Part shown: positions 1 to 64,000 of the stretch, piece after piece
How the letters are laid out: each line of letters begins with the position of its first letter
Position numbering within the stretch: the first letter of the stretch is position 1
Source of the DNA: Pseudomonadota bacterium
GTDB lineage: Bacteria > Pseudomonadota > Gammaproteobacteria > Pseudomonadales > Azotimanducaceae
NCBI GenBank assembly: GCA_047947185.1
Contig: CP170502.1
Location: 1,301,978 to 1,365,977 of the forward strand
Direction: 5' to 3'
DNA length: 64,000 nucleotides
Made by a program: the position numbers and the translations under genes
Notes under the pieces: model-generated
The model's database searches: none
Told to the model about the DNA's origin: nothing
The model's input: the letters and a program-made list of their open reading frames with translations, nothing else

Positions 1-1
1 T

Positions 2-928
<927 letters not shown>

Positions 929-940
929 GGACCGGGAGCG

Positions 941-1117
941 TCAGTTGTCGTTTCTGCGATCAGATTCCTGACGACGGTCAGCGGATCCAACGGCGATCCG
1001 GTCCGAATCCCGTCGATCGCGAATGGCAACCCGCCGCTCCTCGGCCTTGCGCCGCTCCTCTTCTCTCTGCTCTTCTTCTCTCTGTTCTGCGTCTTGCTTG
1101 TCCGTGGGTTCGCTCAT
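941..1117 (-). CDS. Hypothetical 58-aa highly charged small protein
   Basis: ATG at 1117 is preceded by GGGGAG 5 nt upstream (an in-frame GTG lies at 1123). By hand count 35 of 58 residues are D/E/K/R. No family recognised. Confidence 0.4.
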   Translation of the reverse strand: MSEPTDKQDAEQREEEQREEERRKAEERRVAIRDRRDSDRIAVGSADRRQESDRRNDN

Positions 1118-1202
1118 GACCACTCCCCTAATTCATTTGCCGAAAAACTAGAAAAATGACCGGCGGCTGTCAATACACTTCAAAGCGCCCTATCATCGCC
1201 CC

Positions 1203-1946
1203 ATGAATTCAACAGCAACACCCGCCTGGGGTGACATCAGCCTGGCAATGCACCAATGGCATCAGATTGACCAGCTCTGGGTCTATCTCTGGCAGGGCAG
1301 CCACGAGTTTGGCATTAGCTACTGCTATGGTGAGCCGGCCAGGGCACCCTGGCTGCAGTATACCAGCCTCGCTGAAATGCGTTTTCCCATTAACGGCAGC
1401 ATCACGGCCATACAGCAACTGTCGACCCGCCCCGTGGTTGCAAGGCCCAACCTGCCAATCCACCTGCCAACCGGCGAGTCAGTCACGCTCTATGTGGGCA
1501 CCTCACTCTGGTTTACCCTTCAGCGAGACACCGATACGCTGGTTGACATACCCGTTGCCCGACTGTCGGATACCTGGTTTGGTCCGGACACCCGCCAGGG
1601 TGAAATCTGTTATGCCTGCGGCACACATGCGCGGCTTTCCATGGAGGGAATCCGGGTAAACGCCTTCAAGGCCATTACACCCATTCATGTCCAGAACGAA
1701 TCAGACAAGGCCATTGTGATTGACCGGATCAACCTGCCAGTCAATTACATGACCCTGTTCCGGGACGAACAGCGGCACTGGACTTCCGCGCTGACCATCA
1801 AACGCCGGGCCACCGAGGCAAACAGCCAGATTCACGTTGCCGATCTGCCGCCTGATGCCTGTGTTAACCCGGTGATTGTCGCGGAACCCCGCAAGCGCCT
1901 GCCTGATGGTATTCTCAACAAGGCAATGAACCTGCTGCTCGGATAA
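1203..1946 (+). CDS. Hypothetical protein, first gene of a 4-gene overlapping operon
   Basis: 247-aa ORF whose stop overlaps the next start (TAATG at 1944-1948). No catalytic motif recognised. It is vaguely reminiscent of DUF432-type proteins, but I cannot verify that. Confidence 0.6.
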   Translation: MNSTATPAWGDISLAMHQWHQIDQLWVYLWQGSHEFGISYCYGEPARAPWLQYTSLAEMRFPINGSITAIQQLSTRPVVARPNLPIHLPTGESVTLYVGTSLWFTLQRDTDTLVDIPVARLSDTWFGPDTRQGEICYACGTHARLSMEGIRVNAFKAITPIHVQNESDKAIVIDRINLPVNYMTLFRDEQRHWTSALTIKRRATEANSQIHVADLPPDACVNPVIVAEPRKRLPDGILNKAMNLLLG

Positions 1947-2779
1947 TGATGGAATCGTTTACCCTGGAAATTCCCGCCATCATCAACGCTCTACAGGCGC
2001 TGGCGCTGGTGGTTTTTGGCTGGCTGCTTTCCCGTATCCTGTTGCGCATCCTGCACCCCACATTAAGCACACGCCTGGATCGCCACCAGCTTGTGCTGGC
2101 CGAAAGACTCCTGTTCTGGGCTATCAATACCCTGTTTGTCATCAGCGCACTGAACCAGCTTGGCTTCCAGCTCGGCATACTGCTGGGTGCGGCAGGCATC
2201 CTGACGGTTGCCCTGGGTTTTGCCTCACAGACCTCGGCTGCCAACATCATCAGCGGGCTTTTTGTCATCGGCGAGCGAAGTGTCTCTGTTGGGGACGTCA
2301 TCAAGGTGGGCGATATCACGGGTGAAATCCTGTCTATCGACTGGCTGTCCATCAAATTACGCACCTTTGACAACCTGTTTGTCCGCATTCCCAATGAGCA
2401 GTTCATCAAGTCCGAGGTAACCAACCTCTCGAAGTTTCCGATCAGGCGCGCTGATATCATGATAGGTATCGCCTACCATGAGGACATCGGGCAGGCACGC
2501 AACGTGCTGCAGCGGGTTGCCTTCAAGAATCCGCTGTGCCTCGATCAGCCGGAACCACTGATCATCATGCGTGGTTTTGGTGAGTCGTCGCTGGACCTGC
2601 AGTTTTCCGTCTGGGCCGCACGGGATAACTGGCTTGCCATGCGCAACTCCATCCAGGAAGAAATCAAGCTCGCATTTGACGCAGCGGGCATCGAAATTCC
2701 TTTTCCCCACCGAACCCTGTATGTCGGCGAAAAGACACCACCCATGCCTGTAACGGTAATCAACCCAGATGAAAAATAA
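1946..2779 (+). CDS. Mechanosensitive ion channel family protein (MscS-like)
   Basis: N-terminal hydrophobic helices are followed by an MscS beta-domain signature (GERSVSVGDVIKVGDITGEILSIDWLSIKLRTFDN..VRIPNEQF). Confidence 0.9.
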   Translation: MMESFTLEIPAIINALQALALVVFGWLLSRILLRILHPTLSTRLDRHQLVLAERLLFWAINTLFVISALNQLGFQLGILLGAAGILTVALGFASQTSAANIISGLFVIGERSVSVGDVIKVGDITGEILSIDWLSIKLRTFDNLFVRIPNEQFIKSEVTNLSKFPIRRADIMIGIAYHEDIGQARNVLQRVAFKNPLCLDQPEPLIIMRGFGESSLDLQFSVWAARDNWLAMRNSIQEEIKLAFDAAGIEIPFPHRTLYVGEKTPPMPVTVINPDEK

Positions 2780-3236
2780 ACCGCAGAAACCCGAGCGAGT
2801 CACCCTTGGCTGGCGCGAGTGGGTAGACATGCCGCAGCTTGGTGCCAAGAATGTGATTGCCAAGGTGGACACTGGCGCCAAGACCTGTGCACTGCATACC
2901 TTCTACATTGATGATTTTGTGCGCAACGGCGAGGAGTGGATCCGGTTTGGACTCCATCCCAATCGCAACACCGATACCCTGGCTGTCCACTGCGAAGCCC
3001 GCGTCAAGGAACGACGGGACGTGACAGACTCGGGAGGCCATACCGAAAACCGCTACGTCATTGAAACTTCTCTGCAGCTGGGCGAGAGCATTTTTGATGC
3101 CGAGGTCACGCTCACCAATCGTGACAACATGCGCTACCGTTTCCTGCTGGGCCGCAATGCCATGCGCCGCCGGTTTGTTGTGGACCCGGCCCGCTCCTAT
3201 CGGCTGGGTCGACGGGACGAAGACATTCCTGAATGA
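2769..3236 (+). CDS. Retropepsin-like 'ATP-dependent zinc protease' family protein (RimB-like, DUF785)
   Basis: WREWVDMPQLG...AKVDTGAKTCALH is typical of the RimB family. The ATG overlaps the end of the MscS gene by 11 nt. Confidence 0.8.
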   Translation: MKNKPQKPERVTLGWREWVDMPQLGAKNVIAKVDTGAKTCALHTFYIDDFVRNGEEWIRFGLHPNRNTDTLAVHCEARVKERRDVTDSGGHTENRYVIETSLQLGESIFDAEVTLTNRDNMRYRFLLGRNAMRRRFVVDPARSYRLGRRDEDIPE

Positions 3237-4312
3237 AACCACAGAAAAACCGCACACCTTTCGAGTTTGCCGGCGAAAAGATCCTGCCCGGCGAGCGGCG
3301 AACCATTGATATTCCACTTGCACCACTGGTCACCAACGACAATCTGGCAATGTCCGTTACCGTGGTTGCAGGTCGCCGCGCCGGCCCAACGCTGCTGGTA
3401 AGCGCGGCTATTCACGGGGACGAGATCAACGGTGTAGAGATCATCCGCCGCCTGCTTCGACACCCGGCCATGCAGCAGCTGCGGGGCACCCTGCTGGCGA
3501 TACCGGTGGTAAATGTTCACGGATTTCTCCACCAGACGCGCTACCTGCCCGACGGGCGCGATCTGAACAGGAGTTTCCCCGGTTCAAGCACCGGATCACT
3601 GGCGTCCCGCGTCGCCGACAAATTTGTTGACCAGGTCCTGCACCGTTGCAACTATGCACTTGACCTGCACACCGGCGCCAGGCACAGAACCAACCTGCCG
3701 CAGATTCGGGTGGACCTGACAAACCCCGAATCCGAAGCCCTGGGTATGGCGTTTGGCGTGCCGGTGCTGTTGCATTCCCGCCTGCGTGATGGCTCCCTGC
3801 GCGAGGAAGCGGCACAACACGGTATCCCGTTCCTGTTGTACGAGGGTGGTGAGAGCCTGCGGTTCGATGAGTTTTCCATCCGGGTGGGGGTCAGGGGTAT
3901 CCTGAATGTCATGCGCTACCTTGACATGCTGCGCCCCACGCGGCGACGCAAACCGGTTCCAAAACCGTTTATTTCCCGGCGTTCGACCTGGGTGCGGGCT
4001 AACACCAGCGGCGTCATGCGCAGCCTCGCCAACATAGGCAGGCGAGTGACTGAAGGTGAGTTGTTGGGCATCATTGGTGATCCCATGGGCAATCTGGAAA
4101 CGGGCCTGTATGCGCCGGAAGATGGCATCATCATTGGCAAGCTCAATTTGCCCCTGGTGAATGAAGGTGACGCACTTTTCCACATTGCCTGCTACAAGGA
4201 CCTGTCGGAACACGCGGAGCAGGCCATCACGGACCTGCAATTGGAAGTGGGCTCACAAGTGGAGATGGATCAATTGTTCGCCACGCTTGACGGCGGCAAT
4301 CAAGATCCCTAG
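3233..4312 (+). CDS. Succinylglutamate desuccinylase/aspartoacylase (AstE/AspA) family zinc deacylase
   Basis: HGDEINGVE, DLNRSFPG and DLHTG motifs are present. The start overlaps the upstream stop (ATGA). Confidence 0.85.
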   Translation: MKPQKNRTPFEFAGEKILPGERRTIDIPLAPLVTNDNLAMSVTVVAGRRAGPTLLVSAAIHGDEINGVEIIRRLLRHPAMQQLRGTLLAIPVVNVHGFLHQTRYLPDGRDLNRSFPGSSTGSLASRVADKFVDQVLHRCNYALDLHTGARHRTNLPQIRVDLTNPESEALGMAFGVPVLLHSRLRDGSLREEAAQHGIPFLLYEGGESLRFDEFSIRVGVRGILNVMRYLDMLRPTRRRKPVPKPFISRRSTWVRANTSGVMRSLANIGRRVTEGELLGIIGDPMGNLETGLYAPEDGIIIGKLNLPLVNEGDALFHIACYKDLSEHAEQAITDLQLEVGSQVEMDQLFATLDGGNQDP

Positions 4313-4328
4313 AATTCGCGCCTTTCCC

Positions 4329-4404
4329 GTCCCCTTCGTCTAGAGGCCTAGGACTCCAGGTTTTCATCCTGGCAACAGGGGTTCGACTCCCCTAGGGGAC
4401 GCCA
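4329..4404 (+). tRNA. tRNA-Glu (anticodon UUC)
   Basis: 76 nt, GTCCCCTTCGTCTAGAGGCC...GGTTCGACTCCCCTAGGGGACGCCA. It is near-identical to E. coli tRNA-Glu outside the anticodon stem. The anticodon loop is TTTTCAT. Confidence 0.97.
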
Positions 4405-4532
4405 CTTTTGGCTGACCGGTTTACTCCGGCACCAAATTTCGGTGTAATATAGGCCTGTTGAAGCGAGAGCTTCATAGAGAGATATATAAAGAGTTCCGTA
4501 GCAGGGGCTCTGGAAAAGTTAAAAAGTTGTAA

Positions 4533-4608
4533 GCGGGTGTAGCTCAGCTGGTAGAGCGCGACCTTGCCAAGGTCGAGGTCACGAGTTCGAACCTCGTTAC
4601 CCGCTCCA
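4533..4608 (+). tRNA. tRNA-Gly (anticodon GCC)
   Basis: 76 nt, GCGGGTGTAGCTCAGCTGGTAGAGCGCGACCTTGCCAAGGTCG...TCCA. It is colinear with E. coli tRNA-Gly(GCC). Confidence 0.97.
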
Positions 4609-4620
4609 ATTTTTTATCCC

Positions 4621-4728
4621 ACTGCGTCACAATGTTTGATCCACGCCATCCCGAGCGCGTACCCTTCTCTATACCGGAATGACGCAGTCGTGATTCGATG
4701 GCGTGGCTTCGGCACATTAAATTCCGGT
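4621..4728 (+). repeat. Three interleaved perfect inverted repeats (9, 10 and 8 bp) between tRNA-Gly and sodB
   Basis: ACTGCGTCA 4621-4629 pairs with TGACGCAGT 4680-4688. CCACGCCATC 4641-4650 pairs with GATGGCGTGG 4697-4706. ACCGGAAT 4673-4680 pairs with ATTCCGGT 4721-4728. Confidence 0.7.
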
Positions 4729-4788
4729 ACAGTTAGATTTCGACAACACAACGCAGTTTTTTCGACTGCCCAACCATGGAGGTCCATC

Positions 4789-5385
4789 ATGGAATTCAAG
4801 TTACCCCCGCTGCCCTATGCGGACAATGCACTCGAACCCGTTATCAGCAAAAGAACCATTGATCATCACTACGGCAAACATCACCAGGCTTACATGACCA
4901 AACTTGACGCGGCCCTGTCCGGCGCAGATCGCGACAAGGACCTGGAAACCATCATCAAAGAGTCTTATGGCAAAACCCCTGGCGTCTTCAACAACGCCGC
5001 CCAGGTCTGGAATCACACTTTCTACTGGAACAGCCTGACGCCCGATTTCGAAGAACTGAAAGACGAAAAACTCCTGGGGCTCATCAACGCCGCCTTCGGC
5101 AGCATGGACAGCCTGAAAGAAAAGTTTGCTGCTGCTGGTGTTGGCCAGTTTGGTTCCGGCTGGGCGTGGCTAGTTTATGACAAGGGCGCTGACGCGGTTT
5201 CACTGGTTAGCACACCCAATGCCGAATGCCCGCTGCATATGGGTAAAACCGCGCTCTTGACCATCGATGTCTGGGAGCACGCCTACTACCTTGACCACCA
5301 GCAGGATCGTCCTGGCTACATGGACAAGATTATCGATGGCATGCTGAACTGGCAATTTGCGGTGGACAACCTCAACAACGCCTGA
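4789..5385 (+). CDS. sodB: Superoxide dismutase [Fe]
   Basis: MEFKLPPLPYADNALEP, HYGKHH and DVWEHAYYLD motifs are present. GGAGG lies 6 nt upstream of the ATG at 4789. The longer ORF starting at 4564 overlaps tRNA-Gly and is rejected. Confidence 0.95.
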   Translation: MEFKLPPLPYADNALEPVISKRTIDHHYGKHHQAYMTKLDAALSGADRDKDLETIIKESYGKTPGVFNNAAQVWNHTFYWNSLTPDFEELKDEKLLGLINAAFGSMDSLKEKFAAAGVGQFGSGWAWLVYDKGADAVSLVSTPNAECPLHMGKTALLTIDVWEHAYYLDHQQDRPGYMDKIIDGMLNWQFAVDNLNNA

Positions 5386-5402
5386 TTGGGTATTCCACGA
5401 CC

Positions 5403-5431
5403 AGACAGGGGGCATTCAGCCCCCCCTGTCT
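5403..5431. terminator. Hairpin between convergent sodB and aldehyde dehydrogenase genes (probable bidirectional terminator)
   Basis: AGACAGGGGG (5403-5412) and CCCCCTGTCT (5422-5431) form a 10-bp perfect stem with a 9-nt loop. Confidence 0.7.
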
Positions 5432-5451
5432 AATTGTGAGGTGGCCCAGGG

Positions 5452-6825
5452 TTAGCGAAATTCACTGACCGTCTTGATGTTCACAAACTCGCGAATACCA
5501 AACTCCCCCAGTTCCCGCCCATAACCTGAATGTTTGACCCCACCAAAAGGCAGCCTGGGGTCAGATTGCACCTGGCCATTAATTGCCACGGTTCCCGTTA
5601 CCAGTTCTTCTTCTGCAATCACCCGGCCACGCGCGACATTGGCGGTAAAGACTGCGCCAGCGAGGCCAAACTCTGACCTGTTGGCAAGCACAATCGCTTC
5701 TTCCTCATCCATGGCCCGCACAACAGCAGCAACCGGGCCAAACAATTCTTCATCAAATGCCGCCATGCCGGGCCGCACTTCTGCCAGCACTGTCGGCGAA
5801 AAATAGGCACCATTAACCTCACCACCCGCGACAAGTCTTGCGCCGGCCCGCACCGACCGGTCAACCTGATCACGCAGTTCTTCCGCGAGATCCGCGCGCG
5901 CCATGGGTCCAACCTCGGTCTCAGGGTCAAGGGGATCACCAAATCGCCGTTGCCGGATCTCCCGGGTAAATTCCTCCAGGAACTTGCTGTAGACACTGTC
6001 AACAACAATAAACCGTTTGCCCGCGATACAGCTTTGCCCCGCGTTGACCAGGCGTGCGTTGGCACAGGTTTTCGCTGCACTGACAATATCCGCATCGCCA
6101 AGCACAATGTAGGGGTCGCTTCCCCCCAGTTCGAGTACACATTTCTTGAGCGCAGCACCCGCCGCCTCACCGACCTTGCGACCCGCGTCAGTACTGCCGG
6201 TAAAGGTCACCGCCTGGATCCGGTTGTCACCGATCACTGGCGCCACCCGCGCAGAAGGAACCAGGATGGTTCGAACCAGGTTCGCCGGCAGGCAGGCGGA
6301 AAACAGCGCCTCAAGCGCCAGCGCACAGCCCGAAACGTTGGACGCATGTTTCAGCACTATGCCGTTACCCGCGGCAATGGCGGGCGCTGCAAAGCGCAGG
6401 GCCTGCCAGAAGGGGAAGTTCCAGGGCATGATGGCCAGGACAACACCCAGCGGATTGAACACGACGCTGGACCTATGTGCCCCTGAAGGGATGTCGGAAG
6501 ACGCCAGAAACGCCGCTGCGTGCTCCGCATAGTAGTCACAGACCCAGGCACATTTCCTGACCTCTGCTTCCGCCTGGGTGACCGGCTTGCCCATCTCGCG
6601 CGTCATCAGCAATCCCCATTCCGCCGCACGCGCCTCCAGCATGCGGGCAACCTTCGAGAGTGCCTCGGCCCGCGCGGCAACCGGCACTTTTGCCCAGCCC
6701 CGCTGGGCCTGCGCCACGGCACCAAGCACCTGGTCAACTTCACTGTCGGTATGCACAGCGTACTCAGCAACCAGGGAGTTATCATGTGGAAAACGGCTTT
6801 CGAGTCTTGTCACAGCTCTTGCCAT
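5452..6825 (-). CDS. NAD(P)-dependent aldehyde dehydrogenase (succinate-semialdehyde dehydrogenase-like)
   Basis: ALDH-superfamily motifs: FTGST..G, a catalytic Glu context (LELGGSDP), a catalytic Cys context (GQSCIAGKR) and PFGGVKHSGYGRE. Confidence 0.9.
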   Translation of the reverse strand: MARAVTRLESRFPHDNSLVAEYAVHTDSEVDQVLGAVAQAQRGWAKVPVAARAEALSKVARMLEARAAEWGLLMTREMGKPVTQAEAEVRKCAWVCDYYAEHAAAFLASSDIPSGAHRSSVVFNPLGVVLAIMPWNFPFWQALRFAAPAIAAGNGIVLKHASNVSGCALALEALFSACLPANLVRTILVPSARVAPVIGDNRIQAVTFTGSTDAGRKVGEAAGAALKKCVLELGGSDPYIVLGDADIVSAAKTCANARLVNAGQSCIAGKRFIVVDSVYSKFLEEFTREIRQRRFGDPLDPETEVGPMARADLAEELRDQVDRSVRAGARLVAGGEVNGAYFSPTVLAEVRPGMAAFDEELFGPVAAVVRAMDEEEAIVLANRSEFGLAGAVFTANVARGRVIAEEELVTGTVAINGQVQSDPRLPFGGVKHSGYGRELGEFGIREFVNIKTVSEFR

Positions 6826-6870
6826 AGTGGCTTACTCCTGTGGTGTGTCGTTTTAAACAATTGTCGCATG

Positions 6871-7485
6871 TCAGAATCGCCGGCGCCTCAGGGCAAAAAC
6901 CCTGGCGGCGAGTACACCGGCGCAAAGCCCAAACAGGTGGGCTTCAAACGAAACAAAACTGTCCTGCGGCAGGACGCCGTAAATCAGTCCGCCGTAGTAG
7001 AAGACCGCAAAAGAGGCAATGGCCAACGAGGGGATACTCTTCTCATAAATGCCAATGGCAACCAGGAATCCGAAGTAGCCAAACACCAGCCCGCTGGCGC
7101 CAATGTGGAAGGCTGGACGCCCAAACAGCCAGACGCCCAGGCCCGCGAGCACCAGGATCAGCAGACTTGCCAGCAGGAACACACGGACGCCGCGCAGCGC
7201 CACAAAAAAACCCAGTATGGCCAGCGGCGCCGTATTCATGATGAGGTGTTCAAAGTCAGCGTGCAGGAGCGGCCAGACCAGAATGCCGCCGAGACTCGTA
7301 ACCTCCCTCGGATAAATGCCCAGCAGGTTGAGCCGCATGCCCAACCCCGTGTTAACCGCCTGCACAACCCAGAGCAGCACCAGCAGCACCAGGACAAGGC
7401 GCAGTGCCTGTACCCAGGCTTCTGTAGGATCTTTCTGTGCGATTATGCTTTCGCCTTCAGGGTCAAGGCCGCGGAATTGAGGCAA
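6871..7485 (-). CDS. Rhomboid family intramembrane serine protease
   Basis: Polytopic hydrophobic protein with a [11 protein letters not shown] (GxSG) motif and AHLFGLCAG (catalytic His helix). The start is uncertain and overlaps the 3' end of msrB. Confidence 0.8.
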
Positions 7486-7838
7486 TAGCGCTGGCCCGTG
7501 GGTGCCGGTCCATCAGGAAAGACATGCCCGAGATGGGCATCACAGTCAGCGCAGACCACCTCGGTGCGGCGCATGAAGAGACTGCGATCTTCTTTTAACG
7601 TAATTGCCGTCTCGTCCAGGGGCGCAAAAAAACTTGGCCAGCCAGTGCCCGAATCATACTTGGTCTCGGCGTCAAACAGCGGTTTCCCACAGCACACGCA
7701 GGCATAGATGCCGGGGTCCCGGGTATCCCAGTATTCACCGGTGAAAGCCCGTTCCGTCCCCTTCTTACGGGTCACCTTGAACTGCAGGTTGTTCAGCTGC
7801 GCTTTCCATTCCTCAACTGTTTTTTCGACTTTTGCCAT
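7443..7838 (-). CDS. msrB: Peptide-methionine (R)-S-oxide reductase
   Basis: Two CxxC pairs ([21 protein letters not shown]) and GWPSF; colinear with E. coli MsrB. ATG at 7838 has GAGG 5 nt upstream. The ORF-track start at 7892 is less likely. Confidence 0.92.
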
Positions 7839-7933
7839 GACAGCCTCATCTCCAATAACCACAGGATTTACCGTGTCTTTTGCCTTCATCAAAGCGGCGA
7901 CAGCTCCACTACCCTCAAGATATAATGCCGACC

Positions 7934-8410
7934 ATGGCGGATATCAACATTGAAAACTTTTACCAGCACATCGCCAGGATCCTGAGCATCCTTTACGGGA
8001 CTTTCCCGACCAAACACCCCGTCTACGTTGACGAGGTTGCGGGTATCGACGAACCCGACGAATACGGCCTGCACAGCCCCACCTACACCGCGGGCTTCTT
8101 TGCGATGATCTGGCTCGCCGAGGAAGGTTATCTCAGGTACGCTGATACCATTCGCCAGGACGGTATCGACCAGGCCTGCCTCACCCACAAGGCATTCCTG
8201 CGGCTGACAGCGACCGCTGACCCCATTTATGTTGAACCGGCCATCGACAGCGACGAATCCAACGTGGTGAGCCTGGTTCAGGCTGAAAACCTCTCCCCCT
8301 CCATCCGGGAGGAACGCCGCCTGGTCATCAACCAGCTTCGCCAGGCGATCCGGAGCCGTTCATCCATCGCCGTAACCAAGGTGGTCAAACACATACTGCA
8401 GCAAACCTAA
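7934..8410 (+). CDS. Hypothetical protein
   Basis: Open frame from 7880, with candidate ATGs at 7925 and 7934. No motif recognised. Its 3' end overlaps the convergent downstream gene by 4 nt. Confidence 0.5.
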
Positions 8411-9531
8411 TCTGTCACCGGATAGAGCACCGCGTCCTCGAAGCCGGTAATCACGCGCCTTGTACCGCACAGTTCGTGGTCCAGCGCCGGGTCCCCGGTA
8501 TCCACCAGCATCGGCTTGCCCCCCAGGGCTTCCAGCTTTGACTTGGTGGCAACAATCAGGATGTTGGCAATTCCGACTGCACGAATGACCCTGGGGCTGA
8601 ACTGCTGGTTGCCCCTGCCAAAAATATGGCCCTGGCCACCAATGGCCGTGACGACAATCCTGCAGGGTCTGCTCGCGACCAGGTCATAAAGCTGGCTTTC
8701 TGTGGCATCCAGCAGCACCAGTTCGCGCCCCTGCACCACGTCTACGCCCAGCAATGTACCAGGAAGTCCCAGTGCCTCACTGACCGCGGCAGTGGTTGAC
8801 CCCGAGCCCAGCAGGTAGGTTGTGCCCGGGTCCATCTGCTGGATCACCTCAGCCGCAATCTCCTGAACCGCCAGGGCCTCTATTTCCCGGCCGCCGGACT
8901 TGACCTGTTGCAGGTAACGCAGTTCTTCCGGCACCCACATCTCTCCGTGGTAACGGGTCTTTACGATACCCGCACGAAAAGAATCTTCATCAATGTCCCG
9001 CACCTCGCCGCGCATGACGGTGACCAGTTGCCCGGCAATCATGGCAGAGAGCACACGCGCCGCAGCACCAGGATTGTTGGCAAAAACCCCCGAGTGCATC
9101 TTGACCCCACAGGGTATGCCCAATGCAGGCTGGTCGTCTGGCAGCACATCAACAACATCACGCGCCGTACCATCACCACCGGCAAATACCAGCAGGTCAA
9201 CGCCGCGGACCATGATCTCCCGCACGGCAGCGCGGGTATCCTCCGCACTGGTATGGGCACTGGCCGGCTGGTAGACCACCTGGTGTGGCAGACCAAGCAT
9301 TGCGCAGACACGCTCGCCCATCTCACCGCCCGCGGTGTAAATCATGGTGTCTTCAATCCCTTCAACCTGCCCCAGGCAGGTGCGAACCCGGTCGTGCACG
9401 TGACTGGTGGACCCTAACGCCAGTGCCCGGGCAACCGTCTGCTCACCATCACTACCCTTGAGTGCCGCCGGGCCGCCGATCCCCGCGTAGGGGTTCAATA
9501 CCAGGCCCATGACAAACCGCTCACCTCTCAC
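8407..9531 (-). CDS. ATP-NAD kinase family protein (COG3199-like)
   Basis: N-terminal GLVLNPYAGIGGPAALKGSDG and an FAGGDGTARDV (GGDGT) motif. The GTG at 9531 overlaps the xni stop (GTGA). An alternative ATG lies at 9510. Confidence 0.75.
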   Translation of the reverse strand: MRGERFVMGLVLNPYAGIGGPAALKGSDGEQTVARALALGSTSHVHDRVRTCLGQVEGIEDTMIYTAGGEMGERVCAMLGLPHQVVYQPASAHTSAEDTRAAVREIMVRGVDLLVFAGGDGTARDVVDVLPDDQPALGIPCGVKMHSGVFANNPGAAARVLSAMIAGQLVTVMRGEVRDIDEDSFRAGIVKTRYHGEMWVPEELRYLQQVKSGGREIEALAVQEIAAEVIQQMDPGTTYLLGSGSTTAAVSEALGLPGTLLGVDVVQGRELVLLDATESQLYDLVASRPCRIVVTAIGGQGHIFGRGNQQFSPRVIRAVGIANILIVATKSKLEALGGKPMLVDTGDPALDHELCGTRRVITGFEDAVLYPVTD

Positions 9532-10418
9532 TTAACCCTACCTTCAAAAGCCTTGCTGATGCGATCACGGAGGCGCGGGCCAAATGCCATTTCATCACAG
9601 AAAGCGGCCAGGGCAAGCGTGTCAGCGGGCGCCACAACCAGGTCCTCCAGGCCCAGTTCCAGGGGTACGCGCGTATCTATGCGAGTCACCCGCTGGAATG
9701 TCTCCAGGAGATCCCGATGTGTCTGCAGCGTCTGCGCAATCTTTTTTGCGCCCCGCAGGGGTGCTGCCGCCACATCGTCACTGGCCAGCAGTGTCTCAAG
9801 ATTGCCGTAGCGGGCGAGCAGTGCTGCAGCCGTCTTGGCGCCAATACCCGGGGCACCGGGAATGTTGTCGACCGCATCACCGGCCAGGGCCAGGTAGTCA
9901 GGCAACTGGTCGGGACGCACACCAAACTTCATCTCAATCTCGCGGGGCCCCAGGTATTCGTTCGCGGCAAAATCCCACAGCCTGTCGTCCTCCCGCAAGA
10001 GCTGCCCCAGATCCTTGTCCCGGGTCACGATAATGGCCCGGCGGCCGTCACCAAACTTTTCAAGCAGGGTTCCAATGATGTCATCCGCCTCATAATCCTT
10101 CAGGCTGATGGTATGAAATCCCAGCAGTCCGGTGACACGCTGGCACTGGGCAAGCTGGAACTCAAGGTTCTCGTCAGGCAGTTCACGATTCGCCTTGTAG
10201 GCGGGATAGATGGCGTTGCGGAAACAGGTGGTCAGGCTTTCATCAAACGCAAACGAAATATGTGCCGGCCTGCGCGCCAGCAGATCCAGCAGAAACTGGA
10301 GATAACCGTAGACGGCATTCACCGGTTCCCCGTTTGCTGCCCGGACGCCAGCCGGCATGGAAAAATAGGCACGAAAAATATAGATGGAGGCATCAACCAG
10401 GTAGAGTTCCGGCAACAT
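9528..10418 (-). CDS. xni: 5'-3' exonuclease / flap endonuclease (ExoIX-like)
   Basis: Has the PIN-like N-terminus (LYLVDASIYIFRAYF), acidic clusters (TRDKDLGQL, D.IPG.PGIG) and an H3TH motif typical of the Pol I 5'-nuclease family, without a polymerase domain. Confidence 0.88.
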   Translation of the reverse strand: MLPELYLVDASIYIFRAYFSMPAGVRAANGEPVNAVYGYLQFLLDLLARRPAHISFAFDESLTTCFRNAIYPAYKANRELPDENLEFQLAQCQRVTGLLGFHTISLKDYEADDIIGTLLEKFGDGRRAIIVTRDKDLGQLLREDDRLWDFAANEYLGPREIEMKFGVRPDQLPDYLALAGDAVDNIPGAPGIGAKTAAALLARYGNLETLLASDDVAAAPLRGAKKIAQTLQTHRDLLETFQRVTRIDTRVPLELGLEDLVVAPADTLALAAFCDEMAFGPRLRDRISKAFEGRVK

Positions 10419-10942
10419 CAGTCTGGCAACTCCCGGTAGTGGCCGCGATTGAGGTAGCTGTCCACACCTGACAGTGCTGCCAGCCTGCCGGCAAACCGGG
10501 CAGCACGGGGTGGCAGGCCGGCTTCAAGGCGTTGCAGCGCCGCGTCACGGACTGACCGGCGATGTGCTGCCAGGTAACTTGCGGGCTCGTCAAAATTGTC
10601 AAAACTGACCCGAAAACGCTGCCCCGCGGCAACCGACAGAATCCACTCCAGGGCCTGGGGTGCTCGCTCGGCCACTTCAAACCGGCGCTGGTCCTGCCCC
10701 CTGCGCACCGGGGTATACCAGTAGCCATAATCGTCCAGACGCCGGCGCCGCGCCCCGGCAATACACCAGTGAGCAATCTCATGCAGCGCGCTGGACACAA
10801 AGTCTTCCTTGAAGCAGATGACCGCAGGTTCGCCGGGTACAAAAGCCCGGTAGAAAGGTTCCTCATATCCACCCTCAAGCCTGGTGTTGTAGGACACAAG
10901 AAACTCGGACTCAAAACAGTGCTGCAGTTCAGCAATTTCCAT
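10418..10942 (-). CDS. epmC: Elongation factor P hydroxylase
   Basis: HEIAHWCIAG..RR..DDYGYWY motif. The ATG at 10942 shares one base with the upstream stop (TGATG). The ORF-track start at 10975 would overlap the upstream gene by 34 nt. Confidence 0.85.
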   Translation of the reverse strand: MEIAELQHCFESEFLVSYNTRLEGGYEEPFYRAFVPGEPAVICFKEDFVSSALHEIAHWCIAGARRRRLDDYGYWYTPVRRGQDQRRFEVAERAPQALEWILSVAAGQRFRVSFDNFDEPASYLAAHRRSVRDAALQRLEAGLPPRAARFAGRLAALSGVDSYLNRGHYRELPD

Positions 10943-11415
10943 CAGTCGGGCTCTAGCTCGCTGTTGGGCAGGCATTCAATACGCGACAAGGCCGCAAAAT
11001 AGTCGGGCGAGAGGTGCGGCTCACCTTCCAGCAGGTGATTGAGGTACCAGCGGGCGGGCTTTAGCCCCTCGGTAATCCATTCGTCGTTGGCCAGGTAAAC
11101 CCAGGCATGCTGGGGTTTGTTGTCGGCATAAACGGGCAACGCGAGCCGGGAATAACGCACCGGGTGGCCCTCAAAAGGATCCATGACCTCTATCTGCTGC
11201 AGGTCCAGCAGCCGATAGAGTACTCCTTCAACCCGGTGGCCCGGGGCCGCGACCACGTTGGCAGAGGCGGCCCCCGGGTATTTGACAGACCGCTTGTTAA
11301 ACACCAGGCGAAAATCGTTCAGCACACCCCCAAAATACTCCGTATAGCGCATCTGGCGCTGACTCACCCGGCGTGGGTTCATGTTGCTGCCATAGGCAAA
11401 GTAGAAGGCTGCCAT
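10942..11415 (-). CDS. Gamma-glutamylcyclotransferase (AIG2-like) family protein
   Basis: N-terminal YFAYGSNMN motif and a conserved Glu context (DPFEGHP). Confidence 0.85.
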   Translation of the reverse strand: MAAFYFAYGSNMNPRRVSQRQMRYTEYFGGVLNDFRLVFNKRSVKYPGAASANVVAAPGHRVEGVLYRLLDLQQIEVMDPFEGHPVRYSRLALPVYADNKPQHAWVYLANDEWITEGLKPARWYLNHLLEGEPHLSPDYFAALSRIECLPNSELEPD

Positions 11416-11663
11416 CAGCCTTTACGAATCCAGTAGGTATAGGTTTCGCCTTCCTGCTCTTCTGCCAGCATCTCGTGATTCAGAAACTTGCAGAAATTGG
11501 CAAAGTCCCAGCGCGTCGAGGGATCTGTGGCCACAATCTTGATCACCTGGCCCGACGCCATATCCATCATGCGGTTGCGGGTGACCATCAAGGGTTCCGG
11601 ACAGCGCAGCCCGGTAGCGTCCACAAACTCGTCTTCCGTCGTAACAGGTTGTTTTGCCTTCAT
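11415..11663 (-). CDS. tusA: Sulfurtransferase TusA
   Basis: 82 aa with the DATGLRCPEP active-site motif. Confidence 0.92.
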   Translation of the reverse strand: MKAKQPVTTEDEFVDATGLRCPEPLMVTRNRMMDMASGQVIKIVATDPSTRWDFANFCKFLNHEMLAEEQEGETYTYWIRKG

Positions 11664-11734
11664 TTTTTAGCCTTCACTTATGGTCATGCGCCTGTATAAT
11701 CTTGACCCCTCCATTGTAGCAAGATTGGCCCGAC

Positions 11735-12022
11735 ATGATCCGCGTACTCATTGAGCGATACATTGCCGAGGGACTCGAGCATTACTACGATTCAACCATC
11801 AAGCGCACCATCAGTTCCGTGGTGCAGGCACCGGGATGCCTGTCGGGTGAATCGTTGGTTGATGCCAATAACCGACAGCGGCGAATTGTCATGTCCAAGT
11901 GGCAATCCGCAGAAGACTGGGAAAACTGGTACCGCTCCGACGAACGCCGCCAGGTGATTGCTGAAATCATGCCCATGCTTGAAGGCGGGGAAAAGATTAC
12001 CATGCTGGAACTCACCCGTTAA
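11735..12022 (+). CDS. Antibiotic biosynthesis monooxygenase (ABM) domain protein
   Basis: 95-aa ferredoxin-like protein with the typical ...SKWQSAEDWENW... ABM segment. Confidence 0.7.
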   Translation: MIRVLIERYIAEGLEHYYDSTIKRTISSVVQAPGCLSGESLVDANNRQRRIVMSKWQSAEDWENWYRSDERRQVIAEIMPMLEGGEKITMLELTR

Positions 12023-12031
12023 GCCGGGCTC

Positions 12032-12874
12032 GTGAGACCGCGGTACCGTCAACTTTTACCTTTTGCGGGCCTGTTATCAGCCCTGCTGCTTTCCGCCTGT
12101 GTCGCCGGACCCGAGGCAATGCCAGCAGCCGCAACCCTGCAGGTCAGGCAGATCATGCAGGCAGGCAAACCGTTATCCTACTGGATTTTTGTTCCTCCGC
12201 AGCCAGCGCAGTCGCCACGGCCGATGCTACTCGTGCTTCCCGATGACCAGGACACGGCGTATGACTTTCTCCGCACCGGCGATTTCATGACCGATGCCAC
12301 AGCCAGGGGTTACATCGTTGTGGCACCAGATACCGGTGGCGTGACAGGGCCAGGTATCATCAGTGACATTGCCACGGCGGTGTCTGCCAGCCTTGCTGTC
12401 GATGAATCCCGGGTGCTGATTGCGGGCCAAGGCCGGGGTGGTGAAATTGCGCTGAATCTGATCCGCTCACACGCACACCCGTTTGCCGCGGGGGCTTTTA
12501 TGGCGCCAAGCACTGAAGCACCCCCGGCAGAAGTACCCGCCGAAGCACCCGCAAGGGCCATTCCGCTGATGCTGACCTATGGCGAGGCCAATGCCGGCAA
12601 CCTCGCAAACGCCAGGCAATGGGCCAGCCGGCTGGGTTGCGGGATGAGCCTGCAGGCAAGAAACGAGTTCGTTGAACAGGTCGGCTTCTATGGTTGCCGT
12701 AACGGCGCAGAGGTCATCTACCAGACCATCGAGGGACTGGCAGGTTGGACCGGCAGGGTCGTGTCGAACGCCACCGGGCGTGCTGGTTCAGTCAGCCTGA
12801 CCACGCTGGCCTGGCAATTCTTCGACAGGACCGCACCCGGCGACTCATCGCAGGGGTCAAACAGGCGCCCGTAA
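12032..12874 (+). CDS. Lipoprotein, alpha/beta-hydrolase-like (esterase / PHB-depolymerase-like) without a recognisable nucleophile motif
   Basis: Lipobox LLSAC. The layout resembles LpqC/PHB-depolymerase esterases (YWIFVP...LLVL..., IVVAPD, RVLIAG.G.GG). The nucleophile elbow reads GQGRG instead of GxSxG. Confidence 0.45.
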   Translation: MRPRYRQLLPFAGLLSALLLSACVAGPEAMPAAATLQVRQIMQAGKPLSYWIFVPPQPAQSPRPMLLVLPDDQDTAYDFLRTGDFMTDATARGYIVVAPDTGGVTGPGIISDIATAVSASLAVDESRVLIAGQGRGGEIALNLIRSHAHPFAAGAFMAPSTEAPPAEVPAEAPARAIPLMLTYGEANAGNLANARQWASRLGCGMSLQARNEFVEQVGFYGCRNGAEVIYQTIEGLAGWTGRVVSNATGRAGSVSLTTLAWQFFDRTAPGDSSQGSNRRP

Positions 12875-12885
12875 CTACGCCCTGG

Positions 12886-13257
12886 TCAGTAATTTTGTAG
12901 CAGGTAAATACTCAGTGCCCGCCGATCGTCTTCGGTATAGGGAAAACGGGGCATCGGCGGGGGTGGATTGGCCAACAGCAGCGACAGGGTTCTCACATCA
13001 TACCGCGACGCCAGGTTGACCAGTGGTCCGCCCACCCTGCGACCTTCAGCGTGGCAGGCGACAGCACAGCCATCACTGGCGAATATATTTGCCCCCACCG
13101 CCTCAAGCCGGGCAAGTTCATCAGCTGACAGGGTCAAGGGGACTTCAAAGGAGTCCGGTCCGGGTCTTTCACCCTTCAACACCTGCCAGGCAAGGTAACC
13201 CATGCCGGCAACAACAATGAGGCATACCATCAGTAACCCAATTTTTTGCCCTGGCAT
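12886..13257 (-). CDS. Membrane-anchored c-type cytochrome
   Basis: N-terminal TM helix and a single heme motif, CAVACH. It lies immediately downstream (4-nt gap) of the PQQ-ADH gene. Confidence 0.75.
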   Translation of the reverse strand: MPGQKIGLLMVCLIVVAGMGYLAWQVLKGERPGPDSFEVPLTLSADELARLEAVGANIFASDGCAVACHAEGRRVGGPLVNLASRYDVRTLSLLLANPPPPMPRFPYTEDDRRALSIYLLQNY

Positions 13258-13260
13258 GGA

Positions 13261-15486
13261 CTACCGATACCTCAGTTCATCCTGCAGGTCATGTGCCTGC
13301 CCGATGACATACGCCCTCAGTGCGGCAACATCGTCTTCTGCCAGCACATCACCAAACATCGGCATGCCCCGGTCTTGCAGGATGCCATCCAGCACAATTT
13401 CCCGGAATGCCATGTACTTGGCCGCGGGCATATGGCGCAGATCCGGGATTACCCCGCCGCCTTTCACACCGGCACCATGGCAAACCCCACAGTAGGTTGA
13501 ATACACCACGGCACCCTGGGCTATCTGTTCCGGCGTGCCTTCACGCGGGGGTGGCGGTGGTATGGGCGCATCCGGCGCGAGCGGCGGCAGGGTTGCCGTA
13601 CCCCCGAGCTTATAGGTCAGGATTTTGCCACGGCTTTTCTGGTTCAACATCTCGGCACCCCGGCCAAACGATAGCGCATAGGCACCACCCCAGCCTGCTA
13701 CCCAGGTGACATACTGTTCACCGTCAACCATATAGGTCACGGGTGGGGCAATCACCCCGGTTTGTGCTGGCGAGCGCCACAGCTCAACGCCATTGTCGGC
13801 CCGGTAGGCTTTTACTTCGCCAGCGGACGTCCCCTGGAATATCAGGTTGCCGGCGGTCGTCAGCATCCCGCCATTCCAGGCACCCGGGTGCTGGATTCGC
13901 CAGGCCTCCTCCTGCCTGACTGGATCCCAGGCTGAGACGTAACCGCGCATCATGCCGCCAAAGCGATCCTCAACGGTCTTGTCGACGAGTGGACCAGGGT
14001 CCCAGCTGATGGCCAGGTTCCACCGCCCTTCAACAAACTCGAAAGCCGGTTCGTGACCATAACCGTAGGGAATATCAAGCGCGGGTATGTAGACGAGCCC
14101 GGTTTCCGGATTAAACGCCATGGGATGCCAGTTATGCCCACCCAGGGGTGAAGGTTTGTGGAACGCGGCCTCAAGCTGTTCGTTACTCAATGACTTGAGC
14201 GCCTCTATCTGCTGATCAAGGGGCAGTGAGGACAGCGGATTGGGTGCCTGGTAGCGGGCGTTATCCGTTTCAACCGGCCGGCCGGACTCCGGGTCCACAT
14301 GGGTCGCCCAGGTAATCGGTATGTAGGGTTTGGCGGAAATAAACTCGCCATTGGTACGGTCAAGCACGTAGAAAAAACCGTTCTTGGGCGCCTGCAAAAT
14401 GACCTTGCGCGTCTCGCCGTTGATCTCGAGCTCAGCCAGGATCATGTGCTGGGTGGCGGTGTAGTCCCAGGTATCTCCCGGTGTGGTCTGGTAATGCCAG
14501 ATGTACTCGCCGGTATCAGGGTTGAGCGCAACAATAGATGACAGGTACAGATTGTCGCCGCCACCCGGGCTGCGCACCTGCTGGTTCCAGGGTGAGCCGT
14601 TACCCACGCCAATGTAAAGCTGGTTCAGCTCCGGGTCGTAGGCCATTGAGTCCCAGACAGTGCCACCACCACCCATGGTCCACCACTGCCCCGTCCAGGT
14701 TTTGGCTGCTGCTTCCATGGCGGGTGATACAAACGGCTCCGCCGGATTACCCGGTACCGTATAAAAGCGCCAGACCTGCTCGCCGGTGCTGGCGTCATAG
14801 GCGGTTACGTACCCGCGCACGCCATACTCGGCCCCACCATTGCCAATAATCACCTTGTCATTAACAACGCGTGGCGCGCCGGTAATGGTATAGGGTTTGG
14901 TGCGGTCAATGGTGTTGACATCCCACAGCACCTCACCGTTGGCCGCGTCCAGGGCCACCAGCCGTCCGTCCAGCGTGCCGACAAAAACCTTGCCCTTCCA
15001 GAGGGCCACCCCCCGGTTCACCACGTCACAGCAGGCATTCTTGCCCCATGACTTTGGGACCTGCGGATCATACTTCCAGATCAGTTCACCGGTTTTGGCA
15101 TTGTTGGCAAAAACCAGGCTCCAGGAACCGGTGCTGTACATCACCCCGTCAACCACAATGGGTGAAGCCTCGAGGCCGCGGTTGGTTTCCGTATCAAACC
15201 ACCAGGCCAGGCCAAGCTCACCCACATTGCTATCGTTGATCTGGTCCAGCGGACTGAATCTTGCTTCATCGTAGGTGCGGCCATGGGCCAACCAGTTGCC
15301 TGGTTCACTGTCGGCGTTGGTGATGCGCGCACCATCCACGCCGGCAGTAACTTCACGGATATGGTCCGCCATGGCGTTTGCTGTTTGTGGCAATTCAGCC
15401 GGAACCGGGACGCTATCTTCCTGCGTCAGCAGGAAAGCCAGCAGAATGACAAAAAGACCCGCTGCGAGCGCGATCAGGTTACGCAT
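13261..15486 (-). CDS. PQQ-dependent quinohemoprotein alcohol dehydrogenase (type II ADH)
   Basis: Signal/anchor peptide, a vicinal Cys pair (KNACCDVVNRG), W-rich propeller repeats and a C-terminal cytochrome c domain with CGVCHG. GGAGG RBS. Confidence 0.92.
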   Translation of the reverse strand: MRNLIALAAGLFVILLAFLLTQEDSVPVPAELPQTANAMADHIREVTAGVDGARITNADSEPGNWLAHGRTYDEARFSPLDQINDSNVGELGLAWWFDTETNRGLEASPIVVDGVMYSTGSWSLVFANNAKTGELIWKYDPQVPKSWGKNACCDVVNRGVALWKGKVFVGTLDGRLVALDAANGEVLWDVNTIDRTKPYTITGAPRVVNDKVIIGNGGAEYGVRGYVTAYDASTGEQVWRFYTVPGNPAEPFVSPAMEAAAKTWTGQWWTMGGGGTVWDSMAYDPELNQLYIGVGNGSPWNQQVRSPGGGDNLYLSSIVALNPDTGEYIWHYQTTPGDTWDYTATQHMILAELEINGETRKVILQAPKNGFFYVLDRTNGEFISAKPYIPITWATHVDPESGRPVETDNARYQAPNPLSSLPLDQQIEALKSLSNEQLEAAFHKPSPLGGHNWHPMAFNPETGLVYIPALDIPYGYGHEPAFEFVEGRWNLAISWDPGPLVDKTVEDRFGGMMRGYVSAWDPVRQEEAWRIQHPGAWNGGMLTTAGNLIFQGTSAGEVKAYRADNGVELWRSPAQTGVIAPPVTYMVDGEQYVTWVAGWGGAYALSFGRGAEMLNQKSRGKILTYKLGGTATLPPLAPDAPIPPPPPREGTPEQIAQGAVVYSTYCGVCHGAGVKGGGVIPDLRHMPAAKYMAFREIVLDGILQDRGMPMFGDVLAEDDVAALRAYVIGQAHDLQDELRYR

Positions 15487-15561
15487 GCTTTCCCCCTCCG
15501 TTTATCCTGCGCAGATGCTACTCACTCGCTGCTACCCTGTCCAACCGTCCACGCAAATCCG

Positions 15562-18500
15562 TTACTGGGTACCTATACGCTGCATGAGGTTGCGGGCGTC
15601 GAACTGGTCAAACTTGACCCGATATTTGAGGTATACGCCTTTGGCTGTGTACTCGCTGGCACTGAAATCTTCATCATGGAATCCGGAGAAGTTATAGCCC
15701 AGCGACATCCAGACATTGTGTGCCATGTTGTAGCCAACCGAGACACCAAACGAGGTGTCCGAGGCGCCAGCCGCGTAAGAGTTATACATGCTTGTCTGTA
15801 CACCCAGGTCCCATTTGTTGTTCATATCGTGACGAATCTCCATCCCCAACAGGTCTGTAAACCCGCGATACTCATCGTCATCAAAGTTATCAACCACGTA
15901 CTTGGCGCCGTACTGGAACGCAATCTGGGTATTTTCCTGCCACAGATAGTTGGCATTCAGGTTGTTCACGATCTTCTGCGACACCACACTCGAATCAAGT
16001 GAACTGGACGTGTTACGCGACAGGTCCAGCCGGTTGAACAGGGTCCAGCGGCTGTCAATCGGCCGGAACGCATAACCCAGCCTTACGTCGGTAGTCGTCT
16101 GCGCAGAAAACTCGGTGTCATTTTTCTGGATGTTGATCTGGGCCAGCAACTGTGCCCCCTCATCCAGATCATGAATAACGTCACTTAGCAGGTTTACCTT
16201 GTCGCCGGTATCAGCCTTGCGATATTCGACCCGGGTGGACCAGTCCCAGGCGTTACGCTTGTAATTGGAGCCGAACGTCACCGCGGTAAAATCGTCATCC
16301 CCGGGGCTTGAGTAGACCGTGGTCACTTCCAGCTCAGGTGCAGCCCGCGTCTGCTTGATGGTCTGGGACCTGTCAACGCCAAAGTCGAAACTCCAGGCAT
16401 CGTTATACTCCCAGCGCTGCTTGAGACCGGCTACCGCCGCCAGCCGCTCGGAATTTTCCTGGTCAGCGCTTTGCTGTACCGAGGTGTTCAGTTCTGCACC
16501 GTCCCACAAGCGCGAACTCATGCCAATGCGGGTCCCCTGGGTATCCAGCTCTTCGCCCCAGGAGAACTCCTGTTCCGCGCTGAGGGTGACCGCGTCATTC
16601 AGCTTGTAATCCAGGCCAACACGCAGGCGCTTGGGGAAGTTGGCTGCTTCACCCTGTCCGCCTATCGGTGCATCGGCACTGGCTGTCAGGTTTGCCCTGC
16701 CATCCAGCACCTTGTAACTGCCACCCACCAGCACCTGGTTGGACACTGACTCCACACCATCTGCATCACTGACCGCGGATCTGAGCCCGGTATTGATGCT
16801 GTACTGGTCGTTGCGCATTTCCATGGTCGTCGACACCACGTCCTCGGTTGAACCTGTCCCAAGATTGGTCTGGCGATAGGCCTCACCACGGACTTCCACA
16901 CCGTCCCTGACCGTATAGGCGCCCTCAACACCCATCTTGCGGGTACCTGATTCACTGGCATTCTGCTGGCCAAGTCCAAACCCGCCGTCCTGCTCACGGA
17001 CGTAGGCCCGCGCATCCAGTTCCGCGTTGCGTCGCGAGATCTCGGCGAGATAAGCCGTACCGCTCGTTTCGCTACCGTCTTCCAGCTTGCTCCCGGTTGT
17101 CGCAATCTCTGCACGAAACTCGGTATCTGCGTCAATCTCAACAGCAACATCAACACCCAGCAGGCCGGTCTCCCGGTTTTCAACCCCTTCACGGATCGCC
17201 GTTGCGCCAACCTCAACCCGCTCGTTGGGCTTGTAGGCAACACGACCGCCCAGGTTCATTCGGTCCCGACCATCTCCTGCCGTTTCATAGTCTGCCACAA
17301 TAAATACCGGGTTAAATGCCGGGTCCTGGCTGTAAACCGGTTGTTTGAAGAAGATGGTGCCCGCGTCGTAATCAATGTTGTAATCAACGTAACGACGCAT
17401 ATCAACCGACTCGAGAATTCGCTCGGACCGGAAACGGTCGCGGGTTTCGAGCCTGATCTTTTCACTGTTGATCAGGATGCCGCCCGCTGACAACCGGTAT
17501 AAACCGGAGGTGCCATCACCCCGGATTTCGTCTTTTACAAACGCCTGGTTCGCCTCGCTCGCAAACGCAGAAAACTCGAACCTGTCACCCTCATATTCGG
17601 TCTTGAGGCCGGTGAAGTTCCTCGAGTAAGACGACAACTCATTGACGGTAAGCCCTGTCGTGAAGTCACCGAACAGGGCCGAAAACTGGTGTTTTTCCAG
17701 CTTCAGAAAGAGTTTTTCGTTGCTGGACGCATCGTACTGCAGGGTCGAGCGGTCGCCGTACAACGTGTAATAGGCGCTGGGGTCGATTGCCTGGGACAGG
17801 GCGTTTTTCTTTTCTTTGGCGGTATCGTAGGCAATCGTCAGGATGTACTCACCCTTGATTTGTCCCTTGGCATAAAACGCAACGCGCCCGTCTGCTGAGA
17901 ACTCATCATCCAGTCCGGCATCTGCAAGTCCTTCCATGTTCCCGGAGAGTTTCTGTTGGGCCAGTGAGCCTTCCGCGAGACCGACCATGATCCAGTCACG
18001 TTTTTCCGGCGCAACAAACAGCTCTATTTCCGTATCCTGCTCGTCACCATAGTAAAGGCTTGCATGATAAACACCGCTGCGGCTGACAGGGTTGAATTGC
18101 AACAGCCCGTCCGCGTCAACATCAATGTAGTTGCGATCCCTGATTTCCGCCAGCTCACTCAGGCTAAGCCCCCGGTCCAGCGCAACCAGGGAATCACTCT
18201 CAAAAACCAGTTTGTAAGGGCGCGATATTTTCTCACCGCTGCGGTCACGCAGATCAAGTTGCACCCTGACGGGTGTCCTGCCATCTGCAATATTGCCTTC
18301 GCTCTCAACCACCTCCAACCTGAACAGTTCACCTACACGCACGTAGGAAATCGTCTCGTCAAACCGTGCATTGCCAAAGCTGTCGACACCCTGAACGGTA
18401 ATCTGGTGTTCGCCCGGCTCACCCAGATCAACACCAATATAGCTGTACAGTGTTTTCCCGGTATCGCCGTCTTCCATGGTGAAACCGATTCGATCTTTCG

Positions 18501-21500
18501 GTACCTCGGTACCATCCACCAGCAGTTTTGGCTTCAGCCTGCTGTCAAGATCCAGTTTGATAGCCATGACCCGGGTGCTCACCCGCTCACCTTCGTTCAG
18601 GGTAATCAGGCCCTGCCGGTCAGGGTCACGACTGGCAACTGGTGTTTCACCACTGGCATCCAGCAGGTCCCAGCTACCGATTGCCTGGCTCCTGACTGAG
18701 GTTGATACCTTGACGTTCTGACCAGCCAGTTGCACAAGCGGCAAGCGATTGGGTGGCGTCTTTCCCTTCGGGGTTCCGACCGAGGTAAAACTCAGTCTTG
18801 CGGTACTGTCACCGGCGAGTACGCTGGCCGTGATAGTTCTGTCTTCCGGCAAATCGGGCGCAGCATTAAACAGCAGTTCAACCCGGCGGTTCTGCTGGCG
18901 CCCTGCCCGGGTCTCATTGGAGGCCACCGGATAGCGGTCGGCTGCACCTACCACGGCAATGGCAGGAAAGTCTCCCCGGCTGGCAAGGTAGTCAGCAACT
19001 GCCTGGGCACGCGCTTGTGATAGCGCCGCGTTGTCCGCAAATTCACCGCGATTCTCCGGCGCAATCCGCACGTTGTCAGTGTGCCCCACCACGGTCACTG
19101 CTTCCCAGCGTCGGTTACCCAGCTTTGCAATCAGTCTGTCGAGATCGGCGCGGTCTGCACTGGTGAGCGCCACGCTACGGGTTTCAAATCTCGGCTGCAG
19201 GGCAAGCAGCAGGTTATCGGGCGGCGGCTTCTTTTGACCCGGTTTGGGTTGAATGGCAAACCGGAGTTCTTTGCTGGTAACCACATCACCAATGTTCCAG
19301 ACGGTGCCAACAATGGACTGGCTATGGCTGATGGGGCTGCCGTCAAGTTCTTCGGTCCCCGCGATAACCGTCCAGCCCGCCGGCAGGCGGTAGATTACGC
19401 TGGCATCTTCTGCCACCACACGCCCTTCAGCAGACGCAGTGACCAGCACCCAGACCCGGTCGCCATCAACCGCCAGCGACTGTATCAACTCGATGTCAGA
19501 GACCGGCGGCGCCTTTTCCCTGACCCTGAAATCGGCACGCCACAGGGTACCACCCTGCAGGTCAACAAACTGCGAATGGGTCGCGCCCGCAAACCGGGCG
19601 TTGCTGTTACAGGGTGAGGGTTCATAACGCTCCTCCAGCGAGTCGATGTCCAGTTGGACAACATGACTGCCGGGTTCGATACCTTCCATGTGCCACATGC
19701 CCTCGTCATCTGTGATGACGTAAGAGCCGTCTTCCAGGAAAATCCGCACCCCGGGCATACCAGTCACCGGCGCCGGGTCACCCTGTCCTGCCTCATCAGC
19801 GCACTGTTCAAGTGTCACCCGGCCCGTGAGCATGGCTTTTCGACTGAACAGGTCATCCGTCACCACCACCCTCGCGGTTGCGGTGTTGCTCGAGACAATC
19901 AGGTCACCCATCACGCTCGCGGTATTGACTGCCGGCCCCAGGCCAGCGCCGGCCGTAATTTCGGCAACGTAGCGTACGTCAACAGGCTCAGTGCCAACCG
20001 GTGGCAGGTTAATGGTCAGCAGTGAACCATTGGCGTCAATCGAGGGATCCGGTGCCCGGGCGCCATCAATCCTGAGCGACCCTGACTGGAACCGAAACCC
20101 TTTGGGCAGCCTGTCGACGATGGCGCTGTCTCCCGCCGTGCCGCCGTTTTCGTTGTTTACGGTAATTCGATACTGGATAAAGTCTCCGATCGCTGCCACA
20201 TCGCGGCTGGCTTCTTTTTGCAGGAAAACGTTTGCGGACGGCTCGTCAATGGGCACATCAATGTTCAGCGCCGGTCCGACCGGTACTTCAAAAACGTCGC
20301 CACGCGAACCATCCACTACCTGGAAAGGTGCACCATTCAAACCCTGGATGACCAGGTCACTGACAACCGACGGGAACACCAGGTTGGCCGGCAGGTTGGT
20401 CACTTCCAGCCGGTAGTTGCCCGGCGCAACAAATGGAAACCGATATTCACCGTCGGGGAAGTCATACTGGAGCCCCGCGTCATCGGTAACGCTGCCGCCG
20501 GTCACCAGGGTGCTGGGAAAGGGGGCAAACAGCGGACCATCACCAAACACTGCCGCGGGCTCATTGGTATCGGCATTAACCAGCGTAATTGTTGCCCCGT
20601 TGATGAGTTCGCCGTTGCGGGTGCTGAACACCCGACCAAAAGGGTCCACCAGGACAAGGCTTTCGGAGCTGTCGGTGTTGTCAAACGCATCCGTGTAGGT
20701 GCTGGTGATCGGCTGGTTTTTCACAACCCCCAGCGTACAGCTGCCGGAAGATGATTCTTCTTCCGCCGATTGAATGTAGCCGATAAATTCACCGCTGTTT
20801 GGCTCAGTCTCGGTGAGTTCCAGGAATTCACGGTCGCCGCTGGCGGCAACATCCAGTTGGACGGTGATTGTCTCCCGGACATTGGCATCACGGTTCTGGT
20901 CCGCGTCTGTCACCTTGACAAAAACCGGCTGGCCTACCTTGATGACATCAGTCCTGATCAGGTTGACCACACCGGGTACTGGCACCAGGACGTTCCTGAG
21001 TTCCACTACCTCACGGGTCTGGCCTGCAACACAAACGGTTTGCTGGACGTTATAGGGTGTGCCCACGGCGGGATTGGGGCTGTACTGAAAAAATTCTGTT
21101 TTTGACGGCGAGGGACTGGCAGGCACTGCTGGCCCAATCCGCGTGACCGGGATATCAATCCTGGGCAGTGCCCCCTGGCTGACGCGAAACGGAAGTCCAC
21201 GTGACGCATCAGACAGTCGATAAGCACCGTCGGAAGTAACCGTGAGGGCACGCTCGAGGCTGGCGCCAAGCGACTGCAGCTCACTGTCTGGGCGCTGCGA
21301 AAACACATATCTCTGCGTGTTAAAGATCTCGAGCCGGTACTCCCCGTCAGGAATGGCTGGAAAACGGTATTCACCGGCATCCACGTCATAGACTGCGCCA
21401 GACCGATCCCGGGTATCTTCACCCGACTTTAGCGCTGACGGATAGAGTGAATAGACCGGACCGTCCCCGCGAACGTCCGCCGGCGTTGACGTGGCAACAC

Positions 21501-22785
21501 GCACCAGGGTGAGGATGACACCATTGACCGGTTCCCCGGTCGTGTCATCGAAGACGATACCTACAGGCGCAATATCGGCCAGCCTGGTGCTGATATCCTG
21601 CCCGTCAGTGGGATCTGTATAAGTTGCATTCACCTGGGACCGCGAGCGTACATTGAGGATACAGTCCTCGGGTACACTCACCTGGTTGGTGGTGATGACA
21701 TACCCCACAAAATAACCGCTATCCGGGCCTGACTCGAACAGACGCACCGTTTCGGTATCATTGGTCAGGCTCACATTCACGACCACATCAACCGATTCGA
21801 CCAGGAGGGGATTGTAGTTCTGGTCCATATCGCTGACACCAATATAGACTGGATCTCCAATGGCATAAGCATCAACAGGATCAACCGACAGATCGCCAAA
21901 TGGATTCGGACTACGAAAATCCAGGGAGCGTGACGCAATGGCAAGATCTCCGCCAAACTGACATACGGCAGGCTCAATCGCGTAAGTGTTGCCCGTTGCA
22001 TCAGGCGCCAACAATTCTATGTTCGATGGGGTCGGTACAACGGTCCGCACAGTTGTAATCACAGCCGACAACTCGGTCTTTAAACCACCCCTGTCGGTCG
22101 CAACAACTGTGACGGGAACCTCGGTATCAGGCGGCAGCAAGACGCCTTCCGCCAGGGACAACACGCCATCAACCACAACAAAGCGATCATCGCCGGCCAC
22201 AGTAAAAACGTGCTCATCACCCGCGTCAGGATCTGAAACGCTGAGTTCGCCAATCACCTGTCCGGGTGAATCGGGCGGTACATATCCACTGCTTAATGTC
22301 AGGTCAAACGGCGTCTCGTTGACGTCGAACACCTTAACATCGAAAGTCTCCTCGTAAACATTACCGCCGTCATCCGTGACACTGATTCTTACCGGGACTT
22401 CAGGCTCGGTCTCATAATCAAGGGAGACCCCGGCAACCAGCCGCAGTTGATCATCAACGACCTCAAAGCGTGCATCGCTGACTGACCAGACATGGCCGGT
22501 AACCTGATCGGGGTCAACCACAAGCACCGGACCGACAACAGCACCCGGCACATTCTCCAGGACGAAGGCCACTTCACAGCCAGCATCGTCGGCACAGTCA
22601 AGGTCAATGTCGGTCGGGGCGTCATCACCGTCGGTGAACTCAAGCGTAAAACTGACCCTGGCCTCGATGCCCTCTGGCGCACCGGCGAACGTAAGGCGGG
22701 CAAGGTTGGTGTAGATATCACCGTTCTGTTGCGCGTCTGCTGGCGTCGCAGAAAAGAAAAGGGCCATGGCAACTACCGTTACCAT
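15562..22785 (-). CDS. Giant (~2400 aa) envelope protein with adhesin-like repeats, an internal OmpA-like domain and a large C-terminal predicted beta-barrel
   Basis: Domain order, N to C:
- Signal-like N-terminus MVTVVAMALFFSATPADA.
- Two cadherin-like repeats (DVNETP).
- A duplicated ~300-aa beta-sandwich module (GEYRFP...YRLE).
- DUF11-type repeat (IGDFIQYRITVNN...NTASV).
- OmpA_C-like domain (VTVVGHTDNVRIA...LSQARAQAVADYL...NRRVELL, about nt 18860-19200).
- Ig-like domain.
- About 800 C-terminal aa of amphipathic beta-strands (about nt 15565-18000).
The start could instead be the ATG at 22893. Confidence 0.85.
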   Translation of the reverse strand: MVTVVAMALFFSATPADAQQNGDIYTNLARLTFAGAPEGIEARVSFTLEFTDGDDAPTDIDLDCADDAGCEVAFVLENVPGAVVGPVLVVDPDQVTGHVWSVSDARFEVVDDQLRLVAGVSLDYETEPEVPVRISVTDDGGNVYEETFDVKVFDVNETPFDLTLSSGYVPPDSPGQVIGELSVSDPDAGDEHVFTVAGDDRFVVVDGVLSLAEGVLLPPDTEVPVTVVATDRGGLKTELSAVITTVRTVVPTPSNIELLAPDATGNTYAIEPAVCQFGGDLAIASRSLDFRSPNPFGDLSVDPVDAYAIGDPVYIGVSDMDQNYNPLLVESVDVVVNVSLTNDTETVRLFESGPDSGYFVGYVITTNQVSVPEDCILNVRSRSQVNATYTDPTDGQDISTRLADIAPVGIVFDDTTGEPVNGVILTLVRVATSTPADVRGDGPVYSLYPSALKSGEDTRDRSGAVYDVDAGEYRFPAIPDGEYRLEIFNTQRYVFSQRPDSELQSLGASLERALTVTSDGAYRLSDASRGLPFRVSQGALPRIDIPVTRIGPAVPASPSPSKTEFFQYSPNPAVGTPYNVQQTVCVAGQTREVVELRNVLVPVPGVVNLIRTDVIKVGQPVFVKVTDADQNRDANVRETITVQLDVAASGDREFLELTETEPNSGEFIGYIQSAEEESSSGSCTLGVVKNQPITSTYTDAFDNTDSSESLVLVDPFGRVFSTRNGELINGATITLVNADTNEPAAVFGDGPLFAPFPSTLVTGGSVTDDAGLQYDFPDGEYRFPFVAPGNYRLEVTNLPANLVFPSVVSDLVIQGLNGAPFQVVDGSRGDVFEVPVGPALNIDVPIDEPSANVFLQKEASRDVAAIGDFIQYRITVNNENGGTAGDSAIVDRLPKGFRFQSGSLRIDGARAPDPSIDANGSLLTINLPPVGTEPVDVRYVAEITAGAGLGPAVNTASVMGDLIVSSNTATARVVVTDDLFSRKAMLTGRVTLEQCADEAGQGDPAPVTGMPGVRIFLEDGSYVITDDEGMWHMEGIEPGSHVVQLDIDSLEERYEPSPCNSNARFAGATHSQFVDLQGGTLWRADFRVREKAPPVSDIELIQSLAVDGDRVWVLVTASAEGRVVAEDASVIYRLPAGWTVIAGTEELDGSPISHSQSIVGTVWNIGDVVTSKELRFAIQPKPGQKKPPPDNLLLALQPRFETRSVALTSADRADLDRLIAKLGNRRWEAVTVVGHTDNVRIAPENRGEFADNAALSQARAQAVADYLASRGDFPAIAVVGAADRYPVASNETRAGRQQNRRVELLFNAAPDLPEDRTITASVLAGDSTARLSFTSVGTPKGKTPPNRLPLVQLAGQNVKVSTSVRSQAIGSWDLLDASGETPVASRDPDRQGLITLNEGERVSTRVMAIKLDLDSRLKPKLLVDGTEVPKDRIGFTMEDGDTGKTLYSYIGVDLGEPGEHQITVQGVDSFGNARFDETISYVRVGELFRLEVVESEGNIADGRTPVRVQLDLRDRSGEKISRPYKLVFESDSLVALDRGLSLSELAEIRDRNYIDVDADGLLQFNPVSRSGVYHASLYYGDEQDTEIELFVAPEKRDWIMVGLAEGSLAQQKLSGNMEGLADAGLDDEFSADGRVAFYAKGQIKGEYILTIAYDTAKEKKNALSQAIDPSAYYTLYGDRSTLQYDASSNEKLFLKLEKHQFSALFGDFTTGLTVNELSSYSRNFTGLKTEYEGDRFEFSAFASEANQAFVKDEIRGDGTSGLYRLSAGGILINSEKIRLETRDRFRSERILESVDMRRYVDYNIDYDAGTIFFKQPVYSQDPAFNPVFIVADYETAGDGRDRMNLGGRVAYKPNERVEVGATAIREGVENRETGLLGVDVAVEIDADTEFRAEIATTGSKLEDGSETSGTAYLAEISRRNAELDARAYVREQDGGFGLGQQNASESGTRKMGVEGAYTVRDGVEVRGEAYRQTNLGTGSTEDVVSTTMEMRNDQYSINTGLRSAVSDADGVESVSNQVLVGGSYKVLDGRANLTASADAPIGGQGEAANFPKRLRVGLDYKLNDAVTLSAEQEFSWGEELDTQGTRIGMSSRLWDGAELNTSVQQSADQENSERLAAVAGLKQRWEYNDAWSFDFGVDRSQTIKQTRAAPELEVTTVYSSPGDDDFTAVTFGSNYKRNAWDWSTRVEYRKADTGDKVNLLSDVIHDLDEGAQLLAQINIQKNDTEFSAQTTTDVRLGYAFRPIDSRWTLFNRLDLSRNTSSSLDSSVVSQKIVNNLNANYLWQENTQIAFQYGAKYVVDNFDDDEYRGFTDLLGMEIRHDMNNKWDLGVQTSMYNSYAAGASDTSFGVSVGYNMAHNVWMSLGYNFSGFHDEDFSASEYTAKGVYLKYRVKFDQFDARNLMQRIGTQ

Positions 22786-22910
22786 GACCCTTACACGTTT
22801 TATGCATCGAACGAGAATATCAGCACATCCTGCCAAAGTGGCATCGGCGCGGCTTACACCGTTTCTCCTGTACTGATTTCCCGTGATCCACATCCAATCA
22901 TCATCAGGCT

Positions 22911-24092
22911 CTAGTCAACCTGTATACGGTAGACGACACGCGCAACGCCGTTGAGGCTGCCAGTGTCTTCCCCACCTGTCAGTGACCCGCTGGTGCCTAC
23001 AAGCAGACCACCATCGTCAGCATCACTTGCCAGCGGGAAATCGTTCGGGTCCGCGGTAACCGTGTCATCACTGACCGCCAGTGTGTTCAGCAGTGTCGTG
23101 CCTGACACATAAGACGTGTACTGCGGCAGTGTGTCGGACAGCACCGCACCCGTTATTGCCGTGCCTGTCGGGTTGTCCATGACAATCAGGTACTCCAGCA
23201 CACCGCCTGGTTCAGCAGTCACCCCACCATCAAAATAGTTGTTGGCGCCGCTGCCCGAATCATAACTGACCGCACCGGTACCACCGCTCTCATCACAGAG
23301 GCTGATACAACGGACCAGCTTGGTCATGATGATCTCGACAATATCGATGTCCACATCGTCGGTAAACGTCGTGGCCCCGTTATTCAGCGACGTGGTCACT
23401 GTAATGTCTGCAGCAGGCGTTGCCGATACTGTCTTCGCACCTACATCCGCCACGCTCATCGTAAAGGTTTCCGATTCGAATATGCCTTCGCCAACCGGGA
23501 GGCCGCCTGGAATATTGGCCGTAAACGTAATTGTCGAAGTACCGGAGGCGTTGTCGACAACACTCAACACCGTGTATTCAATGTTGTTGATCACCACCGT
23601 ATCAGTAGGTGCGAGACCGTTCACCTCGCCGTCACTGGTGCCATCTGAAGGCACAGTCACGGTGGGACTACCACCCGGTGAAATCGCCGCCAGCGCCGTT
23701 GCACCCAGCTCAATACTGCCAACCGAGGGTGTGATGACATAGCCACCGCCCGGTGCCGTGACGTTGTTGGAACCTGTCACTGCACCACTGATCGTGTAGG
23801 TGTCGACACCGTTGTTCTGTGCATACACCTTGTAACTGATCAGGGCTGACGCGTTCTCAGGCTTGGATTGATCCGGTGGCACCGAAAAGGCCGGGTTGAT
23901 CCTGACGTCAGCCTTGACGAGGCTCACCGTGACGGTGACCTCTGCCGTAATGCCGGTTGGATTACCCGAGTACACCAGTTTTGCCTGGTTGATCAGCGCC
24001 GTGTTGGCCGGTGTTAATGCCAGCGCCGCCGGTGCGCCGAACATCAGGCCAAGCGCCACCAGAACCACTGCATGAAGTTTAAAAGATTTCAT
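22911..24092 (-). CDS. Secreted two-domain DUF11-type repeat protein
   Basis: Signal peptide MKSFKLHAVVLVALGLMFGAPAALA and an AGAGGA RBS. The Thr/Val/Gly-rich beta-sandwich sequence ends ...ARVVYRIQVD, like its paralog at 24120. A Cys pair is present (VRCISLC). Confidence 0.8.
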   Translation of the reverse strand: MKSFKLHAVVLVALGLMFGAPAALALTPANTALINQAKLVYSGNPTGITAEVTVTVSLVKADVRINPAFSVPPDQSKPENASALISYKVYAQNNGVDTYTISGAVTGSNNVTAPGGGYVITPSVGSIELGATALAAISPGGSPTVTVPSDGTSDGEVNGLAPTDTVVINNIEYTVLSVVDNASGTSTITFTANIPGGLPVGEGIFESETFTMSVADVGAKTVSATPAADITVTTSLNNGATTFTDDVDIDIVEIIMTKLVRCISLCDESGGTGAVSYDSGSGANNYFDGGVTAEPGGVLEYLIVMDNPTGTAITGAVLSDTLPQYTSYVSGTTLLNTLAVSDDTVTADPNDFPLASDADDGGLLVGTSGSLTGGEDTGSLNGVARVVYRIQVD

Positions 24093-24119
24093 TACTACGT
24101 CCTCTGAGAATTCTTATGG

Positions 24120-24867
24120 CTAGTCAATTTGTACAAGGTAACGAACAACCGACACGTTGCCCGCGTCGATAGTCCCGCCAATAGCACCCACCTCATTGGC
24201 ACCCGCACCGGCGAAGACGGTAATTTCATCCGGATCCGGCGTGGTATTCACACCGCCGAAATCCCCGCCCGTGGCCAGCGTATCGTCGACGTTAGCCGCC
24301 GAAAGACTGCCTGTTACCGTACAGGTGCCCGTCGCTGCCGCACTACAGGCACCCGCGCCGTCCGCTGCTGTCGTATTGGGCAGCACCTGGATGGTGGTTG
24401 CCTGGTAGGTCGTGAAATTGACAAAGGGGTCTGTCACAACCACGTTCTGGACGTCGCCACCGTCGTTGTACAGAAGGATGATGTATTCAAGGTCTTCGCC
24501 CGGCTGAGCACTCACACCATCTGCATAGTAGGTTGTACCGCCAACCACAACACAGGAGAAAGCTGCGGCGCCACATGAAGCAGGGTTGCTCGCAAAGGTG
24601 TCAAGGTTCCTGACAAACTTGTAGATCTGCAGATTGGCGGCCAGCACGGTAATCAGCGGAGTCATAGGCAATGGCGGGGATTGCCGGCAGCAGGTTAACC
24701 GTCACAATGACAGAATCAGTGGCTGTCAGGCCCGTTGCTGTCAGGCTGTCGTAAGTGACAGTTACCGTGTTGCGCAGTTGCGCCTGGGACGCGGTCCCGG
24801 CGGCAAGCGCCTGGCCGGCAAATGCTGCCACCAACAGACCCAGACCAATTCTTACTATACTTCTCAT
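24120..24867 (-). pseudogene. Secreted DUF11-type protein with interrupted reading frame (+1 shift needed between 24701 and 24604)
   Basis: Frame A (ATG 24867, signal peptide MRSIVRIGLGLLVAAFAGQALA) stops at 24601. Frame B (open from 24701 to 24120) encodes a domain paralogous to the C-terminus of the 393-aa neighbour but has no signal peptide. A G4/C4 run lies at 24676-24679. This could be a real frameshift, a sequencing error, recoding, or two separate genes. Confidence 0.5.
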
Positions 24868-24953
24868 GTTGAGCGCCTCTAACCTTAACTTCGTGTGAAA
24901 CCGCCACACCCAAATGTAACGACTGTAAAACTCATTTCAAAAATCGTGCCAGA

Positions 24954-25454
24954 TTACTGAACCAGCACCACAAAACTGACCTCACCGGTTTCGCCGGGCG
25001 GAATTTCCTCAATCAACCAGCGAATATTGGTGAATCTTTCCGGCGATGCCTTACGTCGGTCTGTGCCGCCGCCAAAGACGGTCACCTCGTAGGTCACCTC
25101 CTCTGGCGGGCTGTACGTCTGGCCGCCGTCTGCTGAAAAGACAATGGTAGAGCCCGTTCCCGATGCGGAATCCGACAGGTAAACCGTCAGGTCCGGAATA
25201 GGATTCTCAATCCTCACCTCGGTTGCAGGCTCGTCACCCATGTTGACGTAGCGCACTGTATAGCGGAGCTTCTGACCGGGTTCGATCTCCTCGGCTTCGA
25301 CCCAGCGCGTCACTTCCTGACCATTTTCTTCAACGACCACTTCTTTCAACACGTTCATGTCGAGTTGAATATTGGGATCGGCCATGGCCACAGAGGGCGT
25401 CAGCACGGCCATCAATATCAATTCCATCAACATCAGTCTTTTCCTGTTCTTCAT
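24954..25454 (-). CDS. Small secreted single-domain DUF11-type protein
   Basis: Signal peptide MKNRKRLMLMELILMAVLTPSVAMA from the ATG at 25454. DUF11-like core (GQKLRYTVRYVNMGDEPATEVRIENPIP...GETGEVSFVVLVQ). Confidence 0.8.
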   Translation of the reverse strand: MKNRKRLMLMELILMAVLTPSVAMADPNIQLDMNVLKEVVVEENGQEVTRWVEAEEIEPGQKLRYTVRYVNMGDEPATEVRIENPIPDLTVYLSDSASGTGSTIVFSADGGQTYSPPEEVTYEVTVFGGGTDRRKASPERFTNIRWLIEEIPPGETGEVSFVVLVQ

Positions 25455-25708
25455 CGAGTCCAGGATTCCTTGCGAATATCGAGCCAAGATCTTCATTGTT
25501 CTACCATCGTGTCAGAAACTTGTTGTTGAGCTTTAGACGCACTCTTGCGCATGGTATTCAATCAAACCACACGCCACAAGCGAAAATTTCAATGAAAATA
25601 GCGGGTTAACGCCAATTTCAAAGAAACCGTATGAAGTCTTGCTGCCAGGATTCCTCAACCCTTCCCTATTGGATGAATCACATTATAGGAGGGCCAAACT
25701 GTTTAAAC

Positions 25709-25752
25709 TGTAAGCAACTTGTAAGCAATTGATAACCGGTTGTTAACCTACG
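25709..25752 (+). promoter_or_regulatory. Four 11-bp-phased direct repeats (TGTAAGCAACT / TGTAAGCAATT / GATAACCGGTT / GTTAACCTACG), candidate response-regulator binding site
   Basis: The repeats are read directly from the sequence, in the AT-rich 358-bp region upstream of the DUF11 cluster. OmpR/ArcA-type regulators bind direct repeats at about 11-bp spacing. The function is inferred only. Confidence 0.3.
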
Positions 25753-25854
25753 ACGGGCGGCTGGAAACCGATCATAAAGAATCACAACCTATTGATTTAA
25801 CTTAACAAATTGGCACGCTTGTGAATCGCTGGAAACAGACTGCCAGCCAGTACG

Positions 25855-26064
25855 TTAACCCTGAGTGGTGACTATTGATACAGATTCAAGCGCTGGATCA
25901 TACACAATCGCGGCCTGTCCGGACCGGAGTTGCGCCAGCACATCAGCGATCTTCTCTGGCAGTGGCACCTCCTGGGCGCCGTATTCAGTCCCTTCCCGCG
26001 TCACAAACTCTTCGATAACACCGCGAAGGGCGTCCTGCGACAGACTTTCCCAGGGCACAATCAC
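25855..26064 (-). CDS. yheU: YheU family protein (UPF0270)
   Basis: 69 aa; MIVPWESLSQDALRGVIEEFVTREGTEYG is the typical YheU N-terminus. Confidence 0.85.
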   Translation of the reverse strand: MIVPWESLSQDALRGVIEEFVTREGTEYGAQEVPLPEKIADVLAQLRSGQAAIVYDPALESVSIVTTQG

Positions 26065-26172
26065 TTCAGCAGACCACAGATCCTGTTCCAGGTGGCACAG
26101 GATACCAGATCCGCATGATTCGGGCCGGTCACTGTGATATAAAAAACCCCGGTCCGACAGTCGATTGCCCTG

Positions 26173-26883
26173 ATGCCTGAGTTTATTGCCAACCTGCTGA
26201 TAGTCGAAGATGAACCCATCACGCGGTCACAGTTGGCGGCACACTTTCGGCGCGAAGGCTACGGCATCACCGAACTGGAAACCGCAGACGGCGTTCAGCA
26301 GGCAATCGACAGCAGCAATATTGATATCTGCCTCATCGACATCAACCTGCCTGGTAAAGACGGCCTGACGCTTACCCGGGAGCTGAGAAACGGCTCAGAC
26401 GTGGGCATCATCCTGGTCACTGGCAAAGACGAACAGATTGACCGCATACTGGGCCTCGAGAGCGGCGCTGACGACTACGTCACAAAACCCTTTGATCCCC
26501 GGGAACTGCTCTCTCGCGTCAAGAACCTGCTCTGGCGCATTCGTGCCCAGGAGAAACAGAAGGAGAAAGGCTTCAAGCGAAAGTTTGCTGACTGGACCCT
26601 CGACCTTAACAAACGCGAACTGTTGACACCTGATGGTGAAATCCAGCCCCTTTCTGCCGGCGAGTTCCACCTGCTGCTTGCCCTGATCGAAAACGCTGGC
26701 CAGGTCATGACCCGTGATCAACTGATGAACCGGATCCGCAACCGCGAATGGTATCCCGATGATCGCTATATTGACGTGCTGGTGGGCCAGGTCCGGCGAA
26801 AGTTCCGCGAACACGCACCCGACACGACCTTCATCAGTACAATACACGGTACCGGCTACCTGTTTGCGCCTGATGTGACCTGA
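26173..26883 (+). CDS. OmpR/PhoB-family response regulator, ArcA-like
   Basis: REC domain (LLIVEDE, phospho-acceptor context CLIDINLPGKDG, GADDYVTKPF) plus a winged-helix C-terminus (ISTIHGTGYLF). It aligns well with E. coli ArcA by eye. Confidence 0.9.
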   Translation: MPEFIANLLIVEDEPITRSQLAAHFRREGYGITELETADGVQQAIDSSNIDICLIDINLPGKDGLTLTRELRNGSDVGIILVTGKDEQIDRILGLESGADDYVTKPFDPRELLSRVKNLLWRIRAQEKQKEKGFKRKFADWTLDLNKRELLTPDGEIQPLSAGEFHLLLALIENAGQVMTRDQLMNRIRNREWYPDDRYIDVLVGQVRRKFREHAPDTTFISTIHGTGYLFAPDVT

Positions 26884-26921
26884 GGGTATAAGATTATCGC
26901 GTTACCCACAGGGACGCTGGC

Positions 26922-29900
26922 ATGATTTCGGTCGTCGGCTATACCAATCTGCAACTCATCTACCAGGGACCCGAAACCCTGGTCTACCGCGCCACCAGAC
27001 GGATTGACAAGCGCCCCGTGGTACTGAGGCAGCTGCGCGCCGACAGGTTTTCTCCGTCGCTTGCGGCACAGTACCAGAGGGAGTACGCGCTGCTCCGCAC
27101 CATCGAGTCGGCCAGGGTCATTGCTGCCCTTGATCTTGTTGAGGCCGACGGAACCGTCACCCTGGTGACCGAAGACGTTGGCGGTACTTCGCTGGCAGAG
27201 TTGCCGCATCTGCCGCTCAACGATGTCATTGCCCTTGCTATCGCTATCGTCGACGGCTTGGATGACCTGCACGCCCAATACATCGTGCACAAGGACATTT
27301 GCCCAGGAAACCTGATCCTGAATCCTGCAACCGGCCAGCTCAAGATCATCGACCTTGGCATCGCATCGCAAACCCGCGCATCTTCCCGACGACCGGAGCC
27401 GGGCCTCGGACCGGAAGGTACATTGCCTTACATGGCCCCGGAGCAGACCGGTCGACTGAACCGCTCGGTGGACTATCGCGCGGACTTTTACGCTCTCGGT
27501 GCCACCCTCTACGAGCTGTTAACCGGAAACCCGCCCTTTCGGGCCGACAGCGTGCTCGAAATGATCTACAGCCATGTCGCCCTCATGCCAACGGCACCGG
27601 CGGAGGTCAGCCCTGCCGTGCCAGCCAGTCTCTCAAACATCGTGATGAAACTGCTGGCGAAAATGCCCGAGGAGAGATACCAGAGCACTTTTGCGCTCAG
27701 GGCTGACCTCAACCGCTGCCTTGAACTGGTGTCCGGTGGTACCGACGCGGGCTTCCAGATTGCACTGGATGACATACCCGAACAGATGCTGCTCACCCAG
27801 AAATTGCTGGAACGTGAGGCGCAACTCCAGCAAATCAAGGATGGTCTTGCCGCGGCAGCCGCAGGTACCACGGAGATTGTCGTCTGCCATGGCAAGGCCG
27901 GTACGGGTAAGTCTGCCCTGATCCGTGAATTCCAGAAGGAGGTACTGACAGGTGGCGGCCTGTTTGTTAGCGCCCGTCACAACCCGGCCAGCCCCGAACG
28001 CCCCTATGGTGCCGTGTCGGTGGCATGCCGCGACCTGGTCAGGCAACTGCAGGCGCGGGTTGACAATGAATCCATCCGCGTTCGCCTGGCCCAGGCGCTC
28101 GGTGAGAATGTTGGTGTGATCACACAGCTGGTACCGGAACTGGCGCCGCTTTTCCCGGACCGGGGCCAGGATCTGAATCTGCCACCGATTGAGGCGAGGA
28201 GTCGCCTGTTGTGGAGTCTCACAACCCTGATTCAAACCCTGTCCAGCGAGGAACATCCCTTTGTGCTGGTGATCGAGAGCCTGCACTGGATCGACAAGGC
28301 GTCACTTGAGTTGTTCGAACCCCTGATTATTGCGCAGCGGATTCCGGGACTTATGGTGTTGTGTGCCTACCGGCCAGAGGAACTCAACCTGAACAGTGAT
28401 ACCCGGCAGGTCATTGAGCGCATCATGACCTCCGGTGCACCCATCAGGCTGGTCCGCCTGACCAATCTGTCCGCGCAGGCAATTGCCGTTCTGCTTTCGG
28501 AGTCCTTCTTCCGACCTGTTGAGGATACGCTAACGCTGGCACGTCTGATTCATGACAAGACAGGTGGTAACCCCCTGGCCGTCCACGCGTTCATCTCAAA
28601 CCTTGGCGAAGTGGGCGCCCTGCGTTTTGACAGACGCCATCGCGAGTGGACCTGGGACCTCACCACAGCTTCTGCCACGCCGCCTACCGAAAATGTTGGC
28701 GAACAGCTCTCTGCAAGCATAGGCAAACTGGAGCCAGCCACGGCCCAACTGCTGAAAATTGCGTCATGTGCCGGTGAAGACTTTGATCTCGAAATGCTGC
28801 GAGAAGTATCCGGCCTTTCGTTTCCCGAGACCGCGGCGCGCCTGCTGAACGCCGTCAGGGAAGGCTTTATCATCTACCGACCTGTTGACGCCACCCACCC
28901 CGGCCGTCAGGCGGGCCCGCTCAGCTACCGGTTTGCCCATGAACGCATCCAGCAGGCTGCCTACGCCCTGCTGGATAACGAGGAGAAGCGGCAGATCCAC
29001 GGCAAGATCGGCGAGGTATTGCTGCGCGCCGCTGAGGCAGATGAAACCAGCAGGATTTTCGATGTTGTCAATCATCTCAACAATGGCATCACCCGACCGG
29101 ATCGGAAGGCTTCCGAAGATACCCGACTTGCCTCACTCAACATCGCTGCCGGCAACAAGGCAAAAGCCGCGGGTGCCTTCCAGGCTGCCTTCAAATACTA
29201 TCGCACGGCGATAGCCCTGCAAGGACCCCGTCTCTGGGACAGGTACGATGAGTCCCTGGAACTGCATCTGGACACGGCAGAAGCAGCCTATCTGTGCGGA
29301 GACCAGAACCAGGTGGAACTCACGATCAACAGTGTGCTCACCCATGCACGCAGTCCGCTGGATCGTGCCCGGGCACTTGAAATCCGTCTCCGCGCGCTGA
29401 TTGCATTTGAGGACATCGAGTCGGCCCTCAGCCTGGGTGACGAGGTACTGGAGCTCCTGAACGTCCGTGTTCCACGGATGGGCGGCCCCGGTTTCATCAG
29501 GATGCTCGGGAGCCTGATCTACCAGGTTATCCGCGTGAGCCAGAGCAGTACCTTGCCAACACGCAAGATGACCGACCCAGGGCTCCTGGCCGCCATGCGG
29601 ATTCTCATGGTCATGTGCCAGGCAAGCTACCTGAACGGTAGCCCGCAGACTGGCATGTACATACTCAGGATGACCCAGCTATCCGTGCGGCACGGCCTGG
29701 CACCGGAGTCGTCTTTTGCCTACCCGATGTTCGGTGCCCTGATCATCACCTATCTCGGCACAATCAGCGCGGGCTACCGCTTTGGCATGCTGGCGATGCA
29801 AAACCTGGATGAACACAACAAGGAGCTTCACTGCAAGAGCCTGACGCTGGTGAACAATTTCATTTCAATCTGGAAACAACCGGTTCGAAACACCTTGGAA

Positions 29901-32900
29901 CCCCTATCCCGCGCTTACCAGACGGGCATGGAAACGGGTGACGTGGAGTTTGCGCTGATCGCCGCAATTATGGGAACCGTCAACGCTTTTCTGCTGGGGC
30001 ACGACCTGAACAGCCTGGACGCCAGCCTGGCTCGCTACAACCGTCAGGCCGCAGATTTGAACCAGACGCCAATACTGGGTATCGGATCCATTTACCAGCA
30101 GGCCATACGCAATCTGTCCCAGCCTGCCGGGCAACCCTGGCTACTTGTTGGTGATATCTATGTTGAAGAGGATCTGATTCCCTTTCACGAGGCAAATGGC
30201 GATGAATCAAGCCTCGCCAACCTCTACATTGTAAAACTCTTCCTCGCCGTGCTTTTTCGTCGGGACAGGGAAGCGATGGACTATGCCAGGCTGGCACGGC
30301 CAAAACTCTCCAGTGTTGTTTCGTCTCCCGCGCTGGCCTTCTTTATGCTCTACGAGAGCCTTGCGATGCTGAGCTCGCTCAAATCGGTTACGCCAATCAC
30401 CGCGTTGAGGCTGAACCTGCGCATCAGCTACAACCAGCGCCTCTTCCGCAAATGGGCACATCATGCACCTGCCAACATTCTCCACGGCTACCATCTCGTG
30501 GAAGCTGAGCGCCATCGTATTGCCGGCAGAAACACCGCGGCGCTTGAAGCGTTTGACCTTGCCATCAGCGCTGCGAGCGAAAACGGCTATCTGAAAGAGC
30601 AGGCGCTTGCCAATGAACTCGCCGGTCGTTTCCATCTGGGTTCAGGCAAAAGAGAACTTGCACTCTTCTACCTGAGAAGGGCGCGCGCTGCCTACACGCG
30701 CTGGGGTGCCATCAGCAAGGTCCGGGCGCTGGATACGGAATTTGTCGAGCTTTCGGAAGACGACCTCTACACGGGGCGCGGACGACTTTTGTCAGCCGCG
30801 GGTACGTCGATCAAGATTCAGGGCCAAAGGGACATGCGCGGTTATGGTGAGTTTCTTGACCTGGGCTCAGTCATCAAGGCGTCCCAGGTGCTGGCCGGGG
30901 AAATTGTGCTCGACAATCTGCTGGAGCGCCTGATGCAGGTTGCGCTGGAGAATGCCGGGGCCCAGAAAGCCGCCCTTGTGCTGTCGCGCGACAACCGGCT
31001 CAACCTTGAAATGACAACGGATTACCAGGATCAGAAGCCGATCCATGTGAGGCAGGAGATTCCAATCGAACAGGCCAGCGACATACCTGTGTCGGTTGTG
31101 CAGTATGTTGCCAGAACGCGGGAGGATCTGGTGTTGAATGACGCCATGAACGAGGACATCTTCACCCAGGATGCCTACATCGTGTCAAGAAAACCCAAGT
31201 CCATACTCTGCATACCCATTCTGAGCAAGTCACACCTCACGGGCGTGCTCTACCTGGAGAACATGCAGACCACGCTCGCCTTTACCAAAGACCGGGTGGC
31301 GATTCTCAGGTTACTGGCATCCCAGTCTGCAATTGCCATCGAAAATGCCCGCCTGTACCAGCAACTGAATGATTCGCGTAACAAGTATCTCTCGCTTTAC
31401 CAGAACGCCGTCGAGGGCATTTTCGAGCTTGATGGGCGTGGCATGGTCACAAACATCAATCCGGCAGCAGCACACCTGATGGGTTACGACTCAGCAGAAC
31501 AGGCGCTGCGCCATGGCAGTTTCGACCCGACAAAGCGCGTGGTTAACCCCGAAGATGCCGAGCATGTGCGCGCTTTGCTCAATCAGGAGCAGCGGGTGAT
31601 CGGTTATGAACTCCTCATCCGCCGCAATGACGAATCCACAATCTGGGTTGCCCTTTCTGCCCAGGTTTTTACCGGTGACAACGACGACGATTTCAGGGTT
31701 GAGGGTTCCATCATTGACATCACCGAACGGAAGTTGAGAGAAGAAGCCGAGCAGGCAACCCGCCTCGCCCGTGCTGCCACTGAAACCAAAAGTCAGTTCC
31801 TGGCAAACATGAGCCACGAAATCAGGACCCCCATGAACGCGATTGTGGGGTATACCAATCTTGCGCTCAAAACACCGCTGTCGGAACAACAGGCCAGCTA
31901 CCTTGAGACAATTCGCAACTCGTCAAACCACCTGCTGCGGGTTGTCAATGACATACTTGATCTCTCCAGGGTGGAGTCAGGAAAACTCGAACTCCAGCAT
32001 ACGCCATTCCGGCTTCGCGATATTGTCACTGATCTGCATAACCTGTTTGATCTCGAAGCACAACAAAAAGGCATTCGGCTGCTTGTACCTGATATCGCGG
32101 ATGCAGAGGAAGATTTTTTTGTTGGCGATCCGGTCCGCATCGGCCAGATTCTCATCAATCTGGTTGGCAACGCGCTCAAGTTTACTGACACCGGCGAGGT
32201 GCGTGTTGAATTTGAAACCGTGCACCTGAAAGACGAGCGGGCCTGCCTGAATTTTACTGTTGCCGACACGGGTATTGGTATCGACGCTTCACAGCTCAAC
32301 ACAATTTTCGACTCGTTTGTCCAGGGTAATGCGCCCTCGCGGGAAGAAGGCACGGGCCTTGGACTGGCTATCTGCAAGAGCCTGGTCGAAATGATGGAAG
32401 GACACATACACGCTGTCAGCACACCCGGTGAGGGCAGCCAGTTCTATTTTTCCGTGATTGTGGGTGTGGACAGGGATCAACGGGTGAAGTCGGCGGCGCC
32501 AGCCGCTACGGCAGGGTCGTTGGAGGGTCAAACGCTGCTGCTGGTTGAGGACAACGCTATCAATCGCAACCTCGCCCTGGAGGTCCTGAGCCAGGCTGGG
32601 CTCTCGGTTGTTGTCGCGGAAAACGGTGCCGAGGCACTTGCCGCGCTGGAAACCCAGGCTTTTTTTGCCGTCCTGATGGATCTGCGCATGCCTGTTATGA
32701 ACGGTATAGAGGCAATCAGGCAAATACGCGCGATTCCGGCGTTCGCAACCCTGCCAACAATTGCCCTCTCCGCAAGTGTACTGAAATCTGAGGTGGATGA
32801 AGCCATTAGCGCCGGGTTCGATCACTATCTCAGCAAACCCGTTGATTTTGCCGAGTTGCTGGACCTCCTCCGGGCGATAGGCAATGTTGCGCCAGCGCCC

Positions 32901-33293
32901 CCTGTTGAGCCGATGCCGGCAGCCCAGATTGTCATTCGTGGTGTGGATTTTGGCAGGGCACTGCGCAACCATGGGGGCGACCGTGAGTTGCTTTCATCCC
33001 TGATGACGGAGTTTGTCAAAATCTACCGGTTTTCGGATGAAGACCTGCGGGCGCTGCTGGCCTCAGCGGACCCTGTCCGGGCGGAACGCCTGGCGCACAA
33101 TGTTGCGGGGGTCGCCGGGAGTTTTGGCGCCATGGCTCTGATGAATGCAGCCCGGGCGCTTGAGCATGAAATCCGTGATGGTGCTCTGCACCTGGATGAC
33201 CAGCTTGAAGCTTTTGGTCGTGAACTGATCAACTTCCTGCGCGCCATAGAGCAGTTCCAACTGGCGGAACCCACCTCAGTCGCCGACGCCTAG
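26922..33293 (+). CDS. 2123-aa multidomain sensor: Ser/Thr-kinase-like domain, P-loop NTPase, helical/TPR-like region, GAF, PAS, HisKA/HATPase_c, REC, Hpt
   Basis: - Kinase motifs HKDICPGN, IDLGIAS and PYMAPEQ.
- Walker A GKAGTGKS (27891-27914).
- GAF (...LCIPILSKSHLTGVLYLEN).
- PAS (LYQNAVEGIFELD).
- H-box SHEIRTPMN (His at 31815-31817).
- N/G boxes (NLVGNALKFT, DTGIGI, GTGLGL).
- REC Asp in VLMDLRMP (32679-32681).
- Hpt His in LAHNVAGVAGSFG (33096-33098). Confidence 0.9.
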   Translation: MISVVGYTNLQLIYQGPETLVYRATRRIDKRPVVLRQLRADRFSPSLAAQYQREYALLRTIESARVIAALDLVEADGTVTLVTEDVGGTSLAELPHLPLNDVIALAIAIVDGLDDLHAQYIVHKDICPGNLILNPATGQLKIIDLGIASQTRASSRRPEPGLGPEGTLPYMAPEQTGRLNRSVDYRADFYALGATLYELLTGNPPFRADSVLEMIYSHVALMPTAPAEVSPAVPASLSNIVMKLLAKMPEERYQSTFALRADLNRCLELVSGGTDAGFQIALDDIPEQMLLTQKLLEREAQLQQIKDGLAAAAAGTTEIVVCHGKAGTGKSALIREFQKEVLTGGGLFVSARHNPASPERPYGAVSVACRDLVRQLQARVDNESIRVRLAQALGENVGVITQLVPELAPLFPDRGQDLNLPPIEARSRLLWSLTTLIQTLSSEEHPFVLVIESLHWIDKASLELFEPLIIAQRIPGLMVLCAYRPEELNLNSDTRQVIERIMTSGAPIRLVRLTNLSAQAIAVLLSESFFRPVEDTLTLARLIHDKTGGNPLAVHAFISNLGEVGALRFDRRHREWTWDLTTASATPPTENVGEQLSASIGKLEPATAQLLKIASCAGEDFDLEMLREVSGLSFPETAARLLNAVREGFIIYRPVDATHPGRQAGPLSYRFAHERIQQAAYALLDNEEKRQIHGKIGEVLLRAAEADETSRIFDVVNHLNNGITRPDRKASEDTRLASLNIAAGNKAKAAGAFQAAFKYYRTAIALQGPRLWDRYDESLELHLDTAEAAYLCGDQNQVELTINSVLTHARSPLDRARALEIRLRALIAFEDIESALSLGDEVLELLNVRVPRMGGPGFIRMLGSLIYQVIRVSQSSTLPTRKMTDPGLLAAMRILMVMCQASYLNGSPQTGMYILRMTQLSVRHGLAPESSFAYPMFGALIITYLGTISAGYRFGMLAMQNLDEHNKELHCKSLTLVNNFISIWKQPVRNTLEPLSRAYQTGMETGDVEFALIAAIMGTVNAFLLGHDLNSLDASLARYNRQAADLNQTPILGIGSIYQQAIRNLSQPAGQPWLLVGDIYVEEDLIPFHEANGDESSLANLYIVKLFLAVLFRRDREAMDYARLARPKLSSVVSSPALAFFMLYESLAMLSSLKSVTPITALRLNLRISYNQRLFRKWAHHAPANILHGYHLVEAERHRIAGRNTAALEAFDLAISAASENGYLKEQALANELAGRFHLGSGKRELALFYLRRARAAYTRWGAISKVRALDTEFVELSEDDLYTGRGRLLSAAGTSIKIQGQRDMRGYGEFLDLGSVIKASQVLAGEIVLDNLLERLMQVALENAGAQKAALVLSRDNRLNLEMTTDYQDQKPIHVRQEIPIEQASDIPVSVVQYVARTREDLVLNDAMNEDIFTQDAYIVSRKPKSILCIPILSKSHLTGVLYLENMQTTLAFTKDRVAILRLLASQSAIAIENARLYQQLNDSRNKYLSLYQNAVEGIFELDGRGMVTNINPAAAHLMGYDSAEQALRHGSFDPTKRVVNPEDAEHVRALLNQEQRVIGYELLIRRNDESTIWVALSAQVFTGDNDDDFRVEGSIIDITERKLREEAEQATRLARAATETKSQFLANMSHEIRTPMNAIVGYTNLALKTPLSEQQASYLETIRNSSNHLLRVVNDILDLSRVESGKLELQHTPFRLRDIVTDLHNLFDLEAQQKGIRLLVPDIADAEEDFFVGDPVRIGQILINLVGNALKFTDTGEVRVEFETVHLKDERACLNFTVADTGIGIDASQLNTIFDSFVQGNAPSREEGTGLGLAICKSLVEMMEGHIHAVSTPGEGSQFYFSVIVGVDRDQRVKSAAPAATAGSLEGQTLLLVEDNAINRNLALEVLSQAGLSVVVAENGAEALAALETQAFFAVLMDLRMPVMNGIEAIRQIRAIPAFATLPTIALSASVLKSEVDEAISAGFDHYLSKPVDFAELLDLLRAIGNVAPAPPVEPMPAAQIVIRGVDFGRALRNHGGDRELLSSLMTEFVKIYRFSDEDLRALLASADPVRAERLAHNVAGVAGSFGAMALMNAARALEHEIRDGALHLDDQLEAFGRELINFLRAIEQFQLAEPTSVADA

Positions 33294-33308
33294 CTGAACT
33301 CCTGCCGC

Positions 33309-34136
33309 TCAATGCTCCTGGATATTGACCACACTCAGGTACTGGCGCTGTTTTGAGACGATGCTGTCAAAGTCAAAAAGACGGGTATCAAGCAGGTGTG
33401 AAGGCACCACATCCGTGACGGCCCGGAAAATTGTCTCCAGGCGACCGGGGTGCTGGCGTTCCCAGGCCTGCAACATCTCCTTGATCACCTGGCGCTGCAG
33501 GTTATCCTGGGCCCCACACAGGTTACAGGGGATCACAGGGAAAGCCGCGGCGTCCGCATAACGCTGGATATCCTCTTCGCGACAATAGGCAAGCGGTCGT
33601 ATGACAATATTCTCGCCATCATCAGATAGGAGTTTGGGTGGCATGGATTTCAGCTTGCCGCCAAAAAACATGTTAAGGAAGAGGGTTTCAAGAATGTCAT
33701 CCCGATGGTGGCCAAGGGCAATCTTGTTGTAACCATTCTCGCGGGCAAACCGGTAAAGAATGCCCCGGCGAAAACGTGAACACCAGCCGCAGTAGGTCTT
33801 GCCTTCCGGCACCATCTCGGTCACCAGCGAGTAGGTATCCTCTTCCAGGATTTTGTAAGGGACCCCAATGGACTCAAACCAGCGTGGCAGGACGTCCTCG
33901 GGGAAACCTGGCTGTTTCTGGTCCAGGTTCACCGCCAGTATCTCAAAATCAACCGGGGCATGGCGCCGCAGGTTCATGAGGATGTCCAGCATCGTCAGCG
34001 AGTCTTTGCCACCGGAAATGCAGACCATGACCCGGTCACCATCCTTGATCATTGAATAGTCCGCTATGGCGCGCCCCGTTTCCCGGCGCAACCGCTTGTA
34101 CAGTTTGTTCCTGTTATAGGTGGCCTTGTCTTTCAT
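33309..34136 (-). CDS. ttcA: tRNA 2-thiocytidine(32) synthetase
   Basis: PP-loop SGGKDS and the Cys motifs ([15 protein letters not shown]) of TtcA. Confidence 0.93.
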
Positions 34137-34199
34137 TATTTCTGCTGCAGGGTGTCACGAAGATCGAAATTCTACACCAAGCCACGTAAACTTCGCAGC

Positions 34200-35279
34200 A
34201 TGCAGAAATTTGTGACTTTGCTGTTGATCCTTGCCTGTACCGCAAGCCTGCACGCGCTGGGCAAATCGCCTGTGAACCGCGCCAGCCACGGCGTTATCCT
34301 GCAGTACCACCACATTGCTGAAGACACGCCCGCCATCACCAGTACGCGACCGGACCAGTTCGCCGCACACATGGCCTACCTGGCCCGCAGCGGCTTTGAG
34401 GTTTGGCCGCTTGAGCGCCTGGTGGAGGCGGTCCGGAACAACCAGACAACACCCGAAAAGGTTGTGGCAATCACATTTGATGATGCCTACATCAACATCT
34501 ACGAGAATGCCTTTCCACTCCTGCGCGACTATGGTTGGCCGTTTACCATTTTTGTTGCCACGTCGCCGGTTGGTACCCAACCAAACAGCTTTCTCAACTG
34601 GGATCAGCTGCGCGAGATGAAAACCCACGGCGCTACAATTGCCAATCACAGCCATTCCCACACCCACCTCCTCCGCAGGCTGGACCATGAATCCGCTGCC
34701 GATTGGCGTAAACGGATAGCCGCCGACATCACCACCGCGCAAACCCGTCTCACTGCAGAACTGGGTGAAACGCCCCGCTACCTGGCCTATCCCTACGGTG
34801 AATACAACGCGGCGATACTGGATATAGTGCGGGATCTGGGATTCACCGGATTCGGACAGCAGAGCGGCGCAGTGGGTGCTGGCGCTGATTTTGCCGTCCT
34901 GCCACGTTTTCCATTTGGCGGCATTTACAACGAACAGACATCTTTCGAGACCAAGGTGAACTCACTGCCCCTGCCTGTTGCCCCGGTACAGATTGACCCT
35001 TTGCTGCCTGACGGTGAAACCATGCCGCAGCTCAGCCTGACCTTCGATGGCCAGAGTGATCTGCGGCTTGATGCCCTCAACTGTTTTGGTCCCGGCGGCA
35101 CCCGCCTGCGCCTCGACTGGCAGGGCAACACCGTGACAGCGACACCAGCCGGGCCAGTACCCGTTGCGCGTTCACGCTACAACTGCACCATGCCCACCAA
35201 AGCGGGCGGCCGCTTCTACTGGTTCTCCCAGATGTGGATCAGGAAAAATCCGGACGGGAGCTGGTACCCGGAAGCCTGA
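34200..35279 (+). CDS. Polysaccharide deacetylase (NodB-homology) family protein, probable lipoprotein
   Basis: FDDAY, NHSHSH and WDQLREM motifs. The ATG at 34200 gives MQKFVTLLLILAC (possible lipobox). Confidence 0.82.
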   Translation: MQKFVTLLLILACTASLHALGKSPVNRASHGVILQYHHIAEDTPAITSTRPDQFAAHMAYLARSGFEVWPLERLVEAVRNNQTTPEKVVAITFDDAYINIYENAFPLLRDYGWPFTIFVATSPVGTQPNSFLNWDQLREMKTHGATIANHSHSHTHLLRRLDHESAADWRKRIAADITTAQTRLTAELGETPRYLAYPYGEYNAAILDIVRDLGFTGFGQQSGAVGAGADFAVLPRFPFGGIYNEQTSFETKVNSLPLPVAPVQIDPLLPDGETMPQLSLTFDGQSDLRLDALNCFGPGGTRLRLDWQGNTVTATPAGPVPVARSRYNCTMPTKAGGRFYWFSQMWIRKNPDGSWYPEA

Positions 35280-35285
35280 CCCCCT

Positions 35286-37802
35286 TTAAAGCCCGCGCAA
35301 CACCGTGATGGGTGGCGTCTTGACCACCTTCAGCGTCGCCAGTGTACCGATGGTCCCGATCAGCAGAATACCCACCAGTGGCCCCAGCACCCACAGTTGC
35401 GGGTTCACCGTGTATTCCAGCTGGAATATCTCGGTTTCCAGGCCATAAACGGTGATCTCGGAACCAAATGTTGCCAGCACGCCGGCAAAAAATCCCAGCG
35501 CACAGAACTCAACCATCAGGCTGCCCATCACCAGCTTCTGCGAGGCGCCCAGGGTTCGAAGAATGGCGTGCTGCTTGAACCGCTCATCCATGCTTGCCTG
35601 GATACTGGCCAGGAGTACCAGCCCTCCCGACACCAGGATCAGCACCAGCACAAGTTCAATTGCCATGGTGACCTGGGCAATGATTGTCTTGATCTGCTCG
35701 ATCAGGGCATCAATCTCCAGTACGGTCATGGTCGGGTACTCACGCAGCAGCTCGTTCAGGAACAGCTTCTGGTCTGCCTGCAGCGAAAAGCTGGTCATGT
35801 AGGTTGACGGAAAATCCGCCAGGGCACCCGGGGACAGAATGACGTAAAAATTGGGTTGCAGGTTATCCCATGCGACTGTGCGGATGTTGCTCACTGTCGC
35901 GGGCAGATCCCTGCCCTGAATCGAGAACACCAGTTCATCGCCGACCTTAAAGCCGTTGCGGCGCGCCATGTCCGCTTCAATTGAGACCAGCGGTGGGCCG
36001 ACGTAGTCTGACGGCCACCATTCGCCGGCCACGATGCGGTTGTCGTCCGGCAGGTCCGGTGCGTAGGTCAGGTTACGCCCCGAACTGGCGCTGGGTCCAC
36101 GCTCATCGTCCCCCTCCTCAAAAGACTGGCGATCCCGCCGGTCGGTATCCCGCTGGCGTGCTGATTCACCGTTAATGCTTGTGATTCGTCCTCGAATCAT
36201 TGGATATAGCGGCTGGGACACTATGCCTTTTGCCGCGAACAGATCACGAATAGGCGCAACATCCTCTGGAGAAATGTTCACGGCAAAATGATTGGGGGCG
36301 TCTTCCGGAATCTGCGCCTGCCACTCGTCAATCAGCGCCGTTCGCACCAGGAACAAAATCAGCAGCAGCATGATGGCCAGACCAAACACCAGGATCTGCA
36401 GGGTGTTCTCCTGTCCGCGCCGCTGCATGCCGGCAAGTGCCAGTCGCCAGGCACTACCCGCCTGCATACCAAGCACCCGGCCGGACCTGAGCAATCCCCA
36501 GGCAACCGCTGACAGCAATACAATGGCCACCACGGCTCCGCTGAAAATCAGCACGGTAAGATACAGGTCTTCGCTGTACCACCACATGAGCCCAATGGTG
36601 CCGGCAATCGCAGCACCATAGGTGAGCCGGTCGGCAGTTGACGGATCAGCCAGGTCACGCCGGATGACCCGCACCGGTTCCGTTGCCCGCAATCGCAACA
36701 GTGGTGGCAGCGCATAGGCAAGCAGGCACACAAATCCGGTAACCAGCCCGAGCCACACGGGGCGCAGGCCGGGACTGGGCAATTCAATGGGAATAAAAGG
36801 TTCAAGAATTCGCACAACACCCACCTGCACGACATAACCGAGGGCACTACCCGCCAGCGTTGCAACCGTGCCGAGGGTTGCAAAAATGACCAGGAACATG
36901 CCGTCGATGGCATTAGGTGTTGCTCCCAGCGTCTTCAGGACAGCCACGTGGTCGTAGTGCCGCAGGGAATAGCGCTGTGCTGACAGCGCAATTGCCACGC
37001 CCGCCAGAACCACACCCAGCAGTCCACCCAGTAGCAGGAAACGTTCTGCACGATCCAGTGCGCTGCCGATACTCTCTGCCCCCTCCTTGACCCCAAACAG
37101 ACGGGCATCTTCCCCCAACTGGTCTTTGGCCCAGTTGTCAAAATCGGCCAGGGGCCCGTTCTCGCCGGCAAACAGGTAGCGATAGGAGACCCGCGAGGCC
37201 GGCTGTACCACTTCGGTTGCGGGCACGTCAGCCAGGTTCATCATGACGCGTGGCCCGGTATCGCTGAACCCGCCGCCCCTGTCGGGTTCCTTGATCAGGA
37301 TTCTGCCCACCCGAAAACTGGCAACGCCAATGTCGATCACATCGCCGATGCCCAGGTCCAGTGAAGGTGCAAGCCGGCTTTCCAGCCAGACTTCCCCTGG
37401 CGGCGGTCCCTGTTCCACCACAAATCCGTTAACAAATGGTTCATTGGAAGCAATCAGGCGGCCGCGCAGCGGATAGTTCCCGTCAACCGCCTTGACCGAG
37501 GCAAACTGCGCCCGCTCGGCCGAGAACACCATGGACAGAAAGGTCAGGGTTTCCGCCCGCTGGAGACCCAGCCTGTCAGCTTCTGCCAATATGGCCGGCG
37601 CCAGGGGCGCGCTGCTGCCAATAACCCGGTCTGCGGCCAGGAAGGTAGATGACTCCCTGACCAGTGCCTGGTTCAGACGATCGACAAACAGGGTAATAGT
37701 TGTCACGGTGCTGACCGCTATCACCAGAGACGCCAGCAGCAGCGTCAGTTCACCCGAGCGCCAGTCCCGCCAGAGAAGCTTCAGAGCAAGTTTGATATTC
37801 AT
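35286..37802 (-). CDS. ybbP: ABC transporter permease, FtsX-like double module (YbbP-like)
   Basis: 838 aa with two FtsX-type 4-TM modules separated by large periplasmic loops. Adjacent to the ybbA-like ATPase. Confidence 0.85.
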   Translation of the reverse strand: MNIKLALKLLWRDWRSGELTLLLASLVIAVSTVTTITLFVDRLNQALVRESSTFLAADRVIGSSAPLAPAILAEADRLGLQRAETLTFLSMVFSAERAQFASVKAVDGNYPLRGRLIASNEPFVNGFVVEQGPPPGEVWLESRLAPSLDLGIGDVIDIGVASFRVGRILIKEPDRGGGFSDTGPRVMMNLADVPATEVVQPASRVSYRYLFAGENGPLADFDNWAKDQLGEDARLFGVKEGAESIGSALDRAERFLLLGGLLGVVLAGVAIALSAQRYSLRHYDHVAVLKTLGATPNAIDGMFLVIFATLGTVATLAGSALGYVVQVGVVRILEPFIPIELPSPGLRPVWLGLVTGFVCLLAYALPPLLRLRATEPVRVIRRDLADPSTADRLTYGAAIAGTIGLMWWYSEDLYLTVLIFSGAVVAIVLLSAVAWGLLRSGRVLGMQAGSAWRLALAGMQRRGQENTLQILVFGLAIMLLLILFLVRTALIDEWQAQIPEDAPNHFAVNISPEDVAPIRDLFAAKGIVSQPLYPMIRGRITSINGESARQRDTDRRDRQSFEEGDDERGPSASSGRNLTYAPDLPDDNRIVAGEWWPSDYVGPPLVSIEADMARRNGFKVGDELVFSIQGRDLPATVSNIRTVAWDNLQPNFYVILSPGALADFPSTYMTSFSLQADQKLFLNELLREYPTMTVLEIDALIEQIKTIIAQVTMAIELVLVLILVSGGLVLLASIQASMDERFKQHAILRTLGASQKLVMGSLMVEFCALGFFAGVLATFGSEITVYGLETEIFQLEYTVNPQLWVLGPLVGILLIGTIGTLATLKVVKTPPITVLRGL

Positions 37803-37808
37803 GCCGGA

Positions 37809-38516
37809 TTATTTCGCCTGCGTCAGTGCGTGCGGTTCTTCCGGCGCGGTCAGCATGCCCGTACTGATGTGAATGGCGCGATCACAGCGATCTGCCAGTC
37901 GCATATCGTGGGTCACCAGCACCAGCGTGGTACCAAATTCCTGGTTCAGGTCAAAAATCAGGTCGATGATATGGGCACCGGTTTTAGTGTCCAGGTTTCC
38001 GGTAGGTTCGTCCGCAAACAGGATATCAGCTGATGATGCAAAAGCCCGGGCGATCGCCACCCGCTGTTGTTCGCCCCCGGACAGCTGGCGCGGATAGTGA
38101 TTGCCACGATGGTCAAGTTCCACCCGCCGGAGCAGTTCACGGGCCTTGGCCTCAGCCTCCGGGTCTCCCTTGAGTTCCGCCGGCAACATGACATTTTCCA
38201 GCGCGGTCAGGCTGCCGAGCAGTTGAAACGTCTGGAAAACGAACCCCACCATCTCCGATCGCACTTTCGCCCGCGCTTCTTCATCCATGGCCGTAATCTC
38301 GTGCGGGCCAAGGAAAACCTGACCCCGGGTAGGGATATCCAGACCCGCCAGCAGACTCAGCAGCGTGGTCTTGCCAGACCCTGAAGCCCCGACAATCGCC
38401 ACGCTCTCTGATTTCTTGATTTCGAGATCGATCCCTTTCAAGATGGTCAATTCTCCCTCAGATGTCGTAACAGTTTTTCCGAGGTCCCTGGTTTTGATCA
38501 TGATTTCCGACGTCAC
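37809..38516 (-). CDS. ybbA: ABC transporter ATP-binding protein (YbbA-like)
   Basis: Walker A GASGSGKTT, signature LSGGEQQRVAIARA and Walker B ILFADEPTGNLD. The GTG at 38516 has GAGGG 4-5 nt upstream and gives an N-terminus colinear with E. coli YbbA. An alternative ATG lies at 38501. Confidence 0.9.
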   Translation of the reverse strand: MTSEIMIKTRDLGKTVTTSEGELTILKGIDLEIKKSESVAIVGASGSGKTTLLSLLAGLDIPTRGQVFLGPHEITAMDEEARAKVRSEMVGFVFQTFQLLGSLTALENVMLPAELKGDPEAEAKARELLRRVELDHRGNHYPRQLSGGEQQRVAIARAFASSADILFADEPTGNLDTKTGAHIIDLIFDLNQEFGTTLVLVTHDMRLADRCDRAIHISTGMLTAPEEPHALTQAK

Positions 38517-39189
38517 GCGTACCCTCAAGCTTTTGGCTGTTGTAGTGCTGGTTTGCGCCAGCAATCCCGCTTATACGAAAGAAAACACCATCGTGGTTTT
38601 CGGCGACAGTATCAGTGCCGCCTACGGGATGGAACAGGATGAAGGATGGGTTAACCTGCTGGCCAAACGCATCGCTCAAAACGGCCTCCCCTGGACGGTC
38701 GTCAATGCCAGCGTCAGCGGTGAAACCTCCGGCGGTGGACTCGTAAGATTACCCAAAACCCTGGAACTTCACCAACCGGATCTTCTGATCCTTGAACTGG
38801 GTGGCAATGACGGCCTCCGGGGTTACCCGATTGCCCGGATCCGCGACAACCTCAGCAGCATGGTGGAACAGAGCCAGCAGGTGGGCGCCAGCGTGCTGTT
38901 GATTGGTATGGTACTGCCACCCAACTACGGCAGACGCTATATCCAGGCATTCGAGGGCATCTTTCCGGAGGTCGCGGAGCAGCACGGCGTACCCCTGATT
39001 CCTTTTTTGCTCGACGGCATTGCCACCCCCGCCAGCCTGGTACAGCGAGATGGTATTCATCCCCGTCCGGAAGCCCAACCCATGATCATGGAGCAGGTCT
39101 GGCAGGCCCTTGCCGGTACCCTGATGGCCGGACCGCAGGAGACATCAGAAAAGATCGAGTTGCAGGGTGGCCTTATCGGCGACCAGTAG
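38500..39189 (+). CDS. tesA: SGNH hydrolase: acyl-CoA thioesterase I / lysophospholipase L1 (TesA-like)
   Basis: Signal peptide followed by the GDSISAAYG block I, GGNDG block and DGIHP block. Divergent from ybbA as in E. coli. The start is uncertain (ATG 38500 or TTG 38494). Confidence 0.88.
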   Translation: MISDVTRTLKLLAVVVLVCASNPAYTKENTIVVFGDSISAAYGMEQDEGWVNLLAKRIAQNGLPWTVVNASVSGETSGGGLVRLPKTLELHQPDLLILELGGNDGLRGYPIARIRDNLSSMVEQSQQVGASVLLIGMVLPPNYGRRYIQAFEGIFPEVAEQHGVPLIPFLLDGIATPASLVQRDGIHPRPEAQPMIMEQVWQALAGTLMAGPQETSEKIELQGGLIGDQ

Positions 39190-39870
39190 TTTTTCCCGTT
39201 CGCGCCAGTCTGGCATCACCCGGTCCATCAGCGCATAAAACGCCTTGTTGTGGGGAAAGTGGCGCAGGTGACACAGCTCATGGGTCACAACAAAATCGAT
39301 GGCGGCAAGCGGCTTCTGCATCAGCAGGCTATTGAGACAAATTTCGCCTGCACTTGAGCAGCTACCCCATCGAGCCCGCATTTTCCTGACGGTCACGGCA
39401 GCAACGGGCAGATCCGCCCGGAACCGCTGGCGACAGAGTTGAACCCGCCCGGGGAGCAGCTTCAGGGCCTCAGTCCGGTAGAACCGGTTAATGGCCTGTT
39501 CAACACGCTGACTGTCGGATGGATCCTGGCACCTTACCCGCATCTCGTTGCCCAGCGTACAGACCTGCTGCGTCCGCCCCTCGGCCAGCGAGAGTCGCAG
39601 GGAACGGCCAAGGTAATCATGACGCTCCCCCTGCACATATCGGGGCGGCTGGGGCAGGCGCTGTACAGCCAGCGTCGTCAGGGATTCATCAATCCAGGCA
39701 CGGCGGGATTCAAGGAAAGCGTTGATTTCCGTCCAGGGACACCGGAGTGGTGCCCGAAGCTCTACCGGCCGATCCGCAAATACGTGGATCGCCATGGTCT
39801 TTCGCCGCATGCGCAGGATCTTGACAGGCACCTCCCGCGCACCACAGACCACCAGACGCAGATCATTCAC
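39145..39870 (-). CDS. M48-family metallopeptidase (YgjP-like, DUF45)
   Basis: The HELCHLRHFPHN (HExxH) motif sits near the C-terminus, as is typical of YgjP/DUF45. Confidence 0.8.
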   Translation of the reverse strand: MNDLRLVVCGAREVPVKILRMRRKTMAIHVFADRPVELRAPLRCPWTEINAFLESRRAWIDESLTTLAVQRLPQPPRYVQGERHDYLGRSLRLSLAEGRTQQVCTLGNEMRVRCQDPSDSQRVEQAINRFYRTEALKLLPGRVQLCRQRFRADLPVAAVTVRKMRARWGSCSSAGEICLNSLLMQKPLAAIDFVVTHELCHLRHFPHNKAFYALMDRVMPDWREREKLLVADKATLQLDLF

Positions 39871-39876
39871 ACGCTT

Positions 39877-40185
39877 TCAGGGCTTCCGGGCACAAGGTGG
39901 AGACATGGGCGCGTCGCCCTTCCGTGATACCCATTCCGAGGCGGTGTAGGTATGTATGGCCAGCGCATGGATCCGGTTCGCCAGTTCGTCCGCAAGAATA
40001 CGATTGACCATCTGGTGCCTGGCAACCAGCCGCAGCCCGTCAAATTCCGGCGACACCAGCACCACTTTAAAGTGCGATTCTGATCCTGCCGGCACATTGT
40101 GGTTATGGCTCTCATTCTGCACTTCCAGGTGCAGCAGCGGCAGGGATTGCGCAAGCTTGTCCTCGATGGTCGCCTGGACGGACAC
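39877..40185 (-). CDS. bolA: BolA family transcriptional regulator
   Basis: LEV.NES..HNVPAGSESHFKVVLVS...HALA.HTYT is nearly colinear with E. coli BolA. Confidence 0.92.
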   Translation of the reverse strand: MSVQATIEDKLAQSLPLLHLEVQNESHNHNVPAGSESHFKVVLVSPEFDGLRLVARHQMVNRILADELANRIHALAIHTYTASEWVSRKGDAPMSPPCARKP

Positions 40186-40187
40186 GG

Positions 40188-42266
40188 TTAACCCTTTTCG
40201 GTCAGGTGAAAAACGCCATCCCAGTCTTTGGGTGGCGGTGATGCCAGGTAGGCTTCACTGCGCGCCAGGAAAGTCTTGCTTGGTCCGTCACCGGGATCAA
40301 TCGACAGGCACAGTTTGAAAGCAGCTTTTGCCGCCGCAAAGTCCTGTTCCAGATAAAGCCTGCGCGCTTTCTCAAATTGCGTCATGAGGTCAGCCCGTAG
40401 TCCCGTGGTCTTGCCATGCCTTTCCAGCAACTGGTAGATGGTGACGGGTTTGCGTTTGCCAACCACCAGAATCCTGTCCAGTTCACGGACATCAACGTCA
40501 TTACGACAAAGTTCGTAGGTCGATTCCGAGATCAGCGTACCGGAGTTATATGCCTTGTTGGCACCTTCAAGCCGGGCCGCGAGATTCACCGCGTCTCCCA
40601 TGATGGTGTAGTTCATACGCTGGGCCGAGCCCATGTTGCCGACAACCATGGGCCCCGAATTGAGTCCCATCCGCACGTTGATTTCGGGATAACCTTTGGT
40701 CATCCAACGTTCCCTTAGCGGCACCAGCGCGTTTTTCATGTCGATGGCAGCGAGACAGGCGCGTTTTGCATGGTCTTCCTGGATGGAAGGCGCACCCCAG
40801 AAAGCGATAATGGCGTCACCCTCAAACTTGTCAACCGTCCCCTCAGCCGCAATGATGATGTTACACATCTCGGTCAGGTAGTCGTTCAGCACGTTTACCA
40901 GTTCCGTGGGTGACATGTTTTCAGAGAAGGTGGAGAAAGCGGCAATATCGGAAAAATAGGCCGTCATTTCCCGTTCTTCACCCCCCAGGGACAGCTTCTT
41001 GGGATCCCGAACCAGATCGGCCACAACCCGGGGTGAAAGGTACTGACCAAAAGCGTCACGGATCTGGGCTTTCTGCCCCATTTCAACGATGTAAAAACGC
41101 GCATTCATCACCACAATGGCAAAAATTGATGCGATGAGAATGTAACTCATCGACAGGACCAGCCCCAGGTAGACATATGCCCAGGTGGCCAGGGCAATAA
41201 ACACGACAATGACGCCAATACTCACAGTGTTGCGCGGCAGCGGGTTGGAAATCTTGACCGTGGCAAGCAGCGCCACCATCACCGCCAGCGCAACCAGGAA
41301 CTCGGTCAGCAGCGAGGCCGCCTGCAGCGGGCCATTGCGCAGGATGCTGCTGATGGAGTTTGCAATAACTTCCACACCGTAGACGTTGCCAACCGGCGTC
41401 TCGAACTCGTCATGTGCAACCTCCGCTACCTCTCCAATCAGCACTATTCGGTCGGCAACGAGATAACTCATTTCTTCCAACTCTTCCTGGTCTTCCGGGA
41501 ACAGGATATCGCCGGCAGAAATACCAGCCACCTCATGCAACTGCACAGTGCCGCCGTCACCATCAGCCGGCAGCAGTGGATAATCAATGTAGATGTCGTT
41601 GAACTGGTCGAGCGGTATCTGTATCTCATCGCCAATTGCCAGTGTATTTCCATGAAGTTCGGGTTCCACACCCAGATAGTTGGCCACGGTGCGAACGGCA
41701 AAAGACCATTCCCCGTCAGCGGCAATCTCGTGATAGAGGCGCAAGCGCGTGATGCTTTCCGAAATCGCGCTGTTGGGCGAGATATTCGAATAGCCGGAAC
41801 TTGTCACCTGGTCAAACAGGTCGATAGCATGATTCACCACACCCTGGTAGCGGCCGTCCTCAATCACCGCCTGCGACACCAGGACCACGTTGCCCGCCTC
41901 CACCAATGCCTCGGCAAGTGCCGGGTCCTCCCCGTAGGCACTGTTGAAGTCGAGCAGGATGTCGACGCCAATCACCGCGGCACCCATCCGGGAAAGCCGC
42001 CTGATGATTTCAGCCAGGTCAACACGGCGCAGCGGATAAGCGCCATATTCCTCATAGAACAGCTCATCCGTGTAGACGATGACAACATCATCGAGGGGGG
42101 TTGTGTGGTATTCGTCAGCGAGATGGGTGCGGGCAATCTGTCGGTAGGACAGCGTTTCGTCTTCCAGCAGTGAGAACGCTTCCTGGTACTCAAAGACAAC
42201 CGCCAGTGCAAACACCACGGCAATCGCAAAGAGATCGTAACGCCGTTTTCCTGTGCCCATGCACAC
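40188..42266 (-). CDS. CHASE2 sensor domain - class III adenylate/guanylate cyclase
   Basis: N-terminal TM helix, periplasmic CHASE2-like region, 3 TM helices, then a cyclase core (MTAYFSDIAAFSTFSE...FEGDAIIAFWGAP...GLNSGPMVVGNMGS..R.NYTIMGDAVNLAARLE). Confidence 0.88.
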   Translation of the reverse strand: MCMGTGKRRYDLFAIAVVFALAVVFEYQEAFSLLEDETLSYRQIARTHLADEYHTTPLDDVVIVYTDELFYEEYGAYPLRRVDLAEIIRRLSRMGAAVIGVDILLDFNSAYGEDPALAEALVEAGNVVLVSQAVIEDGRYQGVVNHAIDLFDQVTSSGYSNISPNSAISESITRLRLYHEIAADGEWSFAVRTVANYLGVEPELHGNTLAIGDEIQIPLDQFNDIYIDYPLLPADGDGGTVQLHEVAGISAGDILFPEDQEELEEMSYLVADRIVLIGEVAEVAHDEFETPVGNVYGVEVIANSISSILRNGPLQAASLLTEFLVALAVMVALLATVKISNPLPRNTVSIGVIVVFIALATWAYVYLGLVLSMSYILIASIFAIVVMNARFYIVEMGQKAQIRDAFGQYLSPRVVADLVRDPKKLSLGGEEREMTAYFSDIAAFSTFSENMSPTELVNVLNDYLTEMCNIIIAAEGTVDKFEGDAIIAFWGAPSIQEDHAKRACLAAIDMKNALVPLRERWMTKGYPEINVRMGLNSGPMVVGNMGSAQRMNYTIMGDAVNLAARLEGANKAYNSGTLISESTYELCRNDVDVRELDRILVVGKRKPVTIYQLLERHGKTTGLRADLMTQFEKARRLYLEQDFAAAKAAFKLCLSIDPGDGPSKTFLARSEAYLASPPPKDWDGVFHLTEKG

Positions 42267-42361
42267 TCCGCCCTGTGATTATATTGATGCGACGGCAGCC
42301 GCCAGGCGACGCCATCGCACCATCTTAATCTATCGCGGAGGTGCTTTACAAAGTGGCGGGT

Positions 42362-43309
42362 CTAGGGCCCGTCCGCCAGTGCAGCGTTGTAAAGCCGTGC
42401 TTCATTTTCCCGCAGGTTATCCAGCTTGAGATCCTGGTAGGACTGAATCAGCAGGGGGCGCATCTCGTGATCATCCGGATACTCCTGAAAGTATTCGCGA
42501 TAGGCATCCATGGCAGCAACGTACATGTTGTGTGCTTCAAGCACGCTGGTCTCCAGGAATACATCCTCTTCGATCCCGGCAAGTTCCTTGTTGATCTTCG
42601 CCTCTTCCGCGTCGCTGATCCACACGAGCGTTGATTTGCTGCGAGGAATGTAAACAGTTCCGTCCTTGTCCAGCACCTCAACGTGATAAGTGTATTCGCC
42701 CGGCTTGAGACCGCTGACCGTGTACCTGATCATCTCGGAAGTTGACTGGGCAGGAATCTCTACCGCTTTGCCGTCAATCACCAGTCGATAAGAATACTCA
42801 GGGCACGCATTTCGCCACACAAGATCGGGGTGGGATTTGGACAGGGTCACAGTGCGGATCGTGCGAACCTTGTTGTCACAGGCCTGTTCGTCACCGCTGG
42901 TATAGCTGCGCCGAACTGTTGTATAACGCTGGGCCTTGGCAAACTTGTTGGCAAGACTTTCAAAAATGCTGACCGATTCCTCTTTCGGTTTCGACAGGCT
43001 GCCTTCAACCACCGAAACCCCCTGGTCTTCTACCTGTACAATCGTGTTTGCACCCAGTTCCTGGGACAAACCGGTTTCCTGGTTGATCAACTTGCCACTG
43101 CCATCTTTACCGGTCTTGATCTGGTAGCCAGAGAACAGATACTTGGTCCGCCGTACCGGTCGCCAGTTATCGCCGCTGCGACTGTAGGCCACGTCACCTT
43201 CAACCTGAACCAGTTTGGCAACGGGTGCTTCCCTGGCAATTGCAGGGTTGGTCGCCCCTACCGCGAACAGGACAAGCATTACCACTACGCCCATGGACTT
43301 TAGTTTCAT
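42362..43309 (-). CDS. Secreted FecR-like domain protein with helical C-terminal region
   Basis: Signal peptide MKLKSMGVVVMLVLFAVGATNPAIA. FecR-like beta segment (VQVEGDVAYSR...YLFSGYQIKTGKDGSGKL). AAGGAG RBS. Confidence 0.65.
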   Translation of the reverse strand: MKLKSMGVVVMLVLFAVGATNPAIAREAPVAKLVQVEGDVAYSRSGDNWRPVRRTKYLFSGYQIKTGKDGSGKLINQETGLSQELGANTIVQVEDQGVSVVEGSLSKPKEESVSIFESLANKFAKAQRYTTVRRSYTSGDEQACDNKVRTIRTVTLSKSHPDLVWRNACPEYSYRLVIDGKAVEIPAQSTSEMIRYTVSGLKPGEYTYHVEVLDKDGTVYIPRSKSTLVWISDAEEAKINKELAGIEEDVFLETSVLEAHNMYVAAMDAYREYFQEYPDDHEMRPLLIQSYQDLKLDNLRENEARLYNAALADGP

Positions 43310-43414
43310 TGCTGAACTCCTTTTATAAAGTGGTCGGGTTCACACACCTGGTGCACTTCCCTTACCGGTACCATCTTAATGGGTACACACACAGATTGTA
43401 CGACCATTCATCGG

Positions 43415-44032
43415 TCAATCCTGCCCGTCCGGCAGCACATATTCCATCAGCACTCCGGCAACTTCAATACGATCGCCATGTTCAAGTTTGCGTGACTTGA
43501 AACCGGTTGGCTCACCATTGACCAGCGGCACGCGTTCCCGGTCCTTGCCGCCATCCACGTGAATAATAAAGTGGCCCTGCGGGCGACGCGAAATGGCGGC
43601 CACCTGCACGCCCGGTTCACCCACCGTTGTCAGGCCTTCCTCCAGCGGCAGGACCTTACCTGCATTCTTGCCATTCAGCACCCGCAATTGCCCACTCAGT
43701 GACGCCGGGGTCGGAGCCACCGGGCGGACCGGCACTTCCGGCGCACCGCTGATAACAAACTTGAGGCGGTGTTCGCCAATGGTCACCACGTCATCGTTGG
43801 CCAACAGGTACTGGCCGTTGATGCGTTTGCCACGGACATAAATACCGTTGGTGCTGCCCAGATCCTCTATGGCGTACTTGCCGGAACTGACCATTATGCG
43901 GGCGTGGTTCCCGCTCACTGCCGGATCCTTGATGGAGATATCACACTCCGAACGGCGGCCGATGGTTAGTCCCTGCCCACTGAACACAAACTGATCAATC
44001 GGCTTCTCGTCTTTAATGACAATTATCTTCAA
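43415..44032 (-). CDS. FHA domain protein (one canonical and one divergent FHA-like domain)
   Basis: LTIGRRSECDISIKDPAVSGNHARI...STNGIYVRG is a canonical FHA. The second half is FHA-like (TTVGEPGV...HFIIHV...VNGEP). Confidence 0.85.
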   Translation of the reverse strand: MKIIVIKDEKPIDQFVFSGQGLTIGRRSECDISIKDPAVSGNHARIMVSSGKYAIEDLGSTNGIYVRGKRINGQYLLANDDVVTIGEHRLKFVISGAPEVPVRPVAPTPASLSGQLRVLNGKNAGKVLPLEEGLTTVGEPGVQVAAISRRPQGHFIIHVDGGKDRERVPLVNGEPTGFKSRKLEHGDRIEVAGVLMEYVLPDGQD

Positions 44033-44065
44033 CGCTTGCTTGCCTTCATGACGTTTACCAAATAC

Positions 44066-44899
44066 CTACTCAAACCAGTTCACAATCCGGTTGAAAAGGT
44101 TGCCCTGCGCCGGAAACGGTTTGCTGATCCTGGCGAGTACCACCGAAATATTGTCCTTTCCACCACTGGCGTTTGCCACATTAACCAGATGACCGGCCGT
44201 TTCAGCCAGATTGCTGCCCAGTTCGCGAAACGTCGTTTCAATATCATCATCCGTCACCAGGTCTGTCAGTCCATCAGAACACATCAGGTAGATGTCACCA
44301 ACCCGGGCCTTGTGCTCGTGAACTTCTGCTTCCACCGTCGGCGCCACCCCAAGTGCCCGGGTCACAACGTTTTTCCTGTTCGATTCCCGGGCTTCTTCCT
44401 TGGTGTAGAGGCCCTTGTCGATCAGTTCCTGGACAAAACTGTGATCTTTGGTGATCTGCTCGAGCTTATTGTCGCGAAAGCGGTAAACCCGTGAGTCGCC
44501 GATATGCCCAACATAGACCTTGTTGTCGTGAAACAGGCTGACCAGCACTGTGGTACCCATACCGCGACACTGCGGCTGGGTTTGGGATACATGGAATACA
44601 GCGCTGTTGGCCTTCTCGATCAGGTATTTGACAACCCGTGAGCAGGCGGGCAGGTCATCGGTGTCCGCGGGCAGTTCCTCAGCAACGCCACTCTGTCCCT
44701 CGCTGAAGGCAACAAGGTCGTCAATCAGCAGGTGTACTGTCATGGAACTCGCGACCTCACCGGCGTTCAGGCCGCCCATGCCGTCGGCCAGAACGGCAAT
44801 CCCGAGGTGTTCCACGCAACTGACATAATCCTCGTTGTGATCTCGCACCTGACCAACATCAGTCTGGGCAACAAAATCAATTCTCCCTTTCACATTCAT
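44066..44899 (-). CDS. PP2C-family Ser/Thr protein phosphatase
   Basis: TDVGQVRDHNEDY, LADGMGG and CSDGLTD motifs. The start overlaps the kinase stop (ATGA). Confidence 0.92.
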   Translation of the reverse strand: MNVKGRIDFVAQTDVGQVRDHNEDYVSCVEHLGIAVLADGMGGLNAGEVASSMTVHLLIDDLVAFSEGQSGVAEELPADTDDLPACSRVVKYLIEKANSAVFHVSQTQPQCRGMGTTVLVSLFHDNKVYVGHIGDSRVYRFRDNKLEQITKDHSFVQELIDKGLYTKEEARESNRKNVVTRALGVAPTVEAEVHEHKARVGDIYLMCSDGLTDLVTDDDIETTFRELGSNLAETAGHLVNVANASGGKDNISVVLARISKPFPAQGNLFNRIVNWFE

Positions 44900-47271
44900 G
44901 TTTTTGTGGCACTCATCTCTGAATCCAGGCGTTCAAGGCAGATCTTCAGGTGTTCTGCCATTTTCTTGCCACTGGGGTAACGTTTCTCCGGACGTTTGCC
45001 AATCGCAATATGTATAACTTTCCGCAGGCTCGGCGGGATGTCCGGCCGCTGTTTTTTCACGTCAATCGGTGGGTCATTGACTATAGAATACATCAGCGTC
45101 GCCATGCTATCGCCCTTGAATGGCAAGGCCCCGGTGGACAGCTGGTACAGCACAACACCCAGCGAAAAAAGGTCGGAGCGGCCATCAACCCGCTTGCCCA
45201 TACACTGTTCCGGTGACATGTAATTGGGGGTACCCAGCACCGTGCCTGTTCGGGTCTTGCTTGAATCCGTGATGCGGGCGATACCAAAGTCCGTAATTTT
45301 CACCTTGCCCGAATCGGGGTCGTACATGATGTTGGAGGGTTTGATATCCCGGTGGACAACGTTGTTGCTGTGCGCATAATCCAGCGCCTCGGCACAGTCA
45401 ATAACTATCTGGATAACCCTGTCCAGGGGTAGCAGGCTGTCAGGTTTGATATGCTTGTCGAGGTCATATCCTTTCAACAGTTCCATGGCGATGTACGCAA
45501 GGTCACTTTCTTCCCCGGCATCGTAAATGGCAACAATGTTCGGATGGTTCAGGCGCCCGGCGGACTCCGCTTCACGGAAAAACCTCTCCTTGACCTCGGT
45601 GAGCTCATCCGGTGCAAACTCGGTTGACAGCGCCATGGTCTTGATCGCCACCTCCCGGTTGATCTTGGGGTCCTTGCCAAGATAAACCACACCCATGGCA
45701 CCCTGTCCCAACTCCTTTTCAACCTGATAGCGACCAAGCATCGGCTTCTCGATGGTCCCGTCCTCGTTCATCAGGGTTGATCCGAACAGGCTCTGGGTTG
45801 CGCCGCCCATCAGCACGGCGTCTTCCATGGACTCACAGCGCTTGATACGTTTTTCTATGTCGCGAAAGCCAGGCATGGTTTCCTGGATGAACTCATAAGC
45901 TGTCTGCGCCTTGTTGAACTGGCGTTTGCGCTCATAATCCAGGCCCAGGTTATACACCAGCTCAAAGGTGGCTGCCTCGCGCGGACACCGACGGTATTTT
46001 TCGAAGGCCGCGTCCAGTTGTCCCTGGCCCTGGTAGGCAAGGCCAAGCATGCGGTTGCTCTCGGCAGAGTCTGCTGCGGATTTTTCATGGGCGCGCTCGG
46101 ACAGGATATAGAAGCGCAGGCTCATGAGTATCAGGGTACCGAGACCCGCCAGCATGGCATAGGTCATTGATATGACAAGCCCCGCACTAACGTAGGCAAG
46201 CGCAGCCAGGACCACAAAACCGGCGTAGACCAGCGCGGCTGCGACGAGGCGCATCCACAGCCCCCTGAGGAGGCCGGTCAGCAACAGCGTCACCAGGAAC
46301 AGACCGGTTGCCAGCAATTCAACCCATTCGCTCGCTGGGCGCAGGGGCGCACCGTTCAGCAGGGTGTGTATGGTGTCGGCGATGATTTCGACACCGTATA
46401 CAGGTCCGACGGGGGTATTGAACTTGTCGTGCGTCACCTCCCAGGTATCCCCCACCAGCACAATCTTGCCCCGGAAGATGGCCTCATATTCAGCAACTTC
46501 TTCCGCCGCAAGATCTTCCAGTTCGAGAATCTCCAGCGCGGAAAAGCCAGCCTGGCCCTCGAACAGGAACCGTGTCCCGGGATCAAGTCTGGGAAAATCA
46601 ATATAGAAATCACCAAACTGGTCCAGGGGTACCCGCAGCTCACCAATCACCAGGGTATTGTCGTCGAGAGAAGGTTTTACACCGAGATACATGGCCAGTG
46701 CCTGGATGGCGATGGGCCAGCCGTCCCGGTTGTTGGTAATTTCCTCATGAATTCGCACGCGCGCCAGGTTGTCGATAATGGCGCTGGTTGGCTGCAGGTT
46801 GGAATAACCGCTGGCTGCGACCGCATTCAGCGTCTCCGTGGGATAGGCCAGGCCCACAAACTCACCATCATCAAAATTCGCATAGGAGACCAGCAGCACA
46901 TTGCCCGCTTCACTGAACATCGCTGCGGTAGGCTCATCCTCCCCATAGGAACTGCGGAAATCCATCAGGAAGTCGAGCACAACCACTTCCGCCCCGAAAT
47001 TCGCCAGTGTACGGGCAATCCGTCCAAGGTCGGTCCGGCGAAACGGGAAGCTGCCATACTCCTCGTACAGCGCTTCGTCCAGGGCAACAATCATGATGTC
47101 CTCGTTGAGCTGAACCAGGTCCGGATCCCCAAAGGTGGTCCGGAGAATATGCCGGAAGGAAATGCTCTGATCTTCAAGCAGGGAGAATACCTCATACCGC
47201 TCCGCCGGAATGGTCAGCAGAAACAACACAAGGGTAAGAAACACGTCCCAACGTTTTAGTGGATTTTTCAT
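44896..47271 (-). CDS. CHASE2 sensor domain - TPR-like linker - Hanks-type Ser/Thr protein kinase
   Basis: The CHASE2-like N-terminal half is paralogous to that of the cyclase at 40188. C-terminal kinase motifs: GQGAMGVVYLG, VAIK, HRDIKPSN, DFGIA, GTPNYMSPE. Confidence 0.9.
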   Translation of the reverse strand: MKNPLKRWDVFLTLVLFLLTIPAERYEVFSLLEDQSISFRHILRTTFGDPDLVQLNEDIMIVALDEALYEEYGSFPFRRTDLGRIARTLANFGAEVVVLDFLMDFRSSYGEDEPTAAMFSEAGNVLLVSYANFDDGEFVGLAYPTETLNAVAASGYSNLQPTSAIIDNLARVRIHEEITNNRDGWPIAIQALAMYLGVKPSLDDNTLVIGELRVPLDQFGDFYIDFPRLDPGTRFLFEGQAGFSALEILELEDLAAEEVAEYEAIFRGKIVLVGDTWEVTHDKFNTPVGPVYGVEIIADTIHTLLNGAPLRPASEWVELLATGLFLVTLLLTGLLRGLWMRLVAAALVYAGFVVLAALAYVSAGLVISMTYAMLAGLGTLILMSLRFYILSERAHEKSAADSAESNRMLGLAYQGQGQLDAAFEKYRRCPREAATFELVYNLGLDYERKRQFNKAQTAYEFIQETMPGFRDIEKRIKRCESMEDAVLMGGATQSLFGSTLMNEDGTIEKPMLGRYQVEKELGQGAMGVVYLGKDPKINREVAIKTMALSTEFAPDELTEVKERFFREAESAGRLNHPNIVAIYDAGEESDLAYIAMELLKGYDLDKHIKPDSLLPLDRVIQIVIDCAEALDYAHSNNVVHRDIKPSNIMYDPDSGKVKITDFGIARITDSSKTRTGTVLGTPNYMSPEQCMGKRVDGRSDLFSLGVVLYQLSTGALPFKGDSMATLMYSIVNDPPIDVKKQRPDIPPSLRKVIHIAIGKRPEKRYPSGKKMAEHLKICLERLDSEMSATKT

Positions 47272-47427
47272 TGCTTTTTTCCCAGGGACTGAGGCCAGGC
47301 CAGGCCCACTCCAATCGGATACCCGCCGATTTTGCGCTATCGCTGCAGCCTTGTCTAATCACGACACTTTCTCGCACCGGCGCCCGAAATCGGGTATCCT
47401 CGAGCGCTTTCAGCAGCCCGCAGAGAA

Positions 47428-48201
47428 TTGATGTTAACGGTTATTTCCCCGGCCAAAACGCTCGATTTTGATTCACCCGCGCAGACTACCAGGGCAACCC
47501 TGCCAGAGCATCTCAACCGGTCCAGGGAACTGGTATCGGTACTGCGCCGTGCTTCTCCCAAAGACCTGAGCCGCCTCATGGGGATCAGCCCAAAGCTGGC
47601 GGCGCTGAATGTTGAGCGTTACCAGGCGTGGAAACCCCCGTTTACAACCGCAAACGCCAGGCAGTCGCTGCTGGCTTTCAAGGGCGATGTGTATCTGGGC
47701 ATCGAGGTGGAAAACTGGTCGCAGCGTGATTTGACCCACGCCCAGAAGACGCTACGTATCCTCTCAGGCCTGTATGGTGTGTTGCGCCCCCTGGATCTTA
47801 TTCAACCCTACCGACTGGAAATGGGGACAAAACTGGCCAACAGCAAAGGCAAGGACCTCTATGCCTTCTGGGGCGAAGAAATTACGCGCAGACTCGCTGA
47901 TGAACTCAGTGAACATAGAGACAAGACGCTGATCAACCTGGCGTCCAATGAATATTTCAAGTCTGTCCACCCGGATGCCCTGCCCGGTCAGGTCATTACC
48001 CCGGTATTCAAGGATTACAGCAGGGGCAGCTACAAGATACTGAGTTTTTTTGCGAAGAAAGCCAGGGGGCAGATGGCCGCATTTATCGTCAAAAACCGCA
48101 TTGCAAAGCCAAAAGGACTTAAAGAGTTTGACGCCGACGGCTACCGGTTCAACGAGGCCTTCTCCAGTGAAACTGACTGGGTCTTTACCCGCAAGGCATG
48201 A
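47428..48201 (+). CDS. yaaA: Peroxide stress protein YaaA (UPF0246)
   Basis: MLTVISPAKTLDF N-terminus and an overall YaaA-like sequence. Confidence 0.9.
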   Translation: MMLTVISPAKTLDFDSPAQTTRATLPEHLNRSRELVSVLRRASPKDLSRLMGISPKLAALNVERYQAWKPPFTTANARQSLLAFKGDVYLGIEVENWSQRDLTHAQKTLRILSGLYGVLRPLDLIQPYRLEMGTKLANSKGKDLYAFWGEEITRRLADELSEHRDKTLINLASNEYFKSVHPDALPGQVITPVFKDYSRGSYKILSFFAKKARGQMAAFIVKNRIAKPKGLKEFDADGYRFNEAFSSETDWVFTRKA

Positions 48202-49181
48202 GCGCAAACCGACTCGGCATTATCGTTAACCCCATGTCGGGGCGGGACGTCCGTCGCGTCGCGGCCCGCGCCAGCACCAGCACCCACGAAAACAAGCAGC
48301 AGCAGGTCACACGACTTGTGCTGGGCGCTTTTGCCAATGGTGTGGATGAAATTTTCCTGGTGAACGAACCCTTCCGCATCAGTGCCCGCGCTATCGAAAA
48401 TTTGCCACAGTTCCACCAGGTCACCATGCTGGATATTCCCCTGACTCACACCGCAAGCGACAGTATTGCAGCAGCGCGCGCCATGTGGGAGCGGGGTTGT
48501 CGAACCTTTATTGTGCTGGGCGGAGATGGAACCAACCGCGTGGTTGCCGATGCCCTGCCGGGTGCCCGACTGTTACCCCTGTCGACCGGTACCAACAACG
48601 TCTTTCCCTTCATGGTTGAAGCCTCGGTCGCTGGCGCTGCGGCCGGTATCGTGGCCAGCGGACGCGTGGACGTCGCGACCGTCTGTCCACCCTGCAAGCG
48701 CGTCCACGTCAGGGTAAACAACCTGACCGAAACGGCCCTTGTTGATGCCGTGCTGCTGCAGGATGATATTCGTGGCAGCCTGCTGCCGTTTGCCCCGGAC
48801 AAGATTACCCACCTGTTCCTGGCCAGGGCAGAGCCAGCGTCCATCGGGATGTCCCCGATCGGCGGATACATCCTGCCCTGCCATGACAACGACAACTTCG
48901 GACTGTTGATCGAAACGGGGATCCCTGCCAGGTACCAGGTCACCGCGCCTGTGTCAGCCGGGCTTTATGGCGACATTCTTATCAAGTCAATCCGGCAGGT
49001 TCCGCTGGACGAGACCGTTGTATTTGATGGGACGGGGATACTGGGGTTTGATGGTGACCGACTCCTGACCGCAGACCAGGACAGGATCGAAGTCACTTTT
49101 CGCAGGGATGGCCCGGCCATCATCAATCCCGCGGGGGTCATGGAAGCGGCCGTTGCCGCCGGTGCATTCACCCGAAACTGA
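48198..49181 (+). CDS. NAD kinase / diacylglycerol kinase-like (GGDGT motif) protein
   Basis: LGIIVNPMSGR N-terminus and IVLGGDGTNRVV. ATGA overlap with the yaaA stop. Confidence 0.6.
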   Translation: MSANRLGIIVNPMSGRDVRRVAARASTSTHENKQQQVTRLVLGAFANGVDEIFLVNEPFRISARAIENLPQFHQVTMLDIPLTHTASDSIAAARAMWERGCRTFIVLGGDGTNRVVADALPGARLLPLSTGTNNVFPFMVEASVAGAAAGIVASGRVDVATVCPPCKRVHVRVNNLTETALVDAVLLQDDIRGSLLPFAPDKITHLFLARAEPASIGMSPIGGYILPCHDNDNFGLLIETGIPARYQVTAPVSAGLYGDILIKSIRQVPLDETVVFDGTGILGFDGDRLLTADQDRIEVTFRRDGPAIINPAGVMEAAVAAGAFTRN

Positions 49182-49264
49182 TGCCAGGCAGGCACCGGAG
49201 TACTGGCAGCAAGTGTCGCCGAAGGCTACTATTGCAAGCCAAATCCAGGCATTAAGGCATCGAA

Positions 49265-50089
49265 TTGAAGTTTCTTTTTCAACTGTCCCTGCTGGCCCTG
49301 CTGGCCACCTGTCTGCCCGCAACCAGCGCTGAGCAGAACGCTACCGACGATTCTGAATCAAAAACGCTCATCTGGCCGGATGGAACGCGATATGTTGGTG
49401 GCGTCCGGGATGGTAAGCGTTTCGGCAAGGGGACCATCTACTGGGAAGACGGCACGCGTTTTGTCGGTACCTTCAAGAACGATATGCGTAACGGCCCGGG
49501 CACCATGATTCTGCCGGACGGGACCGTCTACAATGGCTTCTTCCAGGACGACCAGCTGGTACAGTCTCCCTCCGAGCCGGGAGCGCCCGAGGTGGATGCC
49601 GCGGTGCTGGCTGATACCCGCCCACCCGCCAGCATTGAACCCGCAGATGATCCTGCCGTGGAAACGGTTGCTGCAACGCCAGCGCCTGATAAAGCAGTGA
49701 CTGCGCCAACAACTGCGACACCGACTGAAATCACCGAACTGTCTACCGGCGTCAGACAGACGCTGGAAAACACCGTGCAAGAATGGGCCCGTGCCTGGCA
49801 GGGACAACAGGTGGCGGATTACCTGGGTTTTTATTCTGCCGAGTTTACTGTGCCTGGACGCCAGAGCCGCAGTGCCTGGGAAGCACTCCGGCGTTCGCGC
49901 CTCACCCGACCGGGCAACATCACGATTGGCATTACTTTTGATTTGATTGAAATTGTGGCGCCCAATGTTGCCGAGGTCACTTTCCGGCAGACCTACACGT
50001 CAGATGTCTACAGCGACGTGACCAACAAGACCCTCAGGCTGCAGAAAGAGGCCAACGGCTGGAAAATTCTTGAGGAGCGCAGCAACTAA
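49265..50089 (+). CDS. Secreted MORN-repeat protein with Pro/Ala/Thr linker and NTF2-like (Cds6-like) C-terminal domain
   Basis: Signal peptide, three YxGxxxxGxxxGxG MORN-type repeats, then ...WARAWQGQQVADYLGFYSAEF... typical of Cds6/SnoaL-like folds. Confidence 0.65.
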   Translation: MKFLFQLSLLALLATCLPATSAEQNATDDSESKTLIWPDGTRYVGGVRDGKRFGKGTIYWEDGTRFVGTFKNDMRNGPGTMILPDGTVYNGFFQDDQLVQSPSEPGAPEVDAAVLADTRPPASIEPADDPAVETVAATPAPDKAVTAPTTATPTEITELSTGVRQTLENTVQEWARAWQGQQVADYLGFYSAEFTVPGRQSRSAWEALRRSRLTRPGNITIGITFDLIEIVAPNVAEVTFRQTYTSDVYSDVTNKTLRLQKEANGWKILEERSN

Positions 50090-50116
50090 CCCGCGTTGCA
50101 CTCAAGTGTGTGGTGA

Positions 50117-51340
50117 TCAGCCACCAAAGTCGTCAAGGAAGATGTTGTCGCGTTCGACGCCCAGGTCTTCCAGCATCTGAATTACGGCTGCGTTCATCAT
50201 GGGCGGCCCGCACATGTAGTATTCACAGTCTTCAGGCGCGGGGTGGTCTTTCAGGTAGTTCTCATACAGGACATTGTGAATGAACCCGGTATAACCGTCC
50301 CAATCCTTGATATCCCTGTCTGACAGCGCGACGTGCCAGGTAAAGTTTTCATTTTCGGCTGCCAGTTTGTCGAACTCGTCCACGTAGAACAGTTCCCGCT
50401 GGTTACGTCCGCCGTACCAGAAAGTGATTTTCCGGTTGGTGTGGAGACGCAACAACTGGTCAAAGATGTGCGCCCGCATTGGCGCCATACCGGCACCCCC
50501 ACCAATAAACACCATCTCAGCGTCAGTGTCCTTGGCGAAGAACTCCCCATAGGGACCAAATATGGTCACCTTGTCTCCAGGCTTCAACGTAAACAGGTAA
50601 GACGACATGCGACCGGGCGGGAAATTGGTACCGGGAGGCGGGGAGGCTATCCGGATGTTGAACTTCATGATTCCCTTTTCTTCCGGATAGTTGGCCATTG
50701 AATAGGCGCGAATGGTCACCTCATCACAGGAGGCCTTGTGATCAAACACACCAAATTTTTCCCAGTCGGGCCGGTATTCTTCGGCAACCTCAATGTCCTT
50801 GTAGTCAATACTGTAGGGACCAATCTCGAACTGCACATAACCACCGGCACGGAAATCCACTTCCTCGCCTTCCGGCAGTTTCAGCACCAGTTCCTTGATG
50901 AAAGTCGCAACGTTGTCGTTGGAGATAACCTCACATTCCCAGCGCTTGACACCAAAAAACTCCGCGGGCACTTCTATCTTCATGTCCTGCTTGACAGCCG
51001 TCTGGCAGGACAGGCGCCAGCCTTCCTTGGCCTCTCCACGGGTGAAATGGCCTGCTTCAGTCGAGAGCATGGAGCCACCACCATCAATGACCCGACAACG
51101 GCACTGGCCACAGGTTCCACCGCCACCGCAGGCGGAGGAGAGGAAAATACCGGCATCCGCCAGCGTATTGAGCAATTTGCCCCCTGCCGCTGTTCGTATC
51201 GACTTTTCCGGATCACCATTGATCTCGATCAGCACCTCACCGCTGCTGACCAGATTTTTCCGCGCAAACAGGATGATGAACACCAGCACCATAATGACGC
51301 CGGTAAACATGGAAACTGCAAGGATAATTTCTGTAACCAT
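50117..51340 (-). CDS. nqrF: Na+-translocating NADH:quinone oxidoreductase subunit F
   Basis: N-terminal TM helix, 2Fe-2S ferredoxin Cys cluster ([11 protein letters not shown]) and FAD/NADH-binding domain (RAYSMAN). Confidence 0.97.
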
Positions 51341-51349
51341 AATGACGCT

Positions 51350-51958
51350 TTACAAAGAGATTCCAGCAAATGACATGAAGCCCAGCGACATCAGACCAAC
51401 TGTGATGAACGTGATGCCAAGCCCCTGGAGACCGGCGGGCACATCGCTGTACTTCAACTTTTCCCGGATACCGGCCAGCATGACAATTGCAATTGCCCAG
51501 CCAACACCGGCACCAAGGCCATAGACCACACTTTCGCCGAAGTTGTAATCGCGGTTTACCATAAACAGCGATGCCCCGAGAATAGCGCAGTTAACTGTAA
51601 TGAGCGGGAGAAATACGCCCAGGGCGTTGTAGAGGGCCGGTACATACTTGTCCAGGAACATCTCCAGGATCTGCACAATTGCCGCAATTACGCCAATATA
51701 ACTCAGGAACCCGAGGTAACTGAGGTCAACATCCGGCAGGCCGGCCCACGCCAGTGCACCGTCGTTCAGCAAATAATGAAAGATCACATTGTTGACCGGC
51801 ACTGTAATCGCCAGCACCACAACAACCGCCACACCCAGGCCAATCGCCGTCTCGATTTTCTTGGAGATGGCAATAAAAGTGCACATGCCAAGAAAAAATG
51901 CCAGTGCCATATTCTCAATAAATACGGCTTTGATGAACAGGCTCAGGTAATACTCCAT
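51350..51958 (-). CDS. nqrE: Na+-NQR subunit E
   Basis: 202-aa polytopic protein with the [20 protein letters not shown]-terminus typical of NqrE. Confidence 0.96.
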
Positions 51959-51968
51959 AACAATTCCC

Positions 51969-52631
51969 CTAGGCTGTTCTTGTCAGGGCGGTGTGACCGC
52001 CAATTTCGTATTCGGGCTCCTCAACCTGCTCGGTCTTCCAGGCACGCAATGCCCAGATCAGCAGGCCAATGATGAAAAACGCACTGGGCGGGAGCAGGAG
52101 CAGGCCCATGGGGGTGTACCATCCGCCCTGGGTAACCAGGGGCAGCACCTGGAAACCGAACACGCTGCCGGAACCGCCCAACTCGCGAATGAATGCCACC
52201 AGCATCAGCACTACGCTGTAACCCAACCCGTTACCTATGCCATCAATAAAGCTGATCCCGGGCGGATTTTGCATGGCAAACGCCTCGGCGCGCCCCATGA
52301 CAATACAGTTGGTGATAATCAGGCCAACAAACACGGTCAGCTGCTTGCTGATTTCATAGGCCACAGCGCCGAGAATCTGGTCCACCACTATCACCAGCGA
52401 GGCGATGATGGTCATTTGCACAATAATACGTACGCTGCTCGGGATTCGATTCCTGATCATCGAAATAAAGAGATTCGAGAAAGCAGTGACGCTGGTAAGT
52501 GCTATACACATCACCAGCGCCACACTCATTTTTGTGGTAACCGCAAGTGCTGAGCAAATGCCCAGGATCTGCAGTCCAATTGGGTTGTTGGCAAAGATTG
52601 GGCCAAGCAGGACTTCCTTTACGTTTGCCAT
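51969..52631 (-). CDS. nqrD: Na+-NQR subunit D
   Basis: The [25 protein letters not shown] motif is typical of NqrD/RnfE. Confidence 0.96.
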
Positions 52632-52633
52632 AA

Positions 52634-53452
52634 CTAGATAGCTCCGACCTCCCGGGTTTGTAACTGTTTCAGCATGGGTCCAAAACCATTGTCACCCAGC
52701 CAGTAGTGAATCAGGTTCTCTACGCCGCGGCTCGTCAGCGTTGCACCCGACAATCCGTCAATATGGTATTCAGCATCACGAGAGTTGGGATCAACCGCGC
52801 CCTTGATGACGCGCAGGGCAACTTCATGATTATTGCTGTAGATTTCTTTCCCCTGCCAGGACGCTTTCCAGGCGGGGTTGTCAACTTCCCCGCCCAGCCC
52901 TGCGGTTTCCTGCTGCTCATAGAAGGTGATGCCGGCGACCGTATTCATGTCACCCTGCAGGGCAAGGTAGCCGTACATGATCGACCAGAGTCCGTAGCCG
53001 TGCACAGGCAGTACAATTTTCTCGAGGCCGTCTTCGTCCTCCAGCAGGTACACCACACTGTAGCGGGCCCTGCGGCTAATTGAGGCAACGTCTTCCTCGT
53101 TGGACAATGCCCTCGACAGGGCCGGATCCTTGGACGCCTTGCGCTGGTCGTAGGTTGCGACATCAATACCAAGGGCAGCCACCTCCTCGTCTGTCAGAAA
53201 GCGCTTCTCATCCAGGTCAACCACCCGGGTTGTAAACTGCTTGAAGAGTTCCTGTACCTGGCCAGGTGCGGTTTTGCCTTCCTCAAACAACCCCGCTGCT
53301 TCCAGGATATTCTTGTAGCGGTCCGCTTCCTTGTTGGCCGCGCGCTGGGGTTTGAGTGATACCGCTGTGCCGGAGACAACAATTGCGCACGCAAAACACA
53401 CGACCAGGGCAACGGTGATGACATTGGTGATTGAGTCTTTTTTAAGCGCCAC
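52634..53452 (-). CDS. nqrC: Na+-NQR subunit C
   Basis: N-terminal TM helix and an FMN-attachment motif context ([13 protein letters not shown]). Confidence 0.95.
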
Positions 53453-54650
53453 TGCGTGCCAACCTCCGTTTCACGTTCGCCTGTACCACACCCCAGTCAA
53501 ACAGGGGCGCCATCAGGTTGGCAAACAGGATCGCCAGCATGATCCCTTCCGGGAACGCCGGGTTGACCACCCTGATCAGCACGGTCATTACCCCGATCAA
53601 TGCGCCGTACGCCCACTTGCCGGTATTGGTCATTGCCGCTGACACGGGATCCGTTGCCATGTACACCATACCAAAGGCAAAACCACCCAACACAAAGTGC
53701 CAGTACCAGGGCATGGCAAACATCGGATTGGTGTCAGAACCAATCATGTTGAACATCAGTGCTGTTGCCACCATGCCCAGCATCACGCCGGTCATGATGC
53801 GCCAGGATGCGGCCCGGGTATAAAGCAGCAGGGCGCCTCCAATCAGAATGGCCAGGGTTGAGGTACCACCGACTGTGCCCTGGGTGTTGCCAATAAACGC
53901 GTCCATCCACTCAATGCCACTGGCGGTCACACCCGCCACGCCTTCCAGCGCAGCAATACCAAGCGGTGTTGCGCCACTGAAGCCGTCCACGGCGGTCCAG
54001 ACGGCATCGCCCGAAGACTGCGCAGGATAGGCAAAGTAGAGAAATGCCCGCCCCGTCAGCGCGGGGTTAAGGAAATTCTTGCCCGTGCCACCAAATATCT
54101 CCTTGCCGATGACAATACCAAACGAAATGCCCAGCGCAACCTGCCAGAGCGGTATGGTGGCGGGCATGGTCAAGGCAAACAGGATTGAGGTGACAAAAAA
54201 GCCCTCGTTGATCTCGTGCCCGCGCACGGTGGCAAAGGTAATTTCCCAGAAAGCCCCGACGACAAAAGTCACAAAATAGATGGGAATGAAGAACACGGCA
54301 CCGTAAACCAGGCAATCCCACCAGCTTGTGGCGTCATAACCCGCCACCAGTTCAACAATCCAGCCGCGCCAGCCTGCCAGCGATTCCACACCCATCTGGT
54401 CCATTGCGAGGTTTGCCTGCAGACCCACAAAGTACATACCGGCGAACATCGGGAAAAACGCGCACAACCAGACAGTTGACATGATTCGCTTGAGGTCAAC
54501 CGAGTCACGTACGTGGGAGGCGCCTTTGGTAACCGACGCCGGCGTATAAAAAATGGTATCTACCGCCTCGTATACGGCATAGAACTTCTCGTACTTACCA
54601 CCTTTCTCAAACTGCGGTTCGAGCGTGTCGAGAATTTGTCTTAGCCCCAT
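53442..54650 (-). CDS. nqrB: Na+-NQR subunit B
   Basis: Polytopic protein with an FMN-attachment motif context ([11 protein letters not shown]). Operon position supports the call. Confidence 0.96.
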
Positions 54651-54656
54651 CAGGAA

Positions 54657-56000
54657 TTAACCCTCCGCTTCAATTCGCGTTAGCATTTCACGCAGATATG
54701 GCCCGTACTCGTATTTGCCGGGACAGACAAAAGTACACAATGCAAGATCGTCTTCATCCAGTTCAAGACAGCCGAGCGCAATGGCCGATTCCACATCCGA
54801 CACCAGCAGCGCCCGCAACAGTTGGGTAGGCAATACGTCCAGCGGCATGACCCATTCATACGAACCTATGGGTACCATCGCCCGTTCACTGCCCTCGGTG
54901 TTGGTTGTCAGCGCAAACTCTTTGGTGCCCAGCCAAGAACCGGCAAAAAGCCGGGTGACGGAAAACTTCTTAACGCCCGGCAGGATAAACCCGAACAGTT
55001 CCCGATCGTTCCCTTCCCGCAGCACGGACACCTGGTGATGATGCCTTCCAAGGTACGCTGACGGCCCCCGTGCGGTTCTGCCGTCCAGTACTGAACCTGA
55101 AATCACCCGCTGGTTGGCCTCGCTGATCTCACCGGCCAGCAGTTCATCCAGGCTTGCCCCACGCCGGGTTCGCAGCAACCGCGGCTTGTCTGCCCCGGGA
55201 CCACCCAGCGCAACAATGCGATCGTGGAATAGTTTGCCCGTTGTGAAGAGCGACCCGATGGCAACAACGTTCTGGTAATCAATAAACCAGACACTGCGTT
55301 GCTGGCTGACGGGTGACAGGAAGTGGATATGGGTACCCGGTAACCCGGCTGGGTGAGGACCCGCAAAAGTTTCGGTTTTTATTGCAGGGTCAGTCCCGGT
55401 GGGCACATCTGCGCCGGGCGCAGTGCAAACAAACACCGAACCTCCGGTGAGACGGGTGAGCACGGAGAGCCCTGCCACAAACGCATCTTTGTGTTCGTTA
55501 ATAAACACCTGGGGATCGGCCGTCAGGGGACGAGTGTCCATGGCTGTAACAAAAATGTCCCGGGGCACATCGTCGGGTGCAGGCACCTTGCTGTAGGGGC
55601 GATTTCGCAGGGCCGTCCACTCACCCGAGTCGATCAACTGGGCAACAACCTGCTCGCGTGGCAAGGTGGCGATATCCGCCGGGTCGAATTGCCCGAAGGA
55701 TTCTTCCTCACCTGCTTCAATCTCTATCACCACCGACTGGAATATACGCCGGGCTCCCCGGTTAACCGCGGTCACCGTCCCGGTGGCGGGGGCAGTATAT
55801 TTGACGCCGGGGTTCTTTTTGTCTGTGAAGATGACCTGCCCGGCGCGCACCTTGTCGCCCTCGGCCACTTCCATTGTTGGCTTGAGACCAGGGTAGTCAT
55901 ACCCCAGGAGTGCAACAGTGCGTACAGGACGCCCATCGTATGCAATTTGCTCGGGTTTACCGGAGATCGGTAGGTCGAGCCCGCGTTTGGTCCTTATCAT
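54657..56000 (-). CDS. nqrA: Na+-NQR subunit A
   Basis: [15 protein letters not shown]-terminus, 447 aa, first gene of the nqr operon. Confidence 0.96.
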
Positions 56001-56100
56001 CTGCTACCCAAATAGCAAGTAAAAAAAGAAATCGCCTTCAGTTGGTCAGGCACAAAATAGGAATCTCGACGGATGATGTAACCCCCGAAAAAACGCCGGC

Positions 56101-56129
56101 ATTATAGTTCGGTGGTCGCGATATATCCA
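56101..56129 (-). promoter_or_regulatory. Candidate sigma70 promoter for nqrA (TGGATA-17 nt-TATAAT on minus strand)
   Basis: The -10 TATAAT is the reverse complement of 56101-56106. The -35 TGGATA is the reverse complement of 56124-56129. It lies about 100 nt upstream of the nqrA ATG. Support is a consensus match only. Confidence 0.3.
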
Positions 56130-56161
56130 CCGAAAGCACGACGATTCACCGGACAATCGAT

Positions 56162-56190
56162 AAAAAAAAGGCCCACTGAATTGTGGGCCT
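56162..56190 (-). terminator. Rho-independent terminator downstream of gap
   Basis: The minus strand reads AGGCCCAC-AATTCA-GTGGGCCT followed by T8, about 40 nt after the gap stop. Confidence 0.9.
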
Positions 56191-56230
56191 CTCTTTTAAC
56201 CACGAACTAAACCACCAGCCCGACCCAGCG

Positions 56231-57739
56231 TCAGCCAACAGTACGACGCAATGGCGTGGCCTCCGCCACAACTGCCGGATCCGTCTCCGGCTGGCGTGGT
56301 ACCACCGGGTAGCGAATCCCTGCCATTTTCTGGCCAACCCTCACCACCTGGCAGGTGTAACCAAACTCGTTGTCGTACCAGACGTAGAGCACAACATGAC
56401 GGCCATCCACAATAGTGGCGTCCGAATCGATAATGCCTGCATGCCGGTCCCCGATAAAGTCGGAGGAAACAACCTCATTCGACACGGTAAAACCAATCTG
56501 CCGCTGCATGGACGAGTTCAGCGATACACCGCGCAGGTATTCATTAATCTCTTCTTTGGTGTGTTCCTCTGCCAGGGTCAGGTGAAGAATGGCCATGGAC
56601 ACGTTTGGCACTGGCACCCGAATGGAGTTGCCAGTAAGTTTGCCGTCCAGCTCTGGCAGCAGTTTGCCAATTGAACTGGTCGCGTTCGACTCGGTCAGCA
56701 CCATGTTCAGCGCAGCGCTTCGACCCCGCCGCTCCTTGGAGTGAATGTTGTCATGCAGGTTCTGGTCATCGGTGTAGGCGTGAACCGTCTCCATGTGGCC
56801 ATGCTGGATCTGGAAGGTATCGTTCATACACTTCAGCACGGGGACAATGGCATTGGTGGTACAGGAACCGGCGGCCACAATCTTGTCCAGGGGCGTAATC
56901 AGGTCCGAGTTGACACCCGAGACAATGTTTTTCATGGCGCCTTTACCCGAGGTGGTCAGCAGTACCTTGGCAACACCAGGTGCAGCCAGATGCTGGGACA
57001 AACCGGCCTCGTCCCGCCATACCCCGGTACTGTCAATCACCAGCGCATTCTTGATGCCATATTGCGTGTAATCGATGGCACTCGGATCGTTGGCATAAAT
57101 GAACCTGATGACGTTACCGTTGCAGATGAGCACGTGGTTCTCTTCATCAACCCGGATCGTTCCCTTGAAAGGCCCGTGGATCGAGTCACGTCGCAACAGG
57201 CTGGCGCGACGGTTCAGGTCCAGGATCGGATCCTTGGGTGGGCGCAGTACAACCGCTTTCTGGTTCAGGTTCTGCCCACCACCGGTTTTTTCCACCAGCA
57301 GCCTGGTGACCAGGCGCCCGATCCGGCCAAAGCCGTAGACCACCACGTCCATGGGCTGGTGCGAGATTGTCTCGTGTTTGCCGAGGATCTCGCTGCACTC
57401 CCGTTTGACGTAAGCTTCCATGGAAAGGCCGTCATCATTTGCCATGTAATTGGAAGTGAGCTTGCCGATATCAACGTGTGCCGGCCCGAGGTCAAGGCGG
57501 CACAGGATTTCGAGTATCGGGTGCGTCTCAAACTCGGACATCTCGTTGTGTTCAATCTGCCGCACCGCCCGGTGCGCCTTCATGATTTCGATGACGGAGG
57601 TGTTGTATAGCGGAACGCCATGAATGTAGATGACGATGTTACGACGGTACAGCCCGCCGATCATTGGAATCATTGCTTCTGCCAGCGCTTCGCGCTCTTT
57701 CCAGTCAGCAAAGACGCCGTCAAGTCCTGGTCGTGCCAC
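56231..57739 (-). CDS. Glyceraldehyde-3-phosphate dehydrogenase, long (~500 aa) form
   Basis: An N-terminal extension is followed by a GAPDH core (VVVYGFGRIGR, active-site SCTTN, WYDNEFGY). Gene order matches the Pseudomonas PA3001-mfd neighbourhood. Confidence 0.92.
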   Translation of the reverse strand: MARPGLDGVFADWKEREALAEAMIPMIGGLYRRNIVIYIHGVPLYNTSVIEIMKAHRAVRQIEHNEMSEFETHPILEILCRLDLGPAHVDIGKLTSNYMANDDGLSMEAYVKRECSEILGKHETISHQPMDVVVYGFGRIGRLVTRLLVEKTGGGQNLNQKAVVLRPPKDPILDLNRRASLLRRDSIHGPFKGTIRVDEENHVLICNGNVIRFIYANDPSAIDYTQYGIKNALVIDSTGVWRDEAGLSQHLAAPGVAKVLLTTSGKGAMKNIVSGVNSDLITPLDKIVAAGSCTTNAIVPVLKCMNDTFQIQHGHMETVHAYTDDQNLHDNIHSKERRGRSAALNMVLTESNATSSIGKLLPELDGKLTGNSIRVPVPNVSMAILHLTLAEEHTKEEINEYLRGVSLNSSMQRQIGFTVSNEVVSSDFIGDRHAGIIDSDATIVDGRHVVLYVWYDNEFGYTCQVVRVGQKMAGIRYPVVPRQPETDPAVVAEATPLRRTVG

Positions 57740-57934
57740 GAGGATCTCCTCCGTTCATAAAGTTTCCGTTAAGGCCCGCCCATAGGGCATTGTTTTTAAA
57801 AGGAAAACTTTCACTTTACTGGTCACCATGCTGGAACCTGGCAGCTTTCCCGGCCGGGCGCACATTATCGGATCACCAGACGATTTTCGCAATGCCGACA
57901 GGTACGAAAGGCGGCTTTTTTGGACTGGCGGTGA

Positions 57935-58945
57935 TCAGTCCGGCAGGTCAAGGATCAGCAGCCTTCGTTCCTGATCAATACGAAACTGGAAGTGGCGCAA
58001 GAAATTCATGCCAAGCAGGCCATCAATACCCGCTGGCAGGGGCAGCGCCAGCGCACCCACGGCCAGCGCATTGATGACGGCGTTGCCAATTGACAGGTGC
58101 CCAAGGGTGATGACGGGCGCGTCCACCACACCACCCGCGGTTGCAAAATACTCACGCCGGCCAGCAAGGCTGTAGCCCAACCGCTCCAGTGTTGCCGCGT
58201 CAATGACCGTCATGGCGGCGCCGGTATCCACCAGCAGGGAGACCAGGCTGCCATCGTCCAGCCGCGCCTCCACAACAAACTGGCTGCCGGCAGCACGCAG
58301 CGGTATCTCTTCACCACCCTCGGCATAAACTTCGCTGCGTTCAGCCTGGCGCATGAGCGCCCGCGCCTGGGCCCCCAACTGCGGATGGTTCTGGATCTGG
58401 GCGAGTGGCGCCAGCGCGGCTTCAAAACTGCCGGTGCGCATGCGCAGGGACCCCAGCTTCAGAAAATAGGCAGCAAGCTCGGGATGCGAGAGGGTAATGG
58501 TTTCGAGCATCCGATCCAGTTCGTCAAACCGTTCTGCTGCCGTGAGTTCACGTTCCAGCATATCAATCAGTGTGGCAAGGCGCTGCTGGAACAGATCCTG
58601 TCCTGCCAGGTCGCGTGCATGCAGCGAGGCGTCCAGCAGGGTACCAACCGCGGCAACCAGCAGGCCCTGCCGGGTTTGAATATCCGCAAGCTGGATCAGC
58701 GATTCAAAGGTGCTGACGCCCCCCACAGGAGCACCATCCGTGCGCCTGTCAGGGAGACCAGCGGTGATTGGCGCCGGTTGCACCCAGGTGTCCGCTGGCA
58801 GACCCTGGCCAGCCCGGGTCGCGGCAGGCGCCAGAGCCCCGGGCAGAAAATCACGCAGCCACCAGCCGGCCAGGCTGCCCAGCAAAAACAGCGAAATGCC
58901 CACCAGTAAAACAGGCACCCGTACGGTCTTGCGTTCTCTGTGCAA
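57935..58945 (-). CDS. Membrane-anchored retropepsin-like aspartic protease with helical repeat region
   Basis: N-terminal TM helix, a helical middle region, and a C-terminal VDTGAAMTVID ... GLLGMNFL clan-AA signature. Confidence 0.78.
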   Translation of the reverse strand: MHRERKTVRVPVLLVGISLFLLGSLAGWWLRDFLPGALAPAATRAGQGLPADTWVQPAPITAGLPDRRTDGAPVGGVSTFESLIQLADIQTRQGLLVAAVGTLLDASLHARDLAGQDLFQQRLATLIDMLERELTAAERFDELDRMLETITLSHPELAAYFLKLGSLRMRTGSFEAALAPLAQIQNHPQLGAQARALMRQAERSEVYAEGGEEIPLRAAGSQFVVEARLDDGSLVSLLVDTGAAMTVIDAATLERLGYSLAGRREYFATAGGVVDAPVITLGHLSIGNAVINALAVGALALPLPAGIDGLLGMNFLRHFQFRIDQERRLLILDLPD

Positions 58946-58989
58946 GCGAGTAACCTTCTTACCCCTTTAATCCCAGCGGACCCGCTATT

Positions 58990-61900
58990 TTGGCTCTTTC
59001 ACCCGGCGAATACAAAATACCTGAACTACCGGGAGAACGACGCCGCTGGAGCAATTTGCCCGGCGCGGCCCCGGCGCTGGTACTCGCTGACGCCATCGAC
59101 AGATCACAACGTTTTGTGCTGGTCGTGGCAGAAGATTCCCGTTCCGCAGAACAGCTCACCAGTGAACTCACTTTTTTCCTTCGGGAAGACATACCGGTAC
59201 AACATTTTCCGGACTGGGAAACCCTGGTTTACGACAGTTTTTCGCCGCACCAGGACATCATTTCCGAGCGCCTGGCCATTCTCAACCAGCTTCCCACGCT
59301 GAAGCGGGGTGTCCTCGTTGTGCCTGCCGCAACGCTCCTGCATCGTGTCGCCCCCAGGTCATTTGCGCTCGGCAGCAGCCTGATGCTGGACGCAGGCCAG
59401 CGGTTTGACATCAAGGCCATGCGCAAACAGCTGGAAGCCTCCGCCTACCGCTGTGTTGAAACAGTGTTTGAACACGGCGAGTTTGCCGTCCGGGGCGCGA
59501 TCATGGACATCTTCCCCATGGGCAGCCATGTACCCTACCGCCTTGACCTGTTTGATGACGAAATAGAATCCATCCGGACCTTTGACCCGGAGACCCAGAT
59601 GTCGGTCAGCAAGGTGGACCAGGTCCGACTCCTGCCGGCGCGCGAGTTCCCGCTCAATGATGCCGCTATCAACGGCTTCAAGGACCGCTGGCATCTGCAG
59701 TTCGCCGGTGATCCGCGCAAATGCCCGGTGTACCAGGATGTATCCCAGGGGCTGTCGCCGGCCGGCGTTGAGTATTACCAGCCGCTGTTTTTTGACGCCA
59801 TGGAAACACTGTTTGATTACCTGCCGGAGACAACCCTGGTGGCCATGGGATCGGTGGATGACACCCTGCGTCGATTCAGGGATGACGCCGAAGTCCGGTA
59901 CGAGAACCTGCGGCACGACGTCCAGCGGCCCCTGTTGCCACCTGCACAGCTGTTGCTCTCGCCGGATGAGTTTTTTGCCGCCTGTAACCAGCGTGCACGC
60001 ATCGACCTGCGGGTTGAGCCACAGACCGGATCTGACCAGCTCAGGTTTGCCCCGCTCCCGGACATCACGATTACCGAGCGTGCGCAGGACCCCCTCAACA
60101 AACTGGCAGATCTGGTTACCAGCAGCGATGTGCGCATCCTGCTTGTCGTAGAGTCCAACGGCCGACGTGAGGTTGTTGACGACCTGCTGCGCAAGCACGG
60201 CCTTGAGGCCACAATCACGGACGACTGGCACACTTTTGCCAACAGCAGCGATACGCTGGCGCTGGCCGTGGCCCCGCTGGAACGTGGCGTCTATCTCGAG
60301 GAACACCAGCTTGTGCTGGTGACGGAGCAGCAACTGTTTGGCCAGCAGGTTCTGCAGCAGCGCCGCCGCGATCGTCAGAAAGACACCGCGGCTGAACTGG
60401 TTATCAAGAGCCTGACGGAACTCCGGCCGGGTTCACCCGTGGTTCATATCGATCACGGTGTAGGCCGCTACCTGGGGCTTGAGACGCTGGGTGTGGATGG
60501 AGAGCAGTATGAGTTCCTGTGCCTTGGGTACCAGGATGACGCCAAACTCTACGTGCCGGTCGCCTCGCTTCACCTCATATCACGCTATGGTGGATCGGAT
60601 GAATCCCTGGCACCGCTGCATCGACTGGGCGGCGACACCTGGGAGAAAGCCAAGCGCAAGGCCGCTGAACAGGTTCACGATGTCGCGGCTGAACTGCTCA
60701 ACATTTACGCCCGGCGGGAAGCCAAAACCGGCTTTGCCTACCCGCCACCGGATGACAACTACGAAAAGTTTGCCGCGGCATTTCCGTTTGAGGAAACACC
60801 GGATCAGCAAACCGCCATCGAACGTGTGATCAGCGACATGATGCTGCCAAAACCCATGGATCACCTGATCTGCGGCGATGTTGGGTTCGGCAAGACCGAG
60901 GTGGCCATGCGGGCGGCGTTCCTGGCGATACAGGCTGGCAAGCAGGTTGCTGTGCTGGTCCCGACCACCCTGCTGGCAGGCCAGCACACGGAGACATTCA
61001 GGGACCGCTTTGCCGACTGGCCTGTCACCATTGAGTCCATCTCCCGCTTCAAGACCAAAAAAGAACAGGCGGAGGTGCTCACCCGGGTGAAGCTTGGCCA
61101 GGTTGACATTGTGATCGGTACCCACGCCCTGATCCAGGATGGCATCAGCTTCAAGGACCTTGGCTTGCTCATTATCGACGAGGAACACCGCTTTGGTGTG
61201 CGCCAGAAAGAGAAACTGAAGTCCCTGCGCGCCCAGGTGGATATCCTGACACTGACCGCAACACCCATTCCGCGAACGCTGAATATGGCCATGTCAGGCA
61301 TGCGTGACCTCACCGTCATTGCCACACCACCCGCCCGGCGCCTTTCCATCAAGACGTTTGTCCGGCAGCGCAACGACGGGCTTGTCAAAGAGGCGATACA
61401 GCGCGAACTGATGCGTGGTGGCCAGGTCTACTACCTCCACAATGAGGTCAAGACCATTGGCAACACGGCCCAAAAGATTGCAGAACTGGTGCCCGAGGCA
61501 CGCGTTACCATTGGCCACGGCCAGATGCGCGAGCGGGAACTTGAACAGGTCATGTCTGACTTCTATCACAAGCGGGCCAACGTGCTGGTCTGTACGACCA
61601 TTATCGAAACAGGCATCGACATACCCAACGCCAACACGATTATCATGGACCGGGCTGACAAGTTTGGGCTGGCGCAAATCCACCAGCTGCGCGGGCGGGT
61701 TGGCCGGTCGCATCACCAGGCTTATGCCTACCTGCTGACTCCACATCGCAAGGCAATGACCAGTGACGCCGTCAAGCGCCTTGATGCCATTTCTGAAGCG
61801 GAGGACCTGGGTTCAGGGTTTATCCTCGCCACCCATGACCTTGAGATTCGCGGCGCCGGCGAATTGCTGGGTGACGAGCAGACCGGCAACCTGCAAACCG

Positions 61901-62448
61901 TTGGCTTTACGCTCTTCATGGAGATGCTCGACCGGGCTGTCAAGGCCATCAGGGAGGGTAAGACTCCCAACCTGGATCGACCGCTGAAGGAAGGGACGGA
62001 AATCAACCTGCGGCTGCCCGCACTGATTCCCGCAGACTACCTGCCCGATGTCCACAACCGCCTTGTGCTCTACAAGAGAATTTCCAATGCGCGGGACGAG
62101 GAGCAGTTACGGGAACTCCAGGTTGAAATGATCGACCGCTTTGGGCTTTTGCCGGAGCCGGTCAAGACCCTGTTTCGTATCACCGCCTTAAAACTCCGGG
62201 CCGAAAAACTCGGCATCAAGAAAGTGGATGCAGGCCAGATGGGCGGTAAACTGGAGTTTGACCAGGACACACCAGTTGATCCCGGCAGCATTGTTGACCT
62301 GGTGCAGTCAGAACCACACCGGTATCGGTTGACGGCAGCCAACCAGCTTTCGTTTGAGGAAAACATGGAGAAACCCGATATCCGCTTCAAGCGAATTGAG
62401 CGCCTGTTTGAACGGCTGGAAAGGAGGCATGCAGCACTTGCGAGCTAA
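58990..62448 (+). CDS. mfd: Transcription-repair coupling factor
   Basis: 1152 aa with helicase motifs (GDVGFGKTEVA, DEEHRFGV, TATPIPRT, QLRGRVGRS) and a TRCF C-terminal domain. A TTG start at 58990 is assumed. Confidence 0.97.
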   Translation: MALSPGEYKIPELPGERRRWSNLPGAAPALVLADAIDRSQRFVLVVAEDSRSAEQLTSELTFFLREDIPVQHFPDWETLVYDSFSPHQDIISERLAILNQLPTLKRGVLVVPAATLLHRVAPRSFALGSSLMLDAGQRFDIKAMRKQLEASAYRCVETVFEHGEFAVRGAIMDIFPMGSHVPYRLDLFDDEIESIRTFDPETQMSVSKVDQVRLLPAREFPLNDAAINGFKDRWHLQFAGDPRKCPVYQDVSQGLSPAGVEYYQPLFFDAMETLFDYLPETTLVAMGSVDDTLRRFRDDAEVRYENLRHDVQRPLLPPAQLLLSPDEFFAACNQRARIDLRVEPQTGSDQLRFAPLPDITITERAQDPLNKLADLVTSSDVRILLVVESNGRREVVDDLLRKHGLEATITDDWHTFANSSDTLALAVAPLERGVYLEEHQLVLVTEQQLFGQQVLQQRRRDRQKDTAAELVIKSLTELRPGSPVVHIDHGVGRYLGLETLGVDGEQYEFLCLGYQDDAKLYVPVASLHLISRYGGSDESLAPLHRLGGDTWEKAKRKAAEQVHDVAAELLNIYARREAKTGFAYPPPDDNYEKFAAAFPFEETPDQQTAIERVISDMMLPKPMDHLICGDVGFGKTEVAMRAAFLAIQAGKQVAVLVPTTLLAGQHTETFRDRFADWPVTIESISRFKTKKEQAEVLTRVKLGQVDIVIGTHALIQDGISFKDLGLLIIDEEHRFGVRQKEKLKSLRAQVDILTLTATPIPRTLNMAMSGMRDLTVIATPPARRLSIKTFVRQRNDGLVKEAIQRELMRGGQVYYLHNEVKTIGNTAQKIAELVPEARVTIGHGQMRERELEQVMSDFYHKRANVLVCTTIIETGIDIPNANTIIMDRADKFGLAQIHQLRGRVGRSHHQAYAYLLTPHRKAMTSDAVKRLDAISEAEDLGSGFILATHDLEIRGAGELLGDEQTGNLQTVGFTLFMEMLDRAVKAIREGKTPNLDRPLKEGTEINLRLPALIPADYLPDVHNRLVLYKRISNARDEEQLRELQVEMIDRFGLLPEPVKTLFRITALKLRAEKLGIKKVDAGQMGGKLEFDQDTPVDPGSIVDLVQSEPHRYRLTAANQLSFEENMEKPDIRFKRIERLFERLERRHAALAS

Positions 62449-63421
62449 CACATTGTTGAATGAACAGACGTTGCCTGGAAAGAGGCTCATCCGGCGCCGT
62501 CACGGGGGCTGGCTTGTCCTGCTGGCGAGTCTGGCGGCTACCCTGCCCCTGCAGGCTGAAGACAGTCGGGACTACAGCAACTGGTACCAGATCGAAGTCA
62601 TCATTTTTGCGCAACGAAGCCCAACGCCCGGGGATGAGGTCTGGCCACTGCGCGAACTGCACTATCCGGCCAACATGCTGAAGGTGAGGGACGAAGAACC
62701 GAAACCCTTTCTGCTCGACCAGTTGCGGGAACTGGACCGCTACGCCGCCCTGATGCGCGGAGAAACCGGCGCCAGCGGCGACGCAAGCCCTGATCTTTAC
62801 CTGTTCGAGAACCGCAGCCGGACCCGGCGCAATCCGCTGCGGGAACAGTTCACCAGGGACAACCGGAGCGCACCCATCGAACTGTCACCGGAAGTTGACC
62901 TGAAGGACATCCTGTTTTCCGGCGCGCCCGAGCCTTTTCAGTTGTTGCCAGACAGCGCGTTTACCCTGTCCCGGGTTGCAGGCAGCATCAACCGCAGTTC
63001 CCGCTATCGGCTGCTGCTCCACCAGTCCTGGCGCCAGCCGCTGGTTGAAGGTGAAGAGCCCGTGCCCGTGCTTTTTCAGGGCGGTAGCCGGTACGCTGAC
63101 TGGTACGAACTGGATGGGACGCTCAGCTTCAGACGGTCACGGTTTCTGCATGTGGACGCCAACCTCTGGTTTACCCGGTTTGCCGAAATGCAGGACCAGG
63201 TGACACCCTCCCTGCCCGCTGACATTGATGCCGAGACACTCAGACGTTACCCGGACCTGCTCAAGGCGGCACAGTCCAGTGATGCCTGGATTCCGGTTCA
63301 CACCCACGAGCTGACAACATCAAGAAGGATGCGCAGCAGCACCCTGCATTATCTCGACCACCCCTACTTTGGTGTTGTTGTCCAGATTGACCCCTTCAAC
63401 CCGGCGCCCCAGGCACCGTAG
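62429..63421 (+). CDS. CsiV-like periplasmic peptidoglycan-binding family protein
   Basis: The ATG at 62429 sits directly after AAGGAGG. A signal peptide is followed by YQIEVIIFAQR, typical of the CsiV family. The position downstream of mfd matches Pseudomonas. Confidence 0.6.
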   Translation: MQHLRANTLLNEQTLPGKRLIRRRHGGWLVLLASLAATLPLQAEDSRDYSNWYQIEVIIFAQRSPTPGDEVWPLRELHYPANMLKVRDEEPKPFLLDQLRELDRYAALMRGETGASGDASPDLYLFENRSRTRRNPLREQFTRDNRSAPIELSPEVDLKDILFSGAPEPFQLLPDSAFTLSRVAGSINRSSRYRLLLHQSWRQPLVEGEEPVPVLFQGGSRYADWYELDGTLSFRRSRFLHVDANLWFTRFAEMQDQVTPSLPADIDAETLRRYPDLLKAAQSSDAWIPVHTHELTTSRRMRSSTLHYLDHPYFGVVVQIDPFNPAPQAP

Positions 63422-63430
63422 CGTGATCTG

Positions 63431-64000
63431 TCAGCGGCTGGCGAGCCAGGCCCGGATCAGGTCCCTCACCCAGCCCATACCCTGTGACATGGCAGCGTCG
63501 ATACCATCCAGGTCCACCGCCTTGCCATGAATGCCGGCGCCGGCATTAACCACCACGGCAAGACAGGCGTAGGGCAATGCAGCTTCGCGAGCCAGGGCCG
63601 CCTCGGGCATGCCGGTCATACCCACAATATGGCATCCGTCCCTGGCCAGCCGCGCAATCTCCGCGGCAGTTTCCAGCCGTGGGCCCTGGGTACAGCCATA
63701 GGTACCGGTTGTTCGCAAGACAGGCCCGGACAGCGAGTCTGCTACGGCCAGCAGTGATGCCCGCAATGGGTTGTCATAGGGAAACGTAAAGTCTATGTGA
63801 CCAATCCGATCGTCAAAAAACGTGTGGGCACGACCCCAGGAGTAGTCGATGACCTGGTCTGGCAGGACCAGGGTTGGCACTGCCAGCGTGGGATCAACAC
63901 TGCCAACAGCGTTGACAGCAATAATGTTGTCGGCCCCGGCGTCGGCTAGCGCCTGGATATTGGCGCGATAGTTGATGCGGTGTGGCGGCACCCTGGCCGG
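63431..64000 (-). CDS. S-methyl-5'-thioinosine/-thioadenosine phosphorylase (PNP family), 5'-truncated at window edge
   Basis: PPHRINYRANI..L...G...I...NAVGS and GPR.ET.AE motifs of MTAP/MTIP. The frame is open to nt 64000. Confidence 0.88.
   Translation of the reverse strand, partial: PARVPPHRINYRANIQALADAGADNIIAVNAVGSVDPTLAVPTLVLPDQVIDYSWGRAHTFFDDRIGHIDFTFPYDNPLRASLLAVADSLSGPVLRTTGTYGCTQGPRLETAAEIARLARDGCHIVGMTGMPEAALAREAALPYACLAVVVNAGAGIHGKAVDLDGIDAAMSQGMGWVRDLIRAWLASR

Follow-up and report, generated by a model that had tools for sequence, protein, structure and literature searches.

How could a compact gene cluster that encodes three small secreted proteins and one giant, apparently outer-membrane protein build a structure at the cell surface? 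A locus of this kind lies in the window, the 64,000-nt stretch of DNA analysed here. The reading favoured on computational evidence, to which we would give a probability of about 0.55, is that the cluster is a self-contained envelope fibre system. It would be based on a split CLIPPER domain (the current Pfam name of DUF11; CnaA-like), joined head-to-tail, with the giant protein (the mega-protein) as its base. This looks like an apparently undescribed chaperone-free and sortase-free route to building and anchoring a cell-surface fibre.

Organization of the locus

ORF calls give four co-directional genes on the minus strand, extending from 15562 to 25454 or 25496, as described in an earlier note on this DNA (Table 1). 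The upper limit depends on the start of the first gene, s165: the ORF (24954–25496, minus strand) encodes 180 aa, which falls to 166 if translation begins at M15 (25454). Similarly, the longest ORF for the mega-protein (15562–22893, minus strand) encodes 2443 aa from the first ATG at 22893, and the start noted earlier, 22785, is close to the likelier ATG. The spacer ahead of this gene folds with z = -4.6. Signal peptides, assessed by eye, indicate from the sequence that all of the cluster proteins are Sec-exported.

The second gene consists of two overlapping frames, 24120–24671 and 24601–24909 (minus strand), which bears out the frame interruption reported earlier. As a result of the frameshift, the socket domain is read in a different frame from the signal peptide and hairpin, and in addition ~190 aa (the middle domain) are deleted. 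One of the three small genes of the earlier note is degraded in this window. Upstream of the cluster, the AT-rich spacer is real, but the 'phased repeats' attributed to it amount to just one tandem repeat. Its position beside a two-component system needs qualification, as a 69-aa UPF0270-like ORF (25855–26064, minus strand) intervenes between the spacer and the response-regulator gene.

Table 1. Features of the cluster and its flanking region, in window coordinates
Feature	Coordinates	Strand	Basis or remarks
AT-rich promoter/regulatory spacer	25497..25854	.	Tandem 11-bp repeat TGTAAGCAACT / TGTAAGCAATT at 25709-25730
s165, secreted single-domain CLIPPER protein	24954..25454	-	166 aa, socket only, no N-terminal hairpin
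Gene 2, degraded paralog of ~470-aa subunit class	24120..24867	-	ATG 24867
s400, 393-aa subunit	22911..24092	-	Signal peptide, donor hairpin, middle domain and truncated C-terminal CLIPPER socket
Putative s400 donor hairpin, aa 29-57	23922..24008	-	TPANTALINQAKLVY...AEVTVTVSLV; contains Asn35; aligns to CLIPPER profile positions 100-126
Putative s400 acceptor (socket) domain, aa ~250-393	22914..23345	-	Ends ...VVYRIQVD (last strand); invariant Lys258 and Asp320
Perfect 15-bp stem-loop and U-run	22759..22792	-	Encloses SD-like AAGGG and ATG 22787 of mega-protein gene
Mega-protein gene	15562..22787	-	Likelier start ATG 22787; SD-like sequence; short signal peptide
Putative mega-protein N-terminal donor hairpin, aa 60-87	22633..22716	-	IYTNLARLTFAGAPEGIEARVSFTLEF; weak profile match
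Internal complete CLIPPER domain of mega-protein, aa 891-1008	19870..20223	-	Own profile positions 1-127, 136.5 bits
OmpA-like peptidoglycan-binding domain, mega-protein aa 1236-1336	18886..19188	-	52.8 bits (cut-off 27.2)
Two Ig-like domains, mega-protein aa ~1429-1569	18187..18609	-	AlphaFold2; Foldseek matches include intimin D00-D0
Predicted first barrel block, ~9 strands, highly conserved loops, aa ~1588-1781	17551..18132	-	AlphaFold2 and family conservation
Predicted small beta domain inserted in barrel, aa ~1783-1849	17347..17547	-	Family's most conserved motif, KDEIRGDGTSGLYRL
Predicted main barrel, ~32 long antiparallel strands, aa ~1862-2426	15616..17310	-	AlphaFold2

A CLIPPER domain split between proteins

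The small proteins had been described as DUF11-like. This holds for s165, which is above the DUF11 cut-off (30.8 bits), and for s400, which matches TIGR01451 only at threshold (24.6 vs 24) and reaches 47.8 bits with a 127-position CLIPPER profile built in this analysis. On this profile, internal CLIPPER domains end at a median position of 124 (n=354). All 107 CLIPPER domains located at a protein C terminus (s400, n=61; s165, n=35; big adhesins, n=6; other, n=5) stop at position 92–95 of 127, with the s165 family ending at 93–94 (n=35). The N-terminal hairpin peptides align to median positions 97–123 (n=105); 83% of hairpins fall in that profile region, against 7.5% of random middle-domain peptides from the same proteins.

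Among s400-sized proteins, 79 have the hairpin; it was never found in s165 proteins. Most complete mega-proteins carry it directly after the signal peptide (32/68 score at least 8 bits) and others have an NGDxIxNxA variant; the mega-protein has complete internal CLIPPER domains and offers a donor only. Appending a hairpin to s165 raises the Pfam DUF11 score from 32.1 to 38.6–39.8 bits and extends profile coverage from 4–58 to 4–96 or 4–99. On sequence grounds, the s400 hairpin corresponds to the last two CLIPPER strands, and the s400 socket lacks exactly those strands. This pattern, a new finding, indicates a split CLIPPER domain, with a two-strand 'plug' at the N terminus and a 'socket' at the C terminus, and it lends specific support to the earlier suggestion that the small proteins are polymerised or displayed subunits.

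The isopeptide triad is split in the same way, with Lys and the catalytic Asp in the socket and Asn in the hairpin. Lys is found in 105/108 and Asp in 106/108 s400 sockets, compared with 159/178 and 166/178 complete internal CLIPPER domains, and Asn occupies the first strand in 108/117 hairpins. This Asn is absent in ~8% of donors, including 2/14 close relatives of the window's s400, so a covalent lock cannot be universal.

In the AlphaFold2 monomer model of s400, the hairpin comprises strands 32–41 and 44–55 and is predicted with moderate confidence (pLDDT 66–77); the linker that follows has pLDDT < 50. This model cannot separate complementation in trans from complementation in cis. In the latter case s400 would be a circularly permuted monomer in which the socket is filled by the hairpin of the same chain and the middle domain is an insertion, and s165 would cap the mega-protein hairpin 1:1. 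No polymer would form, and the product would be a giant fibrillar adhesin, anchored in the outer membrane and accompanied by a few accessory proteins. The hairpin pLDDT and a linker long enough for fold-back are consistent with this, donor and acceptor counts would still be even if s165 pairs with the mega-protein, and in the pilins RrgA and Spy0125 large insertions are known to separate the isopeptide residues of CnaA-like domains (PMC12617251). Complementation in cis nevertheless seems unlikely, as it leaves unexplained both the identical split position in three protein classes and the retention, at most loci, of two or three s400 paralogs, each with donor and acceptor. It would also leave the Lys and Asp that are conserved in socket-only large adhesins without an Asn partner.

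The mega-protein

Domain and PDB searches bear out the cadherin-like, CnaB-like/carboxypeptidase-regulatory, DUF11 and OmpA modules previously read in the mega-protein. Cadherin and SdrD_B matches are under their Pfam/NCBIfam cut-offs, and protocadherin chains in the PDB match aa 149–238 (E 4e-6). CarboxypepD_reg matches aa 753–832 with 38.8 bits (cut-off 32.3), and DUF11/CLIPPER matches aa 891–1008 with 38.2 bits (cut-off 24.6). The N-terminal hairpin is strong in the family and weak in the window's protein (3.8 bits, CLIPPER profile positions 96–123).

Residues 1350–2443 have no Pfam or NCBIfam match. AlphaFold2 modelling of aa 1400–2443 (pLDDT 76, pTM 0.62; low pLDDT in conserved loops) gives two Ig domains, ~9 strands, a small beta domain, which could act as a barrel plug, and ~32 further long antiparallel strands. 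The last of these ends with a beta-signal-like KGVYLKYRVKF, followed by a short helix. The last ~850 aa are thus predicted to form a very large outer-membrane beta-barrel of unassigned family. The earlier note had staked its hypothesis on a C-terminal beta-barrel of ~800 aa, and a very large barrel is what the model contains. A search of the PDB with the barrel-family profile gave no match, and Foldseek returned generic large barrels only (TM <= 0.22).

A mainly structural role in the envelope, as an outer membrane–peptidoglycan tether or large pore (like OmpA, OmpM or SlpA), is a distinctly improbable alternative. The stalk and small CLIPPER proteins would then form a periplasmic or cell-bound layer, with no exported fibre. 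The mid-protein position of the OmpA-like domain, directly N-terminal to the Ig domains and barrel, would suit such a role, as would the lack of any encoded dedicated translocon besides the mega-protein itself. The 30-strand SlpA of Deinococcus is among the best Foldseek matches to the barrel, but with a TM of just 0.18, and the OmpA domain, found in ~75% of the family, is missing from 15/60 complete members. Stalk domains of the cadherin-like, CnaB-like and CLIPPER types are characteristic of surface adhesins (PMC12617251), and the small subunits are fast-evolving (~30% identity), as in exposed proteins.

Conservation and distribution

A ~165-aa gene and one to three ~400-aa genes lie directly upstream of, and co-directional with, the mega-protein gene in 48/51 related loci with enough flank, from several phyla. 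The co-occurrence expected by the earlier note is therefore seen elsewhere. Many relatives also carry a large multi-CLIPPER adhesin in the operon, which is socket-only. No other conserved neighbour family was found by ORF clustering over 84 loci. At 50% identity the barrel family falls into at least 2,500 clusters, with members from Desulfobacterota, Gamma-, Beta- and Zetaproteobacteria, Nitrospirota and Lentisphaeria; many of the Gram-negative bacteria that have the operon are environmental.

In keeping with the earlier note, which had seen no chaperone, usher, sortase, T1SS/T2SS or autotransporter features and knew of no characterised pathway of this composition, Pfam/NCBIfam searches gave generic domains only, with no usher, PapD-type chaperone, sortase, autotransporter or T1SS/T2SS part, and literature searches found no published description of such a system. 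A divergent chaperone-usher, type V (auto- or inverse-autotransporter) or type IX secretion pathway is hardly credible: FimD, PapC, SprA and intimin D00-D0 are among many weak Foldseek matches and the N-terminal passenger and C-terminal barrel recall autotransporters, but Pfam/NCBIfam also gave no match to autotransporter/intimin barrels or T9SS parts, the barrel lacks close structural matches (above), ORF clustering of the 84 neighbourhoods revealed no conserved chaperone or second outer-membrane protein, and the barrel region is ~3x the length of an autotransporter barrel.

Proposed assembly

In the fibre system favoured here, the hairpin of one protein would insert into the socket of the next, generating a head-to-tail chain. 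The mega-protein N terminus would be its base, at least one s400 would lie in the middle, and a socket-only protein would occupy the distal end. The incoming hairpin may be locked in the s400 socket by a spontaneous Lys–Asn isopeptide bond. A comparable sequence has been reported for BsaA, in which donor-strand exchange precedes locking by an Asn/Glu/Lys isopeptide bond (bioRxiv 10.1101/2024.11.04.621531), and archaeal threads are reported to combine donor-strand complementation with isopeptide bonds (PMC9715654). s165 lacks a conserved triad (in the window, Arg is at the Lys position and Asn at the Asp position) and probably binds non-covalently, as tip, initiator or cap. Its role can be read in more than one way: no other small protein of the cluster is as well conserved, which fits an exposed tip less well than an assembly factor.

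The OmpA-like domain would tie the mega-protein to peptidoglycan. Since the barrel is the unit's only outer-membrane component, it is the likely route of the stalk and subunits to the surface, usher-like but fused to the anchoring, terminating subunit. We infer export through the barrel lumen; as the OmpA domain lies between stalk and barrel, the N-terminal ~1,200 aa would have to pass through a barrel to reach the outside.

Comparison with known systems

A similar domain composition is found in CLIPPER/DUF11 fibrillar adhesins such as B9T28_05395 of Acinetobacter silvestris (PDB 9IFR), which combines CLIPPER and cadherin-like domains in its stalk with an OmpA-like anchor in a Gram-negative host, with the same Lys/Asp/Asn triad within the CLIPPER domain (PMC12617251). 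The bonds described there are intramolecular, in complete domains of one polypeptide, whereas split domains, small subunit genes and a giant barrel are not described (PMC12617251).

In BsaA/TasA-family fibres and archaeal threads, as proposed here, an N-terminal Asn-bearing donor enters the neighbouring subunit, and an acceptor Lys and acidic catalytic residue lock it by an isopeptide bond (bioRxiv 10.1101/2024.11.04.621531; PMC9715654). Their subunit fold is unrelated, and their hosts are archaea or monoderm bacteria, where no outer membrane has to be crossed; in the present cluster the triad is the Asn/Asp/Lys of a CLIPPER domain, and the base would be a giant outer-membrane barrel protein. 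Sortase-assembled Gram-positive pili (SpaA, RrgB, Ebp) are also covalent chains of CnaA/CnaB-type domains, and the s400 model has weak Foldseek matches to EbpB, EbpC and PilB. In contrast to these pili, the cluster has no sortase gene, LPXTG motif or pilin motif, its host is diderm, and the proposed linkage would be autocatalytic, inside a reconstituted domain.

The top Foldseek matches of the barrel are very large single-chain barrels (SprA of the T9SS, 36 strands; SlpA, 30; LptD, 26), and these resemble the mega-protein in having a very large barrel after soluble domains. TM values are just 0.14–0.22, with no sequence similarity, and partners and gene context differ.

Chaperone-usher pili (Fim, Pap, archaic Csu/CupE) share several architectural features with the proposed system: Sec-exported Ig-like subunits, an incomplete fold that the next subunit's N-terminal extension fills in, an acceptor-only tip subunit, components encoded in one operon, and an outer-membrane barrel, into which a plug-like domain is inserted, as platform. 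Unlike these pili, the cluster lacks a PapD-like chaperone, and its barrel is not homologous to ushers. Its donor would be a two-strand hairpin of the CnaA-like fold rather than a single strand, possibly with a Lys–Asn covalent lock. The barrel has roughly 40 strands in the model, where ushers have 24, and the same polypeptide also contains the stalk, the terminating donor and the OmpA domain.

Gene content of the cluster

The four co-directional minus-strand genes described in the earlier note are present (see table). They encode a single-domain secreted protein of about 165 aa (s165), a degraded paralogue of a ~470-aa subunit class (gene 2), a subunit of the ~400-aa class (s400) and a giant protein of about 2,400 aa (the mega-protein). 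The start previously assigned to the mega-protein, 22785, corresponds closely to an ATG at 22787 preceded by an SD-like AAGGG; translation from this ATG gives the signal peptide MVTVVAMALFFSATPADA.

Most of the domains first read from the sequence are recovered by Pfam and NCBIfam (OmpA, CarboxypepD_reg and DUF11), but matches to SdrD_B and Cadherin fall below cut-off. OmpA-like PDB chains match the mega-protein (E 6e-9), as do protocadherin chains (E 4e-6), despite the sub-threshold Cadherin model. Residues 1350-2443 have no match in Pfam or NCBIfam. DUF11 (PF01345) is now named CLIPPER, a CnaA-like domain that often carries an Asp-catalysed intramolecular Lys-Asn isopeptide bond (PMC12617251). 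The s165 protein exceeds the DUF11 cut-off (30.8 vs 24.6 bits). The s400 protein is at the threshold of TIGR01451 (24.6 vs 24) and below that of PF01345 (15.6 bits), and scores 47.8 bits against the CLIPPER profile built in this analysis.

Features of the cluster, its neighbours and related loci (window coordinates unless a locus is named; aa, mega-protein residues)
Feature	Position	Strand	Details
Mega-protein ORF	15562-22893	-	2443 aa counted from first ATG
CarboxypepD_reg, mega-protein	aa 753-832		Pfam/NCBIfam
DUF11/CLIPPER, mega-protein	aa 891-1008		38.2 bits vs cut-off 24.6
OmpA domain, mega-protein	aa 1236-1336		PF00691, 52.8 bits vs cut-off 27.2
Stem-loop	22759-22792	-	Perfect 15-bp stem then U-run; encloses SD-like AAGGG and ATG 22787 of the mega gene
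s400 gene	22911-24092	-	393 aa
Gene 2	24120-24867	-	Frameshifted
s165 gene	24954-25496	-	166 aa from M15 at 25454
Tandem direct repeat	25709-25730		TGTAAGCAACT / TGTAAGCAATT, 11-bp spacing, in AT-rich promoter spacer
UPF0270/YheU-like ORF	25855-26064	-	69 aa; between promoter spacer and divergent response-regulator gene
OmpR-type regulator	26173-26883		Transcribed divergently from the cluster
Hybrid kinase	26922-33293	+	2123 aa; Ser/Thr kinase, AAA_16, GAF, PAS, HisKA, HATPase, receiver and Hpt modules
Multi-CLIPPER protein heading operon, Desulfobacterota locus L002	2943-7979		1678 aa
Multi-CLIPPER protein heading operon, Desulfobacterota locus L004	3445-6678		1077 aa

Distribution and gene order

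A word-indexed search with the C-terminal region of the mega-protein returned more than 1,000 homologues, labelled merely 'OmpA family', 'DUF11 domain-containing' or 'TIGR01451 repeat'. Exhaustive search of a library clustered at 50% identity gave 4,713 representatives with a cut-off of E <= 1e-3 and 2,505 with E <= 1e-30. When each species was represented by a single genome, at least 565 loci were detected. The hosts are mainly Proteobacteria and Desulfobacterota, and loci occur in Desulfobacterota (Geomonas, Geobacter, Desulfosarcina, Smithella), Gamma-, Beta- and Zetaproteobacteria, Nitrospirota and Lentisphaeria. The nearest locus, from an uncultured Pseudomonadales MAG, shows 89% identity.

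The small genes do accompany the mega gene, as the earlier note had supposed. Among 51 loci whose upstream flank extends over 5 kb or more, HMMs for s165 and s400 place both co-directionally and immediately upstream of it in 48; a single s400 copy is present in 10 loci, two copies in 37 and three copies in three. The best conserved small protein is s165, with 38-43% identity between the gammaproteobacterial copy in the window and two Desulfobacterota copies. All-versus-all clustering of ORFs from 84 loci revealed no further conserved family (no chaperone, sortase, peptidase or second outer-membrane protein). Of 60 complete family members, 45 have an OmpA-like domain. As judged from gene content and order, the operon is conserved and self-contained.

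On the closest long contig, L001, the mega gene is in two pieces, 7884-10004 (706 aa) and 10001-15283 (1760 aa), and the s400 genes are also fragmented. These breaks are probably frameshift errors of long-read metagenome assembly.

A CLIPPER domain split between hairpin and socket

Visual inspection shows that s400, gene 2 and the mega-protein have a common motif at the mature N-terminus, NxAxLxY...AxVTVxL, and that the small proteins stop abruptly after a strand (in s400, ...VVYRIQVD). An HMM of this N-terminal two-strand segment, referred to here as the hairpin (consensus AGTxIxNTAxxxYxxG......SNxVxVxV), locates it in 79 proteins of s400 size, where it follows the signal peptide directly, and has no match in any s165. 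Most complete mega-proteins bear a hairpin, 32 of 68 at 8 bits or more and others, including that of the window, in a variant form, NGDxIxNxA.

The longest ORFs of many mega-proteins include 55-95 residues ahead of the hairpin; the window stretch concerned is 22788-22893, and other examples are L062, L064, L069, L070, L073 and L074, with the hairpin at residue 91-111. The extra residues point to an extended signal peptide, as in large type V secretion proteins, or may reflect mis-called starts.

The other half of the split is seen with a 127-position CLIPPER profile, seeded by the complete domain of the window and iterated over the loci. Internal CLIPPER domains (n=354) end at a median profile position of 124 (mode 126), whereas all 107 C-terminal domains, the sockets, end at 92-95 (61 in s400, 35 in s165, six in large adhesins and five in other proteins). 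Hairpin peptides (n=105) align to median positions 97-123, the part that is missing from the sockets. They reach it in 83% of cases, compared with 7.5% for length-matched middle-domain peptides of the same proteins. When a hairpin is joined to s165, the score against Pfam DUF11 increases from 32.1 to 38.6-39.8 bits and model coverage from 4-58 to 4-96/99. The internal domain of the mega-protein has the full CnaA-like sandwich of 7-9 strands, with Lys on the first strand, Asp, and Asn on the penultimate strand; the terminal domains of s165 and s400 are without the Asn strand, which sits on the N-terminal hairpins.

Judged on these alignments, the three classes of protein have a socket only, both hairpin and socket, or a hairpin only, the break falls at a single fixed position throughout, and hairpin and socket are very probably complementary parts of one CLIPPER domain. 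The mega-protein is donor-only, since the internal CLIPPER domains of mega-proteins are complete. A candidate truncated acceptor within it, a weak match at aa 1141-1220 ending at position 98, was rejected, as the equivalent in relatives reaches 115-125. Gene 2 retains the signal peptide, hairpin and socket of its class, with the ~190-aa middle domain deleted and the frame shifted; as it stands, it would yield an 88-aa secreted peptide containing only the hairpin.

In the AlphaFold2 model of the window s400 (pLDDT 79), the hairpin forms strands at 32-41 and 44-55, and pLDDT drops below 50 in the linker that comes next. Foldseek comparison of this model with the PDB gives weak matches only, to pilins and MSCRAMM adhesins. 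A second, profile-based database search for the s400 alignment gained just seven proteins, because these subunits evolve too fast for a word index.

The isopeptide triad and probable trans complementation

The Lys, Asp and Asn of the CLIPPER isopeptide bond are divided in the same way. Of 108 s400 sockets, 105 have the Lys and 106 the Asp (Lys258 and Asp320 in the window), and Asn is present in 108 of 117 hairpins; the corresponding values for complete internal domains are 159/178 (Lys) and 166/178 (Asp). In terms of residue conservation, the triad is thus shared out between hairpin (Asn) and socket (Lys, Asp). A conserved isopeptide Lys in s165 was considered but is not supported: 21 of 34 members have Lys at the canonical position, where the window protein has Arg, and the Asp position is Asn in 18, among them the window protein, and Asp in 16. 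As it lacks a conserved triad, s165 more probably acts as a tip, initiator or cap that binds non-covalently.

In Desulfobacterota loci, the operon includes an upstream 1,000-1,700-aa multi-CLIPPER protein that lacks a hairpin and ends in a truncated socket retaining Lys and Asp. These socket-only proteins are candidate tip adhesins. The operon of the window does not contain a gene for a large adhesin of this kind.

These features suggest that the hairpin of one protein would fill the socket of another, head to tail, and we consider it probable that complementation acts in trans. The main alternative is complementation in cis, each hairpin completing the socket of its own chain so that no polymer is formed. 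This would leave unexplained both the orphan Lys and Asp in the socket-only adhesins and the maintenance of several paralogues each with donor and acceptor, and is considered unlikely.

The C-terminal region of the mega-protein

The earlier note expected the C-terminal region to form a membrane barrel, and structure prediction bears this out. An AlphaFold2 model of aa 1400-2443, built from a 50-sequence alignment with homologues (pLDDT 76, pTM 0.62), contains, in order, two Ig domains, about nine beta-strands, a small beta domain, about 32 long antiparallel strands and a short terminal helix. The predicted barrel spans ~850 aa and roughly 40 strands, the strand number and closure being estimates. 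Its small beta domain carries the most conserved motif of the family, KDEIRGDGTSGLYRL, and the last strand, KGVYLKYRVKF, resembles a BAM beta-signal.

Foldseek comparison with the PDB gives generic large barrels alone (SlpA, SprA, LptD, TonB-dependent receptors, FimD, PapC and MtrB; TM <=0.22), and matches the Ig part to intimin D00-D0. A profile search of PDB sequences has no match to the barrel; sequence searches match the OmpA and cadherin parts only. As Foldseek returns weak generic barrels and the PDB profile search is empty, the barrel appears to represent a structurally uncharacterized family.

The most conserved residues family-wide (RDWI.VGLAEG, IDP..YYTLYGD and FYALFGD..TGL) are encoded at 17551-18132 (aa ~1588-1781), at the start of the barrel. 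These conserved loops, modelled with low AlphaFold2 confidence, may form a functional site, e.g. for subunit docking.

As the sole outer-membrane component, the barrel is the likely export route and anchor; we consider it about as likely as not to act as the conduit. A purely structural role for the mega-protein, as tether or pore, would fit poorly with the adhesin character of its stalk domains and with the fact that some family members have no OmpA domain, and is improbable.

Possible regulation and flanking genes

The spacer between the s400 and mega genes (22735-22915, 181 nt) is strongly structured (-70.9 kcal/mol, z = -4.6). The stem-loop within it may act as an attenuator or translational throttle, which would keep expression of the mega-protein under that of the subunits and so set the subunit to mega-protein ratio.

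The tandem repeat in the promoter spacer, preceded by AAACTGTTTAAACTGT, would suit an OmpR-type regulator and is a candidate binding site for the adjacent one. This regulator and the giant kinase adjoin the operon in both the window and its closest relative (L001). Regulators vary by lineage, and Desulfobacterota loci have a sigma-54 activator in place of this pair. The UPF0270/YheU-like ORF, absent from the first list of genes, is kept at the same place in L001 (4737-4961). Downstream of the cluster in the window is a PQQ dehydrogenase-cytochrome c gene.

A proposed fibre assembly system

In the proposed trans arrangement, a distal socket-only protein would be joined to one or more s400 subunits and these, at the base, to the N-terminus of the mega-protein, whose OmpA domain would tie the barrel to the cell wall. 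The sockets of s400 may lock the incoming donor through a Lys-Asn isopeptide bond. There is precedent for such locking of a donor in BsaA fibres (bioRxiv 10.1101/2024.11.04.621531) and in archaeal threads (PMC9715654); here, a covalent lock is a plausible but tentative proposal.

Taken in full, the reading is that the cluster represents an unrecognized class of diderm surface fibre, assembled by trans insertion of hairpins without chaperone or sortase, locked by autocatalytic Lys-Asn bonds, and both exported through and terminated on a ~40-strand barrel. This barrel would be larger than any solved single-chain barrel and fused to its own stalk and peptidoglycan anchor, and the class would be widespread in environmental Proteobacteria, Desulfobacterota, Nitrospirota and others. 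We give this combined reading a probability of about 0.35.

If the model holds, it would describe a new route to Gram-negative surface fibres, with machinery homologous to neither chaperone-usher nor Gram-positive pili, uniting the donor-strand logic of the former with the covalent robustness of the latter. It would also assign a function to a very large uncharacterized family, which comprises at least 2,500 clusters at 50% identity and is frequent among bacteria of sediments and metal cycling, such as Geobacter relatives, Desulfobacterales and Zetaproteobacteria, for which it is important to attach to minerals and partner cells. With the barrel, a new outer-membrane fold of very large size would be added, and split CLIPPER pairs could be used as orthogonal protein-ligation tags shaped by natural evolution. 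Hairpin insertion followed by the isopeptide lock would be nature's equivalent of SpyTag/SpyCatcher.

Comparison with known systems

Membership of an already known pathway is very unlikely, as the defining features of each are missing. For chaperone-usher pili, no PapD-like chaperone (PF00345/PF02753) is encoded in the window and no such family is conserved in the 84 loci; Pfam and NCBIfam detect no usher barrel (PF00577), the PDB profile search is empty and Foldseek matches to FimD and PapC have TM 0.15-0.22. Neither the autotransporter barrel (PF03797) nor the intimin/invasin barrel (PF11924) with LysM is detected by Pfam or NCBIfam, and the former has 12 strands in contrast to the roughly 40 predicted here over ~850 aa. 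No sortase is found in the window neighbourhood or the loci, and the subunits end right after the last strand, with no LPXTG-type signal. Pfam matches to T9SS components (SprA translocon) or cargo sorting domains are also absent.

Three further systems were set aside. The Zetaproteobacteria 'sfz' twisted-stalk cluster, considered since the family occurs in Mariprofundus and Ghiorsea, consists of BcsB-like and glycosyltransferase genes and is unrelated; haloarchaeal Tat-fimbriae and the Litorilinea DUF11 'grappling hook' are different systems. Searches of the literature available without subscription turned up no account of operon, barrel or split domain. The donor-strand principle itself is well known.

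The nearest described type is a fibrillar adhesin of Gram-negative bacteria that combines CLIPPER and cadherin domains with an OmpA-like anchor, the account of which deals with complete domains and intramolecular bonds only (PMC12617251). With BsaA-type 'exchange and lock' fibres, the family shares a donor Asn and an acceptor Lys and acidic residue, a mechanistic analogy rather than homology. The domain split is analogous, in sequence terms, to the one seen in chaperone-usher pili, but fold and donor differ. The proposed chain would also have the polarity and logic of these pili, with an acceptor-only tip and growth ending on a terminating subunit. Overall, the system resembles a cross between a chaperone-usher pilus and an 'exchange and lock' fibre.

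Follow-up and report, generated by a model that had tools for sequence, protein, structure and literature searches.

A giant protein with an N-terminal domain array, an OmpA-like domain and a predicted barrel of at least 32 strands as candidate base of a short bacterial surface fibre

The giant protein considered here, encoded in a 64,000-nucleotide stretch of genomic DNA from an Azotimanducaceae bacterium (the window, meaning the whole stretch that was analysed), combines in one chain an N-terminal array of repeat domains, an OmpA-like domain and some 570 C-terminal residues for which structure prediction strongly supports an outer-membrane barrel of at least 32 strands. This order of parts had been read from the sequence in an initial annotation, and it is borne out by Pfam domains, AlphaFold2 strands and Foldseek matches to barrels. 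We propose that the protein would serve a short surface fibre in three ways at once, as its base, as its anchor to the cell wall and as its conduit across the outer membrane. Its distal array would thread the giant lumen in the manner of an autotransporter with a periplasmic insert and carry a short fibre made of three subunits encoded upstream, a reading in which our belief and our doubt are about equal.

Gene, domain order and predicted barrel

The gene is a single unbroken open reading frame giving 2443 residues from its first ATG; the database gene call starts at M37 (window position 22785, 2407 residues), and a Shine-Dalgarno-like AAGGG motif lies immediately 5' of that ATG. A TTG start further upstream would give the signal peptide a basic n-region. 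Misassembly or an artefactual gene fusion was considered and rejected, since the one-chain architecture is seen again in more than 100 independent records. Positions of all features are collected in Table 1.

Table 1. Features of the giant protein gene and of the upstream subunit genes, in window positions
Feature	Position	Strand	Basis
Whole open reading frame of the giant protein	15562..22893	-	ORF and database gene call
Putative signal peptide, residues 37–54 (MVTVVAMALFFSATPADA, followed by QQ)	22732..22785	-	Inferred from sequence
N-terminal hairpin, residues 55–86 (...IYTNLARLTFAGAPEGIEARVSFTLEF)	22636..22731	-	Comparison with complete CLIPPER domain
Cadherin-like domains, residues 87–290	22024..22635	-	Pfam (sub-threshold) and phmmer
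Two tandem modules of ~300 residues, residues 291–885	20239..22023	-	Sequence and Pfam
Complete CLIPPER (DUF11) domain, residues 886–1012	19858..20238	-	Pfam PF01345
CarboxypepD_reg-like and Ig-like pair, residues 1013–1225	19219..19857	-	Nearly invariant columns in family
OmpA_C-like domain, residues 1226–1345 (GHTD...LSQARA...NRRVE)	18859..19218	-	Pfam, NCBIfam, PDB
Pro/Lys/Thr-rich linker, low confidence, residues 1346–1430	18604..18858	-	pLDDT 31–65
Two Ig-like domains, residues 1431–1633	17995..18603	-	pLDDT 85–93
Pre-barrel region, residues 1634–1860	17314..17994	-	AlphaFold2 and family alignment
Predicted barrel, 32 long amphipathic β-strands, residues 1861–2428	15610..17313	-	AlphaFold2 and Foldseek
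15-residue C-terminal tail (low-pLDDT helix) and stop codon	15562..15609	-	Sequence and AlphaFold2
Subunit C, 393 residues: signal peptide, N-terminal hairpin (LINQAKLVYSGNPTGITAEVTVTV), C-terminal CLIPPER-like domain	22911..24092	-	
Subunit B, broken in this genome (two frames)	24120..24909	-	
Candidate tip subunit, 180-residue ORF: signal peptide, one cut-short CLIPPER domain, no donor hairpin	24954..25496	-	

The cadherin-like domains gave a Pfam match below threshold (18.3 bits) and matched protocadherin structures by phmmer (E = 5e-7). Each of the two modules of about 300 residues that follow joins a β domain of no assigned family, marked by a D.DQN...ETxxxSGxF motif and a Cys pair about 100 residues apart, to a transthyretin/CnaB-like domain (SdrD_B/CarboxypepD_reg), the SdrD_B match in these modules lying just under the Pfam threshold at 26.1 bits. 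The CLIPPER domain is over threshold (residues 891–1008, 38.2 bits, profile positions 4–113 of 114; 40.2 bits when scanned by itself), and a candidate Lys-Asp-Asn triad was read in it by eye, formed by the K of LQKEAS, the D of GDFIQY and the N of NTA. A CarboxypepD_reg match in the protein likewise exceeds the Pfam threshold (38.8 bits); the CarboxypepD_reg-like domain of the 1013–1225 region has a conserved Cys pair and is 64% identical among orthologues. The linker at 1346–1430 is predicted by AlphaFold2 to be disordered, and the two Ig-like domains before the pre-barrel region resemble intimin D00–D0 (Foldseek ranks 9, 13 and 15).

The C-terminal 810 residues were modelled by AlphaFold2 as a conserved pre-barrel region followed by 32 long strands, which occupy residues 1862–2426 in each of two runs (barrel pLDDT 80–95) and along which hydrophobic and polar faces alternate in the family profile. 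A barrel much larger than the 12-strand barrel of autotransporters had been suspected from the sequence, and the 32 strands of both runs agree with it. In both Foldseek searches the full-length matches were outer-membrane barrels with the sole exception of ApoB100, at probabilities up to 1.00; they include SlpA (30 strands), LptD, MtrB, FimD, SprA and PapC, the best being Deinococcus SlpA (TMq 0.29), and TM-scores to these generic large barrels are all ≤0.3. Short matches to Ig-domain proteins in one search are due to the two Ig domains of the query. AlphaFold2 and Foldseek thus agree on an outer-membrane barrel, and the soluble C-terminal region that the initial annotation had asked to be checked for is not what is predicted. 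By sequence search the C-terminal 1,100 residues had no match in the PDB at E ≤ 1, Pfam gave weak matches to OMP_b-brl and OmpA_membrane at residues 2354–2429, and a mean-field DCA of 259 C-modules (Neff 220, reduced alphabet) was dominated by gap and terminus artefacts and yielded no strand pairing.

In the AlphaFold2 model all four loops of at least nine residues follow odd-numbered strands, the pattern to be expected of a barrel whose strand 1 starts on the periplasmic side. Almost all barrel loops are short in that model (2–6 residues), so that none could fold inward and seal a pore of such size; by standard geometry a 32-strand barrel would measure about 55–60 Å across its backbone, enough to admit Ig domains. 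The strand that ends the barrel, GVYLKYRVKF, is β-signal-like. The non-aromatic C-terminus had been listed as an oddity, a view that does not hold: this is a normal strand of its kind with a tail specific to the subfamily after it, and in a distant paralogue ...LTGAF is the very end of the chain. The tail itself counts 15 residues (DQFDARNLMQRIGTQ), and not the 17 first reported. The pre-barrel region is the best-conserved part of the family (69% among orthologues, with the motifs YYTLYGD, KLYLKLE and DYNIDYDAGTIFF) and also matches more distant paralogues at 30–37% identity; modelled with 12 short strands, it may form a plug, a gate or the first strands of the wall.

The OmpA-like domain, the periplasmic segment and the family

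The OmpA-like domain lies where it had first been placed, at about 18871–19188 of the window (PF00691, residues 1236–1336, 52.8 bits against a cut-off of 27.2). The NCBIfam models TssL, YiaD and PA1041 anchor match it with E-values of 1e-19 to 1e-22, and it aligns to structures of TssL, ArfA, YiaD and AbOmpA, the VVGHTDN...LSQARA...NRRVEL segments falling column for column on those of TssL and ArfA. The peptidoglycan-binding residues, singled out in the initial annotation as the point to be checked, are present: GHTD retains its Asp and LSQARA its Arg, and NRRVE is likewise kept. This Asp and Arg we take to be diaminopimelate contacts, after the A. baumannii OmpA–peptidoglycan complex. We regard it as strongly supported that the domain is, as predicted, a canonical periplasmic peptidoglycan binder.

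By connectivity of the chain, the two Ig domains between the OmpA-like domain and the barrel must be periplasmic. The whole segment from about residue 1013 (CarboxypepD_reg-like) through the OmpA-like domain, the linker and both Ig domains to the first barrel strand is assigned to the periplasm with strong support from comparison of homologous sequences. This assignment follows from 13 of 121 homologues (P0068- and P0089-type) in which an OmpA domain stands on either side of the CarboxypepD_reg+Ig pair, from a Photobacterium relative whose giant protein lacks OmpA and whose next gene encodes a lipobox lipoprotein with an OmpA domain, and from a distant paralogue, L014, split into an array protein and an OmpA x3–barrel protein with its own signal peptide, directly after which come the three OmpA copies. 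The topology paradox raised at the outset therefore stands only in part. The architecture is unusual, but the premise that Ig-like, CnaB-like and DUF11 domains signify the cell surface fails within the family, as those 13 homologues and the pre-barrel Ig pair attest. CarboxypepD_reg domains are periplasmic in SusC-type transporters, and the chlamydial DUF11 protein OmcB is said to be periplasmic; with these precedents, domain type does not favour a surface location.

Clustered at 50% identity, proteins with the C-module fall into more than 3,300 clusters, spread over Pseudomonadales, Geobacterales, Myxococcota, Thermodesulfobacteriota and Vibrionaceae. Pfam has no model for the module, no close structure has been solved, and a literature search found no paper on the C-module family or on the DUF11/OmpA/giant-barrel architecture. 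This very large uncharacterised family and the three upstream subunit genes were key context that the initial annotation had missed. Conservation climbs from the distal end (28–47%) to the machinery (62–69%), a modest gradient. The distant paralogue L014 is the only credible split form. Stand-alone barrel proteins were sought among matches of about 1,000–1,200 residues, which gave no evidence of a separate usher, all six of those inspected being fragment-like and without signal peptide. Short homologues (P0105, P0060, P0066, P0089) were likewise discarded as a measure of minimal N-terminal length, being N-terminally truncated records.

Upstream subunit genes and cut-short CLIPPER domains

All three upstream proteins have a signal peptide, and each ends one strand pair short of a complete CLIPPER domain. 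That of subunit C stops at ...ARVVYRIQVD, without the last two strands, and in the candidate tip subunit the Pfam DUF11 match covers profile positions 4–58 only. Subunit B has its signal peptide and hairpin in one frame (24601–24909) and its C-terminal CLIPPER-like domain in another (24120–24671); its orthologue in a sister species is intact (441 residues). The operon is conserved in that sister species and in a distant genome.

An N.A...V.V hairpin opens subunits B and C and the giant protein, is absent from the tip protein, and is kept in the family consensus as G..I.N.A...V.VT.V. In the giant protein it resembles the last two CLIPPER strands, including the Asn (compared with the 891–1008 domain: ...AVNTASVMG...SNTATARVVV), which makes residues 55–86 a candidate for the strand pair donated to the subunit before it. 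More generally, each cut-short CLIPPER domain of the upstream subunits appears to receive its missing strands from the hairpin at the N-terminus of the next protein. When hairpins were appended in a Pfam chimera test, one pair rose from 32.1 to 39.8 bits for DUF11 (+7.7), with coverage extending from 4–58 to 4–99, while the other two pairs gained about 2 bits each, which is within noise. Among the neighbours of the giant gene Pfam detected no PapD-like chaperone gene, and no export chaperone or energy source for a folded array of about 960 residues is evident in the operon.

Proposed threading of the barrel and its alternatives

In the reading we favour, the distal 960 or so residues, from the hairpin through the cadherin-like domains and the two repeat modules and probably with the CLIPPER domain included, would traverse the lumen of their own barrel in folded form and end on the surface, the passing domains being stabilised by disulfides and possibly also by isopeptides. 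The chain would then run from the outside through the lumen into a periplasmic loop (CarboxypepD_reg, Ig, peptidoglycan-bound OmpA, flexible linker, Ig, Ig) and on into the barrel wall. What had been phrased as a chain crossing the outer membrane twice would thus be better described as a single transit, the folded domains going through the lumen that the C-terminal part of the same chain forms with its 32 or more strands. The N-terminal hairpin would complete the C-terminal CLIPPER domain of subunit C, the subunits would join onward to a tip subunit possessing an acceptor domain and no hairpin, and load on the fibre would be passed to the cell wall through OmpA; such a fibre would have the polarity of chaperone-usher pili and might be locked by a Lys-Asn isopeptide. 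Counted for threading are the short loops, which cannot seal the pore and so call for an occupant of the lumen, the widely spaced Cys pairs of the distal modules, ill-suited to the narrow type V pore and suited to a giant one, and the climb in conservation from the distal end to the machinery. To our knowledge, no described system threads a passenger through a barrel while leaving a folded peptidoglycan-binding domain between passenger and barrel. Against threading we count the operon's want of an export chaperone or energy source, the modest size of that conservation gradient and the broken subunit B of this genome.

A wholly periplasmic scaffold, in which the array and any attached subunit chain would form a wall-associated strut or spacer hung from a barrel whose lumen the pre-barrel domain closes, is in our estimate unlikely, though it is the alternative carrying most weight. 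At least four Ig-like domains of supposed surface type are periplasmic by connectivity, the OmpA domain has a mid-chain position, the operon is without export machinery as just described, the highly conserved pre-barrel region with its 12 short strands could plug the barrel, and the best Foldseek match, SlpA, is itself a wall-tethered giant barrel. On the other hand, 32 strands are more than a simple anchor needs, and an extra tether between outer membrane and wall would not be expected to be needed in this bacterial order, which already has OprF, Pal and Lpp-type tethers. The distal domains, cadherin-like modules among them, are the least conserved, and some 12 domains (more than 40 nm) are long for a periplasm of about 25 nm; nor do we know of any periplasmic polymer of secreted subunits with tip-to-base polarity. 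Distinctly less probable is an usher-like arrangement in which only the small subunits would be extruded, the hairpin holding the last of them at or in the barrel mouth, and the array of about 1000 residues would remain periplasmic, linking the barrel flexibly to the wall-bound OmpA or offering a platform for assembly between the two. Such a conduit would fit the chaperone-usher polarity (tip without donor, base without acceptor), the periplasmic Ig-like domains before the barrel, which recall usher N- and C-terminal domains, the presence of FimD and PapC among the Foldseek matches, and the split paralogue, where array and barrel are separate proteins. Yet the exported part would be very short, the operon offering only three subunit genes, one of which is broken; the array would be forced to double back across more than 40 nm inside the periplasm; a PapD-like chaperone gene is absent; and TM-scores to ushers do not exceed 0.3. 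The topological problem would disappear altogether if the OmpA-like domain were no wall binder and were exported with the array to meet some other ligand, which we consider highly improbable: the canonical Asp, Arg and NRRVE are kept, the best matches (TssL, MotB, Pal, YiaD, ArfA) are all periplasmic or wall-facing, the Photobacterium relative supplies OmpA as a lipobox lipoprotein, and in the split paralogue the copies immediately follow the barrel protein's signal peptide.

Chaperone-usher pili (FimD/PapC) share with the proposed threaded base an outer-membrane barrel with Ig-like periplasmic domains and a tip without donor; the completion of incomplete Ig-like subunits by a strand of the next one and the passage of folded domains through the barrel would be common to both. 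Ushers, however, have 24 strands and an internal plug, against at least 32 strands here (TM-score ≤0.3), Pfam found no Usher or PapD match in the giant protein or its neighbours, the donor here would be a two-strand hairpin from the CLIPPER end with a possible isopeptide lock, and base subunit, wall anchor and barrel lie on one polypeptide. Classical autotransporters (type Va) are likewise single chains with an N-terminal array and a C-terminal barrel, and passage of the chain through its own lumen is what we propose for the giant protein too, but they have a 12-strand barrel, a helical linker and a passenger exported unfolded, whereas here at least 32 strands are predicted, the domains would carry long-range disulfides, and array and barrel are kept apart by some 620 residues of periplasmic chain (CarboxypepD_reg, Ig, OmpA, linker, two Ig); Pfam gave no Autotransporter match at E ≤ 0.1. 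Inverse autotransporters (intimin/invasin, type Ve) also have an Ig-like (Big) array together with a barrel and, in the periplasm, a domain that binds peptidoglycan, although the domain order is reversed here, they carry LysM in place of OmpA_C, their barrel has 12 strands, and no IAT_beta match was found by Pfam. Deinococcus SlpA and OmpM-type tethers also have a wall-binding domain ahead of a giant barrel at the C-terminus, which in SlpA has 30 strands, but employ SLH and a coiled-coil trimer where OmpA_C stands here (no SLH match by Pfam), have neither Ig array nor subunit operon, and give a low TM-score. MtrAB, LptDE and SprA (the T9SS translocon), found among the Foldseek matches, are large barrels (26–36 strands) that hold or pass folded protein; they differ in having no sequence relationship to the giant protein and in that their occupant is a separate protein (cytochrome, lipoprotein or cargo). 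CLIPPER (DUF11) fibrillar adhesins and chlamydial OmcB have the CLIPPER domain in common with it. A survey presents CLIPPER as a domain that builds the stalks of surface adhesins and holds a Lys-Asp-Asn isopeptide within the molecule, the anchors surveyed being Por_secre_tail, CHU_C and LPXTG and the bonds intramolecular, and in the portions of that survey consulted no description was found of an OmpA-plus-giant-barrel anchor or of cut-short terminal CLIPPER domains (PMC12617251). Archaeal tafi (PMC11821415) were also considered, and are unrelated to this architecture.

It is a tentative proposal, and one we hold with more doubt than the threading itself, that this would amount to a new route of outer-membrane display and assembly on a level with type V secretion or chaperone-usher, in which a protein would pass its own folded, cross-linked stalk through a barrel of at least 32 strands and leave a peptidoglycan-bound loop in the periplasm. 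In that case a single protein would act as translocon, as covalent base and as anchor to the wall, the fibre's subunits being joined by split CLIPPER completion and possibly by a spontaneous Lys-Asn isopeptide, with no chaperone, sortase or ATP needed. A split isopeptide domain of natural origin would supply a tag/catcher pair, and a barrel of at least 32 strands passing folded domains would serve surface display. Even a polymer of Ig domains that stayed wholly in the periplasm, hung between outer membrane and wall, would count as an envelope structure of a new kind, and if the array does thread its own barrel, bacteria with two membranes would have a new way to display long, folded and robust fibres coupled to the cell wall.

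Architecture of the mega-protein

The mega-protein, a chain joining an N-terminal array (cadherin-like, transthyretin-like and CLIPPER (DUF11) domains), an OmpA_C domain and a giant C-terminal barrel, is encoded by a single uninterrupted ORF of 2443 aa (15562–22893, minus strand). The public gene call gives an identical protein starting at Met37 (window position 22785, 2407 aa), whose ATG lies shortly after an AAGGG motif and which yields a signal peptide, MVTVVAMALFFSATPADA, followed by QQ. Domain scans and models bore out the initial annotation in finding all three parts in one chain, and the ORF and scans agreed with its coordinates for each (see table). The OmpA domain can be aligned to structures of TssL, ArfA, YiaD and A. 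baumannii OmpA, an alignment in which the Asp of GHTD, the Arg of LSQARA, and NRRVE are all present. Residues 291–885 (20239–22023, minus strand) form two tandem modules of ~300 aa; the first domain of each carries the motif D.DQN...(L)xExxxxSGxFxGYI and a conserved Cys pair and, though kept family-wide, has no Pfam match.

Features of the mega-protein (residues) and of the genes upstream of it (window positions)
Feature	Position	Strand	Evidence or remark
Candidate tip, 180-aa ORF	24954–25496	minus	one CLIPPER domain
Subunit B, broken gene	24120–24909	minus	intact 441-aa orthologue in sister species
Subunit C, 393 aa	22911–24092	minus	secreted
Cadherin match, sub-threshold	110–187		Pfam; phmmer to protocadherin structures, E 5e-7
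SdrD_B match (transthyretin/CnaB-type)	505–538		Pfam/NCBIfam scan
CarboxypepD_reg match (transthyretin/CnaB-type)	753–832		Pfam/NCBIfam scan
DUF11/CLIPPER domain, full-length	891–1008		Pfam/NCBIfam scan
OmpA_C domain	1236–1336		52.8 bits, cut-off 27.2
Disordered linker	1346–1430		predicted models
Two Ig domains, confident	1431–1633		pLDDT 85–93; Foldseek likeness to intimin D00-D0
12-short-strand region, best-conserved part of family	1672–1853		predicted models
32 long strands	1862–2426		pLDDT mostly 80–95
Generic barrel matches, weak only	2354–2429		Pfam/NCBIfam scan
C-terminal tail, 15 residues	after last strand		predicted models

A sequence search of the PDB returned no match for residues 1341–2443. 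Models of this region (46-homologue alignment, pLDDT 73.6) and of residues 1634–2443 (61 homologues, pLDDT 76.1, pTM 0.64) showed an identical layout. Hydrophobic and polar faces alternate along the barrel strands in the family profile, and the last strand, GVYLKYRVKF, has the β-signal pattern. Modeled loops span 2–6 residues nearly throughout, and the four of at least 9 residues each follow an odd-numbered strand, as would be seen were strand 1 to enter the barrel wall from the periplasmic side and the C-terminus to end on that same side. With ApoB100 as the one exception, full-length Foldseek matches were outer-membrane barrels throughout (Deinococcus SlpA, with 30 strands, LptD, MtrB, FimD/PapC, SprA and TonB-dependent receptors), at TM-scores to known barrels of 0.3 or lower, so that the C-terminal region is predicted to be an outer-membrane barrel in a size class that lacks close solved relatives. 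Standard barrel geometry gives an estimated backbone diameter near 55–60 Å for 32 strands.

The pre-barrel stretch (residues 1634–1860; 17314–17994, minus strand), most conserved within the family, is recognisable at 30–37% identity in further giant proteins of related genomes, including a 5,752-aa open frame; its pLDDT falls below 50 at residues 1634–1672 and 1692–1727. Conserved yet poorly modelled, these parts may well be where a partner makes contact. The non-aromatic C-terminus, previously regarded as an oddity, is not anomalous, since internal β-signals are common, as in OmpA itself and ushers; the tail (consensus KFDQ...W) is a subfamily feature, missing from the distant paralogue L014, and is preceded by a normal terminal strand.

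Upstream subunits and gene neighbourhood

Three secreted proteins are encoded upstream of the mega-protein on the same strand, each breaking off two strands short of a full CLIPPER domain (...ARVVYRIQVD, ...VSVVRYLVQID and ...GEVSFVVLVQ, against ...VDVRYVAEIT continued by AGAGLGPAVNTASVMG...SNTATARVVV in the complete domain). A hairpin resembling these missing strands, Asn included (N.A.L.Y.G.P.GI.A.V.V), directly follows the signal peptide in subunit B, subunit C and the mega-protein; sequence comparison found no N-terminal hairpin in the candidate tip. In a rough chimera test, in which hairpins were appended to the cut-short domains and rescanned with Pfam without a scrambled-hairpin control, joining the candidate tip to the subunit B hairpin lifted the DUF11 score from 32.1 to 39.8 bits and widened profile coverage from 4–58 to 4–99; for each of the other two pairs the gain was about 2 bits, within noise. 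The subunit B gene is broken, with signal peptide and hairpin in one frame (24601–24909) and a C-terminal CLIPPER-like domain in another (24120–24671). These total about 250 codons, and as the sister-species orthologue is intact, some 190 codons seem to have been lost besides the frame.

The same gene set occurs in the sister species and in one distant genome. Beside the operon, both here (26173–33293, plus strand) and in the sister species (L016, 4583–7000), lie the same divergent OmpR-type response regulator and a 2,123-aa Ser/Thr-kinase/histidine-kinase hybrid (Ser/Thr kinase, AAA, GAF, PAS, HisKA, HATPase, REC and Hpt domains), an adjacency which suggests that the cluster is regulated by a system of its own. 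A PQQ-dependent dehydrogenase with a C-terminal cytochrome c domain (13261–15486, minus strand), directly downstream of the mega-protein, was not found beside the homologous operons examined and is therefore probably unrelated.

Relatives and their bearing on topology

The conserved C-terminal part including the barrel (C-module, ~1,020–1,100 aa) is always C-terminal, in proteins of ~1,500–3,000 aa that also bear CLIPPER and transthyretin-like domains; shorter records were rejected as true short forms, being fragments. A representative search returned 3,358 clusters at E ≤ 1e-3, 1,376 of them at E ≤ 1e-30. Among the named sources of the family are uncultured Pseudomonadales, Ca. Azotimanducaceae, Geobacter, Geomonas, Geomobilimonas, Desulfurivibrionaceae, Syntrophaceae, Kaarinaea, Myxococcota and Thermodesulfobacteriota, and the records go under no other titles than "OmpA family protein" or "TIGR01451 repeat protein". 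Matches occurred in 14 of 41 genomes searched, including the window's own, which holds one copy.

The OmpA domain, detectable in 102 of 121 family proteins, is a movable module. Thirteen of the 121 carry two, ~300 aa apart, enclosing an Ig-like domain and a conserved CarboxypepD_reg-like domain (E 3e-32 to that of the mega-protein); if both flanking OmpA domains are wall-bound, the enclosed pair would be periplasmic, and so would the homologous residues 1013–1225 of the mega-protein. A distant Photobacterium phosphoreum relative (30% identity over the CLIPPER and CarboxypepD_reg region, 22% over the whole C-module, 1,031 aa) lacks an OmpA domain; the product of the next gene, 182 aa long, combines a lipobox (LLSGC) with an OmpA domain, suggesting that a separate protein can supply it. 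In a distant paralogue from a related genome (L014, 12–7725), array and barrel occupy two ORFs overlapping by 17 nt: an array protein (transthyretin module, CLIPPER, CarboxypepD_reg) and a 1,712-aa barrel protein that has a signal peptide of its own, three OmpA domains, the pre-barrel region and a barrel ending exactly in ...LTGAF. A frameshift artefact could conceivably account for this split, though the quality of the signal peptide speaks against one. At its C-terminus the array protein resembles a degenerate OmpA domain, none being detected by Pfam. A further distant paralogue (L015, 1744–5555; 2,296 aa; DUF11, DUF7933, OmpA, C-module) adjoins genes for HlyD-like membrane-fusion proteins, one with a GAF domain and one with a Peptidase_M50-like region.

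Taken together, the movable OmpA domain, flanked pair, separate OmpA lipoprotein and split paralogue show, at the level of sequence, OmpA and barrel to be a self-contained unit linking outer membrane to wall, the array–OmpA junction to be periplasmic, and Ig-like domain type to be uninformative on compartment in this family. The initial interpretation is supported in part: the architecture is unusual, as annotated, but poses no topology paradox.

Placement of the array

Judging by sequence, the chain probably lies in the periplasm from residue ~1013 up to the first wall strand. For residues 55–1012 we favour, at about an even chance, passage through the protein's own barrel lumen, since so wide a barrel with short loops needs a protein occupant and 32 strands are more than simple anchoring would call for. 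Cys pairs ~100 residues apart mean that the distal modules could cross only as folded domains, which fit a giant lumen and not a type V pore. Conservation, too, is low distally (hairpin 28%, cadherin-like 42%) and climbs towards the machinery (CarboxypepD_reg 64%, pre-barrel 69%, barrel 62%). The 85-residue disordered linker after OmpA would allow the chain to return from wall to membrane. The subunits' tip-to-base polarity mirrors that of chaperone-usher pili, which are surface organelles, and this too favours lumen passage. Counting against it, the operon shows no evident chaperone or energy source for export, and CarboxypepD_reg domains, arguably DUF11 too, have periplasmic precedents. An array lying wholly in the periplasm is a less likely reading, and an usher-like conduit whose array acts as a periplasmic tether is less likely still.

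A literature search found no description of an architecture combining array, OmpA domain and giant barrel. The mega-protein, from a widespread family for which we found no paper, is best viewed as a new form of barrel-mediated fibre display, with a fair chance that it amounts to a separate new pathway.

Follow-up and report, generated by a model that had tools for sequence, protein, structure and literature searches.

Organization of the gene cluster

The window, meaning the whole stretch of 64,000 nucleotides that was analysed, carries on its minus strand a gene cluster in the order small, middle, P0002-type, giant. The small gene (24954..25496) encodes P0005, a secreted protein of 180 aa that exists in a single copy in the genome and is the most conserved protein of the cluster (68-79% identity). 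The middle gene is broken into an N-terminal part, P0004 (24601..24909), with a signal peptide at 24802-24867, and a C-terminal part, P0003 (24120..24671), in which neither a start of its own nor a signal peptide was found. The next gene (22911..24092) encodes P0002, a protein of 393 aa with a signal peptide, a hairpin motif, a middle domain and a C-terminal domain discussed below, and the last (15562..22893) encodes the giant P0001 of 2443 aa. This gene order holds wherever the contig is long enough; it was found at 16 loci of Pseudomonadales type, at loci of Syntrophaceae type and in one MAG of the Alcanivoracaceae. A genome-wide search revealed no further family members outside the cluster.

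Orthologues of the middle gene are intact and encode 441-468 aa. Compared by blastn with its closest relative, locus L014, the gene has lost 599 nt, which is not a multiple of 3, and one copy of an 11-nt repeat, ACTCCGCTGAT, is left at the junction (24652..24662, minus strand). Judged from this alignment, the middle subunit has been destroyed in this genome by the deletion.

According to Pfam and profile matches, the giant consists of a signal peptide, the hairpin motif, cadherin-like domains, two repeats containing CarboxypepD_reg-like domains and a complete DUF11 domain, followed by an OmpA-like domain and then by ∼1000 aa of likely outer-membrane barrel. A weak match to OMP_b-brl (E 4.7e-5) is the sole one in this C-terminal third. 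DUF11 (PF01345) is the CLIPPER domain, an intramolecular isopeptide domain of fibrillar adhesins in which all nine strands and the bond lie in one chain (10.1101/2025.04.25.650565 / PMC12617251). The internal domain of the giant (19858..20241, minus strand) served as the reference for an uncut domain: it matches Pfam DUF11 with 38.2 bits (cut-off 24.6) over profile positions 4-113 of 114, and, when aligned to PDB 9IFR, it shows Lys, Asp and Asn within a single chain.

A conserved hairpin motif follows three signal peptides

The original prediction had placed related segments directly after the signal peptides of three cluster proteins, and all three are there, on the minus strand. In the giant, the motif covers residues 55-86 (22636..22731), with IYTNLARLTFAGAPEGIEARVSFTLEF as residues 60-86 (22636-22716); in P0002, residues 26-58 (23919..24017), with ALINQAKLVYSGNPTGITAEVTVTVSL as residues 32-58 (23919-23999); and in P0004, positions 24691-24801, with QLRNTVTVTYDSLTATGLTATDSVIVTVNL as residues 44-73 (24691-24780). 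Each is preceded by a signal-peptide-like segment with an AxA end (ADA/QQ, ALA/LT and ALA/AG), and in the three proteins the predicted mature N-terminus lies 8-10 residues from the bond-position Asn.

The motif is conserved not only in orthologues but also across phyla. It ranks among the best conserved stretches in an alignment of 13 P0002 orthologues. Of 135 diverse members of the P0002 family, 124 have Asn at the position of N35, the candidate isopeptide Asn (23988-23990, minus strand), and 133 have an aromatic residue at that of Y41. The corresponding N63 of the giant is invariant in five orthologues, and the motif of the middle protein is conserved in four.

The 903 six-frame ORFs of the window were all searched with a motif HMM of 34 columns, built from the P0002/middle-protein family. 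P0002 reached 49 bits, as expected by construction, and the middle gene 31.6 bits (E 4e-9). The N-terminus of the giant came third, at the expected place; since it reached only 5.9 bits (E 0.67), the motif of this window's giant is not significant alone. In orthologous giants the N-terminal motif is significant (E 1e-4 to 3e-7), and in the genome-wide search with the whole-protein P0002 profile they matched its positions 8-63 with E 8e-6.

Three proteins end in a cut CLIPPER-type domain

From their sequences, P0005, the middle protein and P0002 are each assigned a C-terminal CLIPPER-type domain that is cut just before strands 8-9 and that keeps Lys and Asp/Glu. In P0002 the domain spans residues 246-393 (22914..23357, minus strand), with K258 at 23319-23321 and D320 at 23133-23135; it scores 24.6 bits with TIGR01451 (cut-off 24) and 15.6 bits with Pfam DUF11, below the cut-off. 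The C-terminus lies 0-2 residues past strand 7 in all 135 family members. K258 is the only residue invariant in every one of them, and position 320 is Asp in 132 and Glu in 2.

The other two proteins follow the same pattern. P0003 matches the C-domain HMM with E 3e-23, Pfam giving only a weak DUF7927 match, and has the Lys in LQIYKFVRN and the Asp in VVTDPF. P0005 matches Pfam DUF11 with 30.8-32.1 bits, at profile positions 4-58 only, and was aligned by hhalign with the C-terminal domain family at 96% probability and with the same C-terminal end. This alignment pairs E97 with D320 and, in columns of low confidence, K51 with K258, which makes K51 a candidate equivalent of the bonding Lys. No N-terminal hairpin was found in P0005 and no cut domain in the giant, where the C-domain HMM matches the complete internal DUF11 only.

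The positions of the triad were fixed by aligning the intact domain of the giant to 9IFR and by a MAFFT alignment of the hairpin with fused giants (see below); the roles of Lys, Asp/Glu and Asn were taken from 10.1101/2025.04.25.650565. Read in this way, the triad (Lys of strand 1, Asp/Glu, Asn of strand 8) is complete, but divided between two pieces. An ordinary CLIPPER/DUF11 member, with nine strands in one contiguous chain, is ruled out: the C-terminal domains stop after strand 7 and the hairpin is N-terminal. On the sequence criteria used here, the P0002-type domains are thus a split variant of CLIPPER/DUF11.

Fused relatives restore the strand order

In a group of proteins of 2050-2790 aa from other lineages (P0062, P0093 and P0167-P0177), a P0002-type protein is fused to the body of the giant. 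The giant's hairpin follows directly after the cut domain, in the normal order, with 9 residues between the end of strand 7 and the Asn. In the MAFFT alignment this hairpin falls on the N-terminal motif of P0002, Asn on Asn. P0167 and P0169 also contain the same domain type as tandem complete repeats, each followed by the hairpin IVNSAQLSSPD...SSVTVT and then by the FTKYVRN of the next domain. A further relative, a 673-aa protein of locus L031 with a foreign N-terminal body, ends in a cut domain.

The Pfam DUF11 model was applied to artificial joins. P0005 alone scored 32.1 bits (profile positions 4-58). The match extended to positions 4-99 (39.8 bits) with the hairpin of the middle protein, to 4-96 (37.8 bits) with that of the giant and to 4-113 (41.3 bits) with a canonical hairpin, whereas six shuffled or reversed controls gave 33.4-36.6 bits and no extension. 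When P0002's own hairpin was joined to P0005 or to the P0002 C-domain, the Pfam score was no higher than in the controls.

The proposed resemblance of the motif to the closing strands of a DUF11 repeat thus holds in both the alignments and the Pfam tests. By sequence, the motif represents strands 8-9, the final hairpin of a CLIPPER/DUF11 isopeptide domain, and includes the putative bond-forming Asn. The donor-strand idea gains support as well, at the level of sequence: co-encoded proteins end in a domain that lacks strands 8-9, and fusions restore the order. A terminal donor element stands, although as a two-strand hairpin rather than a single strand. Docking onto the giant needs correction: the giant is involved, but the natural fusions suggest that it donates its hairpin to the P0002-type protein and has no groove-acceptor role.

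A rival account is that the motif reflects common descent by duplication and is an ordinary strand pair of each protein's own first domain, with no joining role. In its favour, the middle protein and P0002 are clearly paralogous from end to end, the motif scores weakly in this window's giant, and Foldseek (see below) returned generic Ig-like matches only. However, what follows the motif in the giant is a set of cadherin-like domains instead of the paralogous middle domain, and the hairpin aligns with those strands by which the C-terminal domain is completed in the fused and tandem proteins. Nor would such an account explain why the domain is cut at strand 7 throughout the family. We regard this account as very improbable.

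Structure prediction and coevolution

When P0002 was modelled alone with AlphaFold2, the hairpin had a pLDDT of 43-63, against 70-94 in the neighbouring domains, and so formed no confident first strand pair of the protein's own domain. The original prediction had named such a strand pair, or a motif not conserved in orthologues, as what would refute it, and neither was observed. A single-chain read-through construct joined the cut domain of the middle gene, in frame, to the signal peptide and hairpin of P0002. It was predicted with a pTM of 0.71 and with hairpin strands 224-234 and 237-249 at pLDDT 76-87, from an alignment that included naturally complete domains and so favours the complete fold. 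Foldseek matched this model to generic adhesin/pilin sandwiches (TTHA1873, ACE19, Cnm N2, RrgB); 9IFR was absent from the top 50.

In a mean-field DCA of 135 sequences, the best partner of hairpin strand 9 was the C-domain strand 295-303 (z 4.5 over 640 registers), with a score equal to that within the hairpin. The pairs T31-R261 and L39-I254 define an antiparallel register that sets N35 opposite K258. This analysis is confounded by the mixture of middle-type and P0002-type paralogues in one alignment and is blind to whether pairing occurs within or between chains.

The coupling, measured inside one protein family, therefore fits equally well with a circular permutation in which the N-terminal hairpin completes the C-terminal domain of its own chain, perhaps with a bond, giving a closed-loop monomer and no polymer. 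A conserved linker of ∼20 residues after the hairpin could span the domain, and monomeric self-complemented states are known in donor-strand systems, such as TafA (PMC11821415). However, the giant has a hairpin but lacks a cut domain, the reverse is true of P0005, and the hairpin of P0002 is modelled at low pLDDT despite the presence of its own domain. In addition, six fused giants (P0062, P0093, P0170, P0174, P0175 and P0177) keep the N-terminal hairpin though their own domain is already completed by the hairpin that follows it, which argues for pairing between chains and not within one. Closure within the chain appears quite unlikely to us, and pairing of the N-terminal hairpins with the cut domains of neighbouring chains fairly probable.

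Proposed assembly

Taken as a whole, the cluster would encode one fibrillar adhesin in pieces, cut inside a domain rather than between domains. An intact CLIPPER/DUF11 domain, a CnaA-like sandwich, locks itself by a Lys-Asn isopeptide bond with Asp or Glu as catalyst. In the split form, P0005, the middle protein and P0002 each finish with strands 1-7, Lys and Asp/Glu included, whereas the predicted mature chains of the middle protein, P0002 and the giant each start with strands 8-9 and the Asn. Once the proteins have been exported by Sec, the N-terminal hairpin of one chain would enter and complete the C-terminal domain of another (donor-hairpin complementation).

The three secreted proteins that begin with the hairpin probably plug head to tail into a surface fibre anchored by the giant outer-membrane protein. 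The order of the chain would be that of the genes: P0005, acceptor only and a candidate distal end, then the middle protein, whose gene is broken in this genome, then P0002, both donor and acceptor, and last the giant, donor only and the candidate anchor, whose OmpA-like domain and C-terminal barrel would hold the chain. P0002 may also self-polymerise. Gene order, fusions, cut domains, the conserved motif and the allotment of triad residues are read directly from sequence, whereas we infer the pairing between chains, the covalent bond, the subunit order and the outer-membrane route.

Where a joint retains the complete triad, an isopeptide bond between chains could form spontaneously. Since the hairpin carries the Asn of the triad, the joint may be covalent, and perhaps it is. 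The lock would not be universal: N35 is absent in 11 of the 135 P0002 family members; P0175 keeps the Lys and has Gly at the Asn position; the N-terminal hairpin of the fused giant P0177 is without N35, and its presumed partner, a neighbouring 387-aa protein, keeps the Lys; and in the small proteins of loci L028 and L029 the Lys column is occupied by Arg and Leu.

The architecture is unchanged in P0175, P0177 and the small proteins of L028 and L029, which is what would be expected if the hairpins complemented neighbouring chains by non-covalent docking only and Lys, Asp and Asn were ancestral structural leftovers. Many DUF11 domains are without the triad (10.1101/2025.04.25.650565), and the N35A oligomer of the clostridial protein BsaA is still SDS-stable without the bond (10.1101/2024.11.04.621531). 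However, Lys258 in 135 of 135, Asp320 in 134 of 135 (Asp/Glu) and Asn35 in 124 of 135 sequences are hard to explain without chemistry, and a purely non-covalent joint seems rather unlikely.

In its most far-reaching form the proposal describes a class of fibre on the diderm cell surface whose self-assembly would need no chaperone, usher, sortase or ATP: once outside the cytoplasm, the products of CLIPPER-cut genes would rejoin in gene order by hairpin insertion, spontaneous Lys-Asn welds would form between chains, and the barrel of the giant would be both anchor and exit pore. We put this forward tentatively, as a possibility that may well not hold in full.

Comparison with known systems

The closest relative by domain superfamily is CLIPPER itself, whose crystal structure 9IFR comes from an adhesin of Acinetobacter silvestris that carries an OmpA-like anchor (10.1101/2025.04.25.650565 / PMC12617251). 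The host proteins are also of one kind, long adhesins of Gram-negative bacteria that combine cadherin-like repeats with an OmpA-like anchor. Unlike CLIPPER, strands 1-7 and 8-9 lie here at opposite ends of separately encoded proteins, so that any bond would link two chains, and the C-terminal domains match the Pfam model partly or below threshold. In the literature, we found no description of such an assembly for the CLIPPER/DUF11 domain.

The closest precedents, both of other folds, are BsaA and the archaeal threads. BsaA of Clostridium perfringens, of the TasA family, first undergoes donor-strand exchange and is then locked by an isopeptide bond between chains, the donor providing Asn and the acceptor Lys and an acidic residue; the bond is spontaneous and needs no sortase (10.1101/2024.11.04.621531). 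As is proposed for the present cluster, the N-terminal segment of one secreted BsaA subunit enters the sheet of the next. The BsaA donor is a disordered single strand in a TasA-like fold, whereas ours would be a two-strand hairpin in a CnaA-like one, with no Pfam match linking them. BsaA is Gram-positive and SipW-dependent, while the present system is diderm with a giant outer-membrane anchor, and Pfam scans of the cluster gave no match to TasA, Peptidase_M73 or SipW. The likeness to BsaA is one of mechanism, by analogy only. The threads of Sulfolobus acidocaldarius are described as head-to-tail beta-sandwiches joined by donor-strand complementation and isopeptide bonds between subunits; they differ in being archaeal, single-subunit and heavily glycosylated (PMC9715654). 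No sequence relation between the threads and the cluster was found.

Chaperone-usher (Fim, Pap) and type V pili, the parallel drawn in the original prediction, also complete an incomplete Ig-like subunit with the terminal extension of a neighbour, and in them the distal subunit acts only as an acceptor and the basal one only as a donor or as a terminator; the 673-aa protein of L031 resembles their tip adhesin. The parallel survives as analogy only, because no PapD-like chaperone or PapC-like usher was found by Pfam in the cluster proteins and flanking ORFs or at loci L001 and L030-L032. Here the donor has two strands, an isopeptide triad is present, the 2443-aa protein at the base brings a likely barrel of its own, and the two kinds of system share no homology. 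A chaperone-usher pilin fold, in which the last strand is missing and a single strand is donated, is ruled out, as the missing element is a two-strand CnaA-like hairpin; Fim and Pap pilins gave no sequence or fold match above generic Ig hits. A sortase-assembled pilus was likewise rejected: there is no C-terminal sorting signal, the proteins ending right after the last strand (RIQVD, LVQID, VLVQ), and a Pfam scan found no sortase in the cluster.

SpyTag/SpyCatcher is a man-made split of a CnaB2 domain whose pieces rejoin and bond spontaneously through Lys and Asp, the short piece carrying one reactive residue and the larger piece the other two. The present system resembles it in that an isopeptide domain is split into a short and a larger piece, and differs in that the split is natural and concerns a CnaA-like domain with Lys and Asn. 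If the proposal is true, the Lys-Asn weld between chains would be a natural counterpart of SpyTag/SpyCatcher.

Organization of the gene cluster

The cluster consists of four minus-strand genes arranged head to tail between positions 15562 and 25496 of the window. They encode a small protein of 180 aa (P0005, 24954-25496), a middle protein whose frame is broken (N-terminal part P0004, 24601-24909; C-terminal part P0003, 24120-24671), a 393-aa protein (P0002, 22911-24092) and a giant of 2443 aa (P0001, 15562-22893). The divergent neighbours upstream of the cluster (26173-33293) encode a response regulator and a kinase of 2123 aa (Ser/Thr-kinase / AAA / GAF-PAS / hybrid histidine kinase). Both also adjoin the cluster in L001, a locus from a Pseudomonadales MAG.

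Pfam analysis of the giant revealed cadherin-like and CarboxypepD_reg-like domains, one complete DUF11 domain (residues 891-1008) and an OmpA-like domain (residues 1236-1336). Its last ~1100 residues (15565-18876) gave weak matches to OMP_b-brl (E 4.7e-5, four stretches) and OmpA_membrane, and the C-terminal 1104 aa had no match among PDB sequences. This region, C-terminal to the OmpA-like domain, probably forms a very large barrel. P0005 is by far the best conserved component, with 68-79% identity among its orthologues (alignment A5) versus 32-58% for the others, and its role may thus be a constrained one, for example that of a cap, a nucleator or the partner of something else. A genome-wide search of the window's genome retrieved no further members of the P0002-type or P0005 families.

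Compared with its closest relative, the MAG locus L014, the middle gene is missing 599 nt as the result of a deletion between two copies of an 11-nt repeat, ACTCCGCTGAT (junction 24652-24662), and the presence of this repeat at the junction argues that the deletion is real. The frame break (24601-24701) does not stem from a one-base error; the deletion removes a middle domain of ~200 aa and causes the frameshift. Rescue by +1 read-through at a CGGN codon was rejected, since the junction contains no CGG in frame. Only the signal peptide and the hairpin peptide can be made from this gene. In L014 (11982-14064), a two-frame split affects both the P0002 orthologue and the beginning of the giant, through either assembly error or decay.

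The gene order small protein, middle protein, P0002-type protein and giant is kept on every contig of sufficient length. All six genomes from the genus of the window have it, as do one of the 31 other genera sampled from the same family and 16 loci found with P0005, mostly from Pseudomonadales MAGs, plus an Alcanivoracaceae MAG. Syntrophaceae-type loci have the same order. A Vulcanimicrobiota contig (L029) contains a homologue of the small protein, and the full gene order is absent from it. An extra protein of 673-695 aa, with a glycine-rich, beta-helix-like N-terminal body and a cut CLIPPER-type domain at its end, is encoded in two related loci (L031, 3799-5820; L032, 698-2785). No hairpin motif was detected in these extra proteins, which look like fibre tip adhesins.

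Conservation of the N-terminal motif

The original prediction placed related peptides directly after the signal peptides of the giant, the 393-aa protein and the middle protein. All three were found exactly there, each a few residues past a signal-peptide-like segment ending in AxA. Among P0002 orthologues, the pattern TPANT.L.N.A.L.Y.GN.TGI..V.V.V is kept as strongly as any other part of the protein (alignment A1). The Asn of the giant's motif is invariant in five orthologues (A3), and four intact orthologues of the middle protein (441-468 aa) keep its motif (A4).

An HMM of the motif was scored against all 903 six-frame ORFs of the window. P0002 was the top match by construction (49 bits), followed by the middle gene (31.6 bits, E 4e-9); the N-terminus of the giant came third, at the right position, with 5.9 bits (E 0.67). 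The motif was significant in orthologues of the giant (E 1e-4 to 3e-7), and the whole-protein profile A1 matched it, over profile positions 8-63, in a genome-wide search (E 8e-6). Chance is rejected for P0002, the middle protein and the giant's orthologues, and is not rejected for the window's giant alone. The giant's motif is weak in the window's genome.

Cut C-terminal domains and the family of P0002

DUF11 has recently been renamed CLIPPER, and its crystal structure (9IFR) is a CnaA-like sandwich in which an isopeptide bond links Lys-715, near the domain start, to Asn-806, ~20 residues before the domain end, with Asp-748 as the presumed catalyst (10.1101/2025.04.25.650565). All three residues are aligned in the giant's own DUF11 domain (FLQKEA, VDRLP and VNTASV). 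The C-terminal domain of P0002 reads IIMTKLVRC ... LSDTLP ... VVYRIQVD-stop. In this domain and in those of P0003 and P0005, the Lys and the acidic residue are kept and the chain ends directly after the strand preceding the Asn-bearing hairpin. The sequence of the N-terminal motif follows the pattern of this CLIPPER hairpin, Asn included. By hhalign (96%), P0005 is homologous to the cut domain and shares its end point; its K51 aligns with K258 of P0002 at low column confidence.

The apparent rarity of the P0002 family proved to be an artefact of the search: 13 relatives were found by word-indexed search versus 2181 by an exhaustive profile search of a 50%-identity protein library, 266 of them at E <1e-30. 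We aligned 135 full-length members, drawn from the best 150 matches in that library and the 13 word-search homologues. Every one of the 135 has Lys258 and ends 0-2 residues past the last strand. The Asp320 column contains Asp in 132 members and Glu in two, and Asn35 of the hairpin is present in 124 and absent in 11. In two distant small proteins, the Lys column holds Arg or Leu. Related loci were found in Pseudomonadota, a Syntrophaceae MAG and a Vulcanimicrobiota MAG.

Natural fusions of hairpin and cut domain

Several giants (P0062, P0093 and P0167-P0177; 2050-2790 aa, one from a Syntrophaceae MAG) carry a whole P0002-type protein as their N-terminus. In these fused giants, NAAQADKIVNSAKLSSPDITS.ATSAVTVTGV comes immediately after the cut domain (...VLYQVTVN) and leads into the giant's body. 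P0167 (2790 aa) and P0169 (2764 aa) contain complete tandem copies of the KYVRN...YQVTV domain, with a hairpin after each copy, before the next FTKYVRN. The hairpin, missing from the cut domains of the small proteins and located at the mature N-terminus of the split giant, is therefore a normal part of this domain type.

When natural complete domains were aligned with the cut ones (MAFFT, A12), the fused hairpin matched the N-terminal motif of P0002 column for column, Asn on Asn. Using complete domains as bridges was the only route to a correct fusion alignment; the MAFFT alignments A6, A7, A9 and A10 placed the last strand of the C-domain on the last strand of the hairpin. Nine residues separate the end of strand 7 from the Asn in the fusions, and 8-10 separate the predicted mature N-terminus from the Asn in the three window proteins, which indicates that the cut is seamless.

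An N-terminal hairpin persists in six fused giants (P0062, P0093, P0170, P0174, P0175 and P0177) despite the complete domain that each already has, and would therefore have to serve another chain. The window's giant has a hairpin and no cut domain; P0005 has a cut domain and no hairpin. Judged from these sequences, the six fused giants, the window's giant and P0005 argue against simple closure of the domain within one chain. In P0177 (L030, 8001-14153, Syntrophaceae MAG), neither the Lys (FTQYVRN) nor the next hairpin's Asn (IVSSARF) is retained. This paired loss would fit a role as bond partners, whereas P0175, in which the Lys is kept and Gly occupies the Asn position, runs against it.

Predicted pairing of the hairpin with the cut domain

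Mutual information with APC was dominated by subfamily positions (for example, A133 and P28), and mean-field DCA was used instead. With the 135 sequences and 640 registers, hairpin strand 9 scored best with the C-domain strand 295-303 (z 4.5), a signal that does not distinguish intra-chain from inter-chain pairing and that paralogue structure may inflate. The pairs T31-R261 and L39-I254 fit the register in which N35 faces K258.

AlphaFold2 modelling of P0002 alone (13 sequences) gave a mean pLDDT of 74, with the hairpin formed at 43-63; in this model it has no confident place in any of the protein's own domains. Since P0003 and P0002 share a frame, we also folded the read-through, which presents the cut domain, 10 intergenic residues, the signal peptide and the hairpin in normal strand order. 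With A12, this model reached a pTM of 0.71, and the hairpin strands had pLDDT values of 76-87, like the domain core. As A12 contained complete domains, the model indicates compatibility rather than proof. Foldseek matched it to adhesin- and pilin-type sandwiches (TTHA1873, ACE19, Cnm N2, RrgB and a GBS pilin); 9IFR was absent from the top 50 for either model.

P0005 alone matched positions 4-58 of the Pfam DUF11 profile (32.1 bits). Adding the hairpin of the middle protein extended the match to positions 4-99 (39.8 bits) and adding that of the giant to 4-96 (37.8 bits), versus 33.4-36.6 bits and no extension for six shuffled or reversed controls. The hairpin of P0002 itself did not raise the score above the controls, and permuted chimeras joining the P0002 C-domain to a hairpin showed no gain; a long loop (residues 335-380 of P0002) probably blocks alignment of the profile in these chimeras.

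Discussion

The comparative evidence supports the donor-strand reading first proposed for these hairpins and refines it to a naturally split isopeptide domain. After Sec export, the hairpin of each protein would insert into the incomplete domain encoded by the gene immediately upstream and so complete the CLIPPER fold. Joints with an intact triad may then acquire a Lys-Asn bond between chains, predicted here from sequence. The chain would run from P0005 through the middle protein and P0002, perhaps in several copies, to the giant, which would tether it to the cell via its OmpA-like domain and barrel. In the window's genome, the chain would be without its middle subunit.

In known Gram-negative pili, strand exchange is non-covalent and driven by chaperones and ushers, and to our knowledge the covalent pili are all sortase-dependent and Gram-positive. 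If correct, the proposed joint would be a new route to covalently reinforced surface fibres in outer-membrane bacteria, and a naturally split, self-ligating CnaA-like domain would account for widespread 'hypothetical' DUF11 operons. Assembly of giant OmpA-anchored adhesins would be testable with a few recombinant fragments, and the domains might be a source of new orthogonal protein-ligation tags.

Full-text literature searches for DUF11 with donor strand returned no publication on anything like the split-domain system, and CLIPPER has been described only with a bond within the chain (10.1101/2025.04.25.650565). The split isopeptide joint, supported here by sequence comparison, would be a new version of a known type of mechanism. 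Exchange of donor strands and the subsequent spontaneous formation of an inter-chain isopeptide bond have been described for BsaA of Clostridium perfringens (10.1101/2024.11.04.621531) and for archaeal threads (PMC9715654). The folds of both differ from the CnaA-like domain of the cluster.

Follow-up and report, generated by a model that had tools for sequence, protein, structure and literature searches.

A five-gene mtxA/CHASE2 cassette of a marine gammaproteobacterium as a candidate branched envelope-signalling system

The window (the whole stretch of 64,000 nucleotides that was analysed, contig CP170502.1) contains a five-gene cassette, the host of which is an OM182/Azotimanducaceae-like marine gammaproteobacterium of non-magnetotactic type. 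We suggest that it is a branched envelope-signalling cassette around an mtxA/CHASE2-adenylate-cyclase pair, in which MtxA would be the shared periplasmic partner of two receptors; we give this reading a probability of roughly 0.55. The location of mtxA beside a CHASE2 cyclase gene has already been reported for magnetotactic bacteria (PMC4439547), and the cassette with a kinase/PP2C/FHA arm is a new variant of this arrangement. The five ORFs are all minus-strand genes, and the content and order proposed in the preliminary description were borne out:

47272-47427, no strand: intergenic region separating yaaA (+) from the divergent kinase gene (-), from the ORF map
44896-47271, minus strand: kinase gene, CHASE2 + TPR + Pkinase, 791 aa
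44066-44899, minus strand: PP2C gene, 277 aa
43415-44032, minus strand: FHA protein gene, 205 aa, TTG start
43310-43414, minus strand: FHA-mtxA spacer with ATTAAGATGGT and CCACTTT(A/G)TAAA motifs
42362-43309, minus strand: mtxA, secreted protein, 315 aa
42267-42361, minus strand: mtxA-cyclase spacer with a stable GC-rich hairpin
40188-42266, minus strand: cyclase gene, CHASE2 + Guanylate_cyc, 692 aa

For the cyclase, the ATG at 42260 is the likelier true start. The genes are tightly packed, which counts in favour of the branched reading: the stop codon of the kinase gene and the start codon of PP2C share an ATGA, as previously described, and spacers of 33, 105 and 95 nt follow. Judging by this overlap, PP2C is translationally coupled to the kinase gene. 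The region 47272-47427 is likely the cassette promoter region and includes a minus-strand promoter-like site (47357-47329). The cassette is bordered by yaaA in nearly all relatives, and the locus occupies a fixed housekeeping site from yaaA to bolA-ygjP.

The secreted protein had been labelled FecR-like, and this label did not hold. It consists of a signal peptide (cleavage after AIA), a DUF7354 beta domain, an Ig-like domain and a TPR-like C-terminal domain. It scores against Pfam DUF7354 (97 bits), MtxA_IG-like (94 bits) and MtxA_C (78 bits) but does not reach the Pfam FecR thresholds, and hhalign suggested at most a remote similarity between its N-domain and FecR (probability 43%). The AF2 model (pLDDT 84) had 4Z29 (MtxA) as its best Foldseek match (40% identity, TMt 0.86), and the N-domain profile matched the 4Z29 MtxA sequence with E = 1.7e-27. 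By these profile matches, the protein is assigned to the MtxA family. Like MGR_0208 of M. gryphiswaldense (4Z29), it is a three-domain secreted protein, with the 40% identity covering the crystallised part. MtxA is single-copy in the genome.

Exactly two CHASE2 domains were found in the genome, both in the cassette beside the sole MtxA. The CHASE2+TM regions of the kinase and the cyclase share 44% identity across 391 residues (E = 7e-95). Against generic CHASE2 domains from the phylum, both have a median identity of only 19-20% (27% at most), and generic domains compared with one another give 27%. BLAST gave ~290 bits for the cassette pair and ~40-50 bits for cassette versus generic domains. 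The two regions are therefore specific paralogs, as had been proposed, well above random family members (44% vs ~20-27%). The shared motifs listed earlier are present, except that ANYLGV.P fails in the kinase, which reads AMYLGVKP. Both cassette domains and the mtxA-linked cyclases of other Pseudomonadota form one clade, with a long branch to generic CHASE2, and 32 positions are invariant in the mtxA-linked clade and rare in generic CHASE2. The kinase and cyclase CHASE2 trees have their internal topology in common, which indicates co-inheritance. For the origin of the kinase CHASE2, the AU test favoured neither in-lineage duplication nor transfer (p = 0.47-0.57).

The receptor cyclase is composed of a TM helix, CHASE2 (Pfam, 121 bits), three further TM helices, a class IIIb cyclase domain (Guanylate_cyc, 82 bits) and a C-terminal TPR-like tail. 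Among PDB entries it matches P. aeruginosa CyaB best (3R5G, E = 1.3e-38), and both metal Asp residues, the Lys/Thr pair, Asn and Arg are all present in the alignment. The choice between cAMP and cGMP had been left to the specificity residues; the Lys/Thr pair, as in class IIIb adenylate cyclases, indicates cAMP rather than cGMP as the probable product. This pair, together with the CyaB match, argues for an adenylate cyclase and against an anti-phage defence module with a Pycsar-like cyclase and/or a defence kinase, which we consider very improbable. The PADLOC models PycC and PD-T4-6 match the catalytic domains, but these matches represent generic domain similarity. Furthermore, no cNMP-activated effector gene adjoins the cassette, the sensors are periplasmic, and the cassette is vertically inherited across the bacterial family at its housekeeping position.

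The receptor Ser/Thr kinase has an N-terminal TM helix, a periplasmic CHASE2 domain (~22-331; 106 bits), three TM helices, a cytoplasmic TPR-like linker (~400-510; weak TPR matches) and a Hanks kinase domain (515-765; Pkinase, 189 bits) with the motifs GxGxxG, VAIK, HRDIKPSN, DFG and SPE. The CHASE2 domains of orthologues are 59-87% identical, their kinase domains 79-97%. The PP2C gene product exceeds the cut-off of the NCBIfam Stp1/IreP equivalog (249 versus 230 bits) and also matches Pfam PP2C_2 and PP2C. The catalytic residues are complete in the kinase, PP2C, FHA domain 1 and the cyclase, which also counts for the branched reading.

The protein encoded next had been described as double-FHA. 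One FHA domain was detected (Pfam FHA, 79 bits), a canonical one at 1-95, followed by a variable Pro-rich linker and a conserved C-terminal beta domain (~112-200). The latter gave weak YscD-type matches only, and no relatives were found in the PDB; its homologues were found only in the FHA protein family of this cassette. It is possibly a degenerate FHA domain. In the alignment, GR, SxxH and NG of domain 1 are invariant, and domain 2 is conserved more strongly than domain 1. The AF2 model matched the FHA domains of GarA, OdhI and Ki67 in Foldseek (TMt 0.8-0.9), and Bdellovibrio DgcB, an FHA-GGDEF protein, was one of the structural matches.

The DgcB match and the strong, cassette-restricted conservation of the C-terminal domain would also fit a serial wiring, in which the cyclase (or its TPR tail) is a substrate of the CHASE2 kinase, the FHA protein binds the resulting phospho-site and so controls cAMP synthesis, and PP2C reverses the modification; MtxA may then serve just one of the two receptors. 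Both receptors have cytoplasmic TPR-like segments, and FHA-fused nucleotide cyclases are known. One of them is encoded elsewhere in the same genome, flanked by genes for PP2C, STK and a cNMP-binding protein, and is a precedent for FHA-cyclase coupling that counts for the branched reading as well. We nevertheless regard the serial scheme as rather unlikely: some relatives (L033, L037, L039, L040 and L052) keep the kinase and PP2C without the FHA gene, the cyclase functions without the kinase arm in many genomes, and a phospho-acceptor site was not identified.

Within this gammaproteobacterial lineage, at least 22 further genomes have the five-gene set in synteny. The preliminary claim of a five-gene cluster is thus supported as to synteny in relatives, but the set is not indivisible: the kinase/PP2C/FHA arm was lost or eroded at least ~10 times while mtxA-cyclase remained, and therefore the two arms can work independently. 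A CHASE2 cyclase gene follows mtxA in 57 of the 60 gene-complete loci (gammaproteobacterial, Magnetococcales and other), and the orthologous cyclases come after mtxA in all lineages examined; a periplasmic partner gene accompanies this CHASE2 subclass without exception. The mtxA-cyclase pair is thus the conserved core, and the kinase/PP2C/FHA arm an add-on confined to a lineage of OM182/Azotimanducaceae type. In an unrelated lineage, an STK gene lies directly upstream of mtxA-cyclase, which supports the branched reading.

The repeated, independent loss of the arm without loss of mtxA-cyclase could also mean adjacency by descent: the kinase would have arisen by tandem duplication and domain swap of the cyclase sensor and would now control unrelated targets, so that the two systems would be functionally independent. 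Other FHA proteins and kinases in the genome are potential partners, and possible internal promoter and terminator elements point the same way. However, neither the position nor the order of the arm varies among the genomes that have it, arm and cyclase diversified together, and the kinase CHASE2 retains the clade-specific residues of mtxA-linked cyclases across the whole radiation, so we consider this explanation improbable.

As to these elements, the mtxA-cyclase spacer RNA folds at -45.7 kcal/mol (z = -4.05), and in the outer stem CACCUCCGC pairs with the GGAG Shine-Dalgarno and the cyclase start region. The hairpin that relatives have in this spacer measures 17-18 bp, shows compensatory changes in its stem, carries a U tract and resembles an intrinsic terminator. 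The FHA-mtxA spacer gave no significant RNA fold (z = -0.16); its ATTAAGATGGT and CCACTTT(A/G)TAAA motifs occur in the mtxA-cyclase spacer too, and TTAAGAT-like motifs return in spacers of relatives. It may contain an internal promoter or regulatory site. Given this possible promoter and the terminator-like hairpin of relatives, co-regulation of the cassette is not assured.

Alongside the gene content, catalytic motifs, CHASE2 clade, synteny, co-diversification and repeated arm loss computed here, we suggest the following mechanism for the branched cassette. MtxA would be exported to the periplasm, where a special CHASE2 subclass would use it as an accessory or co-sensing subunit, probably by physical interaction. 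Of the two subclass members in the lineage, the first receptor would make cAMP via a homodimeric class IIIb cyclase, and the second, paralogous one would be a Hanks Ser/Thr kinase, with the co-translated PP2C resetting and the FHA adaptor reading the phosphorylation. The same cue might drive both outputs. The kinase arm would be a dispensable accessory branch, most likely tuning or paralleling the cAMP output, possibly with FHA bound to phospho-threonines of the kinase, the cyclase or both; through such a link, the FHA protein could integrate both outputs. The common CHASE2 clade, the two CHASE2 domains beside a single MtxA, the mtxA-cyclase linkage in 57 of 60 loci and the matching tree topologies count for this reading. 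The absence of a detectable phenotype in the M. gryphiswaldense mtxA deletion (PMC4439547) counts against it, as do the repeated loss of the arm and the doubt over co-regulation.

The magnetotactic cluster resembles the cassette in that the gene for a CHASE2 adenylate cyclase with the same C-terminal tail comes directly after mtxA (PMC4439547). In contrast, the magnetotactic and Magnetococcales loci examined contain mtxA and the cyclase only, and the upstream CHASE2 kinase/PP2C/FHA arm added here has a sensor paralogous to that of the cyclase.

Kinase, PP2C and FHA activities are also encoded together in PpkA-PppA-Fha1 (T6SS) and PknB-PstP-FhaA/B (mycobacterial); the overlap of the kinase and phosphatase genes and a canonical pThr-binding FHA domain are further likenesses. 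The lack of T6SS genes noted earlier extends genome-wide: no T6SS was found, and the absence of TssC from the whole genome leaves the T6SS analogy without a target. Unlike those triads, this one has CHASE2 as the kinase sensor instead of a PASTA or von Willebrand-type domain, the C-terminal domain of its FHA protein is conserved and unique, and the triad sits inside a cAMP-producing cassette.

The S. meliloti cyclases CyaD1/CyaD2/CyaK are likewise CHASE2 class III enzymes, and their activation needs the envelope accessory protein NsrA and responds to an external proteinaceous cue (PMC13001267). However, NsrA is an outer-membrane beta-barrel, not MtxA, and a paralogous kinase arm is absent there.

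CHASE2 receptors with adjoining FecR-domain genes are known from Burkholderia and Campylobacterota: in Burkholderia BiofilmReg, a LysM-FecR periplasmic accessory gene adjoins a CHASE2 histidine kinase, and the Campylobacterota cluster comprises a CHASE2 cyclase, FecR, TPR and a phosphodiesterase, sharing the cAMP output and a TPR protein with the cassette (PMC5192318, PMC9239204). FecR ORFs also lie within 1.5 kb of 4/30 generic CHASE2 genes. We count these FecR neighbours, like the need for NsrA, in favour of the branched reading, as cases of CHASE2 receptors with an envelope accessory protein. MtxA joins a beta domain of at most remote likeness to FecR and a TPR-like domain in one chain, though it falls below the Pfam FecR thresholds. 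In contrast to these operons, the cassette CHASE2 domains form a separate clade (~20% identity to generic ones), and one accessory gene is flanked by two receptors with different outputs.

Based on the ORF map of the window and on Pfam and NCBIfam annotations, five minus-strand ORFs were found within 40188-47271, in the co-directional order claimed in the preliminary description:

44896-47271, minus strand: kinase, 791 aa; CHASE2, TPR-like linker and Hanks kinase (Pfam, NCBIfam)
44066-44899, minus strand: PP2C phosphatase, 277 aa; Stp1/IreP type, its own ATG overlapping the kinase stop as ATGA
43415-44032, minus strand: FHA protein, 205 aa
42362-43309, minus strand: mtxA, encoding a secreted protein of 315 aa
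40188-42266, minus strand: cyclase, 692 aa; CHASE2, class III cyclase and short TPR-like tail

The catalytic signatures are intact in the kinase, the PP2C (metal-binding motifs), FHA domain 1 and the cyclase. We suggest a branched sensor as the best-supported reading of this cassette. Exported MtxA would pair with both paralogous CHASE2 receptors; the output of one would be cAMP and that of the other Ser/Thr phosphorylation, which the PP2C would reset and the FHA adaptor would read.

The secreted protein is a member of the MtxA family, for which, to our knowledge, a crystal structure has been solved and no function assigned. The signal peptide MKLKSMGVVVMLVLFAVGATNPAIA can be read at its N-terminus, and the Pfam scores for DUF7354, MtxA_IG-like and MtxA_C were 97.3, 94.2 and 77.9 bits (gathering cut-offs 31.4, 26 and 27 bits, respectively). 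The AF2 model (pLDDT 84) reproduces the Ig-like and TPR-like fold known from the crystallised C-terminal part of MtxA, with 4Z29_A as the best Foldseek match (E = 9e-19, 40% identity, TMt 0.86, rmsd 2.0 Å); this whole-model search was swamped by Ig-like matches, and the fold of the N-domain cannot be read from it. A profile of the N-domain searched against the PDB matched the MtxA sequence itself (4Z29, E = 1.7e-27) and no FecR structure. The protein had earlier been labelled FecR-like, and this label had to be replaced: Pfam FecR (PF04773) gave no match to it even at E = 10, and a genome-wide FecR scan returned seven other loci, mtxA not being among them. An hhalign comparison of DUF7354 with 18 FecR domains (probability 43%, E = 2.5e-4; reversed control, E = 8.6e-3) points to a remote, unproven resemblance.

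The genome contains exactly one MtxA gene, the one inside the cassette. The MtxA family is small (174 clusters at the 50% identity level in a set of 1.84 billion representatives), and within the window's own taxonomic family it was found in 38 of 121 genomes and 16 of 44 genera. Its name is historical, and the "magnetotaxis" connotation is misleading; deletion of mtxA in M. gryphiswaldense gave no magnetotaxis phenotype (PMC4439547).

CHASE2 is among the commonest extracytoplasmic sensor domains of bacteria (82 of the 121 Pseudomonadota genomes sampled), and we know of no ligand or activation mechanism for it. Exactly two CHASE2 domains (PF05226) are encoded in the genome, both in the cassette, scoring 106 bits in the kinase and 121 bits in the cyclase (cut-off 26.3). 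Each lies in a TM - domain - 3xTM frame with hydrophobic segments on either side. The twin CHASE2+TM regions share 44% identity over 391 residues (E = 7e-95), and the motifs quoted in the preliminary description are present in their alignment. Against generic CHASE2 domains from 30 loci across the phylum, either twin showed 19-20% identity (maximum 27%), the median among generic pairs being 27%; BLAST gave ~290 bits for the twins and about 40-50 bits for generic comparisons. The similarity thus exceeds that of random family members, as had been supposed.

In the ML tree, one clade, which a long branch sets off from generic CHASE2, unites the CHASE2 domains of the lineage kinases (K), of the same-lineage cyclases (C) and of the cyclases linked to mtxA in other lineages (D). 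Within this clade, 32 positions are invariant yet rare in generic CHASE2, and a further 29 are part of the core common to the CHASE2 family as a whole. On average D is closer to K (47% identity) than to C (43%), and the stem leading to C is longer. All three K/C/D topologies passed the AU test (p = 0.47-0.57), so in-lineage duplication and transfer are not distinguishable. The trees in this analysis were built by a quick method.

Among solved structures, that of CyaB from P. aeruginosa (3R5G), a class IIIb adenylate cyclase, is closest to the cyclase, and FSDI, DKFEGD, YTIMG and VNLAARLE were aligned to it. By established knowledge of class III cyclases, these segments supply both metal-binding Asp residues, the substrate-specifying Lys and Thr (not Glu/Cys), and the transition-state Asn and Arg. 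Inspection of the specificity residues, as had been proposed, therefore leads us to expect cAMP rather than cGMP as the product, given the Lys/Thr pair and the kinship with CyaB. At window 42258-42266, the listed start codon of the cyclase ORF is GTG 42266; the ATG at 42260, two codons further into the ORF and 5 nt after a GGAG, is the likelier true start.

The kinase matched Pkinase at 189 bits and carries the LGQGAMG, VAIK, HRDIKPSN, DFG and SPE motifs, and the PP2C exceeded the cut-off of the NCBIfam Stp1/IreP equivalog (249.1 bits vs 230). FHA domain 1 of the FHA protein is canonical (Pfam, 79 bits; Foldseek TMt 0.8-0.9 to GarA/OdhI), and its pThr-binding residues GR, SxxH and NG are invariant in 25 orthologues. 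In the same alignment, the C-terminal domain is even more conserved than the FHA domain, and it is confined to the FHA-protein family of the cassette. This domain had been described as a second FHA domain, which is not established: the Arg of the GR motif is missing, and hhalign found no signal between domains 1 and 2 (probability 1%). When 17 domain-2 sequences were compared with Pfam, S4_2 and YscD alone matched, and weakly; the N-terminal YscD-type matches reached E = 1e-3 in 4 of the 17 members, and TIGR02500 matched at E = 4.6e-5. A PDB profile search with domain 2 yielded no sequence relatives, only spurious HisF fragments, and its model is beta-rich (pLDDT 65-88). It should be noted that another protein of the same genome (G000:C1:626127-626750, L180:5127-5750; 207 aa), not encoded beside a kinase, has two FHA domains that are both canonical; both resemble FHA domain 1 of the cassette protein, and neither matches its C-terminal domain.

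A kinase, a PP2C and an FHA protein together recall the PpkA/PppA/Fha1-type switch of the T6SS. A search for TssC/VipB that did detect the E. coli control found no match in the whole 5.85-Mb genome, which extends the earlier remark that no T6SS genes are present to the whole genome. There is hence no T6SS to regulate, and we rejected this switch. The earlier interpretation was thus partly supported: the observation of the cassette was confirmed, whereas the FecR label gave way to the Pfam and 4Z29 matches, and the double FHA to one canonical domain followed by a domain with weak YscD-type matches.

Scanning GTDB species genomes with a pattern, we found 66 loci encoding MtxA relatives. In the OM182/Azotimanducaceae-type group the recurrent order was yaaA, kinase, PP2C, FHA, mtxA, cyclase, bolA, ygjP. 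Among the 50 loci with complete upstream sequence, the three kinase/PP2C/FHA genes (the arm) were all present at 22, and the five-gene set is thus conserved beyond the window genome. Kinase and PP2C without an FHA gene were found at four of these loci, PP2C and FHA only at one, and arm fragments or a lone PP2C at eight; at eight gammaproteobacterial loci yaaA lies directly beside mtxA. Most of the relatives are MAGs, and faulty assembly may account for some of the split genes; the deletions themselves, though, lie within single contigs.

Arm presence changed at least 10 times on the MtxA+cyclase tree, and even very closely related pairs, such as L013/L017, L004/L007 and L033/L036, differ in it. 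The K sequences form a monophyletic clade whose internal branching matches that of C; the ancestor of this radiation therefore had the arm, which was lost many times. Such repeated natural deletion provides ready-made comparison strains.

Beyond the OM182/Azotimanducaceae-type group, the gene after mtxA nearly always encodes an orthologous CHASE2 cyclase that has the same tail and a catalytic domain 64-68% identical, and the arm is missing. These arm-less lineages comprise Magnetococcales and about ten other Pseudomonadota families (49 of 401 sampled genomes). In the window the cyclase gene starts 95 nt downstream of mtxA, and this order was the same in all lineages sampled.

The gene neighbourhood also bears on a possible role in Pycsar/kinase anti-phage defence. 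PADLOC did match the cassette, but through generic catalytic domains only. The upstream neighbour is the divergent yaaA, bolA and ygjP lie on the other side, no cNMP-activated effector pairing in a mobile island is seen, and the locus position is fixed across the family. We consider defence unlikely and rejected it. The bolA gene and the YgjP-like metallopeptidase gene (window 39145-40185) follow the cyclase gene with gaps of 2 and 6 nt and may be co-transcribed with it; their position is kept in nearly all gammaproteobacterial relatives, not in other lineages.

The spacer between mtxA and the cyclase gene shows signs of internal regulation. In relatives (e.g., L010:7693-7806, L016, L056, L014 and L020) it contains a conserved hairpin, 17-18 bp long and centred on TATCTTATAAGATA, together with a U tract; the stem changes are compensatory (z about -7). 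In the window (42267-42361) and in the related locus L001, this version is replaced by a GC-rich hairpin sequestering the cyclase RBS and start; in the window (z = -4.05) it pairs with the Shine-Dalgarno and start region. Together, these hairpins suggest that more MtxA than cyclase is produced. A comparison of window 39000-48500, the hairpin included, with Rfam yielded no match. The mtxA-cyclase and FHA-mtxA spacers share the motifs ATTAAGATGGT (42319-42329 and 43370-43380) and CCACTTT(A/G)TAAA (42345-42361 and 43322-43339), and TTAAGAT-like motifs also occur upstream of mtxA at L008, L014, L010 and L040. Such motifs may represent a -10-like element or the binding site of a regulator. Relatives do not conserve the short ORF MNGRTICVCTH of the FHA-mtxA spacer, and we therefore rejected it.

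By analogy with two other loci, a link between the cAMP and phosphorylation outputs is plausible. In the same genome (G000:C1:4595000-4601700, L181:3016-9648), a 299-aa class III cyclase ends in a fused FHA domain, and the neighbouring genes encode a PP2C, a cNMP-binding/rhodanese protein and a Ser/Thr kinase of 1103 aa that contains an FGE-sulfatase domain. A distant lineage (L100:5002-7020 and 11259-12248) independently has a soluble STK directly upstream of mtxA-cyclase, with an STK-PEGA-FGE-sulfatase protein downstream of the cyclase. The repeated arm loss, the FHA-less relatives and the signs of regulation in the mtxA-cyclase spacer argue against obligatory coupling.

Parts of this arrangement have precedents. 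Davidov et al. (2015) described mtxA followed by a CHASE2 adenylate cyclase in magnetotactic bacteria and Phaeospirillum, solved the Ig-like/TPR-like fragment and reported a deletion without phenotype (PMC4439547). FecR-domain genes lie beside CHASE2 receptors in Burkholderia (PMC5192318), and in Campylobacterota a FecR-domain gene clusters with a CHASE2 receptor, a TPR protein and a phosphodiesterase (PMC9239204). The CHASE2 cyclases of S. meliloti require the envelope protein NsrA (PMC13001267), and we found a FecR ORF within 1.5 kb at 4 of the 30 generic CHASE2 genes. The rule "CHASE2 receptor + envelope accessory protein" is therefore not new. In the literature searched, no CHASE2 kinase/PP2C/FHA arm was found joined to mtxA-cyclase with a sensor of the same special clade. 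The cassette shows that MtxA marks a separate CHASE2 clade and that this clade can be connected to two kinds of output with one MtxA gene at the centre. Its parts are of known kinds, and it is moderately interesting, chiefly as a tractable way into CHASE2/MtxA function: it makes testable the idea that MtxA is a CHASE2 co-receptor and that phospho-signalling is coupled to cAMP.

A far stronger version appears rather unlikely to us. In it, the receptors of a distinct CHASE2 subclass would depend on MtxA as the periplasmic subunit that presents their ligand, and in this lineage one MtxA pool would feed two paralogous receptors at once; the FHA protein would physically couple the phosphorylated kinase to the cyclase, making cAMP synthesis a phospho-gated coincidence detector of an envelope cue. 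If true, this would be the first mechanistic clue to the signals perceived by CHASE2 domains.

Some of the loci compared have features of their own. Gammaproteobacterial cassette contigs were filed under Flavobacterium sp., Candidatus Fonsibacter ubiquis and alphaproteobacterium MAGs (L028, L042 and L066) and are probably mis-binned. Two tandem mtxA copies precede one cyclase at L101:6532-8664, and at L111:4892-9319 a 1475-aa TPR-CHAT protein is encoded directly upstream of mtxA.
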